This document shows, piece by piece, positions 1 through 59,547 of a DNA stretch of 59,547 bases (position 1 is the stretch's first letter; the number at the start of each line of letters is the position of its first letter). Source of the DNA: Nemertoderma westbladi (Eukaryota > Animalia > Xenacoelomorpha); contig JAUCBJ010001549.1 in NCBI GenBank assembly GCA_032718475.1, positions 1 through 59,547 on the forward strand, read 5' to 3'. Under the pieces are notes generated by a model. That model saw only the letters and a list, made by a program, of their open reading frames with translations, had not been told where the DNA came from and did not search any database. A program made the translations under genes and the position numbers.

Positions 1-1978
1 CTCAGTCCAGCAGTCATGGGGACAGCAACCACGCCGACCATCGGTCTATTCGGGCACCGAAGAGCCGAAACCAATCGATACTGTCGAAATCGGAAATGGT
101 TGCCAATGGAGTCACCAACGGGATGACGGCCGAAGATATTCAATACTCTATCTTATGCAATCTCAAATATTCAATGTTCGATCCCTAGATGGGGCAGTAC
201 TGTTTGGGCACAGTGCTTTAAATGCTGCAGCCTAGCCCAACCCCGGCTTTCATCCTTCAGGTGGTCGATTGGGAACCAAGGCTACTTGGGAAACAGAGTG
301 GAAGGGTTTACTGTGGAAGATCACCCATGGTGGTGAACAGGCATTCCTTGGCTTAACGAGCCTAAAAGATTTTCATTGCCATTCAAATACTCAATTCGGT
401 ACTGTACCTTCAATTCAATATTCAATCTTAGTATTATTTCTGTGCTTCGTTATTTAATAATGTGATTAGATAAAAAAATAAATTAATGAAATATAATTCA
501 TCTGTCAATTATTATTACAAAAAAAAAATCCAACATTATATTAACATTTATATAGTTTTGAATTAAATGTTTCGAAATCAACAGTCATTCAATGAACTTA
601 TACAGCAGTGTCATTTATCGCGTATCCCTTGGTTTAATCACTATTCTTTATTCAAGTATAACTGAATCCTGGCCCACCGCCTTCACCCTCCACTGATAAT
701 TTAAAATCGTAACTCATTCAATCTATACCAAACTTGGTAAACATGTAATATTTTAGTAGTAAACAAGCTGTTATTTGCGTCGATTTTCACCTGGAGAGGG
801 AAGAATATTGATTGCGCCCCCCCCCCCCCCCCCCCTACCTGCAGTTAGTGAAAATATTTCGGCACCATTTAATTTTATTATCACGGTCGCCCATCAAGTA
901 GTCTGTCAAAAGATACAATTCATTATAAACATAACAAAATTAATTATAATAATTCTAAAAATATAAGGCAGATTATGCTAAAGTTAGCTCTTTAGTCTTT
1001 AGCAATCTTATACATTGACAAGACTTATAAAATAATTGATGTTGAATAATTATTATTAAGATTAAAATATATTATTTATATTATTAGGAATTCGAAGAAA
1101 GCAAATTGTATTGAGTTAGTATTGGCAAGTTAATCTCACAAACCAGTCTAGTCTAACTTTACAGTAGCCTTGTTCGCATTGTTCCAGGTTTAGGCCTATA
1201 GATGCCACCATCTTCGTTCCAGGTTTAATACTGTAATAGACTCCGTTATCCGTCTCGATCGCTTCGCTATGCACCATCTTACTGGGTTTAATAAACTCCA
1301 TCGCCTTCCTGTCGTTCTCTGTTTTGTAGATTACTTCGCCATCGTCTGATCGCTTTGGTTGCGTGTTTATATACTGTAATAGACTCCGTCGCCATCGTAT
1401 CGTTCTGGATACATTGAATAGACTCCATTGTCCATCGCGATCGTTTCATTGTTTACGCGTAATTGACTCCGTCGCCTCCTCGGATTAGGAATCCGGCCGG
1501 GTTTCGTAGATTCCGCCATCATCGTTCAGCAGTTCAGTGTTTTTAATCAAAGCCAGAATTCCGGCACCGGCACCACGATCAACGATTTCGGAAGTAACAG
1601 ATTCCGTCAACAACACTCGGGGTTTAAAAAATACAACTATCGGGCAACTTGTAACTGGGCGATCATCTATCTGATAGTTGAAAAAGACTGTCTGACAGTT
1701 GGTATCAGACTATCTGATAGTTAGCGCCCCATGGGTAAATCCTTACCCCATGGGCTGTTACCTCTCTGACTGACAGCGCAACAGCCCCTATAGGATAGTG
1801 TTCTATCACTACTTATCACTACAGTCGATAACACTTCTCAAGGTAGTAAGGTACACCAGGTTATTTGGTGATGTTATCGATATTAATCATTATGTAAAGG
1901 AAAAGGAATTGAGTCATAAATTCATATTTTATTGACAATAATAATACAATTAAATTTATAATTCAACTACATCAAAAG

Positions 1979-3584
1979 TGTGGGGCGAGCCACGAAGTGA
2001 GTGAGCCTTAGCGTAGGGGTACCATTAATCAACCTGTCGTTCTGTCGCGTTTTTTTTTCAGTATTTTATTTTAAACGTTAATAACTCGGCCAATCCTTGA
2101 TGAAATCTATCCAAACTTGGTACACATGTTGTTTGGCAAAAGTTTGAAAATTTTCCAAGTAGAATTTGCGTGGGGCCTTCGTGCAGCATCAGTGTAACTG
2201 TTATTGCAGTTATAATAAATTTATTAATCCAAATTTAAAATGCGTTAAATTATTATTACTGTAGGATAAATCAGCTGGGTTTCTGACAAATTTTGCAATA
2301 CAAAGGGGCTGTCTGCATGTACCATGTGTACCGGTACTGTCAGGCTGTACTCAATCCCTGAATCGAGAATCCTGCAATCAGTCAATACTGCAATACTGGT
2401 CAGCCGGTACCATACACTGCAGACATGCCATATCATGTAATCTAATTAAACATGGCCCTGGCAACCCTTGCAGTGATTATAGTTTAGGCCTAATAGCCCA
2501 GTACTGGCACCGGTAATAATAATATAATAGTTTAGATAGTACCGCTAATCATTCAGTCATTGGCACGGTACACTGTATTGCTGTACTGCCGTTGTAGTGC
2601 GCACCGTAGGTACCACCCTACTACCGGTACCGGCTGACCGGTGGCAACTAGCACTTCAGCACACTTTCACAGCACTGCAGCAACAGCACTACCGGCGATA
2701 CATAGGTTGGAATTTATGTAGAGTTTGCTCAACAGTACAGATATAAAATAGTTATCTAAATTATATATATTACTATTGACAAGTATTGAAATATATACCA
2801 TTATTCGTGTTATCAGTATTTGCAACATCTGACATTGAAGAGGTGAGAGAAGATGAATACCGGCACTCAACAAAACCAACGCTTATCACAGGTCGGTATG
2901 GTTACCTCGAAACCGGCGTGACTGTCCACTCGAATACAACTTAACACAAACACCAACAATAAACTGAAAGCGAATCTAACGTCTTCAGAAGAATCTGTCA
3001 TTGGGACGAAGAAAAGGAAGCCGAAACCACGGGAATGGACCACAGCTAAGATTGAATGCTCCCATTGTCAGAGTTCCTGGACCGAAATTGAAACACCAAT
3101 TGCCGATGGGCTTGATCTCTCAAACCAAAACTTCCTCTGCGGGGTTTGCGTGGCAGTAAAGATTGAAAGTCTGGAAGCTGGCATCCCTAGGTATTATTAT
3201 TATAAAGAGCGTCAGCCTGCGTTTAATAAATATATTTTAATACAAAACAGGTCGAACGCAAAGAGGCTTATAATGAAGACGAGTACTGCATTGATTATAT
3301 TCCTATAAACCACCTGGCTTTGCATATTGAACGTGCGTTTGGAAATAAGTTCGTGCTACCCTTCCGTGGGTGGTAGATGTCGCGGTTATGTATTGGTGGG
3401 TGGGGGGAGGGGGAGGGGGGGGGGGGTGCAGATTAAAAGGGGTGAACACGTACTGTCCCCCCTTTCTTTGATTAATTGGTGGTGTGGGTTAATCTCTCAT
3501 AACCTGATTTTGTGATACAGTTGCACAATTTTAATTTGTATCACATAACTGGGCCTCGTGCTGCGCGAAGGCCCCATGAACGTG
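1979..3584 (+). mobile_element. Non-autonomous repeat element (Helitron/MITE-like), same family as 11052-12082, with unrelated internal insertions
   Basis: Shares the 5' end TGTGGGGCGAGCCACGAAG...GAGCCTTAGC and CCAAACTTGGTACACATGT, and the 3' end CTCGTGCTGCGCGAAGGCCCCA.GAACGTGT, with 11052-12082. An inverted copy of the 3'-end motif lies at 2169-2188. Confidence 0.55.
3009..3190 (+). pseudogene. Zinc-finger (CxxC...CxxC) fragment, probably a LINE ORF1 (PHD-like) remnant
   Basis: Manual translation KKRKPKPREWTTAKIECSHCQSSW...NFLCGVCVAVKIESLE. Confidence 0.4.
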
Positions 3585-3599
3585 TATATTATGGCCAAG

Positions 3600-4600
3600 A
3601 TTTTACGGACATGTCTGCTGACTAGTCTGTCGAGTTGGCAAATGCTGTCTCAGATCCAGGGCTTTGGGCATAGGTGACATGCAGAAAAACTATGGGTCAT
3701 ATACTATTTTTTACACTACACTACTTTTTACATGTTGTCAACTGTTGGTGGGTATTGTTTGGTGCAAATACGAACCTTTTAGGGCCGCATAGTGAGACCT
3801 CTAGTATTCACTTCATTGCTGTTGTTGGTGTTTCCAGTTGGGTTTTAGTTTTATAAGGCTTCATATAGCGCAGTGGCGAAGTTGGTGGAGCGCTGGACTT
3901 GGAATCTCTAGGAACCGAATTCAATCACTTTCTGGTGAATTTTTTGGCAGTAAAATTGGTAGTAAGCCATTCAAGGAAACAGTTCATGCGTTAGTAGATG
4001 CAGACCTTTGCGCGATTTCGTGCTTTTAAATACCGTAAATAAAAGAGACTTATGGAGATGTTCACCCATCTCCATCATATAATGTTCACTCATTTACGCT
4101 TAATCTCCCACAGTCTCCGCATAGAAACAGGGTGATGGGGCAGGGTACCTAGGAAAGACCGTGTGTGTCCTTGCGATAACTTATCGCTACAGGACGAGGC
4201 TCATGTTATTCTAGAATGTCCTATCACTAAACAGGCCAAAGATTTAGCTCCAGTACTTGGTTAAGATAATCTCAACACGTTTTTCAAGTCGAGTGATATA
4301 CTTAAAATATCTAAAGTTATAAACGAGGCAGTTGATCTATTGAGTAATTAGGAGAATTAGTAGTGAGGTATTGTAATGAGGTGTGATGGGTCATATACAT
4401 ACTGTGCTCTCTATTTATCCATCCTAAGTTTCCAATAGTGAATTCGGTTAGGTTATTATGTTAGTGCGGTTTATCGGTTCTTTGTAGGTTTTTGTTATAC
4501 TATATGTCCATATTACCATGGACAATTAATTGTTAATGTGCAGTAATTATTTAATATCTTGGTATCCGCTATCTAATTGTCAATCAAAAAATAAATTTAT
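3600..4600 (+). mobile_element. Decayed non-LTR retrotransposon 3' end (ORF2 C-terminal zinc knuckle)
   Basis: About 4085-4225 translates to FTHLRLISHSLRIETG*WGRVPRKDRVCPCDNLSLQDEAHVILECP, a typical LINE ORF2 C-terminal CCHC region. A-rich tail near 4585. Outer boundaries approximate. Confidence 0.6.
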
Positions 4601-4910
4601 ATAGTAAAAAAAGTAAATATCATGGCCATTGGTTATAACGTACAATGCGCAAAATTATTTAGTTCCCTCAAGAAGCGAGGAGATTTTATGGTAATTCCTT
4701 TGAGTTTCTTCTTCATAGCAAAGAAGTTGTTAACTAGAAAAGTGCAGCGCTGCAAATGCGATTTGTCGATTTTTGGGTTATCAAACTCGAGGAGATATCT
4801 GATTCGAGTTTCAGATTCAATATTTCTACAATCCAGGTTAGGTTCAGTTTCATAAACTTTATTATCATTAGCTATTATCCAAATAGATGTTTGGTTGCTT
4901 TTATTAACTT

Positions 4911-5825
4911 CTATCCACTCAGAAGGGGCTCGTTTTCATCTTCCACAACTTGTTGCCTCCCATCATCATCTGTCATAACTGGTGCAAATATTTCCCTCCC
5001 AACATACTTATAATAAAGTACCAATACAATAGCCGGAATCATCACAATAATGTTGAATCCACAGAAAACTGTAGCAGCTAAAGGAAACTTGATATATTGA
5101 GCCAATGGCCCGGCAACTAGTGGACCAATAAATAGACCGCAAGCACCTGGGCTGGTTACAAGGGACATCACAACTGTGTGGTTACCGATAGTTTGTGGCC
5201 ATTGAAGGCGGTATTTGTAAATTTTAAGCAGCGTTTCTATATAAGGTGTCACCAATGACATTCCAAATCCTAACAAAGCAGTTCCAACAATCACAATGCT
5301 AATTCTATCTGGTAAGTTCAATAAAGGTGATGGCCCCATCAGTAACAATCCTATTATACCAACCAAATGGGAAACAATCATCACTATCAAAGTGTTGATT
5401 GTTCTATATCTGGCCAGAAATGCACCCCATGCTAATCCTGTTGAAACGTTTATAAGTGGAGCTATAAGAAACATTGATCCAACTTCTGCAGGAGACAACT
5501 CATATACATTCACAAGATGAATAGCGAATGTTGTTTCATAGAAACCCATACCCATAGCTATAACAAACAACATGGCGACTGCAGATAAACATACCCTGTC
5601 TTTGAGTAAATCAAATATCGTCTTTGTAGTGACAATTTTGCTGGGTTTGATGCTAGGGAGAGAGATTATGTTTACTAATGCGATAACTACTTCAGTTCCT
5701 CCAAGGATTACAAACGGAGTAACAAAGTTGGTGTACTGGTATAGAATTCCTCCCAGGGCAGGTCCGCACATTGTTCCTCCAAAGAAGGCGTTGTGAATAA
5801 GTGATAAAACAAATATTTTTTCTTT
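4911..5825 (-). CDS. SLC18B1: SLC18B1-like MFS transporter, copy A, last coding exon
   Basis: Acceptor ...TATCCCACAG|AAAGAA at 5826/5825 gives a 915-nt in-frame exon (KEKIFVLSLIHNAFFGGTMCGPALGG...EPLLSG*). Multiple hydrophobic TM segments; highly similar to 36518-37453. Confidence 0.8.
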   Translation of the reverse strand, partial: KEKIFVLSLIHNAFFGGTMCGPALGGILYQYTNFVTPFVILGGTEVVIALVNIISLPSIKPSKIVTTKTIFDLLKDRVCLSAVAMLFVIAMGMGFYETTFAIHLVNVYELSPAEVGSMFLIAPLINVSTGLAWGAFLARYRTINTLIVMIVSHLVGIIGLLLMGPSPLLNLPDRISIVIVGTALLGFGMSLVTPYIETLLKIYKYRLQWPQTIGNHTVVMSLVTSPGACGLFIGPLVAGPLAQYIKFPLAATVFCGFNIIVMIPAIVLVLYYKYVGREIFAPVMTDDDGRQQVVEDENEPLLSG

Positions 5826-6034
5826 CTGTGGGATACAAAATAAATAAATAATATATTAATTTTGAGCTAATTATACTACAGTATTCCTGCACAGTATATG
5901 TACGGATGTTTTTTATTAATAATAAGTGAATTGTTGTGGGGTGAGTGACGGTAAATTAAATATATAATGTATTAGGACAATATGATAATGCTCTCCATAG
6001 CGAAAAATTTCAACCGACCTTATTGGAGCTCGGA

Positions 6035-6076
6035 CCCGGTACCTAGGTTTCAAACTTCCAGTTATCATCAGCGGGG
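6035..6076 (-). ncRNA. Minimal type I hammerhead ribozyme-like motif (probable Penelope-like element remnant)
   Basis: Minus strand reads CCCCG-CTGATGA-TAACT GGA AGTTT-GAAA-CCTAGG-TA-CCGGG: both core boxes, stem II AACT/AGTT, palindromic stem III, imperfect stem I. Confidence 0.55.
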
Positions 6077-8440
6077 TGTGTGTACTGAGCTACCAGATCG
6101 GATGAAGATTTCGCTATGGAGTGGGATATCATATTTAGGCCAACTAATCACTCAAAGGAAAGTACAACATTATTCCCGTGCTCTGCCAGAAATGGCAACC
6201 ATGCCTCAGAGAATAACTATTATACAGTGTTGTAGAAACCACTGTAACATATCTGATAAGGCAAGCATCCAGCCCAGAACCGATTCTTTCACTTTGAAAG
6301 GAGCATTATAGGAATGCATTTGAAACATATCTGTAAATTTTCGTGATGAACAGATTGTAGATCCAAGATAAACTTCTTGGCAGGATCAATGTATTTATCA
6401 CTTTGTACCATGGCTGCTGTGACTTGTACCCATGTGTTATTAATATGACACATTATTATGACATATCCCTCTACTGGAGAACTATACAAATATTAGAATA
6501 TTCTGCTTTAAAAGAAAACTGACAGGACACCATGTGAATCCGATGGACAACTAAAATAAACCTGTATCCTATAGTGGCTATACAATTAATGCTAACTCCT
6601 GGTTTTCTCCTGGTTGGCCTGCTCTACATCCCTCAATTTTTTTATATTATCCATCATGGTCCATCTTATGCACAATTAGGTTATATGTGTTGATTGCCTG
6701 CATACAATTGTAAATCCTCTTCTGGCCTTGTTAACACCCTGAGTTCTGCATTCATTCTCAATGTCAGTGATTCAGACTTTGTTACCGTGTCTGCCCATCA
6801 TTTCAGTGTTGCGATAAGTGCAGTGCTGCAGTGAGACTTCAGATTATAAGAGTAAGACTACTAGATAACTATAAGAGTATCAAGTACCGGTACCATTGGA
6901 CCATGTTTAAATAAGTATACCCTATGATCCTGGTTACGTCACAAATTGGTGAGTGCTTTATCTAATGTTAATAATGCAATTTATAGTTGAGACCTACAGA
7001 GCTACCAGTGTCCGTATTATATTTAGATTCCTATTATTTTATGTAGTAAATCCGGTGGTTAAATAGAAAGCTCACCTGTTGAGTTCAATAAGTTTCACAA
7101 AATGGTATAATGATAACAGTAATGTGTCTAACTATAGGATAAGCCTATATACTGTGTTACATAGGGTCCAGCCCTATGTTATATCTTTCTGAATACGGTA
7201 TATACGATAAGCCTCTGGCATAAAAGTGTAATATATATATATGTTAGATTTGTAGAATAGTTTTAGAATTAGAGTGTTATAATTATTGACAGTTTATCCA
7301 TATATATATAATATTATTTTATTTTGTTATTCATTTGTTTTAGAGAACCAAAACATAATATAAGCATAACATAAGGGTTAAATGTGAAGAAGATTTATGT
7401 TTGATTTATAAGTGTATTTCAGTATTTGTATTTGATTAGATTTAATGAAATGGAAGGACATATATAATATAAGATTAAAATTTAATGCGTTTCTCAATAA
7501 TATTTTAAACTTTTCTTTGCTTATTGGTGGGTGTAATGTTGAGAATGAGAGAAGAGTTGATAGTGTTGGTTGGGGATATTGAAGGAATGTTCAATAAGGT
7601 TAAAGTGAGACCTGATTACACAAAATACCTACGTTTTCTATTGTGAACAGATTATGATATGTCTAAAGAACCAGAAGTATATGAAATGTTAGTACATTTG
7701 TTTGTTTGGTGCCATTTCTTCACCCAGTTGTGCCAACTTCAGTTTATGGAGAACTGCTATTGATAAAAATAATGATTTTAGTGAAGAGACTATCAATACA
7801 GTAGGCTACTAAGAAATTTTTATGTGGATGATTTAATGCAATCAATGCATCAGGTTTCAGACGTTATTGAATTGTATATCCAGTTGAAGTTATTGTTACA
7901 AAGAGGAGGTTTTAAAATAACAAAGTTTGCAAGTAATAGATAGCCCAGATGTATTGGCTACTATCCCAGTGGAGGAAAGAGCTAAATCACTGTTAATGAT
8001 GGTAGATCTTTATAATGACGATTTACCCTATGGATGTGTATTGGATCTTAGATGGAATCAGACACATTTCAGTTTAAAGTTGTTCCACAGGATAAACCCT
8101 TTACAAGAAGGGGTGTTTATCGGTGTTTAGCTCGCTCTATGATCCATTGGGATTTTTGGCACCTTTCATTCTCACAGCAAGAAAGATAGTACAAGAGTTA
8201 GCTAGACAAATGATTGATTGATTGATTGGAATGCTAAAATATGACCAAGTGACGAAATTCGTTGGCAAAAATGGTTGGAGGATTTACCAATCTTGTCGAA
8301 ATTGTCAATACCAAGATGTCTAAAGCATATTTCCAGAAATGATATAATTCATAATAGCTTACATTTCTTCTCTGATGCTTCCAAAGATACATACACTGGT
8401 GTAGCCTAACTTTGTAGTGTTGATATTAAGGGAAACATCC

Positions 8441-10902
8441 TTTAATCCTATCTTACTTTTCAATATTTGTGATTTAATCACAATTTTAAAAAAATATAAT
8501 TTATCCAGTGTTAGTCATCAGATTTGCAGCACTGTTTAAACAGTTATTACTGTTTGACTTTTGCTGTATTGCAATATATTACAGTATTCAGTTACCGGAT
8601 AAAACACATACAGGATAAAACTGAAGCAATTACAACTGCTCACATCCAGCAACAATCAAGACTTACCTGGCAAACTGTAAATGAGGTATCTAGTCGGAAA
8701 AGTTGTGCAAAGGGGCACCTCAAAGCCGATAGTCCTGAAGAACGTTTTGGGAAGTGGAAAAATCACTTCAGCAACTTGCTTGGGCAGCCACCAAACATCG
8801 AGGTCAGCCCTACAAGGAAAATATATGACAAGACACTACCTATAGAAACAGGGGACTTCACACCTGCCGAACTCCAAAGAAGCATTAAAAGCATGTCCAA
8901 TAATAAAGCGAGTGGATTAGATGAAATCCCAGCGGAGGTATGGAAAACCGGAGTGCTAAACAGACCATTATTGAATGTTTGCAACCGGATGTTAAAAGGG
9001 GAAAAGCTACCACCAATTTGGACTAAAGGTCAACTAAAGCCTCTCCCCAAGAAAGGAGACCTCGGCATACCAACAAACAATCGTGAGATCTGTCTGCTTG
9101 TGGTAGCTGCCAAAATATACAATAAAATGATTCTATATAGGATTAGGCCTCACATAGAGAAACTACTGCGTAAGAGCCAAAACGGATTTCGACCAAGTAG
9201 ATCAACAATAGCTCAGATACTTGCACTACGGAGACTGATTGAAGGAATTGAGTCAAAGAATCTCCCCGCAGTCATGACTTTTATGGACTTCAAGAAGGCA
9301 TTCGACTCCATCCATAGAGGTAAAATGCTTGAAATCCTAAGAGCTTATGGAATACCAGAAGTAATTGTTGCTGGCATTGGATTGTTATATTGTGACACAG
9401 AAGCGCAGGTACTCTCACCAGATGGTGAAACTGAGTTTTTCTCAATCCTGGCTGGCGTACTGCAAGGTGACACATTAGCACCATTACTATTTGTAATTGT
9501 GCTGGATTACGCAATGAGGACGGCCACAAAGGGTGAAGACCTGGGATTCACACTTCAAGAACGCAGAAGTAGTAGATATCCGTCAACTACAGTCACAGAC
9601 ACCGACTTTGCGGATGACATCGCCCTGCTCTCTAATACCCTAGCAGATGCACAGCTTCTACTAAATAAAGTAGAGAGGGCTGCTAAGGAGGTTGGATTGC
9701 ATATAAAGACCGATTGCATATAAAGACCTGTTACAAAGACCGAATTCATGACCTTTAATGTTGATGGAAACTTGACAACCATTGATAATAATCAACTAAG
9801 GAAGGTCGATGACTTCCAGTACCTTGGATCATGGATAGAGAGTAGCAAAAAGGACATAGAAGTTAGGAAAGCAAAGGCTTGGGTAGCTCTATCAAAAATG
9901 GATACCATCTGGAAATCAGATCTCTCCAGGCACCTGTAGACTAAGTTCTTTCGAGCCACAGTGGAAAGTGTATTTTTATATGGGGGTGAGACCTGGACAC
10001 TGACTAAATCACTTGAACAATGAATTGATGTTTGCTACACAAGACTACTAAGGGCAGCCCTAAACATCAGCTGGAGACAACACATGACAAACGCCGAGCT
10101 TTATGGTGCAATACCACCTGTATCAACCACCCTCCGTGAACGCAGATTAAGATTCAGTGGGCACTGCTGGCGAAGTAAAGACGAGGTCATACCAGATCTA
10201 CTTCTCTGGCAACCAACTCATGGAAAGCGAAGTCGTGGACGACCGGCCATAACATATATAGATCAACTTGAAAGGGGTACTGAACTTGGGAGAAACGAAA
10301 TTGCGACAACTATGGAGAATCGGGAAGCCTGGAAGGATCTCATTTTCACTGTCCGAGTTCGCTCGACCTAGTAGTAGTAGTAGTTACCGGTATTGGTGTT
10401 TCTTTGGTAATTTTACTGAATTAGGCCTAACATAAGTAATTGATAATTGAAAATGACAAGTTCCAGAGCAATCTCCGATAACTCTGAAGAAAAACGTATG
10501 ATTGACAGGATCAGAGATGTTACTTTTAGAGAGAATCGTGATTCTGTGGCATAATCAAACTGAACTTAAACCAAAACTGCCCTTTTAAGGGCCAACATCC
10601 TATGCCACTATCAAGGAGCTCCCCGTGCTGCAAAGGGGAAACATGGCTATAAAGCGGATGACTAACACTGGATAAATTATATTTGTTAAATTGTGATTAA
10701 ATCACAAATATTGAAAAGTAAGATATGTTTAAAGAATAGCCTATAAAATTTTATACTTTTGTATTGGACCCTAAATTTTTGCATGCAAGCTCAGAATAAA
10801 ATTCTCTTTCGAATGATATATTACGCTAAGGTGCATCTCTCGCAGTTTTGGCTGGCCAGGGGGGGGGGGGGGGGGGGGGCAATCATTATGGAACACCCGG
10901 TA
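8441..10902 (+). mobile_element. Tc1/mariner-type non-autonomous element with long TIRs (outer part of left TIR lost)
   Basis: Inverted repeat 8449-8519 vs 10657-10725. Right end ...CATTATGGAACACCCGG-TA at 10900-10902. Transposase-like N-terminal remnant MTSSRAISDNSEEKRMIDRIRDVTFRENRD at 10453-10550. Confidence 0.6.
8599..10381 (+). mobile_element. 5'-truncated RTE-clade LINE (RT domain, frameshifted)
   Basis: RT motifs QNGFRPSRST, DFKKAFDSI, GVLQGDTLAP, DFADDIALL. (TAG)n tail. TSD AGTTACCGG at 8590-8598 and 10382-10390. A short duplication near 9695-9728 shifts the frame. Confidence 0.9.
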
Positions 10903-11051
10903 CACGTTTCATTACCTTATATTTTGCGAATAGGGTTTCCTTTATTCAGACATATACTTCTAGCAATCAGTGGAGATATGTTGGATCTAAACAAAATCCT
11001 GCAGATAAAGGGACACATGGCTTAACAGCTATTGAAATATGCAACGAATCC

Positions 11052-12082
11052 TGTGGGGCGAGCCACGAAGTCCAGGTGAGCCTTAGCATAGCAGTACAAT
11101 TAGTACTGCTATGCATTTACATTGTCATTGTTGTCAGAAATGTTTGAACGCTAATAAGTCAGTCAATCATGGATGAAATGGAACCAAACTTGGTACACAT
11201 GTAGTTTATCAAAAGTTTAGAATTTCTACAGAGAAACAGACTTCTGTAGTTCTTATGTCTGCCACTAGATGGCGAAATGACAGAAGCGCAGAAGAAGCTG
11301 TACTTATAGAACCAACAATCAGATTCATCTGAAATTTGTTAGGAGTGACCTATGAGCATTGCTTAAGTAGAAATTCTACACAAAGACAGACTTTTATAGT
11401 TCCCATGTCTGCCGCTAGGGGGCGAATGGAAATAAACGTAGAAGTAGATGTACTTCTAGAACTAACCATCAGATTGATCTGAAAATTGGTAGGAGTGACT
11501 ATAAGCATTGCTGAATGAGAAATTCTAAACAAGTACAGACTTCTACAGTTCCTCTGTCTGTCACTAGGGGGCGAATTGACAGAAAGTAGAAGTAGCTGTG
11601 CTTATAGAACTAACCATCACATTCATCTGAAATTTGGTATGAGTGACCTATGAGCATTGCAGAATAAGAAATTCTACACAAAGACAGACTTTTATAGTTC
11701 CCCTGTCTGCCGCTAGGGGGCGAATTGAAATAAACTCAGAAGTAGATGTACTTATAGAACTAACCATCAGATTGATCTGAAAATTGGTAGGAGTGACTAA
11801 TAAGCATTGCTGAATGAGAAAGTCTAAACAAGTACAGACTTCTACAGTTCCTCTGTCTGACACTAGGGGGCGAATTCACAGAAACATAAAAGTAGCTGTA
11901 ATAGAATCAATCAAATTCATCTGAAAGTTGGAATATGACCTATGATCATTGCTTAAATAGAACTGGTAGAGACAAGCTAATGAAGTAGTAGACCAAATTT
12001 CGAGTACTCGGATTACAGCTTTCTTAGACTAACCTTTTTCGGATTAGCTGAGTCTCGTGCTGCGCGAAGGCCCCACGAACGT
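11052..12082 (+). mobile_element. Non-autonomous element with internal ~150-bp tandem repeats (about 5 units, ~298-bp dimeric higher order)
   Basis: Ends shared with 1979-3584. Units marked by (C/G)CTAG(G/A)(G/T)GGCGAA at ~11261, 11411, 11560, 11708 and 11859. Interrupts the outer BEL/Pao RNase H region. Confidence 0.75.
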
Positions 12083-13251
12083 GTCAGTGGTTGCATGGAG
12101 CGTTTCTTTACCAACCAGAAGAAACATTTACCCAATTTTAGTGAGCTATCAATCAGTCTTTAAAAAGACTAAAGTCTGTGGCACTATTTCTGTGAAAGAG
12201 GACTATGTTTTTGATAAGTTGTTACTATACCATAGAAATTGGACAAAGATACAAAGGAAATTTGCATGGCTATTGAGATATAAAGCATTTTTGAGACATT
12301 TCTCATTTGAGGTCTTTTTGAGGAAGAATATGAAGTATTTAAAGTGTGATCAAATGAAGGTTGGAGTGCTTGTGGTTGAAGACTTAGAATTAGCTACAAA
12401 GGAAATTATTAAATTGGTTCAGAGGAAGAAATTCTATGCAGATTATGAGAGAATAGAGAAAGATAAATTAGTTAAAGCTTCGAGTAAAATGTATAAATTA
12501 AGTCCAATAGTGAAAGATGGTGTTATACTTGTTGAAGGTATATTACTTAATGCTCCTATTGGTTTTGAACAAAGGCATCCTATGATATTACCCAAATATC
12601 ATCATGTAACAAATATTATCATTGCTCATTACCATGATTGTTGTGGTCATCTAGGACAAGAACATGCACTATCAGTATTAAGACAAACATTCTGGATTAT
12701 TGGTGCTAAATCAGCTGTATGAAAAGTACTCTGATCATGTTATATTTGCAAACGAAGAAACGCATCATGTGAACCACAATATATGGCTAGCCTCCCAGAA
12801 GATCGAGTATTTCCTGGTGATCCACCATTTTCATATGTGGTCTAGACTTTTTTGGTCCTTGGTATGGGAAGCAAGGATGGGCAACAGTTAAACGTTATGG
12901 TTGTATTTATACTTGCTTGGCTATACAAGCTGTTCATATTGAAATAGTCCACTCCATGACAACTGATAGTTTCATAAACTGTTTTCATCGATTTATAAAT
13001 CATGGAGGAAAACCATATGAAATTCGTTGTGATACTCGAATTTTGTAGGTGGTGAACAGGAACTCCTTAATATAAAGCTATTTGAATATTTTAATAAAGC
13101 TATTGAAGATCTACATCAAAGTCAAGTAGAAAAGTTTAGCTGTAACTCAATCATAAAGTTTATATTTAATCCTCCTAGTGTAAGTCATATGGGGGGGAGT
13201 GTGGGAAAGGATAATAGGATTGATACAGAAGATTATGCGAGTGCTTCTTAA

Positions 13252-14832
13252 CCCTATTACCACTGGGGTGTTTTGACCATTAGCAGCACTGGGGGGGGGG
13301 CCGATTCGGCCCACCCACTATATTTTTGTAGTCGTCCAATGAAATCCTACAAAATTTGGGCTGTTGGTGAAACAACTATAGATGAACACTACCAAACCTT
13401 AAAAAGTTAAAATTTCATAAGCAGGGACTCATAATTTTGATGAAAAATAAAAGTAGTCCCAGGACAAAATTACAAAATTTTTCGTTTTCTAAAAACTAAT
13501 AGTGTGGCAGTGTTGGCTAGATTTAGTAGGTTTTTCAAGACGCTGAATCGAATGTGATTATATTCCACTTCCAAAAATTGAAGTGGATGCTATTTTTCGT
13601 GCACATAAGAAGTGGGCGTGGCACTTCAAATTTTGAAAAATTAGATATTCAGAAAATGCCCCTAATTTTTTTATTTCAACGCATCTTTATGGGTTTTCTG
13701 GGCCGCTGAATCGATTGAAAGTAATATAGAAGCCTGAAGACTGAGTGGTTAGCCATTTTTGGTGCACCAAAATTAGGGCGTGGCACTTCAAATTTTGAAA
13801 AATACGAGATTCGGAAAATAAACCGAAATTGAAATTTTAACGAATTTATATAGGTTTTCCAGACCGCTGAATCGATTGAAAGTAATATAGAAAAGCCTGA
13901 AGATTTAGAAGTTAGCCATTTTTTTAAATCAAAACTTTAGTGTTTTTTCCGAATAAAGTAATTTTGAAAATTTGAAGTGCCACGCCCTAATTTTGGTGCA
14001 CCGAAAATGGCGAACCACTAAGTCTTCAGGGTTCTATATTACTTTCAATCGATTCAGCGCTCCAGAAAACCTATAAAATTAATTTAAAATCAAAACTTTA
14101 GTGAATTTTTCGAATCTCGTATTTTTCAAAATTTGAAGTGCCACGCCCTAATTTTGGTGCACCAAAAATGGCGAACCACTAAGTCTTCAGGCTTCTATAT
14201 TACTTTCAATCGATTCAGCGCTCCAGAAAACCTATAAAAATGCTTTGCAAATCAAAACTTCAGTGTATTTTCCGAATCTCGTATTTTTCAAAATTTGAAG
14301 TGCCACACCCTAATTTTAGTGCACCAAAAATGGCGAACCACTAAGTCTTCAGGCTTCTATACTACTTTTAATCGATTCAGCGCTCCAGAAAACCAATAAA
14401 AATGCTTCGAAATCAGAACTTTAGTAAATTTTCCGAATAAAGTAATTTTGAAATTTTAAAGTGTCACGCCCTAAATTTGGTGCTCCAAAAATGACGTACC
14501 ACTACACTTACATACTTGTATAGACCATTAGAGTGATCCAAACCAATGAAAATAAATAAAAATAGCCCAAACACAAATAATTACTAAATCACGAATGACT
14601 TTGTAAAATTCGAAAATTTCAAAAAATTTGGTGCTGGAGACCAAATTTTGAGGTGGCACCCACATCGAAAAGTAGAAATCCAATTGCAACGGCGTTTTTT
14701 GCAAAATATGCGGCATTAAATTTGACTAATTCTCACAAAAAATTGGGCCGGTACGTAATGTGGGTGCATAGTTACAGCAACTAAAAACTAGGAAGGGGCC
14801 GATTCGGCCCCCCCCCCCCAGTGGTAATAGGG
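13252..14832. mobile_element. piggyBac-type MITE with internal ~120-bp repeats
   Basis: TTAA TSD at 13248-13251 and 14833-14836. TIR CCCTATTACCACTGGGG / CCCCAGTGGTAATAGGG. Subterminal GGGCCGATTCGGCCC at both ends. Confidence 0.85.
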
Positions 14833-16078
14833 TTAAACACTTGCACTTGTTTAAACAAATACTAATTGGACAGGAGGTGTTACTGACTCTGATGTCTCAT
14901 GTGGAGGCTATTCTAAATAGTCGACCTTTAACACCTTGAATTGAATTGAATTTATTTATTTCCTCAAAATTTATATAAAAACAACAAACTAAACAATACC
15001 ACAGTATCTGCTGGGTACTTTGGAATGTGGGTGGACCGTCGCTATAGCAGAGCTAGTGTTGCCTTGGCCCACTCACATATACGGAGGAATATTTGGCAGT
15101 GCAAAAAGTGCGGGAATATCTTAAAAACTTAAATCGGTTGGGTGAACTGTGGCAACACTGGAGTGGCATCAGAGTGGTGTTGAGGCAATGTAAGGTAGAT
15201 CATACAGTTAATAGATAGATAGGCAATGGGTGTTGAATTAAAGGATTATACTCTATAGTCAGATGATATAGGTCAGATCAGTCGTAAGAGAACTATGATT
15301 TACTAATATTGTTAACCGGGAGGCGAAGGAAGGGATACAGATGGAATATATGAGAAAACGGGTAAATTAAACAGCAAACATGGGATTAGTGCCATCAGTC
15401 CCGAGACAGATAATCAAACAGATATTTTTTAACAGCGTGATCGAAGGATGGACAAATCGGATATCATGGAGAAATTCTGGCAAAGCATTTCAGAGGAGCG
15501 GACCTTGGGCAGATACTGACTGGTGATGGACTTCAAGGCGTATAGAAGGAAGGTGAAACAGACCCGATGTGGCAGCGCGCATACTGTAGGAGTGAATGGA
15601 AGATGCTTTAACAAATAAGTAAGAAAGTGGATGGGAGGGATTACGGTTGATATCGTACATTAAAAGTGACAACTGGTGCGTATATAGGCGATCTAGTGGT
15701 AAAATTCGTAATTTTTGATATATAGGGAAAGCAGAAGAATGGTAATGGCTGAAGGTAATACATCGGGCAATTTTATTTAATTTAGCTTTAAGAGGTTGCA
15801 AAAGAGAGCTATAAGTACAACCCCAGGCAATAAGGCCATATGATGTTTGACAACCACGACTTTAGAGGGATTGTGATATTAATATGAAAACAATAAAATA
15901 GGACTAAATCTCCGAAACCCTTTTATTTTTATAAAATTTATTACTTAGACTTACCTTTTCGGCGAACAAAATGTCCTATATTTTTCGTAATTTATGGGAT
16001 AGCCTATTTCGTGCAATACTTACCGGAACCTGTAGTTACTGTATGGTTTGGTGTAATTTTTCTTGTGGTAGTTGGGTT

Positions 16079-16464
16079 TGTGACGGGATCAGAGGATCCC
16101 GACCAGTTTGGTTTCGTTACGCGTCACCGTGTAATCGGAAAAGAATAGTTGATTGTTGTCGTTCCAATATTGTTAATAGGTTGAAATATGATATAGAATA
16201 AAATAGCACAGTTGATTGTAATGTTATTGAGATTACACTAATATAGATGTTATACTGGTAGTGAGATATGTTGGTAACGGCGGTGACGGTACAAAAATGT
16301 CACCGATCTGCTCTAGATGACTGAGATAACTGACCGGTAAATGAGGTATGCTGATAATATATATTCACTCCTATGCTATTGTGGCCTTGCTACCTAGCGG
16401 ATGCTTTCCCTTATCCCTGATTGGCCAATAACCTAATTCTCGGCTGCCACCTCTGTGGGAGTGT

Positions 16465-16495
<31 letters not shown>

Positions 16496-16691
16496 ACCGC
16501 TGCTGTCACTTCCCTCTCGAGGTAGCTTGACCTCTAACCTCTTTTGTGTGGCTCTTTGGGGCTATATGTTGTCCCCGTTATTGGGGGTGATACGAGGTTA
16601 ATTGTGATTAACCTCGTATTCCCCAATATTGCTGAAAACGCCACTTCTCAACTTTTATGGGGATAGTGGAGCAGAATTGAATCCGCTCACA
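16079..16691 (-). repeat. 3' LTR of inner BEL/Pao element
   Basis: About 97% identical by eye to 28232-28827 apart from poly-C length. Preceded on the sense strand by the PPT GGGGGGGAG. Confidence 0.95.
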
Positions 16692-17190
16692 CTCCCCCCC
16701 ATGCTATCTTCCCAGTGAGAAGATAGCATCACCTACGAGTGCGCTTCAATTCCGCTGGAACCCGATCTATTATCGGGTGTGGGGTGGAGTTCTCTTTCTT
16801 GGAGTCGGCTTTCCAGGCCGCTCCCTCTGGGTATGATATCGCTACCCTCTCTTGGTGCAATTTCACATCTGGCGTCTCGGTTCGAGACAATTGTGGATTT
16901 CTCTCACACAATTTTGAACTCCTCTCCACTCTAACTCTTCTCTACCTCTCTCTACTTCACCCTGATTCTCCCCTACTTCTCTTCTACTTCTCTCTAACTC
17001 TCGGACCTCCTTGTCCCTCACTCTACCTCTTACTCCTCCCCCCCCCCCCACACTTGAATTGCAACTGCATTCTCTCCACGCACCTCAACGCCATCTCTCG
17101 CTATCTCTCTTCTCCTGCATTCCATACTCAACTCCCTTTTAGCCCTTTCACTCCTGACGAGCCTCACCCTCCCTTTCCGTGCCGTCGCAC

Positions 17191-18759
17191 TTAAGAAGTG
17201 TCAAGTGTGTAGTGAGTGTGTAGTGCGTGGCCGATTCTTCCGATGGGCGGCATCTCTCCGAACTCATCGTCGTCCTCGTCCTCCTCTGGGAGTGGCTCCA
17301 AACCCGGTATCCCGGTGGATCCACTGTGTCCCTTCCCACCTTGGCTCTCGCCCGTGACTCTCCATCCTTCCAGTTCCCCTGGCCTTCTCTTCGCGAAATC
17401 ACCCTCGGCGCCCGCTGGTATGGGCATTGTCTGCAATCACGATGTCGACTGTTTCGGTGATCCTTCCGCACACCCCAATTCTCGCCCTAGAGACTCGCCC
17501 GAACTCCCTGATGTCCAGTGTAGATCGTCCAAGGCCGCCTGGGCCTCGAACCCGTAACCCTCTCCTCTAGCTTCCGCCTCTCTTTCGTCTGCCTCCCTCC
17601 TTTCTCGTCTAGCGATTTCTTCCAATCGCTTCGCCTCTCGTCTATCCGCCTCTAGCTGCTCCCACCTCTGATATGGTGTATCCACCTCCCTGTCTACTAG
17701 ATATCGGCAGTTATAGTATACCGACTCGCCCTTCAGCCCCGGGTGGTCTACCAGACCCTCGAAAGCCACTTTGAAGGCTCTTCTGTAGTTCAGGGGTGAT
17801 CCCGATAGCAGAAATGCCGTTGGTTCTCTCTCGATAACCACGGTCATGAATAGGTTTAGCAAACCTATCATTATCCAGTCCTCCTGCAGGATATATCGCT
17901 TCTGATATATCTTTATCGCTCCTCTCCGGAATTGATACACCTCTTGTTTCCCCGGCCTTGCTCCCCACTTCAGCGAGTTCGCCAACTCCGCTCCGTACTC
18001 CTCCCTGAATTTGCCCCAGTCCATTGGTTTGTGGCATACGAGCCCCATTAGCTGGCCCATCGCCACCACTCCACAATGGCCCGTGTTCTCTACTAGTCCC
18101 AACCCGGCTGGCGCTGTCATAGCCATGTAGACCGTTTGCATGTCCAGGAGGTTGGGGGTCTCCGGACCGATGATTCTCTCCGCATCGTCGCGGATCGCCG
18201 ATCCCACCTTTATCGTCGACTTCTCTCTTACTAGGTTCTGCACCACCTTGGCAACCGGTTTAACTTCGGCCCGTTCTTCTTCCCATACGTTCCCAGATCG
18301 AACAGGAATATATCCCCATTTGGCGCGGCCAAATGCAGGAGTATGGTTCTGGCCAACCCCGCCGACCCTCTTCTCGAACCTTCCTCGTCTTCCACGGTCC
18401 CTTCGTCGTCTAGGGTCATGTATCCTCCCCTGCTGACGGACTCTACGAACCTCTTCCAGTCCTTTTTCGGTGGTTCCCTTGGATACTTCGGTATCCCGAA
18501 CTTCGCCTCGTCTCCTTTTACCACGTAGTGGAAGTGCTCGAAGATCTGCATTGTCTAGCGACGGTGTCCCGTAGGTCCCGACCAGCCGCTGCTCGTGCAC
18601 CTCCCTGAAATGGTCCTGCAGCGCTCGTGCCTTGTGACCCTTCTCTAACCGCACGTAGTATCCTCTCGTCTTCTCTTCTGGATGCCTTTTGGTGAAATCT
18701 ACCAGTATCTCCTTTCCTCCCAACTCCGCCTTTCTCTTTCTAACAAGTTTCTCCGCCAT
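17191..18759 (-). pseudogene. Extra ORF (env position) encoding a DEDDy 3'-5' exonuclease-like domain (WRN/EXD family) plus coiled-coil and acidic tail; two frameshifts and one in-frame stop
   Basis: Joining ORFs 18231-18551 and 17437-18804 gives ExoI MTLDDEG, then LLHLAAPNGDIFLFDL, LP[K]VVQNLVREKSTIKVG, ExoII AIRDDAERI, LLDMQT, KWGARP, and ExoIII RYILQED. Confidence 0.7.
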
Positions 18760-19179
18760 TTCGAACTCTCCCGATCGCTCACCTATAAGGTGGTGCCTTA
18801 CCAAGGCGCAATATAAGTGAGTGATGTAGTTAGGATGGTGTGTACGGTCCGATAATGGGCTATCTCTCTCTGAATGCTAGGTTATTGCCGAATTTTCTTA
18901 TTCTACTCCCTAAAGGTGCCAAATTTCCTAAATTCCCTAATTCTGTCAGTTACTTTAATTATGTTCTAGAATATCCTGCCTACTGTTACCATAATTTGTC
19001 TAATTTGGATTTTAATATTTATTTTAATCCTACAACTGTGCTATCAGTATCTATTAATGGATTATTTGCTTTTAATCCCCCTTCTGACCTATTCTACAGG
19101 CTGTGCAGTACAGTAGTATGTCTCATGCGGCCAACACGATCTGTCCTGCTGTACCCACGTGCCCCCCTCTCACTACTCA

Positions 19180-19740
19180 CTACTAACTCTACTAACTCTA
19201 CTAACTTCCACTAACACACTAATTCTTACTAACATTCTAACAAACTTCTACTAATTCTTACTATGTACCCTCTTACTAACTCTTCCACTAACGGTACTAC
19301 ACGTACCCTCTTACTAACTCTTCTACTAACGGTACTACACGTACCCTCTTACTAACTCTTCTACTAACGGTACTACACGTACCCTCTTACTAACTCTTCT
19401 ACTAATGGTACTACACGTACCCTCTTACTAACTCTTCTACTAACTCTTACTAACGGTACTACGTACCCTCTTACTAACTAACTCCACTAACTCTTACTAA
19501 TGGTACTACGTACCCTCTTACTAACTAACTCCACTAACTCTTACTAACGGTATTACGTACCCTCTTACTAACTAACTCCACTAACTCTTACTAACGGTAC
19601 TACGTACCCTCTTACTAACTAACTCCACTAACTCTTACTAATGGTACTACGTACCCTCTTACTAACTAACTAACTCTCTAACTAACGGTACTACATACCC
19701 TCTTACTTCTAACTAACTACGTACCTACTATGTACTATTA
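19180..19740 (-). repeat. ~39-41-bp tandem repeat spacer between integrase and the extra ORF
   Basis: Repeated AACGGTACTAC(AC)GTACCCTCTTACTAACT... units. Homologous array at 49040-49710. Confidence 0.9.
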
Positions 19741-19866
19741 CTATCCTTTCTCTTACTCTCTTTCTCTATTATTTATATTTATTTTTTTTTTTTATATATT
19801 TTGTGTGGGAAGGGTGTCTCGCCCTCAATCCCACCCCCCTCAGTCCAACATTTGGACGACTAAACA

Positions 19867-21264
19867 CTAAGGTGCGCCCTCCAGTAGGCAACACTTCCCT
19901 ACAGCCCTCCTGTAGGTCTTCCTATCTTTCGCTCCTATCTTACCCCCTATCCGCACTTCCACCGATCGGACTCTTCCGTCCTCGTCGGAGTAAGTGTCCA
20001 CAACTCTTGCTAACCTCCACTGATTGTTGATAATGGTGTCGTCTGTGATGATCACCAAATCACCCTTCTTTAACTCCCTAGTGGTATTTCTCCACTTACT
20101 CCTCCTATGAAGTGTGGGTAAGTATTCCTCAACCCACCTCCTCCAGTACTCTGCGCTTATCGCCTTAGCGACTTTCCAACTCTGTCGGGAGTGTATGTCA
20201 TCTGGGTCTACACCCCGCATGTCGATGGTCGCCGGCCTCTCCATTAGAAAGTGACTGGGTGTTAGCACATCTAGTGATTCTGGGTCGTCATTTTCTGGGT
20301 ATAGCGGTCTGCTATTAATGATACCCTCGCACTTAGCTAGCACCGTCCTTAGTACATCTTCTGTCACCATGTGGGTGTTCATCAACTTCGTCATCAGACG
20401 CTTGGAACTACCCACAAGTCTCTCGACGCATCCTAAAGTATGCGGAGCATACGGCGTCCTCCTCTCCCACTTCACCTGTCGTCTCCTCATGGCTGCCCTG
20501 ACTTCCTCTCCTTCCAGGATGTCCAAGGCCTCTGCCAGCTCGTTCTCCGCCCCCACAAAGTTGGTTCCATTATCGGAGTATATCACTGCGATCATCCCAC
20601 CTTTGCGGTCTCTGAACCTCTCTAGGGCATTGATGAATGCCGTTTCGGTTGCGTCTTGGGCGAGTTCTATTCCTACCGCCCGCGTGTTGTTACATACGAA
20701 GATAATGCCGTAGCGCTTCTCCGTGTGCCGCATCACCCTGATCTTTATCGGCCCGAACATATCTACACCGCAGTGCGTGAATGGCGGGTCGTGCTGTCTC
20801 ACCCTGCTGGCCGGTAATGGCGCCATCTCCTGTATGGCCCGCTCCTTCCTCGTCCGTCGGCAGGTCTGGCACTGCCCCACTACCGCCTTCACCTTCTTTC
20901 TTAGCTGTGTGATCCAGAAGGTCCTCCGTATCTCCGTGAGGGTCTGGTTGGTGCCCCCGTGCAATATCGACTTGTGGGAGTCCCAAATGATCTGGTGGAC
21001 TATCGGCGATCTATTTGGGATGATGATGGGTTTCGGTGGGATAATGAGGCTGTTGTTATTTAGCACTCTAGAGTTCATTACTAGGATCCCATCGTCATTG
21101 AGTTGTGGCGACAGCGTGATGAGCTCGCTGTCCCGACGAAGATGTTGTTGTTCACTGACGCACCCCACTTCGTGGCCGTAGTACCTTTTCTGTTCGTAGC
21201 GAATCACGGCCCTGGCCGTTCCCTCCAGATCGATGTTTGGTTTCCTCTTGGTCGTCCCTGCCAA
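19867..21264 (-). CDS. BEL/Pao integrase (HHCC zinc finger, DDE core, C-terminal DUF5641-like region)
   Basis: SHKSILHGG...CQTC, GVDMFGP, SDNGTNF, VERLVG, YWRRWVEEYLPTL. Confidence 0.9.
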   Translation of the reverse strand: MAGTTKRKPNIDLEGTARAVIRYEQKRYYGHEVGCVSEQQHLRRDSELITLSPQLNDDGILVMNSRVLNNNSLIIPPKPIIIPNRSPIVHQIIWDSHKSILHGGTNQTLTEIRRTFWITQLRKKVKAVVGQCQTCRRTRKERAIQEMAPLPASRVRQHDPPFTHCGVDMFGPIKIRVMRHTEKRYGIIFVCNNTRAVGIELAQDATETAFINALERFRDRKGGMIAVIYSDNGTNFVGAENELAEALDILEGEEVRAAMRRRQVKWERRTPYAPHTLGCVERLVGSSKRLMTKLMNTHMVTEDVLRTVLAKCEGIINSRPLYPENDDPESLDVLTPSHFLMERPATIDMRGVDPDDIHSRQSWKVAKAISAEYWRRWVEEYLPTLHRRSKWRNTTRELKKGDLVIITDDTIINNQWRLARVVDTYSDEDGRVRSVEVRIGGKIGAKDRKTYRRAVGKCCLLEGAP

Positions 21265-22267
21265 TCCCCTTGAGGAAATCCCCGAAGGCTCTCCAGTACG
21301 CTACCAACTTCTTGGTCTTGTACCAACTTGAGCTGTAGCTGAGGAGTTTATCCGTCGGGTTATCGCATGGTTCTTCTGATTTTGGTTGCACCTCCCTGAT
21401 CTCCCTTGCCATCTGACTATATATCTCTTCACCTTCTGAGTCTCCTCCTTCTTCCTCCAGTGTTACTTCCTCTGAGCCCGGGTCCACCTTCTTCCTCGGT
21501 GGCCAGGCCGTCCTATCATTCAGGAACTGTGGCCCGTGCTGCCACAATACTTCCTTCTTCAAGAAAGTGTGGCGTGCCACGCCCCTCGATAACAAGTCCG
21601 CTGGGTTCTCGTCCGTTGGGCAGTAGTGCCACCTTTCCAACTCAGTTGTCGCTCTTATTTCGTCCACCCTATTTGCGACGAATATAGGGTATCTCGTCTT
21701 CTCATTGTGTAGCCAACCAAGCACTACCATGGAGTCCGTCCAGTAGTGTGTTTCCACTATATTGGGAATAGTGTCCATCAAGTAGGCTGTGGCCCTTACT
21801 CCTAACCTTGCAGCTGTCAACTCGAGTTTCGGGACCGATGCTGAATCTGGCGGCGTTGACTTTGCTTTGCTGAATGCAAGTCTGGGCTTATGAGCCCCCT
21901 CTCGTTGTACTAGGTAGAGTGCCGCTCCGTATGCTTCCAATGACGCATCGGAGAACATGTGTAGATCCAGATCCATCATGTTCCCATCCGGGAAATACAC
22001 ACGTGGCATGCTGTATGTCCCCATCTGTTCTAAACTCTCCGTCCACTTGCTCCATTGCTTGCTGATCTCTTCCGGGACCTCTGTATCCCACTCGTCCTTT
22101 AGCTTATATACTTTCTTAAGTATCTGCTTCCCCGTGACTAATAGTGGGGATGCTAGGCCTAGGGGATCGTATATCCTTGCTATGTATGATACATAGCCCC
22201 TCTTTGTGTGGATGTCCGCGCCCTCTGGCTCAGCTGATACTTGAATTCGTCTGTCTCTCGATTCCAC
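21152..22267 (-). CDS. BEL/Pao RNase H region (peptidase A17-type); frameshifted relative to its neighbours
   Basis: IYDPLG, LHMFSDAS, VPKLELTAA, YWTDS, FVANRV, ENPADLLSRG. Confidence 0.9.
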   Translation of the reverse strand: MESRDRRIQVSAEPEGADIHTKRGYVSYIARIYDPLGLASPLLVTGKQILKKVYKLKDEWDTEVPEEISKQWSKWTESLEQMGTYSMPRVYFPDGNMMDLDLHMFSDASLEAYGAALYLVQREGAHKPRLAFSKAKSTPPDSASVPKLELTAARLGVRATAYLMDTIPNIVETHYWTDSMVVLGWLHNEKTRYPIFVANRVDEIRATTELERWHYCPTDENPADLLSRGVARHTFLKKEVLWQHGPQFLNDRTAWPPRKKVDPGSEEVTLEEEGGDSEGEEIYSQMAREIREVQPKSEEPCDNPTDKLLSYSSSWYKTKKLVAYWRAFGDFLKGIGRDDQEETKHRSGGNGQGRDSLRTEKVLRPRSGVRQ

Positions 22268-23892
22268 ACGATCCCTAGTGCCTTCTGCTGGTACTCTACC
22301 CTCTTGTTCGCCATGTCCTGTCCCTTTGCTGTTGTGGGGTTATCCATGGTCGACTCTGGCCTCCTGTCCTCTATGGCTTTCATAAACTCTTCTGAGCTGG
22401 ATTGGAACTTGGTCAGGTTAAACCCGGATCCCTTCAGGATGTCGCGAACCTCGCGCCCCGTATCCAGTAGTTCTTTAACCGTGTTTCCAGACTCCATTCC
22501 GTCGTCTACATAGAAGCCGCGTCGAATCATATCGACGGCTTTGGCGCTATATTTCTCCTCTTTCCCCTCTACTGTATCCCTCACAGCCACAGTCGTCGTA
22601 AATGAGGACGACTTGGCCCCCATATTCTGCACCACCATCTTGTACATCGGTATTGTCGACGGTTCCTCGTCGCCGTTGTACCATAGGAAGCGCTGGCTGT
22701 CACTATCCTCCTCCGTCACACGGACTTGGTTAAACATGCCTTCAATGTCGCAAGTGAAGGCGTGCCTCCCGTTTCTGAATCTCAGTAGGACCTCGATTCC
22801 TGAGTTATAAATATTGGGACCCTCCAGCAGATAGTCGTTTAGGCACTTGCCGTTGGTCTTAGCTGACGCGTCAACTACCATTCGTAATTTACCTTTCTTT
22901 GGGTCTAGAGCCACGTGAAGTGGCAGGTAATAGGTCCTGTCTGTGTTCGGTTCGTCGACCGGTAACTCCACGGCCCATCCTTTCTCGACATACTTTCTTA
23001 TCGTTTTATGAATGTACTCATTCTTTTCGGGGCTCCGTTTTAGCGTTTGCTTCAATTTACGAAGCCTCGTGAGTACCATTCCCTTGTTGTCTGGTAGCGG
23101 TAATTTTGGTTGTTTCCATACCATCCCTATGGTGTACCGCCCCTCGTCGCATCTCATCGACTCCTTTACGCTTTGTATTGCCTGCTTATCCTCTACCGAG
23201 GTTCCGACCCCGGTCTCTTTCAATCCCTCAAAATCCTGTCTAAGTAGTCTCCTGAGCTGCTCCTCCGCTCCTTCATCTTCCATCTCCCTCATAGTTCCCG
23301 CGAACATGCACCCTGATGTCTCCGACATCCTAAACGGAATCTTGGTTCTAATTAGGCTGCTTAGCGTCCACCTGAATGTTGTTAAAATTGCCACCGGGTC
23401 ACACTGTCTGTCTTCGCCGAAGACCGTCTGCATTCTCTCGTGGGCCGTCGGGCAGTCCATTTCTACTATAATGGATACCTTCCTAACGTCCACCTCTGGT
23501 ATTGAGAAATCGATACTGTCCAGGAATCTATATTGTTCAACCTCGATGTTGGTTGGTCGCCTGGCATTGACATTTATCGATTCTATCACCTGGACGGGGT
23601 CGATCGTCGCCCCATAATCGCATCCCGGTGCTATCGCTGCTATCCCGCACCGTCCGGTCCTCATCTCCAAGACCTCATCTTTGCTGGAGATGGTTGTTAC
23701 CGCCATCCTACTTGGCCTCGTCTTCAATCCTATCTCTTCGGCCACCCAATTCTCGACCAATGTGAAGGCTGCTCCACTGTCGACCAGCATTAGCGTGGTT
23801 ACTGATCGATCGCCTTCTCCGATCACCCTCACTGGTACTACCCCGAGTAGTACCGTTCCTCTCTTCTTCGCCCCTACGGTGCTTGTTGCCAT
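22180..23892 (-). CDS. BEL/Pao aspartic protease plus reverse transcriptase
   Basis: LVDSGA (protease); YYLPLH, KLRMVVDAS, CDIEGMFNQV, FYVDD (RT). Confidence 0.92.
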   Translation of the reverse strand: MATSTVGAKKRGTVLLGVVPVRVIGEGDRSVTTLMLVDSGAAFTLVENWVAEEIGLKTRPSRMAVTTISSKDEVLEMRTGRCGIAAIAPGCDYGATIDPVQVIESINVNARRPTNIEVEQYRFLDSIDFSIPEVDVRKVSIIVEMDCPTAHERMQTVFGEDRQCDPVAILTTFRWTLSSLIRTKIPFRMSETSGCMFAGTMREMEDEGAEEQLRRLLRQDFEGLKETGVGTSVEDKQAIQSVKESMRCDEGRYTIGMVWKQPKLPLPDNKGMVLTRLRKLKQTLKRSPEKNEYIHKTIRKYVEKGWAVELPVDEPNTDRTYYLPLHVALDPKKGKLRMVVDASAKTNGKCLNDYLLEGPNIYNSGIEVLLRFRNGRHAFTCDIEGMFNQVRVTEEDSDSQRFLWYNGDEEPSTIPMYKMVVQNMGAKSSSFTTTVAVRDTVEGKEEKYSAKAVDMIRRGFYVDDGMESGNTVKELLDTGREVRDILKGSGFNLTKFQSSSEEFMKAIEDRRPESTMDNPTTAKGQDMANKRVEYQQKALGIVWNRETDEFKYQLSQRARTSTQRGAMYHT

Positions 23893-23899
23893 TGTCTGT

Positions 23900-26800
23900 C
23901 CTTTACCTTGACCGAACTTAATTGGTATTTCTTTGCATTGATCAGCTCTGTTGCCCGCCCATCACACATCGAGGACAGACTTCGCTCTTCCTCGCATATT
24001 CTATCTGATCTTGTCTGGGCAATGCTTGCCAATATCTGCAGTTCATGGTCTGATGAAGTGCGTTCGTGTGTAATTGGCACCTGTTGTTTGGATTATAGCC
24101 ATCCTTATACAGTGCGCTGCGTATCGCACTTCTGTTCGTACCTAGATCCTTACTATTCTTATTGTTTGGTTTCGGCCTACTGGGCGTGTTGGGGTTATGT
24201 TTATTTGTATTGTTATTTTTTCCCTGTCCGCTCCATGGTGTGGCCCTACCCCCGGCTACATGTGGACTAGCAGTCCCCTGCGTCACCGCGTATGGCAGCG
24301 ATTGTCTGAGCTTTGGCAATGCGTTCGCCGTGTTGTGTTCTGGTTTCGGCCTGTTGTATTCGGTCTTTGGCCCCTTTCCCAGACTATCCTCGCTATAGAC
24401 TGGGTCTGTGATCAATTCGGCTTCGTAGTTGAGGAAGCTCGACATTTCTTCTAAGCCCGGTTCCGCACCCTTCTTCTCTTGGATGGAGAAAGCAATTTTC
24501 CTCCACTTGTTGCGCAGCCATATTGGCAGTGCCTGTGCTATCGTGGTGATGTTATTAGATGCGTTGAGTTCGTATGGCGCGTCTAGCGTCTTCAACACAA
24601 TTAGCGCCTTCTCGACTTTGTTCGTAAACGTCTTTATGCTAACGGGGTTATCCTGTAGGCCACCCGATGTTATACCCCTCAGAGTCTGCTGGATGATCTT
24701 GGACGGGTGCCCGTACTCCCTGTCTAGCGCCCGCCATGCTGTCGTGAAGCCACCCTCGATGCCCTGGTACTGCCTCACGATGTCATATGCTGGACCTCCT
24801 GTATATACCTGTAGATATTTTAGGCACTCCGCCTGCGTCAGGTTCTTATTCAATATCTCATTGCTGTACATGCGCCGAAATTGCAGGTATTCTTCCGGCC
24901 TACTTCCATTGAATTAAAATGGTTCGACAGGTGGTAACTCGATTCTGGTCTTCAGTGCATCGATTAACGTAGCCATTCCCATCGCCTGTGCTTCCAATGG
25001 GTTCGATGGATGCTGTACAGATTCTCCCGTTGGGTGCGGTCCGCCCGTCCTGTCTGTTGCCCTCCTTTGCGTCGGGTATATCATTGGGGGTAACGGCCCC
25101 CTCCATATTTCCGTGTCGCAGGATCTGTTCTCGTCCAGGGGGTTCGTTGTTCTTATTCCTGTTTGAGTATATTGTTCATATTGTGATGGGGGAATGTCAC
25201 CCTGTCCCCCCCCCCCCCCCCCCCACCGGTATATTTGGTACTGGGATTGATGTTAATATATTGGGCCCATAAACCTATCTGCAATAACTCTCCCCTCCCC
25301 TGGATATATGTTATGTCCCAGCATGCTATAGTCATACTGTTGTGCTGGTACCGCTATAGCCTATCCACTTCTGGCCTACCTACCGGTATGTACTCCGCGA
25401 CCTCCGGGTTTAATCCCATCGTCCACGCTACCCTATCGCCTACATTATCTCTCCCAGCATGGCCTATAGTATGTGCAGTAAGGCCTACAGTATGTCCTGC
25501 AGTCTGTATGTATCCCTCTGGACCGAAGATTAACCTTCTCGAATAATCCAAGAAGTCCTCCCCGCGGCAACTGTACCCTCGATCGGCAGCTATATCCCGT
25601 CGGGAAGTTTCTCTCCGATCTCCTCTACTATTCTCATCCACGTACCGGTACGCCCTGTACCCCTCTCTCAGCGTATAGTACACCTCGCCAGGTCGCGTTT
25701 CTCCGGGACGACGGCAATCTCCCAGAGTTCGACCACACCGACTCTCCAACTCCATCTCTACTACCGACGGCTCGCTATCCATCCTCGCTCTCCTGTCGCT
25801 CGCAACGACACTTCTTCTACTCTCTTCTCTTCTTCTTTCTGCAGTGTAGCGTCCCCGATCACGAGATCTCTCGTCGACCTCTCGGTTAAACTCGACTGTT
25901 CTTCTTCCCTCTTCTGACTGGGCTCGACTTCTCGTCGCTCGCCCTCTCGCGACGTCAACCTCTCTCTCTCTACCCTGTCGCACGCCGCCGGGGATATTCG
26001 TAACCCCCCTACTATTCTCCGTCACCAGGTGCTGCGGTTCACCTAGTCCGTCCCGCGCATTATCCGCCGACGCCTGTGGGGCACTATCTGCCCCCCCCCC
26101 CCCCTCTCGCCGCTAGTCTCTCATCCTGGGGCCCCTGTAGCCCCCCCCCCCCCCCCCCCCACTCGCCACCTATCACTTCACTATCTCTCACTTTGCCTCT
26201 ATGCCCCTCTCTAGTCGATGCATTAACTCTACTGCGGCTGGGTCTATTCACCCCCGCCCCTCCCTCTATCACTATGTGGCCTGGCAGGCTCCCATCGGGT
26301 TGACTCACCCTCGCTACACCCTGCATATTAACTACGTGGCCTACCAGGCTCCCATCGGGGTCTCTCACCCCCGCTACCCCCTGCGTACTGATTATGTGGC
26401 CTGGCAGGCTCTCGTTGGCCGGACCACCTACGTCTGCCGCGTTTATATTAATAGCACCATTATCAATATTATTTTCTAAATTATTTAAATTATTAGAATT
26501 ATTCCGTGCTGAATTCGGGTTATTATTTAAATTATTCTGTATATTTGAATTAGAATGGGGATCATTCTGCTCGTTTGAATTAAAATTATTATTTAGATTA
26601 TTTTGCGTATTTAAATTTAAATTATTTGAATTATTTTGTATATTCGAATCTGGATTATTTGAATTTTTTGGATTATTATTTAAATTAGGATCGTTCGGAT
26701 TTAAATTACTATTATCGGGCAAAATATTATTTCCTGCAATGAAAGTTTGATTAGGGTTATCTACTACGGTACTATTAATATTAACGTCCTCTAATGTATT

Positions 26801-28169
26801 GTTATTACCCCCCCCCCCCCCCCCCCCGCCCATACGGTTACACCAGTCTTGGGTCTGTCGTCCGGTCCCTGTAAGTGGGATATTAACAAACGTTTCCATA
26901 ACTTCCGGTTCCTCGTAAATGCTACCCGAGCCAGCCTCACTCTCTGATAGTCCCAACTGCGCCAGCTCTAGTCGGCGCTTCTGCTTGGCCTGATACTGCA
27001 TAAGCCCCCTTAGCCGGGCATGCATATCATCCCACATACGCTTTCCCGCTCTCTCTCTCTCTCTCTATCCTCCCGTAAACTTTGGTCCGCAAATTCTACC
27101 TCTCTCGCCTCCAGCTCTCTACGTTCATTCACTTCTCTCACTTCTCGTTCTTTGTGCTCCGCTTTCTCCCTCGTCTCTCATTCCTCGCGCTCTTTACGCT
27201 CGCTCATCTCTCTTTCTTCCCGCTCCCTACAGTTTCTCGCCACCCTCTCGGCCCTCTCTCTACACTCCTTCGCCAGTTCCATCTCTTTCTCTAACAACGC
27301 AGTTCCCTCTTCCAACTGCCTCTCTAACTCTTTCTGGTCTATCGCCACCATGTCTAATTGACACGCCAGATCTATTTCTAACACCCTTTTTGCTTTTGCG
27401 GAGGATGTAGCGGACTTGTCAGTCGCGACGGACCCCCGTCGCCTCTCTTGTCCTACTAACTTTCCCCCGCTTTCTGGGGTTCTCGTTAACCGACGAGACC
27501 GAATCCTCGGGGTTAATCTCGGATTCGCCCTCTTGCGAGTCTGCCCAACCCACTAACTTAATTCCCCTAGCATCCACTAAATACGGCCCTATGTATACTA
27601 CTTGGGGCTCCATTATCCCGGACCGCCATAGTTCAAATAGTTCGGTGGCGACCCCCCTCGCTCTCTCACTGGCTAGTTCTCCCTGTCCAAAGCGAACTAG
27701 GTATCTAAAATGTTTATTCGACTCACCTAGTTGCTGGCTCAACTTCCCTTGGTCTACCTTTGCTCCCTCTCTGGCCTCCCTGAGCTGTTTCTTCATCGCG
27801 TTGTAGGCTCGTGGGAGCCGGTCACTGGTTCCGACGTCCTCATTGCCGACCTCTCCTCCTCCCCTCCTGGTTCGGCGTCGTACCGGCGGCCCCACCATCG
27901 CCGTTCCGGTGGGCCATCCGTCGCCCTCGGCCTGCGGCTGGCCGGCGACATCGGTACTTCGACCTCCGTCATGCGTCGACTCGTCCTCTCGACTTGCTAA
28001 TCCCTCGTTGTGGTAGACGGCCGCCCTCCGCTTGGGCTGCCGGATCGTCTCTCTCCGGCATTGCGGGCCGATACCGTCGCATCGCGGCCTCACGGATAAT
28101 TTCGTTGGTATCGTCCGGGGTCCGCGGCGGTGTCCTCTCTCCCTCTAGATCTCGGGGCTCTGTGCTCAT
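23900..28169 (-). pseudogene. BEL/Pao gag with a long N-terminal extension, broken by frameshifts and stops
   Basis: Collinear ORF fragments 28169 to 23942: coiled coil, Asn-rich tract, DUF1759-like core (YLQVYTGGPAYDIV...LDREYG), C-terminal zinc knuckles (CQLH...H...C; CPRC). Confidence 0.85.
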
Positions 28170-28231
28170 CTTTCAACTCTTCTTCCCTGGTGGCTGGCAG
28201 TCACAGTTTTAGCAGTTTGGGATTTTTGTAC

Positions 28232-28827
28232 TGTGACGGGATCAGAGGATCCCGACCGGTTTGGTTTTGTTACGCGTCACCGTGTAATTGGAAAAGAATA
28301 GTTGATTGTTGTCTTTCCAATATTGTTAATAGGTTGAAATATGATATAGAATAAGATAGCACAGTTGATTGTAATGTTATTGAGATAACAGTAATATAGA
28401 TGTTATACCGGTATTGAGATATGTTGGTAACAGCGGTGACGGTACAAAAATGTCACTGATCTGCTCTAGATGACTGAGATAACTTACCGGTAAATGAGGT
28501 ATGCTGATAATATATATTCACTCCTACGCTATTGTGGCCTTGCTACCTAGCGGATGCTTTCCCTTATCCCTGATTGGCCAATAACCTAATTCTCGGCTCC
28601 CACCTCTGTGGGAGTGTCCCCCCCCCCCCCCCCCGCTGCTGTCACTTCCCTCTCGAGGTAGCTTGACCTCTAACCTCTTTTGTGTGGCTCTTTGGGGCTA
28701 TATGTTGTCCCCGTTATTGGGGGTGATACGAGGTTAATTGTGATTAACCTCGTATTCCCCAATATTGCTGAAAACGCCACTTCCCAACTTTTATGGGGAT
28801 AGTGGAGCGGAATTGAATCCGCTCACA
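28232..28827 (-). repeat. 5' LTR of inner BEL/Pao element
   Basis: Matches 16079-16691. Followed on the + strand by the TSD GGGTT. Confidence 0.95.
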
Positions 28828-29286
28828 GGGTTGGGTTATGTAGCATTAAAATCTATTTGGTATTTTGTTTTTTGATGGGCCTGAGTGCCTGAGTACTAAC
28901 AGTGGCCCTATTGGCCCTAAATGCTAGGTAGTATCTGAGGGAATAAGACCCCATGTCCTATTTTATTGTTTTCATATTAATATCACAATCCCTCTAAAGT
29001 CGTGGTTGTCAAACATCATATAATTATATATTTAAAGGGGTATTTTCTGACATCTGCGCAATTTTGTTTAAAAATCTGATCATTTATCTGTACATACCGG
29101 TAGGTGCTAATTGGGGTTGGTTGCATTCAATGGGAAATCATGTTTGTGCATTTGGGGCTGATGGTAACATACATTGGGGGTGGGTGGTTTCAACTCTGTT
29201 TGGTGGTACGGTAGGGTTTCTAATTTGTTGGTCATTATCTTAATTTAGTGGTGCAGTTTTGTTAGGTTAGGGGTGGGGTTCATGGC

Positions 29287-29328
29287 ACACTGCTGATGAG
29301 GAGAACCACGAATCCCAGGGTTCAGTGT
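29287..29328 (+). ncRNA. Minimal type I hammerhead ribozyme-like motif (degenerate)
   Basis: ACACTG-CTGATGA-GGAGAACCAC-GAAT-CCCAGGG-TT-CAGTGT: perfect 6-bp stem I, palindromic stem III, GAAA changed to GAAT, weak stem II. Confidence 0.55.
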
Positions 29329-31329
29329 TTAAATCTCCGAACCCTTTTATTTTTATAAAATTTATTACTTAGACTTACCTTTTCGGCGGACAAAATGTCC
29401 TATATTTTTCGTAATTTATGGGATAGCCTATTTCGTGCAATACTTACCGGAACCTGTAGTTACTGTATGGTTTGGTGTAATTTTTCTTGTTCTAGTTGGG
29501 TTGGGTTATGTAGCACTAAAATCGATTTGGTATTTTGTTTTTAGATGGGCGGGCCTGAGTGCCTGAGTACTAACAGTGGCCCAAGTGGCCCTAAATGCTA
29601 GGTAGTATCTGAGGGAATAAGACCCCCATGTCCTATTTTATTGTTTTCATATTAATAAGGCCATAATGAATGTACGGGTAAATAAGAGAATTAAACAGCT
29701 TTCTAAGAATATGGGACAGTAATATGTGTCTCAATTTATTAAATAATCAACCCGTTCTAGAAATTTCCTTTAAAATATAAGAGATGTGGTTTCTGGAATG
29801 TTAACTTGGAATCAATAGTTATTCTTAAGTAATTAAAAGAACTAGTTGATTTAATTGGTTCATTATTATTATTGTTACACCGGGATGTTGATATTTTAAT
29901 AAGTTATTTGAAAAAATACAATATTCTGTTTTGTCTATATTAAGGGTGAGCCTACTGTCACAAAGCCAGTCATACAGTAAATCAGCCTGCTCGGTCATCA
30001 TCCAGTAGTGATGGTATTATCCGACCATGGCGTAGTAGAGTAGTATCATCCGCGAATAGGGTTACAAGGGAAGAGGTACAGTTAGGTAGATCTTTTATGT
30101 GTAACAAGAATAGAATCGGATCAAGGACGGATCCTTGGGGGATCCCACAAGTAATAGACCTACAAGATGAAGTATAATTATCTACTGTAACACATTGCCC
30201 TCAATTAGTAAGATAATCAGAAAATAAGGATAGAGGTTTCCCTCTGATACCGTAATTTTGAATTTTTTTAAGAAGTATGCTAAAATTGAGTGTATCGAAC
30301 GCCTTCTTAAAACCTTATAGTACATGATGATCCTAAAGATGAAGAGTGTTTGACAAAGATGAAGAGTGTTTGACTCCCAATCACCTGTTATTGCTGCGAG
30401 GTAATCCTAATTTACCAACAGGATTGATTGACAAGAGCGATTTGTATGGGTGTAAGCGCTGATCAGTTTTGGCGGAGATGGATCCACGAATATCTTCCTA
30501 CACTCCAGAAGAGATTGAACTGGAATAAACCGAATGGAAAATTTGCTGTGGGAGATGTAGTTCTCGTAGTTGATTCGAAAATAACACGAGGTAGATGGCC
30601 TCTTGGATTGGTTACCAGCATTCGTTTGGGATGTGATTGTTTCATACGGTCAGTCGAGTTGAAAGATGCATGCCTAAACGATTAGAACCCAGTTTTGTAT
30701 GAGAAATTATAAATAGATAGCTACTTGAGAGACAATATGTAATTGAATTACTTTGGTGTATTATTTATCGGGAATAAATAAAATTTGTCTGGAATAAATA
30801 CAATTTGTCATATATATGTGTGGTTGGTGATTGAAAGTGAAACTATATTTTGCTGAATAATTGAAATGTATTATGTAGAGTTTTAACAATTCCAAGAAAT
30901 ATTTGGAGAAGGTTTATTATATTTATGTTTATTTAGTAACTTTACTTTTTTATTAAGTTTCAAAATGATTTTAAGATAAATTACGTTGTTTATATTTAGT
31001 GTATGTTTGTTTATTATAATGATCGGCCTTCTGATCATTAAGGGGTGGTGATGTTACTGACATAATTTATTTGTATATTTTTTTGGACATTCAGACTTTG
31101 ATATCGGTAACCTTAATTTAAACAGTATATTGATGTGGTGCTGACTGGCTGATGTCCGTCCTGCCGCAGTACCGGTAGCGGTTCTGCATTCATTCTGAAT
31201 GTCAATGTCAGTGATTCAGACTTTGTTACCATGTCTGCCCGTCATTTCAGTGTTGCGATAAGCGCAGTGCGAAAGTGCAGTAAGGCAATTTGATAACTAT
31301 AAGAGTATCAAGTTCTGGTACTACTGCCA

Positions 31330-31480
31330 CACCTAAAAGGAGAAACAAGGAAAAAGATATGTCAAATTATAGTGGTATTGCAATCCTCCACATACTTGGC
31401 AAACTCTGGGAAATTGTAATCAACAGTGAATTCCAATCAAAAATACTAATGTCGCCCCTACCTACAACTAGGATACATTA
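31330..31480 (+). mobile_element. Short LINE RT fragment
   Basis: PKRRNKEKDMSNYSGIAILHILGKLWEIVIN resembles the non-LTR RT N-terminal NYR.I.LL...K motif. Confidence 0.5.
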
Positions 31481-31656
31481 AAGGTATACACAATGAAATT
31501 CTCCTCCTAATGGCTAATAAACTAATGCAGCGGTTTTAACAGTGGGAACACAACTTCTCTCCTCTCATAAATACATTTTTAAAGCGTGGTAAGTACATAT
31601 TAGCGAGTGAAAATAGTAATGAATAAAAATAACAAATGTATGCCATATCAACTCAC

Positions 31657-32181
31657 CTTATATAAACTGCCAGCCAAGCTGTAGCAAGCCAAGTTACCAC
31701 CACCTAGGGTAAAAGCTTCAATGATACGACAAACGAAACAAAGAACAATATAATATACACCAGGTGGACCCAAATCCAATATGCCAAATAAAGCCATACA
31801 AGAACCAGCCAATATATATCCTGATATTAATACAAACTTAACCCCAATATTTGGTATAAAATTTCCGAAAATGATGTACGAAAGACACCTTATTCCAGCA
31901 TAGACACCAAACAGTATGCCAACAAGAGATTCATTAAAGCCACGAGTTACAGCCCTGGTAGTAAAGAATGCAGCAGGTAGAGAGAAACACATTCCTGCAC
32001 TGAAAGATTGGATAACCAACAGGATTGTATTAGTAAGCCGATGTCTAATAAACCTCCATAAAATATTCCTGGAATTTTTTCTTGAAATGATTGTTGAATC
32101 ACAAGCGTCTTCATCAGGTTTACTAGTAGTTTTATTATCTTCACTTAAATCAATGTCTGATAGAGCTATGATTTCTTTCAT
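31657..32181 (-). CDS. SLC18B1: SLC18B1-like MFS transporter, copy A, first coding exon
   Basis: ATG at 32181 (MKEIIALSD, shared with copy B). Donor AAG|GTGAGT at 31657/31656, phase 0. Joined with 5825-4911 it gives ~479 aa. Confidence 0.78.
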
Positions 32182-33379
32182 TGTAACAATTATTAGAATT
32201 AGTATATATAGGTGGTGACAAAGCAATACGAAAAAGCTCAGCTAGGCAGTTGTTGCGTTTTTTCTGTTGATTTATGACTTACCAATGGAACACATGCATA
32301 GCACTGATTATAGGCCTAATTAAAAGAATTATGATAATGTATAAAGTAAAAATGTCTTCAGACTGCTGTCTGATTTGATGTGCTGCAACAAAATATAACA
32401 TCTACGTTTTATTCTTAATAGATACCATAATTAATACCATAAAAGCCTACATAAAACTTTGTTGCACATGCGTTTCTGATCAATGAGTCGAAAAAATAGA
32501 AGGTTGAAATTGTGTGTCAAAAGGTCAAGTTGTGCCCCATGTACATCATTTTATTATTATTACTCATTTGGTAACTACATCATTTATTGATTTGGTTAGA
32601 AAAAGCCATATATGTAACCTGCTCCTTTCTCTGAATTAGCAATGATATCATTTATTGTTTTGGTTAGAATAGTAGTAACATGTTATTGTTTCTCAGTAAT
32701 TCATTGACCTAAAATATTTGGAGCTCATTCATACTATCATAATATACTTGTACAGAATCAAGAGAGCCCCACAAGAAATGTATATTGTATATTGCTGCAA
32801 ATCTGTAATCTGTAGGGCCCATAATTGAATTATATTGAATCGCATCTGTTATCCTATTGAGAGACTCTTACATATGAACCAGAATGGGTTACATAAAGGT
32901 TGGGGGACATTGGAGCCCGTTGTCATCTAGGGTGACACCCATACACAGTATGTATTCATAATTGTGGTGGATTATATTCCACCATGTCCTTAAACCACCA
33001 TAATAAAGATGGGGTGTGGGGTGATGGTAACACCCCGTACTAGCACCAGAAGTTCAGTAAATCCAGCAAAGTACATAAGTCATCTAGACTTTGCTAATGA
33101 CTTTGAGTACCTATGGAATCACTCAAGGTAGTCCAATGGTGCTCATATTCAAAACATGTCAATGTGAGCAGTGTGACATTATATTTATATGATAATAACC
33201 CTGCAGTGAAAGGCTAAAATGCAAAGTTTTGCTGAAATGAAATGTTTTTATCGAATTGAGACTGTTGCTGAAATTCAAATTTTGCCGAATCGCAACTTTT
33301 CGCAAAGATGCCTTTTTTGGCTTATTTGTAACTTTGGGTTTTGGTACTTTCCAAAACACGACATAACATGACCAACTTT

Positions 33380-34700
33380 TGTTTGGTGGCTATAGGCATA
33401 GGCGACAGACAATCCCCAATAATTTGAGATATTGGATTTGCTGCTATAGACCAGAGAATGGGTGTAAAGTTTTGCTAAAAACTGACCCCGATCCTATGTA
33501 TTTTAATCCCATGTTTACAAGTGAACATAATCATGCACTGGATATGGACATAGAAAAGGCAAATATTGCCTGAAATGAAATGAAGGAGTTGGCCAAGCAG
33601 AGACCACATGATAGTGCAGGTGAGTTATCACCAGGTATTCGCTAGTGTTGATGACAGTGTGGCAGCTGTGTTGACCAATAAATTAAGTGCCACAAGATCC
33701 TTAACTGACTTAGAATGAGAGCTAGGCCTCCATTGCCAGCAAACGCAGAGGATCTTCAATTACTGCCAATGTACTAAATGCGTACATTAAACAACAGTGA
33801 GGAGTTCATCTTAGTTTATGAACTTTTAGAGGGAAAACGTTTCATCATGTTTGCCAGCAGACGAACTTTCGAAAAACTAAACAATGTCAATGAGTGGTAT
33901 CTCGATGGTACCTTCGACAAGATACCAATAATATTCATGCAACATTATAGTCTGCACGTCTTTTCAACACTTTCCAATTGTGTATAGCTTGCCTCGTTAA
34001 AAGGGTGCTGAAACCTATAAGCGATTCATAAATGTTGTCAAGCATTTCGCCCAAATGTGTGATATACATATACCACTGGCAGGCCATCATGTAATATCGG
34101 ATTGCAAAACAGGTCTGGTGGCAGCATTATCAGTAATCACATTTGCTATTTCCATTTCTGTCAAGCAAATTTCCATGAAATGCAACATTTGGGACTGACA
34201 ATTCTGACTGATTATCTGGAAAATACTGAAAAAAAGATGATGGTTAGTATCCTGGCTGTTGTGTTTCTACCCTTGGATGAAGTTGTAGAATTAGTACATA
34301 AGATTCAGATTGTGATTAACGCTACCTATCAACCTATCACTATTTACTTAAACTACTTCGTTAATCAATGGATGAATAATGTCCCTCCATTAATGTGGAA
34401 CGTTCATTGGATGGTGAGGCAAACGAATAATGACTTGGAAGCTTGGCATGGGATGTTGAATCGTAGCATTGGTGGATCCCATATTGATATTTTCCAATTT
34501 CTATATTGGATTCAAACATAAGACAAAGTTACCACAAATACCATCATTCAGCTTGAAGCTGGTCAACGCATGAAGCAGGTAGCTAAAATATACAAAGATA
34601 TATAGCTGCGGATTTATAGGCTCACTCCTGATTATATCAATGGACATGCGCCTCGATCAGTATTACTGCAGGGAATCACATACAACTTGGGTGAACTTCC
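33380..34700 (+). pseudogene. Decayed MULE (Mutator-like) transposase with FLYWCH-like N-terminus
   Basis: YWICC...C...EHNH; WYLDGTFD.IP..FMQHYSLH; ICYFHFCQA; RQTNNDLEAWH. Many stops. Confidence 0.8.
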
Positions 34701-35144
34701 TGTTCCTGTGCGTATTGAAAATAACTTGCCACAGATGCATGATGATATAAACAACATCCCATGGCAATTTTTTGAGTATCTACCAATCCTCTCTAAGCCC
34801 ACCAATTACCCCCACTAGCCCTGGCCCCACTTACTCTACCCCCACCACCACGGGGTCGTTTGGCCATGGTGCAGCCATATCTAGCACCAATACAATGGGG
34901 CCTACCTCAAATAGTCCCTCAAATGGTGCTCATATTCAACACATGTCAATGTGAGCAGTGTGACATTACATTTGTATGATAATAACCCTGCAGTAAAATG
35001 CTAATAATAATCTTCCCAAAATGCAAACATTTGCTGAAATGAAATGTTTTTATCGAATCGAGACTGTTGCTGAAATGCAAATTTTTCCGAACCGCGACTT
35101 TTTTGCAAATATTTATTTTTTGTGTGGAGATTTTTGGCATACAA

Positions 35145-35350
35145 TGTTAGAGGAATTGCAAGTGAATGTCAAAGTTATATACAGATAGCAATCGGCTCTA
35201 TGACAACTTAAATACTCTTAGCAATGCTCCATCTGAGAAGCATCTAAAGATTGAGCTCTCGGTCAATAGACAAGCAATGTCTGAGAATGGGCTGCAATTA
35301 CATCTTATTGATTCAATGAAAAATCGGGCAGATATACATACTAACTAAGG
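35145..35350 (+). mobile_element. Ty1/Copia RNase H remnant
   Basis: YTDSNRLYDNL...SEKHLKIEL...LIDSMKNRADIHT resembles Copia TDS.SL.D...EKRL.ID...QLAD.LTK. Confidence 0.55.
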
Positions 35351-36517
35351 AACGTCCACGTGTTGAGTTACTGAACATTTTACAGAAATATATATTTAGT
35401 TTATAGACTGATACATCGGAAAGATTTGTATTTATTGTAAATCTATTTTGTTCATCAATAAGTTTCGGAAAGTTTTTCATGTTATTTTAATGGACAAAAA
35501 ACGTTAAAGAAAATACAACAAATGTTATACTGTATCAGTTATGCTGTACAGTACATGCAAAGTCTGTATGTTAGAATTGTGTACCGGTACCAAAACTGTG
35601 TGGTGGTGGAATAGCAGTTGCTGTGTTAGGCCTATTTCAGTATTTGCATTTTGTACCGACTGGAAAATATAATGATATATAATATAGAACAGTAATCATC
35701 TTAAAGAGTTAATGTTTTATACCAAAATATTTGCCAATGCCTACAATTAATTGTCATATTGATATTGTTTTAAACAAATACACTCCAAGATTAATTGTGA
35801 CTAATGCGAGTCACCTTTGACCACTTCCAGGACGTGACGTTTTGATTTACGGATACTGACTAATTAATAGGGAAGTATTAGAAATTGGGGAAGTGGGGAA
35901 GATAACCAACCATCTATATCTCCAACATAATGGGTTAAATAAACTCCATCACAATCTCTCCAACAACTATCGAAAGAAGAGCCTTGATGTAAACCCCCCC
36001 CCCCCCCCCCCCCCCCCCCCTCTTCCCTGTCTTTGGCTGACTGTTTACTTGATTGTAGGTAAGTAAAGCGAAACAAAACATACCCAGCAATGATAGAGAT
36101 GATTATTAAGATAAGCTGCTTGATCTCAGGCAGGGTATGCATCTACAATCAACCCTCAAATTACCCCACCCCAGATAAACTTATTTACCTTCATTAAATT
36201 TGCAACTAAAAATGTTTTCTTATGGCCATTGAAATATAAATTAGGCATTGTATACAAAGTACACTGCACCGAATAATTTACAATAAGTGGGGGGGGGGGG
36301 GGGGGGGGGGGGGGGGAGTAAATAATACTATAATGTAATGGTAAATCCTGCAAGTTTCGTCTTCATAGCAAAGAAGTTGTTTGCAAGAAAGCGACAGCGT
36401 AGCACAGTTTATCAAATACAGCAAGATATCTGTGTCAAGATTCATGTTCACTAATTCTAAAAACCGAGGTAGGTTCAGTTATATAAACTTCTATTATCTA
36501 TTAGAATTGAGTAGAAT

Positions 36518-37453
36518 TTATGTTTCTGTTTTATCAATTAACCCACTGAGTAGAGGCTCAGTTTCATCTTCCACAATTTGTTTCTCAGTATTTTCAACAT
36601 TCGTAAGTGGAGCAAATATTTCCCTCCCATGGTATTTATAATAAACAAGCAATATAATAGCCGGGATTATCACAATAATGTTGAATCCACAGAAAACTGT
36701 AGCAGCTAAAGGGAACTTAATATATTGAGCCAATGGCCCGGCAACTAATGGACCAATAAACAGACCACAAGCCCCTGGGCTGTTCACAAGGGACATCACA
36801 ACTGTGTGGTTACCGATAGTTTGTGGCCATTGAAGGCGGTATTTGTATATTTTAAGCAGCGTTTCTATATAAGGTGTCGCCAATGACATTCCAAATCCTA
36901 ATAAAGTTGTCCCAATTATCACAATGCTAATATGTTGTGGTAAGTTCAATAAAGGTGATGGCCCCATCAGTAACAATCCTACTATACCAACGAAATGCGC
37001 AAATATCATCGCTGTTAACGTGTTGATTGATTGATATCTGGCCAGAAATGCACCCCATGCCAATGCTGATGAAACGTTTATAAGTGGAGCTATAAGAAAC
37101 ATTGATCCAACTTCTGCAGGAGACAATTCATATACATTCACAAGATGAATAGCGAATGTTGTTTCATAGAAGCCCATAGCCATAGCCATCACAAACAACA
37201 TGGCGACTGCAGATAAACATACCCTGTCTTTGAGTAAATCAAATATGGTCTTTGTGGTGACAATTTTGCTGGGTTTGATGCTAGGGAGAGAAAATATGTT
37301 TACTAATGCGATAACTACTTCAGTTCCTCCAAGGATTACAAACGGAGTAACAAAGTTGGTGTACTGGTATAGAATTCCTCCCAGGGCAGGTCCGCACATG
37401 GTTCCTCCAAAGAAAGCACTGTGAATAATTGACAACACAAATATTTTTTCTTT
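36518..37453 (-). CDS. SLC18B1: SLC18B1-like MFS transporter, copy B, last coding exon
   Basis: Acceptor TTTCCCACAG|AAAGAA at 37454/37453. 936 nt in frame to the stop. Paralogous to 4911-5825. Confidence 0.85.
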   Translation of the reverse strand, partial: KEKIFVLSIIHSAFFGGTMCGPALGGILYQYTNFVTPFVILGGTEVVIALVNIFSLPSIKPSKIVTTKTIFDLLKDRVCLSAVAMLFVMAMAMGFYETTFAIHLVNVYELSPAEVGSMFLIAPLINVSSALAWGAFLARYQSINTLTAMIFAHFVGIVGLLLMGPSPLLNLPQHISIVIIGTTLLGFGMSLATPYIETLLKIYKYRLQWPQTIGNHTVVMSLVNSPGACGLFIGPLVAGPLAQYIKFPLAATVFCGFNIIVIIPAIILLVYYKYHGREIFAPLTNVENTEKQIVEDETEPLLSGLIDKTET

Positions 37454-38292
37454 CTGTGGGAAACAAGATATATATATTAATTTTGAGCTACTTGTAATAT
37501 ACCCGTGCAGTGTATACATAATATATAGTATTAACACATTGGCAAACTGCCACTGTCAATTGCTAATTCCACTGAAAACGGATAGGTGTAATTTGTGATA
37601 AAACACCTAAAAATGACAACACTCAACCATAGTCAAAAAACGGTGGACCACAGTCAAAAATGGCCACAAACAATGTATACAGTAGATCGCAGTCCTAAAA
37701 GTAATTCTGCTTAAGTTTTGGCTCAGCATATCGCGAGCAAGTCAAAAGTCTGGGGAAAACACTCAAAATGTCTGGACACCACTCAAAACATGTAATTCAG
37801 TATTCTGCAATACTGTTCACCAGTTACCTAGTGTACTTGTAGGCCTACATATCGTCGTATGTATGTAGAGTAGTTATGTTTTTTAAGTGTTGCAGTGTCA
37901 GCAACGTGAATAGTTTTGCAAGCTTATATCATATTATGCTGCTAGAGGGAGTGGGATCGAAAAGTATAGGAATAATATATGAATTATAGTATTGTTTTGT
38001 GACCACTAAAGATATAAGAATAAGTACTTGTTTTCTGTTAAAAGTGAAGGCGATTATTCATAAATGTGCAATCAATGTGGAAGCTGGTTGGTACTTGAAT
38101 CACTCAACCATAAGCAAGTTGCCCTTCTTGCTCTTCCATCATGTTTTGGGAGAAAACCCTATTGTAGCTTGCCTTATGATAATATTACTGGTTCTCGCAG
38201 TATTACTACTACATATGCGTGTAAATATAAATTATGTAAAATGTAAAGGGTAGATAGATATACAGATTTATTTATGCAATATGTATAAATAG

Positions 38293-39050
38293 GACGCCCA
38301 CAAAGGGTGAAGATCTGGGATTCACACTACTAGAACGCAGAAGTAGCAGATATCCGGAAACGATAGTATGTCCACAGACACCGACTTTACGGATGACACG
38401 CCCATGCTAGAAGATGCACAGCTTCTACTAAATAAAGTGGATAGGGCTACTAAGGAGGTTGGATTGCATATAAATGCTACCAAGACCGAATTCTTGAACA
38501 ATTGAATTGAATAATTGATTATAATCATCTAAGGAAGGTTGATGACTTCCAGTACCCTGGATATTGGATAGAGAGAAGAAAAAAGACAGAAGTTAGGAAA
38601 GCAAAGGCATGGGTAGCTCTAACAAAAATGGATACCATCTTGAAATCGGATCTCTCCAGGCATCTGAAGACTAAGTTCTTTCAAGTCATAACGGAAAGTG
38701 TACTTTTACATGGGGGTGAGACCTGGACACTGACGAAATCACTTGAACAACGAATTGATGGTTGCTACACAAGACTTCTATGGGCAGCCCTAAACATCAG
38801 CTGGAGACAATAACACATGACAAAAGCTTTGGTACAATACTACCTGTATCAACCACCCTCTGTGAATGCATTTCGCATGAATGCAGATTAAGATTCAGTA
38901 GGCACTGCTGGAAAAGTAAACATGAGGTTTATACCAGATCTACTTTTCGGGCAACCAAAACAAAGAAAACGTAGCCACAACTATGGAGAATCAGGAAGTC
39001 TGGAAGGATCTATTTTCCACTGTCCGAGTTCGCTCGACCTAGTAGTAGTA
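38293..39050 (+). mobile_element. Truncated, decayed RTE LINE (same family as 8599-10381)
   Basis: Collinear with 9519-10381 (for example ...GTCCGAGTTCGCTCGACCTAGTAGTAG). Confidence 0.85.
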
Positions 39051-39283
39051 ATAGTATATATTATGTAAAAACAATAACGAGTACACCAAACAATGTATAT
39101 AGGCATTTTCCAACATAACATATACATTATACAGTAGGATTACCCCTAAGAGCTTTGCAGGTTATTATCAAATACAATACAAGTTACAAATACAATACTA
39201 CACAATTACACTACGCTAACAAAAACAGGGTATTGGGGTGACTAACACCCCACATACTTGAAATTGTTATTCTTGGTACTCAC

Positions 39284-39793
39284 CTTATATAAACTGCCAG
39301 CCAAGCTGTAGCAAGCCAAGTTACCACCACCTAGGGTTACAGCTTCAATGATACGACAACAGAAACAAAGCACAATATAATATACACCAGGTGGGCCCCA
39401 ATCCAATATGCCAAATAAAGCCATACAAGAACCAGCCAATATATATCCCGATATTAATACAAACTTAAGCCCAATAATTGGGATAAGATTCCCTAAAACA
39501 ATGTAAGTAAGGCACCTTATTCCAGCATAGACACCAAACAGGACGCCAATGAGGGATTCATCAAAGCCACGAGTGACAGCCCTGGTAGTAAAGAATGCAG
39601 CTGGCAGGGAGAAACACATTCCTGCACTGAAAATTTGAATGACCAACAGTATTAGATTAGTTAGACGATGCCTAATAAACCTCCAAAGAATATTCCCAGA
39701 GTTATTTCTTGAAATGAAAACTTCATCGTGTTCACTAGATGATTTATTATCTTCGCTTAAATCAATGTCGGATAGAGCTATGATTTCCTTCAT
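39284..39793 (-). CDS. SLC18B1: SLC18B1-like MFS transporter, copy B, first coding exon
   Basis: ATG at 39793. Donor AAG|GTGAGT at 39284/39283, phase 0. Joined with 37453-36518 it gives ~481 aa. Confidence 0.85.
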
Positions 39794-39809
39794 TGTAACA
39801 TTTAGGATA

Positions 39810-40453
39810 CTACTAGGATCGGCATGCTACATTTCAGCTGCATTTTTAAGAATGCTGTGCCGGCTTGTCGACAAAATTGCGCCGTCACAACTCCCTATCA
39901 CCCATGGCATTTGCTAGATCATCCGCATCTTCAAGGCCAGTGTCCTTTAAGATGCGTCTCGAAGAAAGTCATTGGCTGTCCACCATGCTTATTCACTCCA
40001 TGAGGCTGCCAAAGTACAAGATTATGCAGTGGCTGGTCCTCACGGCGAAAGCAATGTCCTGCAAAGTGGAGGCGATTTTATTCTAGTGTCAAGCTTGGGG
40101 GAACCAATGAGACACCTCCAATGTTATATAGTGTCTGGTTGGAGATGTGTGCATTGTACCTGTGACAATGAACCCGGCGTAGCATTCTTGTGAATGTGCC
40201 ATCCAGAGATTTGGTGTCCTCAGCAGTTAGAGCCCAGCATGGACTCCCATAGAGGAGTACTGGAACTACTGCTGCTTTAAATAATCGGACCTTAAGTTTC
40301 CGATTAATTCTCGGTGACTTCCAAATCCTGGAAAGCCTATTCAAGACTGCCCATGCCTTTCCCTTACGTATTCGAAGGTCCTCACCTGACTTCCGGATCC
40401 ATGATCCCAGGTAACAGAAGCCATCCACATGCTCAAGCATACCATCCTTTGAG
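39810..40453 (-). mobile_element. 644-bp RTE-derived element (second RTE family)
   Basis: FCYLGSWI...LLYGSPCWALT...RLHFAGHCFR motifs. (TAG)n tail. 12-bp TSD ACATTTAGGATA at 39798-39809 and 40454-40465. Confidence 0.9.
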
Positions 40454-40576
40454 ACATTTAGGATATATATTTGGTGACAAAGCAATACGTATGATCTAAA
40501 TGAAAATCCCAAATAAGCCCTCTTACTTGCCACTCGATGGACTGCGTGCATTCTTTCAGCTGCGGTCCTCACAACT

Positions 40577-40717
40577 ATGCGGAGATCTAGCAAATGTCGT
40601 GGGTGATAGGGAGTTGTGGCGGCGAAATTTTGTCGACAAGCCGACACAGCATTATTAATTTATATGTAATATATATAATGCAGCTGCAATGCAGCATGCC
40701 GATAGTAGTAGTAGTAG
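40577..40717 (+). mobile_element. 3'-end fragment of the same RTE family, in opposite orientation
   Basis: GATCTAGCAAATGTC...GCAGCATGCCGA-(TAG)n matches the 3' ends of 39810-40453 and 54913-55557. Confidence 0.8.
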
Positions 40718-40773
40718 AGATATACATACATTAATGTCACAACTGTGACGCCTATTGTGAGCTAAACGTTTAA

Positions 40774-41990
40774 CCCTATTAGTACCGGGTTATAAAATGT
40801 TGTACAAATACTCTGAATTTTTGTTATTTTGCAGCACCAAAATTACAAGTAAGGGAACAATTTTCGGCTAATTGTTTTTCAATATTTTCTTGGTTTTCTG
40901 GGGTGCAAAATACATTGTAAAATATTTAAAAATGATATGATTACTATAAATGGTTGTTTAGTCCTCTCTGCATAGGAAAAAAATGAAAAAATACAAGTAC
41001 CCAGCACTTTTCAGTTTGAACACAAATTTTTTAATTCACTTATTATATGATGCTATAAATTCAGGTTTTCTGAGGCGCTGATTCTAATGGAATACATTTC
41101 TAATTTGCCACATCATTGCTACTCGTATTTTTCGGCGTAATATGGCAAATTTTGGTGATAGCACTAAATTTCGTATCCATCGTCAAATAGTACAAGTTTG
41201 AGATGTCCAGTGCTGTAAAATGTAAATAAAAAATGTAAAATACATGTACTGAAAAATATAAGTTTGAAAACTCTTATGAAATTTTTACTTATTCCATTGA
41301 ATTCACAACCTTCACAAACCCGTATAGTATAACGCAACAAACAAGGTGACACAATCAATTGAAATATTTGATGGTTTTCAAAATTTGGTGCTAGCACCAA
41401 ATTTTGCACCCACTTCCGAAACATATGCGTTTGAGATGTCTAGTTAGATAATTATTTATTCCAATGAATTCAGAACTGCCATACACCGCTAAAACGCGAG
41501 AAATATGTCACAAGCAATTGAACTATTGAATGGATTTTCCAAATTTCTTGTTGGCACCAAATTTTGCACACAGCATCGAAAAATACAAGTTTGAAACGCC
41601 TGGTGCATCTCGTATATATTCCATAGTAACCAGAAACCCAAAAAACCTCTATTGCGCAAAAAACAGGTTCAAACAAACAATTTACAAAATTGAGATATTT
41701 CAAATTTTGGTGCTGGCACCAAAATTTGGCAACCGCCGAAAAAATACAAGTTTGAAATTAATAAATTAATTTATATAATTGCAAACACCAAAAAACCGGT
41801 GTAAATCTAAAACAGAGATGTTTCAAATCATATTTCATTAAATGTAATTTTCAAAAAACGTTTCAAAAAAGTGCCAAAAGTAGGGTTGAAAATGGTGCTA
41901 TAACTCAAAAACTTCCAAATATTTTTGAAAACCGTTTTCACGACTAGGAAGACAATAGATTTTTACCGAGTAATTGCGGAAGGGGAAGGG
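40774..41990. mobile_element. Probable piggyBac-type MITE remnant with GCACCAAATTTTG-bearing repeats
   Basis: TTAA-CCCTATTA start resembles 13248. Repeated GCACCAAA(A)TTT units. No right TIR found. Confidence 0.4.
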
Positions 41991-43230
41991 TCTTTCACCG
42001 CGTGGATATAAATAATAAAAAAAGGGCTTTGTTATTCATCGTATGGCTATTTCACCCTCGCGGGCTTCTTCAGCAGTTTATTGATATATAAAATAATAGT
42101 AAAAACTAATTTAATTAAAATGTACAACAATTTACAGGGTTAGGGTACTTACCAAGCAACATAACAGACATACAGTATTGAATTGTATTTAAGTAGGACA
42201 TAGAATATATTAAATTACAGACGGAGAGTCATATATTATATTACAAAAAAAATAAATTTAGTGCAGTGAGGTGCTGGTGCTGTGGTCTACTGCATTATTG
42301 CTGTAGGTTAGCAGAATATCTCTTTGTGCTAGTACCGTATACAGTGGTCACGGTATGGTGGTGCAACATGCAGATAGGTTTGCTCAACCCTTTATGGGGG
42401 TTGGCAAACAGTAAAGGAAATCAAAACATTAAAAGAGTTGACGAAGCAACATCGAAACGTAGCTCGTCTTATCTGGGTGAAGTCTCAATTGCATAGTAGT
42501 TGTAATATTTTGCACCAAATAGTTTACTGATAAAAATATATGGTTAAACTTATATTAAAATGGGAAAAGTTGTTAGCGAATTCAATTCCGCTAACCACCC
42601 CACAAAGTTAGCTTTAAGCAATATTGGGAGCACGAGGTTGATTGCCAATCAACCTCGTATCACCCCAATAAGCGGGGACGACAAACCCCAAAGGGACACA
42701 CAATGGGGGTCAGAGGTTGTACCTCCGAGAGAGAGAGAATGACAGTAGCAAGGGGAGAACACTCCCAGGGAGATGGGAGGGCGAGAATTAGGTTATCAGC
42801 CAATGGGGGGCAGGCATCCACTGAGTAATATGGCCAAACCAGAGCAATATATTACCGGTTGGTGTTATTCATTGACTCAGTTATCTCAGTACAGTTAGGG
42901 CAGAACGGTGACTTTTGTTACCATCATCGCCACCATCATCCATCAATATTACCGGTATACTTAGGCCTATTTACTCATCAATTGTGCTAACTTACTTTAC
43001 TCTATTGTATCATATACATATATATCAATAACATCGGAAGAACTATAATAACTCTTTTACACACGGCGGAGACGCGTAAACAAACAACCAGGATAAATCG
43101 GGATTTTCGGATCCCGTCACAGTAACAAAAACCCAAGCTGCCTGAGAATGCGACTGCCAGCCACAGTAACAAAAGAACCAACCACCCGAGACTGTGACTG
43201 CCAGCCACCAATCTAAGGAAGAAGTCGAAG

Positions 43231-46200
43231 ATGAGTCGAGAGGGAGAGACGACACCGCCGCGGACCCCGGACGACGATAACCTAACGATCCGCGAGGCCG
43301 CGACGTGACAGTATCAACCCACGACGCCGGGTTCGTCGACGATAGACGATCCGGCAATCCAAGCGGAGGGGGGCCATCTACAACGAGGTGCGAGCGAGTG
43401 GAGAGAAGGGAGAGACGAGTCAACACACGGCGGCGGTCGACATACCGATGTTGCCGGCCAGCCACAGGCCGAGGGCGACGGACGGCCCACCGGAATGGCG
43501 ATGGTGGGGCCGCCGGTACGACGCCGAACACGGAGAGAAAGAGGGGACGTCGGCGACGAGGACGTCGGGGTCAGCGACCGGCTCCGGCGAGCCTACAACG
43601 CGACCCGAAAGCAACTGAGGGAAGCCAAAGGAGGGGCCAAGATAGACGAGGTAAAGCTAGAGAAGCGGCTAGGTGAGTTGAATAAACATTTTGATTATTT
43701 AGTGCGCTTTGGGCAGGGAGAACTGGCCAACGAGAGAGCGAGGAGGGTCGCCACGGAACTGTTTGAACTATGGGAATGTAGGGGTATGGAGCCTGGTATA
43801 GTGTACATAGGGCCATACTTAATCGATGCCCGGGGAATTAAGTTGGTGGGTTGGACAGGGCCGCAGGAGGGCGAATCTGAGGTTAACCCTGAGGATTCGG
43901 TCTCGTCGGTCGGCGAAAGTTCCAGGAAGCGGGGGAAAGTTAGTAGGACGGGAAGGCGATGGGAGTCCGTCGCTACCGATAAGTCTGCTACATCCTCCGC
44001 GAAAGTAAGACGGGTGATGGAAATAGATCTGGCGTGCCAACTCGATCTGGCGGCGCTAGAGACCAGAGAGAATTAGAGAGACAGTTAGAGGAAGAGAGTG
44101 CATTAATAGAGAAGGAGAAAGAACTGGTTAGAGAGAACAAAGAGAGGGTCGCGAGAAAATTTAGGGAGTATGAGGAGATAGAAACGAGGGAAAGAAAGGA
44201 GCGAGAAGAGCGTGAGGCAAGAGAACAGAGTGAATGTAAAGAGCGTGAGGCAAGAGAACAGAGTGAACGTAAAGAGCGTGAGGCGAGAGAACAGAGTGAA
44301 CGTAAAGAGCGCGAGGCGGCAAGGGAGGCGAGAGAAGAGAGTGAGCGAAAAGAGCGTGGGGCGAGACGGCTTGGGAGGATTGCGAGAGAGGCAGAGTTAG
44401 CCGATCAGAGTTCACGAGAGGATAGAGAGAGAGAGAGAGTGAGAGAAAACGTGTGCAGGATGGTATGCATGCCCGGCTAAGGGGGCTTATGCAGTACCAG
44501 ACGAAGCAGAAGTGCCGACTGGAACTGGCACAGATGGGGCTGTCAGAGAACGAGGCTGGCTTGGGTAGTATTTACGAGGAGCCAGAAGTTAGGGAAATAT
44601 TTATTAATACCCCACATACAGGGACCGGACGACAGACCCAAGACTGGTGTGACTGTACGGGCGGGGGGGGGGGGGGGGGGGGGTAATAATAACAATACAG
44701 TAGATAACGTTAATATTAATAGTACCGTAGTGGATAATTCTAACCAAACTTTCATTGCAGGAAATAATATTTTTCCCGACAGTAGTAACTTAAATCCGAA
44801 CGATTCTAATATAAATGTACAAAGCAGTCCGAATAATTTAAATAATAGTCTAAACCCAAATATACAAAATAATTCAAATAATATAATTACGCAAAATAAT
44901 TCAAATATTTTAAATCTAAATACACAAAATAATTTAAATAATAATCCCGTTTCAAATTCTAATAATTCTGATAATTTAATTGATTTAGAAGATTTAATTG
45001 ATTTAACAGATAATGTTGGTAATGGTGCTATTAATATGAACGTGGCGGACGTGCATAGCCCAGCAAATGAGGGCCTGGTAGGCCACGTAGTTAGTAGGCA
45101 GGAAGTGGCGGGGGTGAGAAACCCCAACGAGGGCCTGGTAGGCCACACAGTAGTAGAGGGAGAGGCGGGGGTGAATAGACCCAGACACAGTAGGGTTAGC
45201 GTGTCGACTAGAGAGGGGTGTAGAAGTGAAGTAAGAGGGGTAGTGAAGTGATAGGTGGTGAGTGGGAGGGGGGCTACAGGAGCCCCACAATGAGAGATTA
45301 GCGGCGAGAGGGGGGGGGGCAGTGAATGCCCCACAGGCGTCGGCGGATAATGCGCGGGGCGAATTAGGTGAACCGCAGCACCCGGCGATGGAGAATAGTA
45401 GGGGGGTTGCGAGTATCCCCAGCGGCATGCGACTGAGTAGAGAGAGAGAGGTTGACGTCGCGAGAGGGCGAGCGACGAGACGTCAAGCCCAATCAGAAGA
45501 GGGAAGAAGGACAGTGGAGTTTAACCGAGAGGTCGAGGAAAGATCTCGCGAATGGGGACGCTACACTGGAGAAAGAGAAGAGAATAGAAGAAGTTTCGTT
45601 GCGAACGACAGGAGAGCGAGGACGGATAGCAAGCCGTCGGTAGTAGAGATGGAGACGGAGAGTCAGTGGGGTCGAACTCCGGGAGATTGCCATCGTCCCG
45701 GAGAAACGCGACCTGACGAGGTGTACTATACACCAAGAGGAGGGTACAGGGTGTACCGGTACGAGGACGAGAACAGTAGAGGGGGTCGAAGAGAAACTTC
45801 CCGACGGGATCTACCTACCGATCAAGAATACGGTTACTGCGGGGAGGATTATTCAAGAAGATTAAACTTCGATCCCGAGCGACACGTACAGACTGCAGGA
45901 CATACTGTAGGCCTTACTGCACATACTATAGGCCATGCTGGGAGAGATAATGTAGGCGATAGGGTAGCGCGGACGACGGGATTAAACCCGGAAGTCGCAG
46001 AGTACATACCGGTAGGTAGGCCAGAAGTGGATAGGCCTATACCGGTACCAGCACAGCAGTATGACTACAGCATGCAAGGACATAACATATATCCAGGGGA
46101 GGGGAGAATTATTGCGGATAGGTGCATGGGCCCCAATATATTAACATCAACCCCAGTATCAAACATACCGGGGGGGGGGGGGCAGGGTGACATTCCCCCA

Positions 46201-48945
46201 TCACAATATCAACAATATACTCCAATAGGAACAAGAACATCGAACCCCTTGGACGAGAACAGGTCATGCGACACCGAGATATGGAGGGGGCCGCTACCCC
46301 CTATGACATACCCAACACAGAGAAGGGCAGCAGATAGGACGAACGGACCGCACCCAACGGCAGAATCTGTACAGCATCCGTCGAACCCATTGGAGGCACA
46401 GGCGATGGGAATGGCTACATTAATCGATGCCTTAAAGACCAGGATCGAATTGCCACCTGTAGAGCCATTTAAATTCGATGGAAGTAGGCCGGAAGAATAC
46501 CTGCAGTTTCAGCGCATGTACAGCAATGAAATATTGATGAAGAACATGACGCAGGCGGAGTGCCTAAAATATCTGCAAGTGTATACAGGAGGCCCAGCAT
46601 ACGACATCGTGAGACAGTATCAGGGTATCGAGGGCGGCTTCACGACAGCATGGCGGGCGCTAGACAGGGAGTACGGGCACCCACCCAAGATCATCCGGCA
46701 AACCCTGAGAGGTATAACATCGGGTGGCCTACAGGATAACCCCATTAGCATAAAGACATTCGCTAACAAAGTTGAGAAGGCGCTAATCGTGCTAAAGACG
46801 CTGGACAGTGGATGCACCATACGAACTTAACGCATCCAACAACATCACCACGATAGCGCAGGCACTGCCGATGTGGTTGCGCAACAAGTGGAGGAAGATC
46901 GCCTTCTCCACTCGAGACAGGAAGGGTGCGGAACCGGGTTTAGAAGAGATGTCGAGCTTCTTAAACTATGAAGCTGAACTAATAACGGACCCAGTCTATA
47001 ACGAGGATAGCCTGGGAAAGGGACCAAGGACCGATTACCACAGGCCGAAACCAGAACACAACGTGTCGAACGCATTGCCAAAGCTCAGACAGTCACTGCC
47101 GTACACGGCGACGCAGGGGACTGCTAGTCCACAAGTAGCCGGGGGTAAGACCACATCATGGAGTGGGCAGGGGAAAAATAACAACACAAATAAACATAAC
47201 CCCAACACGCCCAGTAGGCCGAACCCAAACAATAAGAATAGTAGGGACTTTGGTACAAACGTAAGTGTGATATGCAGCGCACTGTATAAGGACGGCTACA
47301 ACCCAAAGAGCAAATGCCAATTACATACAAATGCACTTCATCAGACCATGAACTGCAGGTACTGGCAAGCGCTACCCAGGGAAGATCAGGTAGAATACGC
47401 GAGAAGGAACGAAGTTTGTTCTCGGGTGTGACGGGTGGACATAGAGCCGACCAATGCGAAGAAACGCCAATTAAATTCGGTCAAAGTAAAGGGCAGACGA
47501 TGGCGACAAGCACCGGAGGGGCGAAGAAAAGAGAAACGGTACTACTCGGGGTAGTACCGGTAAGGATAATCGGGGAAGGCAATCGATCAGTAACCACACT
47601 GATGCTGGTCGACAGTGGAGCAGCCTTCACATTGGTTGAGAATTGGGTGGCCGAAGAGATAGGATTGAGAACGAGGCCAAGTAGAATGGTGGTAACAACC
47701 ATCTCCAGCAAAGATGAGGTCCTGGAGATGAGGACTGGATGGTGCGGGATAGCAGCGATAGCACCGGGATGTGACTATGGGGCGACCATCGACCCCATCC
47801 AGGTGATAGAATCGATAAATATCAACGCCAGGCGGCCAACCAACATCGAGGTCGAACAATATAAATTCCTGGACAGTATCGACTTCTCAATCCCAGAGGT
47901 GGATGTTAGGAAGGTATCCATTATAGTAGGAATGGACTGCCCGACGGACCACGAGAGAATGCAAACGGTCTTCGGCGAAGACAAGCAGTGTGACCCGGTG
48001 GTGATTCTAACACCATTCGGGTGGACACTAACTGGCCCAATCAGAACCAATATACCATTCAGTGTAACCGAGACTTCAGGGTGCATGGTGCCAGGGACTG
48101 TTGAGGAGGTAGAGGAGAGGCCAGAAACGGGCGATGGTGGGAGACAGCTAGAAGTGGAAGCAACACCAAGAGAGTGGGCGGAGGAGAATGGCCTGGATGA
48201 GGAAGACCTAGAGGCGATGGGGTGGAACGAGGATGTTCCTGGCAAGTATCGGTATGGGGACGGAGAGGAGTGGACGGCGAGATGTCCGGAGGAGTGTCCG
48301 GAGGAGTGTCCGGAGGAGTGTCTGGAGGAGTGTCCGGAGGATTGTCCAGAGGAGTGTCCGGAAGAGATGCCGGTCCGGTTGAGAGGCATACCGAAGAGGG
48401 AGAGGCCGAGTAAGAAGACAAGATGGAAAGGGAGAAGATGTGAGATGATTAGACCAGGGGCAGAGAAGCCCAAGAGTAAAGATAACAAAGGAGCCAGGAA
48501 AGCAGAAGGAGGCCTGTTGCATATGCACGCGGAACCGACAGAGTGCGAGGGGGCATTACATAGGCAAACATCATGTATACCGAAGGACGAATGGGTGTCA
48601 TCGAGGCCTTTAATGCCAGCGCACATATTAAGGGGGAGGCCAGCAGAGGTGGCATCTAAGATTAAGGACAAAAACAGGGGCGGCATTATACCGCTGAACG
48701 ACAAGTTGAAGGGTGGCACTCTGCCGCTAAGGGACGACCACGAGGAGATCAGAGACACAGAGAGAAGGCAGCACTTTCCAAATTTAAGGACAGGAGAAAA
48801 GGGAAGGTCAATTCCAAGAGAGTTGGAATTGACAAGGAGAGCGGGGCGAAGAATCAGAGGTCCTACAGGGGGGGCAGTGGAAGAACTGCCTGCTAGAGGG
48901 CGCACCTTAGTTGAGTTGAGTTTAGTCGTCCAAGTTTTGGACTGA
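43231..48945 (+). pseudogene. gag-protease region (frameshifted) fused to a novel low-complexity C-terminal tail
   Basis: ORF pieces 43495-44076, 44649-45251, 45262-46830, 46808-47431 and 47314-48945 (LVDSGA). Diverges after TETSGCM into (CPEE)n and short pol-like remnants. Confidence 0.8.
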
Positions 48946-49039
48946 GGGGGGTGGGATTGAGGGCGAGACGCCCTTCCCACACACATAAAATAAAATAAAA
49001 ATAAATAAAGAAAGAAAGAAGAGTAAGTAGGCAGATAGA

Positions 49040-49710
49040 AGTTAGTTAGTTAGTAGTAAGAGGGTACGTAGTACCGTTAGTTAGATAGTTAGTTAGTAGT
49101 AAGAGGGTACGTAGTACCGTTAGTTAGATAGTTAGTTAAGTAGTAAGAGGGTACGTAGTACCGGTTAGTAGGAGTTAGTTAGAGGTTAGTAAGAGGGTAC
49201 GTAGTACCGGTTAGTAGGAGTTAGTTAGAGGTTAGTAAGAGGGTACGTAGTACCGTTAGTTAGATAGTTAGTTAAGTAGTAAGAGGGTACATAGTACCGG
49301 TTAGTAGGAGTTAGTTAGAGGTTAGTAAGAGGGTACGTAGTACCGGTTAGTAGGAGTTAGTTAGAGGTTAGTAAGAGGGTACGTAGTACCGGTTAGTAGA
49401 AGTTAGTTAGAGGTTAGTAAGAGGGTACGTAGTACCGGTTAGTAAGAGTTAGTGGAGTTAGAAGTTAGTAAGAGGGTACATAGTACCGGTTAGTAAGAGT
49501 TAGTGGAGTTAGAAGTTAGTAAGAGGGTATGTAGTACCGGTTAGTAAGAGTTAGTGGAGTTGGAAGTTTGTAAGAGGGTACGTAGTACCGGTTAGTAAGA
49601 GTAGTAGTTAGTTGTAGAACTAGTTAGTAAGAGGGTACGTAGTACCGGTAGTAGGAGTTGTAGAATTACTTAGTAAGAGGGTACGTAGAGTACCGTTAGT
49701 AGTAAGAATT
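49040..49710 (+). repeat. ~40-bp tandem repeat spacer (TTAGTAAGAGGGTACGTAGTACC core)
   Basis: Roughly 15 copies of the core. Reverse complement of the 19180-19740 array. Confidence 0.9.
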
Positions 49711-49837
49711 AGTGGTAGGAGGATATGTATAAGATATAGTATATAGTAAGAGATTAGAGAGCACAAATACCGTAGAAGTAGTAGCCAGAAAGGTAGATAG
49801 GGTAATAGCACAAAACAAAATAAAATTAAGAATATCA

Positions 49838-50050
49838 GGATCACCTCCGAACTACAGAAGAGCCTTCAAGGTGGCCTTCGAAGGTCTGGTAGACCACCCG
49901 GGGCTGAAGGGCGAGTCAGCGTAATACAACAGCCGGCATCTAGTAGACAGGGAGGTGGATACACATATCACGTGGGAGAAGTTGGAAGCGGATAGATTTG
50001 GGGAGAAGCGACTGGAAGAAGTCACCAGGCGAGAAAGGCCAAGAGAGAAT
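49838..50050 (+). pseudogene. Remnant of the extra ORF (post-exonuclease part only)
   Basis: Matches GSPLNYRRAFKVAFEGLVDHPGLKGES...KRLEE of ~17600-17800 (minus strand). Confidence 0.85.
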
Positions 50051-52024
50051 GAGGCGCGTTATGTAGATGAGCATATAATATAATATATGATAATAATAGC
50101 CTTATAATAATTATATAAGTAACTCACATATATATATTATAAAGTATGTACCGTAGTCAAGCACAACCTTTTCCAATTAGCTACTGGGACTGGGGATTGA
50201 TTGACTAGGGCGACAGGACGGGACTTAGACGGCTCCCAGTAACATGTGCGCACATGTGTGGGGCCCGATAAGTGTGTAAGGGACGAAAGCGAGAATGGGG
50301 ATCGGGGGGGAGAATGGAGAGGAGGCCTTTTTTTGACAGGATGAGGGACAGTGAGAGGAGTGCAATTCGAGTGTGGGGGGGAGGAGTAAGAGTTGGAGCG
50401 GTTGAGAAGTTGGAGTAAGGGATAGAGCGGAGTTAGAGTGGTGAGAGTGTTGGGGAAACAAAAAATTGTGTGAGCGAAGCGCACGATCGGCCCAACACGG
50501 GACGCCAGATGTCTTGGTGCAAGATAGATAAAGTTGCACCAAGACGGGGTAGCGATATCATACCCATAGGGAGAGGCCTGGAAAGCCGGCTCCGGAAAAA
50601 AAAAAAAAATAGCTCCACCCCACACCCGATGGTAGATCGGGATCCAGCGGAATTGTAGCGCACTAAAGGTGGATGCTATCTTCTCACCGGGAAGATAGCA
50701 TGGGGGGGAGTGTTAGCGAATTCAATTCCGCTAACCACCCCACAAAGTTAGCTTTAAGCAATATTGGAAGCACGAGGTTGATTGCCAATCAACCTCGTAT
50801 CACCCCAATAAGCGGGGACGACAAACCCCAAAGGGACACACAATGGGGGTCAGAGGTTGTACCTCCAAGAGAGAGAGAATGACAGTAGCAAGGGGAGAAC
50901 ACTCCCAGGGAGATGGGAGGGCGAGAATTAGGTTATCAGCCAATGGGGGGCAGGCATCCGCTGAGTAATATGGCCAAACCAGAGCAATATATTACCGGTT
51001 GGTGTTATTCATTGACTCAGTTATCTCAGTACAGTTAGGGCAGAACGGTGACTTTTGTTACCGTCGTCGCCACCATCATCCATCAATATTACCGGTATAC
51101 TTAGGCCTATTTACTCATCAATTGTGCTAACTTACTTTACTCTATTGTATCATATACATATATATCAATAACATCGGAAGAACTATAATAACTCTTTTAC
51201 ACACGGCAGGGACGCGTAAACAAACAACCAGGATAAATCGGGATTTTCGGATCCCGTCACAAAAGTTATCTAATGGATGTCTAGGCACATTTATACAGTA
51301 GATATACTCTACTTTGAGCGAAGGCTAGATTACATAATGAATGTGTTAATTTGCATCAAATTCAGTAGTTTGCGATAAAAGATATATTGTTAAGGTTATA
51401 TTAAAGGTGGATATAATGTATGACAAGTGAATACTGTGGAATTGCGTAATAAAACTAGTATTTTTTGCACCAATTAGTTTGCCGTTCAAAGAATGCCTCA
51501 GGTGTCAATGTTAAATTGCTAAAACTGGCAAACTGTTAAAGTTACTAATAAACTGAAAATCTCAGCAGATAAAGAGGTGATGTCTAATTGAGGAGCTCAT
51601 GTTATATACAGTTATGTCAAGTACAAAAACAAGAAATATTTCGTAATCTCCTTGAATTACTTTTAAACAAACAACCACCTAGATAAATTGTCTCAAATGC
51701 GTTCACCTTTGACCACTTCTAGAGCGAGACTAAGTGTTACTGTCTAAAAAATAATTATCTCAGCATTTTTATTTCCATTAGCATTATCATCTCTTCCTAC
51801 AGTATTATTATTGTGGTAGGTTCCATTTCTCGACGCCAGGAGTCCCAATAGATTTGTAATGTCACGTTGAAATAACAGTGTAACGGATAACATGGTGTAC
51901 TATCCCTCCCGCGTTGAAGTGTAATCTATCATATATTCGATATCAGACCAAAAAAAAAAACGATATACGTAAGAATAGGATATAAATTTAGAGTTTCGTC
52001 AATGAAATTCCGATGACGCAATCC

Positions 52025-54165
52025 CTTAGTTATTAGCATTGAGTTAGCTCTTAGTTAGCATTAAGTTAGCTCTGATATTTAGCTCTTAGTTAGCTTTCAG
52101 TTAGCTCTTAGTTAGCATTGAGTTAGTCTTAGTTAGCATTGAAATAGTTCTGATAGTTAGCTCTTAGTTAGCTCTTAGTTAGTTAGCTCTGATAGTTAGC
52201 TCTTAGTTAGTTAGCTCTGATAGTTAGCTCTTAGTTAGTTAGCTCTGATAGTTAGCTCTTAGTTAGCATTGCGTTAGCTCTGATAGTTAGCTCTTAGTTA
52301 TCTTTCAGTTAGCTCTTAGTTCGCATTGAGTTAGCTCTTAGTTAGCAATGAGTTAGTTCTGATAGTTAGCTCTTAGTTAGCATTGAGTTAGCTATTAGTT
52401 AGCATTGAGTTAGCTCTTCGTTAGTTAGCTCTGATAGAATAAAGTGCGCATTTGTAGGGAACTTTTGGATTGCCAGTTGAGCACTTTAGAAGTGCCGGGG
52501 TTTTCTGCAGAAGAATTAGATTATATGTTATCGTATATGTGTACAAGCTGATCATTTCTACTTAGTTACTATAGCTAACAATACCTATTTTTCTATTTTT
52601 CAATTTGCGGTTTGGCTATACAATCTATATTTCTATTTATATTATATATTTAGTATATTTGTGCTTGCTGTACTCTAGGTATCACATTTGTGTATATCTC
52701 TATGTACGATATTAAATTAAATTAAAAAAGATAGCTCTGATAGTTAGTTCTGATAGTTAGCTATGATAGTTAGCTCTTAGTTAGCATTGAGAGAACTCTG
52801 ATAGTTAGCTCTTAGTTAGCATTGAGTTAGCTCTTAGTTAAAATTGAGTTAGCTCTGATAGTTAGCATTGAGTTAGGTCTGATAGTTAGCTCTGATAGTT
52901 AGCTGTGATAGTTAGCTCTTAGTTTGCATTGAGTTAGCTCTGATAGTTAGCTCTTATTTAGCATTGAGTTAGCTCTTAGTTAGCATTGAGTTAGCTAATT
53001 AGTTAAGTTAGTATGGAGTTTGCTCTTTGTTAGTTAGCTCTGATAGATAGCTCTGATAGTTAGCTCTGATAATTAGCTGTGATAGTTACCTCTTAGTTAG
53101 CATTGAGTTAGCTCTTAGTTAAAATTGAGTTAGCCCTGATAGTTAGCATTGAGTTAGGTCTGATAGTTAGCTCTGATAGTTAACTGTGATAGTTAGCTCT
53201 TAGTTTGCATTGAGTGAGCTCTGATAGTTAGCTCTTATTTAGCATTAAGTTAGCTCTTAGTTAGCATTGAGTTAGCTATTAGTTAGAATGGAGTTAGCTC
53301 TTTGTTAGTTAGCTCTGATAGATAGCTCTGATAGTTAGCTCTGATAATTAGCTGTGATAGTTACCTCTTAGTTAGCATTGAGTGAGCTCTGATAGTTAGT
53401 TCTTAGTTAGCATTGAGTTAGCTCTTAGTTAACATTGAGTTAGCTCTGATAGTTAGCATTGAATTAGCTCTGATAGTTAGCTCTTAGTTGGCTTTCAGTT
53501 AGCTCTTAGTTAGCATTGAGTTAGCTCTTAGTTAGCAATGAGTTAGTTCTAATAGTTAGCTATTAGTTAGAATGGAGTTAGTCTTTGTTAGTTAGCTCTG
53601 ATAGATAGCTCTGATAGTTAGCTCTGATAGATAGCTGTGATAGTTAGCTCTTAGTTGGTATTGAGTGAGCTCTGATAGTTATCTTAGTTAGCATTGAGTT
53701 AGCTCATAGTTAGCATTGAGTTAGCTCTGATAGTTAGCTCTTAGTTAGCTTTCAGTTAGCATTGAGTTAGCTCTTAGTTAGCAATGAGTTAGTTCTGATA
53801 GTTAGCTCTTAGTTAGCATTGAGTTAGCTATTAGTTAGCATTGAGTTAGCTCTTCGTTAGTTAGCTCTGATAGATAGCTCTGATAGTTAGCTCTTATTTA
53901 GCATTGAGTTAGCTCTTAGTTACCATTGACTTAGCTATTAGTTAGCATGGAGTTAGCTCTTTGTTAGTTAGCTCTGATAGATAGCTCTGATAGATAGCTC
54001 TGATAATTAGCTGTGATAGTTAGCTCTTAGTTAGCATTGAGTGAGCTCTGATAGTTAGCTCTTAGTTAGAATTGAGTGAGCTCTGATAGTTAGCTATTAG
54101 TTAGGATTGAGTTAGCTCTTAGTTAACATTGAGTTAGCTCTGATAGTTAGCATTGAGTTAGCTCA
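52025..54165. repeat. Complex AT-rich satellite built of GTTAGCTCTTA / GTTAGCATTGA / GTTAGCTCTGATA modules
   Basis: Directly visible. Interrupted by ~290 bp of unique sequence (52438-52728) with an A-rich tail. Confidence 0.92.
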
Positions 54166-54237
54166 TAATTACCGTTGACCCGCTATATCCCGTCCACGAA
54201 CCCAAGTAGGCCTACTCGCATTAGGGCAACGATTTTG

Positions 54238-54423
54238 AACATTTCTTCGGCGAAGATCGCGAAATTTCTCAAACGTCGTGATTTTTACTAAGATTGTCCT
54301 CCTACAGTATAGTATTCGTAAACACAAAATTTTGCGAAGAACGCAATGTTTGCGAAGTTAAGTTTTGTGTTTACCAATACTATAGGTGGAGCTTCGCAAA
54401 CGTCGCGATCTTCACGAATGTTC
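54238..54423. repeat. Imperfect foldback (MITE-like)
   Basis: GAAGATCGCGA / TCGCGATCTTC and TATAGTATT.GTAAACACAAAA / TTTTGTGTTTAC.AATACTATA arms. Confidence 0.55.
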
Positions 54424-54744
54424 TAGAAGATTTTTAAAAAGTAAGAAAATCTGTAATTAAAAATATATTAAATTTTAAAATTTTAGAGAACAATATATAT
54501 TATTAATTCTAGAGAAAAAAATAAATAAAAAAAGCTAACATATTCTATAGTATATATTAGTATGACAGTAATAGTATTATTCACCTAATTCTAGAATGTT
54601 CTATATATATACAGTATATACATGTTCAATGTTCATAGTAAAGATGGTATAAAATAATATTAATATTTAATTTGAATTAAAAAAAAATTAATTTAATTTT
54701 AATATTTAATATTTAATAATAATATTTATAAGTCCATGTATGAA

Positions 54745-55650
54745 TTCGTTAGGTTTGGGTTTAAGTTTGGTTAGGGTTATGGTTTAGGGTTGAATTCATA
54801 TGTCATTATGGTTTGGGTTAGTGTTAGAGTTAAGGATAGGGATAGAGTTCGGGTTAGGGTTAGAGTTGGGTTTATGGTTTGGGTTGGTGTTAGGGTTAGG
54901 GATATAGTTCGGCTCAAATGTTGGTATGCTTGAGCATGTGGATGACTTCTGTTACCTGGGATCATGGATCCGGAAGTCAGGTGAGGACCTTCGAATACGT
55001 AAGGGAAAGGCATGGGCAGCCTTGAATAGGCTTTCCAGGATTTGGAAGTCACCGAGAATTAATCGGAAACTTAAGGTCCGTTTATTTAGAGCAGCAGTAG
55101 TTCCAGTACTCCTCCAGGAGTCCATGCTGGGCTCTAACTGCTGAGGACACCAAATCTCTGGATGGCACATTCACAAGAATGCTACGCCGGGTTCATTGTG
55201 TCAAGTACAATGCACACATCTCCAACCAGACACTATATAACATTGGAGGTGTCTCGTTGGTTCCCCCAAGCTTGACACTAGAACAAAATCGCCTCCGCTT
55301 TGCAGGACATTGCTTTCGCCGTGAGGACCAGCCAGTGCATAATCTTGTACTTTGGCAGCCTCATGGAGTGAATAAGCATGGCGGACAGCCCATGACTTTC
55401 TTGAGACGCATCTTAAAGGACACTGGCCTTGAAGATGCGGATGATCTAGCAAATGTCATGGGTGATAGGGAGTTGTGGCGGTGCAATTTTGTTGACAAGC
55501 CGGCACAGCATTCTTAAAAATGCAGCTGCAATGCAGCATGCCGATCCTAGTAGTAGTCGGGTTAGGGTTATGGTTGGGTTTATGGTTTGGGATAGTGTTA
55601 GGGATAGGGATAGAGTTCGGGTTGGGGTTAGGATTACTGTTAGGGTTAAA
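54745..55650 (+). repeat. Degenerate (TTAGGG)n-like interstitial repeat interrupted by an RTE-derived element
   Basis: GGGTTA-variant hexamers at 54745-54912 and 55558-55650. Confidence 0.7.
54913..55557 (+). mobile_element. 645-bp RTE-derived element, same family and same 5' end as 39810-40453
   Basis: Starts CTCAAA..TGGTATGCTTGAGC and ends GCCGATCC(TAG)n. Confidence 0.9.
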
Positions 55651-55994
55651 ACCTAACTGGAAATTATCTCCAACAATGGAGTGAAAAACTCAGCAAAACT
55701 CAGCATATTTCCTCGCATGAAACCTGTTGCTTTTGAAACCAATATTGAGCGACCGGCGGTGATGGTAGTGTATTATTAGAAAGGTATTGTACGTAATCAA
55801 GATACATTTAGTGATTGAGTGACATTAGAAGAACCACTTGTCTTTCTCAGTCAAAAGTGGATAATTATATTTTGTAGAATAAAATTGGAATAAAATAAAA
55901 TGAGGAGTTTATTAAATTTCCCAAGGTACCTTTTTGGGGCACCTTGTGTCCAGGTCCATTACAACAGATTCCTGAGATTGCAATAATCTGAAAC

Positions 55995-58900
55995 TTATTG
56001 GAGGGGTGCAAGGAGGCCATTGGTGGGTTGCAGGGAGGCCATTGGTGGGTTGCAGGGAGGCTATTGGTGGGATGCAGGGATGCTATTGGCGGGGTGCAGG
56101 GAGGCCATTGGTGGGTCGCAGGGAGGCCATGGCCTGATGGATGGAGGACATTGGCAAGTGGGTGCAAAGAAGCAATTGGTGGGGTGCAAGGAGCCCATTG
56201 GTGAGGTGCAAAGAATCAATTGGCGGGGTCCAGGGAGGCCATGGCGTGATGCAAGGAGACCATTGGCAAGGTGGGTGCGAGGAGGCCATTGGTGGGGTGC
56301 AGGGAGGCAATTAGTGGGGTGCAAAGAAGCCATTGGCGGGGTGCAGGGATCCTATGGCGTGAGGCAAGGAGGCCATTGGCGAGGTGGATGCAGAGAGGCC
56401 ATTGGGGGGGTGCAAGGAGCCCATTGGTGAGGTGCGGGGAGGCGATTGGTGGGGAGCAGGGAGCCCATTGGTGAGGTGCAAAGAAGCCATTGGCGGGGTG
56501 CAGGGAGGCCATGGCGTGATGCAAGGAGGCCATTAGAAAGGTGGGTGCAAGGAGGCCAGTGGCGGAGTGCAGGGAGGCCATGGCGTGATGCTAGGTGGCC
56601 ATTAGCAAGGTGGGTGCAAGGAGGCCATTGGCGGGGTGCAGGGAGGCCATGGCGTTATGCAAGGAGGCCATTAGCAAGGTGGGTGTAAGGAGGCCATAGG
56701 CAGGCAAGGTGGGTGCAGGGAGGCCCTTGGCGGGGTGCAAGGAACCCATTGGTGGGGTGCAGGGAGGCCATTGGTGGGGTACAAAGAGGCCATTGGCGGG
56801 GTGCAACGAGGCGATCGGTGGGGTTCAGGGAGGAGGGCATTGGTGGGGTGCCGGACGGCCATTGGTGGGGTGCAGGGAGGCCATGAAGGGGGCAATGAGG
56901 CCATTGGCGGGGAGAATGGAGGCCATGACGGTGTGCAATGAGGCCATTGGCCATGTGCAGGGAGGCTATGACGGGGTGCAATGAGGCCATTGGCGGGGTG
57001 CATGGAGGTCATGACGGGGTGCAGGGAGTCCATGGCGGGGTGCAAGAAGGCCATTTGCAAGGTGGAAGGAGACCATTGGTGGGGTGCAGGGAGGCAATTA
57101 TGAAGATGCAGGGAGGCCATTGGCGGGCTGCAGGAAGGCCATTTGTGAGGTGCAGTGAGGCCATTGGCGGGGTGCAGGGAGGCCATTGGTGAGGTGCAGG
57201 GAAGCCATTGGTGGGTTGTAGGGAGGCCATTGGCGGGGTGTAGAGAGGCCATTGGTGGGGAGCAGCGAGGCCATTGGTGAGGTGCAGGGAGGCCATGGCG
57301 TGATGCAATGAGGCCATTGGCGAGGTGCATGGAGGCCATGACGGGGTGCAAGTAGGTCATTGGCGGGGTGCAGGGAGGCCATGACGGGGTGCAAGAAGGC
57401 CATTGGCAAGGTGCAAGGAGGCCATTGGTGGGGGGCAGAGAGGTCATTAGCAAGATGCATGGAGGCCATTGGCGGGGTGCAGGGAGGCCATTTATGAGGT
57501 GCAGGGAGGCCATTGGCGGGGTGCAAGATAGGCCATTGGCGGGGTGCAGGGAGGCCATTAGTGGGGTGGGGGGAGGCCATTGTCGGGGTGAGGGACGCCA
57601 TTGGCGGGGCGTAGGGAGGCCATTGGTGGGGAGCAGCGAGGCCATTGATGCGGTGCAGGGAGGCCATGGCGTGATGCAAGGACACCATAGGCAAGGTGGG
57701 TGCAGCGAGGCCATAGGCAAGGTGGGTGCAGGGATGGCCATAGGCAGGGTGCAAGGAGCCCATTGGCGGGGTTTAGGGAGGCCATTGCTGGGGTGCAGAG
57801 AGGCCATTGGTGGGGTGCACCCCACCAATGGCCACTTTGCACCCCACCAATGACCTCCCTGCACCCCACCAATGGCCTCCCTAAACCCCGCAATGGCCTC
57901 CCTGCCCCTCACCACTGGATTCCTTGCACCCTGCCAATGCGCTTCTTGCACCCACCTTGCCTATGGCCTCCTTGCTTATGGCCTTCTTGCATCACGCCAT
58001 GGCTTCCTTGCCCCTCGCCAATGACCTCCCTGCACCCCACCAATGGCCTCCCTAAACCCCGCAATGGCCTCCCTGCCCCTCACCACTGGATTCCTTGCAC
58101 CCTGCCAATGCGCTTCTTGCACCCACCTTGCCTATGGCCTCCTTGCTTATGGCCTTCTTGCATCACGCCATGGCCTCCCTGCACCTCACCAATGGGCTCC
58201 TTGCACCCCACCAATGGCCTCTTCCCTGAACACCACCAATGGCCTCTTTGCACCCCGCCAATGGCCTCTTTGCACCCCACCAATGACCTCCCTGCACACC
58301 GTCAATGGCCTCCCTGTACCCACCTTGCCAATGGCCTCCTTGCACCCCGTCAATGGCCTCTTTGCTCCCCACCAATGGCCTCCTTGCACCCCGTCAATGG
58401 CCTCTTTGCTCCCCACCAATGGCCTTCTTGCACCCCGCCAATTACCTCTTTGCACCCCAAAAAAGGGCCTCTCTGCACCCCACCAATGGCCTCCCTGCAC
58501 CTCACCAATGGATTCCTTGCACCCTGCAAATGGGCTCCTTAGACCCATCTTGCTTATGGCCTCCTTGCACCCCACCAATGGCTTCCCTGCACCCCACCAA
58601 TGGCCTCCCTGCACCCACCTTGCCTATGGCCTCCCTGCACCCACCTTGCTTATGGCCTCCTTGCATCACGCCATGGCCTCCCTGCACCTCACCAAAGGAC
58701 TCCTTGCACCCCACCAATTGCTTCCCTGCACACACCCTACCAGTGGCCTCCCTGCACCTCACAATGGGCTCCTTGCACCCCACCAATGGCTTCCCTGTAC
58801 CCACCCCACCAATGGGCTGCCACCCAGAACCCCACCAATGTTCTCCTTGCACCCTGCCAATGGCTTCCTTGCACCCCGCCAATGGCCTCTTAGCACCCCA

Positions 58901-59490
58901 CCAATGGCCTCTATGCACCCCACCAATGGCCTCCCTGCACCTCACCAATGGGCTCCTAGCTCCTTACACCCTGCCAATGGGCTCCTTGCACCCACCTTGC
59001 CTATGGCCTCCCTGCACCCAACTTGCTTATGGCATCCTTGCATCACGCCATGGCCTCCCTGCATCGCACCAATGTCCTCCTTGCTCCCTGCCAATGGCCT
59101 CCTTGCACCCCACCAATGGCCTCTTAGCACCCCACCAATGGCCTCTATGCACCCCACCAATGGCCTCCCTGCACCTCACCAATGGCCTCTATGCACCCCA
59201 CCAATGCCCTCCCTGCACCTCACCAATGGGCTCCTTGCACACTGCCAATAATGGGCTCCTTGCACCCACCTTGCCTATGGCCTCCCTGCACCCAACTTGC
59301 GTATGGCATCCTTGCATCACGCCCTGGCCTCCCTGCACCGCACCAATAGCCACCTTGCACCCTGCCAATTCGGTCTCCTTACACCCCACCACGCAATGAT
59401 GCTTATCATTGCCATCATGATCACGCCATGGCCTCTCTGCACCTCGCCAATGGCCTCCCTGCACCTCACCAATGGGCTCCTTGCACCCTG
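55995..59490. repeat. GC-rich minisatellite (~22-bp TGCAGGGAGGCCATTGGTGGGG base unit) in head-to-head orientation
   Basis: G-rich strand on + until 57817, C-rich strand afterwards. Perfect 32-bp palindrome at 57802-57833. Confidence 0.95.
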
Positions 59491-59547
59491 TTCGTTCTTT
59501 TAGACCTTTAACAGTTTAACCTGCTAATCTATGTGTCTTATGATGTC

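Follow-up and report, generated by a model that had tools for sequence, protein, structure and literature searches.

Here we describe a high-copy family of BEL/Pao retrotransposons in Nemertoderma westbladi that carries, between pol and the 3' LTR, an additional open reading frame (ORF3), which very probably descends from the DEDDy/DnaQ exonuclease family. ORF3 is present family-wide and was under purifying selection. Our best reading of these sequence data, to which we assign a probability of roughly 0.4, is that ORF3 encodes an active, trans-acting 3'-5' exonuclease of the WRN/EXD2 type that would act on the ends of RNA or cDNA made by the element itself.

The window, by which we mean the whole stretch of 59,547 nucleotides that was analyzed (contig JAUCBJ010001549.1), contains a full-length but decayed BEL/Pao LTR element of 12,749 bases on the minus strand (28827 to 16079; Table 1). 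Its Pfam domains occur in the order PF03564, PF13650, PF00078 (under the cut-off), PF05380, PF17921, and PF18701, that is, gag followed by protease, reverse transcriptase, RNase H, and integrase with Pao-specific domains, and this bears out the superfamily assignment made in a first-pass annotation. The LTRs begin with TG, end with CA, and are 94.6% identical to each other, a 5-bp target duplication is found on either flank, and the LTR lengths of 596 and 613 nt fall within the 0.2- to 1.2-kb criterion for BEL/Pao, whereas the length of the whole element lies above the ICTV range of 4.2 to 10 kb (PMC8742986). As the coding region is scattered over many frames, this copy is dead. Judged by its domain content, the element is of the BEL/Pao type with atypical priming; we use this label because a tRNA-type primer site is missing and pairing with the element's own LTR is seen instead.

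Table 1. Features of the BEL/Pao element, its ORF3, and a second family member in the window
Feature	Position	Strand	Evidence or remark
5' LTR, 596 nt, TG...CA	28232..28827	-	94.6% identity to 3' LTR; 5-bp duplication
Candidate self-primer: LTR stretch complementary to first 10 bases after 5' LTR	28442..28451	-	2/5000 resampled LTRs reach 10 nt
Primer-binding position, without TGG-type tRNA site	28222..28231	-	
gag region, several broken frames; DUF1759 at 23942-24913	23942..28144	-	PF03564, E 7.9e-11
Protease and reverse transcriptase	22180..23961	-	PF13650, E 8e-6; PF00078, E 0.0014, under cut-off
Pao-type RT end/RNase H region (Peptidase_A17)	21152..22339	-	PF05380, E 3.1e-42
Integrase with DUF5641, stop at 19867	19867..21300	-	PF17921, PF00665, PF18701
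Spacer of tandem 38- and 47-bp units, separating integrase from ORF3	19180..19714	.	
Candidate branch point, pyrimidine tract, and splice acceptor	18783..18833	-	One of two interior places with YTRAY...YAG pattern
ORF3, exonuclease-like gene, ~522 codons	17191..18759	-	Broken in window copy at ~18547, ~18247, and 17437-17439
ORF3 middle piece, second frame: putative ExoI D-x-E (18410-18402) and two hydrophobic strands	18250..18546	-	
Putative ExoII motif KVGSAIRDD; Asp at 18186-18184	18184..18210	-	
W-x-x-R-P motif, insert, putative ExoIII Y-x-x-x-E-D (17895-17878)	17878..17970	-	
Charged Glu/Arg-rich helix, coiled-coil-like	17560..17680	-	Judged by eye
Polypurine tract	16692..16700	-	Precedes 3' LTR
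3' LTR, 613 nt	16079..16691	-	94.6% identity to 5' LTR
Second family member, internally deleted	42571..51261	+	LTRs 98.7% identical, 5-bp duplication; without RT, RNase H, integrase, and most of ORF3
Remnant of ORF3 3' part in second element, with stop	49833..50038	+	84.7% identity over 209 nt

The second family member is a young, nonautonomous copy in which the protease frame extends for ~290 codons without a Pfam match. Both copies have a spacer of ~38- to 51-bp tandem units between pol and ORF3 (49036-49666 in the second copy), with a different unit structure in each, and both have a short hairpin at the extreme 3' end of the LTR (28232-28255 and 43098-43121), with different loops. Four coding pieces of MFS transporters (PF07690) lie on the minus strand at 4911-5855, 31648-32241, 36518-37555, and 39242-39826; these probably belong to a tandem cluster of host genes that surrounds the element. 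Other retroelements have left remains at 8515-9723 and 12048-12722, namely, a reverse transcriptase (PF00078; E 4e-28) along with the zinc finger of an integrase. Satellite arrays occupy 52000-54200, 54780-55660, and 55950-59400; their units are 11 to 13 bp long, TTAGGG-like but degenerate, or GC-rich and 22 bp long, the last of these in inverted blocks. A search with the integrase returned no viral contig and a single relative, with 32% identity, on a 1.5-kb metagenome contig, which is shorter than needed to show ORF3.

ORF3 is separate from pol, with the spacer lying between the integrase stop and the ATG at 18759, and it occupies the env position, on the sense strand between integrase and 3' LTR, as had been proposed; every peptide quoted in the first-pass annotation was found on the minus strand. 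The frame that begins at the ATG is open for 440 codons and ends at a stop codon at 17439-17437, and the half with the putative ExoI motif (GYMTLDDEG, ILLHLAAPNGDIFLFDL) sits in a second frame, at 18554-18231. The two frameshifts by which these frames had been joined are real and compensating. Contigs from four DNA runs with the same organism label, representing at most three samples, were aligned to 17100-19150, a region covered by 4516, 2941, 2754, and 7 contigs in the four runs. A single-base indel at 18547 is present in 14, 12, 4, and 2 contigs of runs X1, X2, X3, and X5, and single-base indels at 18245/18249 are present in 8+3, 7+2, 4+2, and 0 contigs of the same runs. At both sites, the summed contig depth drops to ~800 to 4,500, compared with tens of thousands nearby, and at 17439 a different letter accounts for 18140 of a depth of 18168 in run X1. 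These breaks are thus private to the window copy, where they represent mutation or assembly error. Programmed frameshifting was rejected, since other copies carry indels at both places. The proposed span of 18759 to 17191 holds for the family ORF; however, the stop at 17437, which the first-pass annotation did not mention, must be passed, and we extend the family ORF to ~522 codons because other copies differ at this codon and the third-position bias described below continues beyond it. That ORF3 is a one-off insertion was likewise rejected, as the gene is covered at full length in thousands of contigs and its remnant, already cited against this idea, is present in the second element.

Purifying selection is evident from the variants among the aligned contigs, for which the best 40 of 430 and the best 40 of 96 rows were listed, ranked by support regardless of codon position. 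Excluding the breaks, positions 17439-17470 and 18653, and rows outside the ORF leaves 49 distinct rows in 17600-18244 and 18250-18546. Third positions account for 36 of these 49 listed variants, and 36 of 49 are synonymous (P ~1e-8, with nonindependent rows and related copies). In the C-terminal part, the signal follows the ATG frame (27/36 listed rows), and in the middle part it follows the second frame (9/13), such that it switches frame at the ORF3 breaks. Beyond the stop at 17437, 10 of 13 listed variants are in third positions (P = 0.002). The codons aligned with the catalytic acidic and tyrosine residues have only two variants among the rows listed, both synonymous. As for dN/dS below 1 among family copies, which had been suggested as a check, the two window copies give a pairwise value of 0.18 over the 66 codons of the ORF3 remnant, which lie downstream of the nuclease motifs; protease likewise has 0.18, and gag has 0.08 to 0.14. 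Hence, the constraint on ORF3 has been similar to that on the core genes.

Standard searches returned no usable relative of ORF3. None of three ORF3 pieces matched Pfam and none of four matched NCBIfam, and neither a PDB sequence search nor a word-based protein search with the pieces gave a match. Among 1.84 billion representatives, there were two matches, both to TPR-repeat proteins over 30 to 40 residues, and these were rejected; metagenome contigs gave no ORF3 match, plasmids gave two weak matches (E 3 and 8), and the single genome-contig match, a Psychromonas frame, is unlike a nuclease and was rejected as chance. Single-sequence AlphaFold models of the pieces are of low confidence (pLDDT 34 and 45); that of the ExoI piece has the helix-strand-strand-strand order expected for the fold, and fold searches with the second model gave no match (best E 0.96; best Z 2.7).

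Support for the proposed WRN/EXD-like ancestry comes from three other approaches. In the ESM Atlas, residues 170 to 370 have 28 of 30 matches in a PF01612 set (best score, 0.93), and the separate ExoI piece has 23 of 30 matches (score, 0.90) in a set in which 22% of the members of the best cluster carry PF01612. For this piece, the two best clusters are unnamed (0.91 and 0.90); an unnamed cluster scoring 0.90 is mostly rotiferan, a lead for possible kinship with the rotifer ORFs. The counts of shared features, 163 and 148 of 256, are under the tool's benchmark of 170, and shuffled proteins score 0.9 in 4 to 10 of 100 cases; two nonoverlapping pieces in different frames nevertheless lead to the same family. 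For profile comparisons, reference sets were assembled from bacterial genomes and a homolog search, and the query was a read-through in which X marks the breaks. In the PDB, the WRN-like set matches WRN, Mut-7, and EXD2 best (2fbt, 6k17, and 7jw2 on top). A WRN/EXD2 HMM placed the read-through at the top of 502 targets, of which 200 were shuffles, with an E value of 0.004, in an alignment running from ExoI to ExoII across the break; only one of seven HMMs reached E < 0.01, which brings this value to ~0.03 after seven tries. A narrow and a broad WRN-like HMM gave E values of 2.9 and 0.086, respectively, local HMMs from the short RNase D-like, RNase D, Pol I, and pooled sets left the read-through unranked, and HH-align with three profiles did no better with it than with shuffles. 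In an ordered-motif test, for which ungapped blocks are chained along the sequence, blocks picked by hand after inspection of the query gave a z score of 6.5 (0/300 shuffles). Automatically chosen blocks gave z scores of 3.3 (2/200) and 3.1 (0/200) for two overlapping WRN/EXD2-like sets and 2.5 (4/200) for RNase D, and no signal came from the Pol I set or from the short RNase D-like one. On the X read-through, the motif chain reached much higher scores than on the open frame taken alone, both for hand-picked (34.5 versus 13.3) and for automatic (27.9 versus 7.8) blocks; blocks of the C-terminal half score 0.3 to 2.1 bits.

With the WRN/EXD2/Mut-7 subgroup of PF01612, ORF3 appears to share the order and spacing of the ExoI D-x-E, two hydrophobic strands, K-V-G...D, L-L-D, W-x-x-R-P, and Q-x-x-Y...W. 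It differs from this subgroup in being too diverged for Pfam or phmmer, in having inserts after ExoII and before ExoIII, and in having no helicase or other host domains. At ExoI, TLDDEG, which follows a hydrophobic strand, aligns with GFDxE in three of five profiles and in the HMM alignment. At ExoII, KVGSAIRDD aligns with KVGVGIxxD, where both WRN/EXD2-like sets put TIKVGSAI ahead of the Asp; in the RNase D set, the Asp falls within SAIRDDAE. At ExoIII, which is preceded by an insert of ~12 residues, YILQEDW aligns with YAATDAW, and the three positive profiles share this register as well as that of TLDDEG on ExoI. The canonical YxxxD of a DEDDy site, claimed earlier, is not what the sequence reads: the Tyr is kept, but the residue four positions after it, in the column of the last Asp, is a Glu, with an Asp one position later. 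ORF3 is therefore likely DEDDy derived but outside canonical DEDDy membership. Given DEDDy ancestry, catalysis has probably been kept with a D-E-D-E(y) site.

ORF3 does not look like an envelope gene. The read-through of 439 residues has a best 19-residue hydropathy of 1.46, 4 Cys residues, and no N-glycosylation sequon; with neither a clear transmembrane segment nor a sequon, and no Pfam match, we conclude that it is not an envelope. Its N-terminal basic patch KLVRKRK is one that we take to be NLS-like. The letters of the proposed branch point (CTAAC at 18833) and acceptor (TAG at 18783) are present, within a pyrimidine island: although the strand is rich in purines, pyrimidines make up 60% of the 60 nt that precede 18783, which places this stretch in the top 0.14% of element-interior windows of that size, and the acceptor would lie 24 bases before the ATG. 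A donor-like GTGAG directly follows the acceptor AG (18783-18778) and makes this acceptor ambiguous. The case for expression of ORF3 from a spliced mRNA, and for action in trans, is weak.

If active, the ORF3 nuclease would act during replication and remove unpaired 3' ends from RNA or cDNA of the element itself. As a substrate, the most specific candidate is the 3' flap of a self-primer, discussed below: because the pairing of this primer stops exactly at the LTR edge, an exonuclease halting at the duplex would leave the correct primer end once the RNA had been cut further downstream. Another candidate job is the trimming of cDNA ends before integration. Counting against this reading, a separately made protein would have to reach the particle, and the basic N-terminal patch points to the nucleus. 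The same patch would fit a nuclear protein directed against host defense, and the sequence evidence for an active exonuclease applies equally if ORF3 degrades or mis-trims piRNAs, siRNAs, or their precursors and the family thereby escapes silencing. This explanation, which we regard as rather unlikely, though the strongest of the rivals, is in keeping with the abundance of the family (4516, 2941, and 2754 contigs) and with independent capture by unrelated retroelements, which suggests a general benefit. However, piRNA 3' ends are usually 2'-O-methylated, a modification that confers resistance to such exonucleases. The fold relatives Mut-7, EXD1, and Maelstrom act in small-RNA pathways, as described in the available text of PMC5408684; on the other hand, the same text reports DEDDy ORF3s in rotifers without a clear link to copy number.

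Such relatives also illustrate the possibility, to our minds unlikely and somewhat more so than an action on silencing, that the nuclease fold of ORF3 has little or no catalytic activity and serves as an RNA-binding or decoy module in the manner of EXD1 or Maelstrom, with the charged helix mediating oligomerization. The Glu in the last Asp column, the insert before ExoIII, the extreme divergence, and the weak C-terminal blocks would all be expected of such a protein, and the part under selection takes in the nonnuclease tail. However, each of the five catalytic columns still has an acidic residue or the Tyr, with three profiles agreeing on the register, and rotifer ORF3s, in which Asp is likewise swapped for Glu (DEED), are judged possibly active in the available part of PMC5408684. 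That ORF3 is a real, selected accessory gene of some other fold, with exonuclease motifs arising by chance, is improbable: the blank sequence and fold searches and the Atlas scores reached by shuffled proteins speak for it, but the agreement of two nonoverlapping pieces in different frames and the far higher motif-chain scores of the read-through speak against it.

Returning to an exonuclease acting on the element's own ends, both copies show a self-priming signature in place of a tRNA site. The ICTV profile describes a primer-binding site complementary to a tRNA, but in neither copy does a TGG directly follow the 5' LTR. Instead, the first 10 bases in one copy (28222-28231) and the first 9 in the other (43122-43130) pair with a homologous stretch of the LTR (28442-28451 and 42913-42921, respectively); in both copies the pairing ends exactly at the LTR edge, and the pairing bases differ between the copies in a matched way. 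Such pairing was equaled by 2 and 13 of 5000 resampled LTRs for the two copies, and the minimum-energy fold formed it in one of four trials. A search by title found no paper on self-priming in BEL/Pao. Tf1 and Tj1 belong to the Ty3/Gypsy group, their primer is cut by RNase H, and to our knowledge they have no exonuclease ORF. Like the present copies, they have a primer-binding site complementary to their own LTR transcript, according to the available text of PMC4600332, and a reference title therein states that the Tf1 self-primer is made with RNase H; self-priming thus needs no extra nuclease.

It is conceivable that this lineage dropped tRNA priming and that its own 3'-5' exonuclease trims the self-primer to the edge of the duplex, although we consider this quite unlikely. 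The nuclease gene and self-priming are tied solely by sharing one element. If the idea is true, the retroelement would possess an enzyme dedicated to primer maturation, and a DEDDy nuclease borne by a retrotransposon would for the first time have a specific job.

Juno and Vesta, two LTR elements of rotifers, are Ty3/Gypsy-like. The statement in the first-pass annotation that DEDDy cargo occurs in LTR and Penelope-like elements of bdelloid rotifers is confirmed by the literature: Rodriguez et al. (2017) described DEDDy ORF3s in Juno, Vesta, and Athena/Terminon, with a DEED site and an untested function, as far as the available text goes (PMC5408684). Common to these ORF3s and ours are a separate ORF3 between pol and the 3' LTR, a DEDDy-type sequence, and one Asp-to-Glu swap. 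Here, however, the host is BEL/Pao, and the likeness is one of position and motifs. Unlike the rotifer ORF3s, the present one fits WRN/EXD2-like profiles slightly better than RNase D (z 3.1 to 3.3 versus 2.5). Furthermore, its swap is at the fourth acid rather than as in DEED, it has a charged helix that is absent from the rotifer ORFs, and purifying selection is clear, whereas no clear departure from neutrality is reported within rotifer genomes, again within the available text of PMC5408684. Dada DNA transposons also carry a DEDDy 3'-5' exonuclease domain, with a proposed role in 3'-end processing; in these, the domain lies inside the transposase and all four acids are canonical (available text of PMC3706591). 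The accessible parts of PMC6431247 and PMC6338049 repeat the rotifer and Dada cases.

Env-like third genes of BEL/Pao are known from roo and from mosquito elements with a Chuviridae-like glycoprotein, and they are the only third genes named for the superfamily in the ICTV profile (PMC8742986) and in the available text of PMC13524379. These genes have the same position in elements of the same superfamily as ORF3 but encode a viral fusion glycoprotein. A search by title and start of abstract, with Repbase, subscription papers, and supplements outside its reach, found no report of exonuclease cargo in BEL/Pao, and the word "exonuclease" occurs 0 times in the surveys PMC3118150, PMC6238403, and, as far as its text was available, PMC13524379. 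DEDDy ORF3 cargo of LTR elements is already published, and what is likely new is exonuclease-like cargo in BEL/Pao.

Taken together, these findings widen the occurrence of enzyme cargo in the env position, known from rotifer retroelements, to include BEL/Pao, a superfamily that we otherwise found described with viral glycoproteins only. The available text of PMC5408684 leaves the choice between end processing and counter-silencing undecided; because the present family combines a high copy number with clear purifying selection and has, in the self-primer flap, a defined candidate substrate, the question could be tested with one protein and short oligonucleotides. That unrelated retroelements have captured 3'-5' exonucleases more than once suggests that they share an unmet need, which may be either end processing or counter-silencing.
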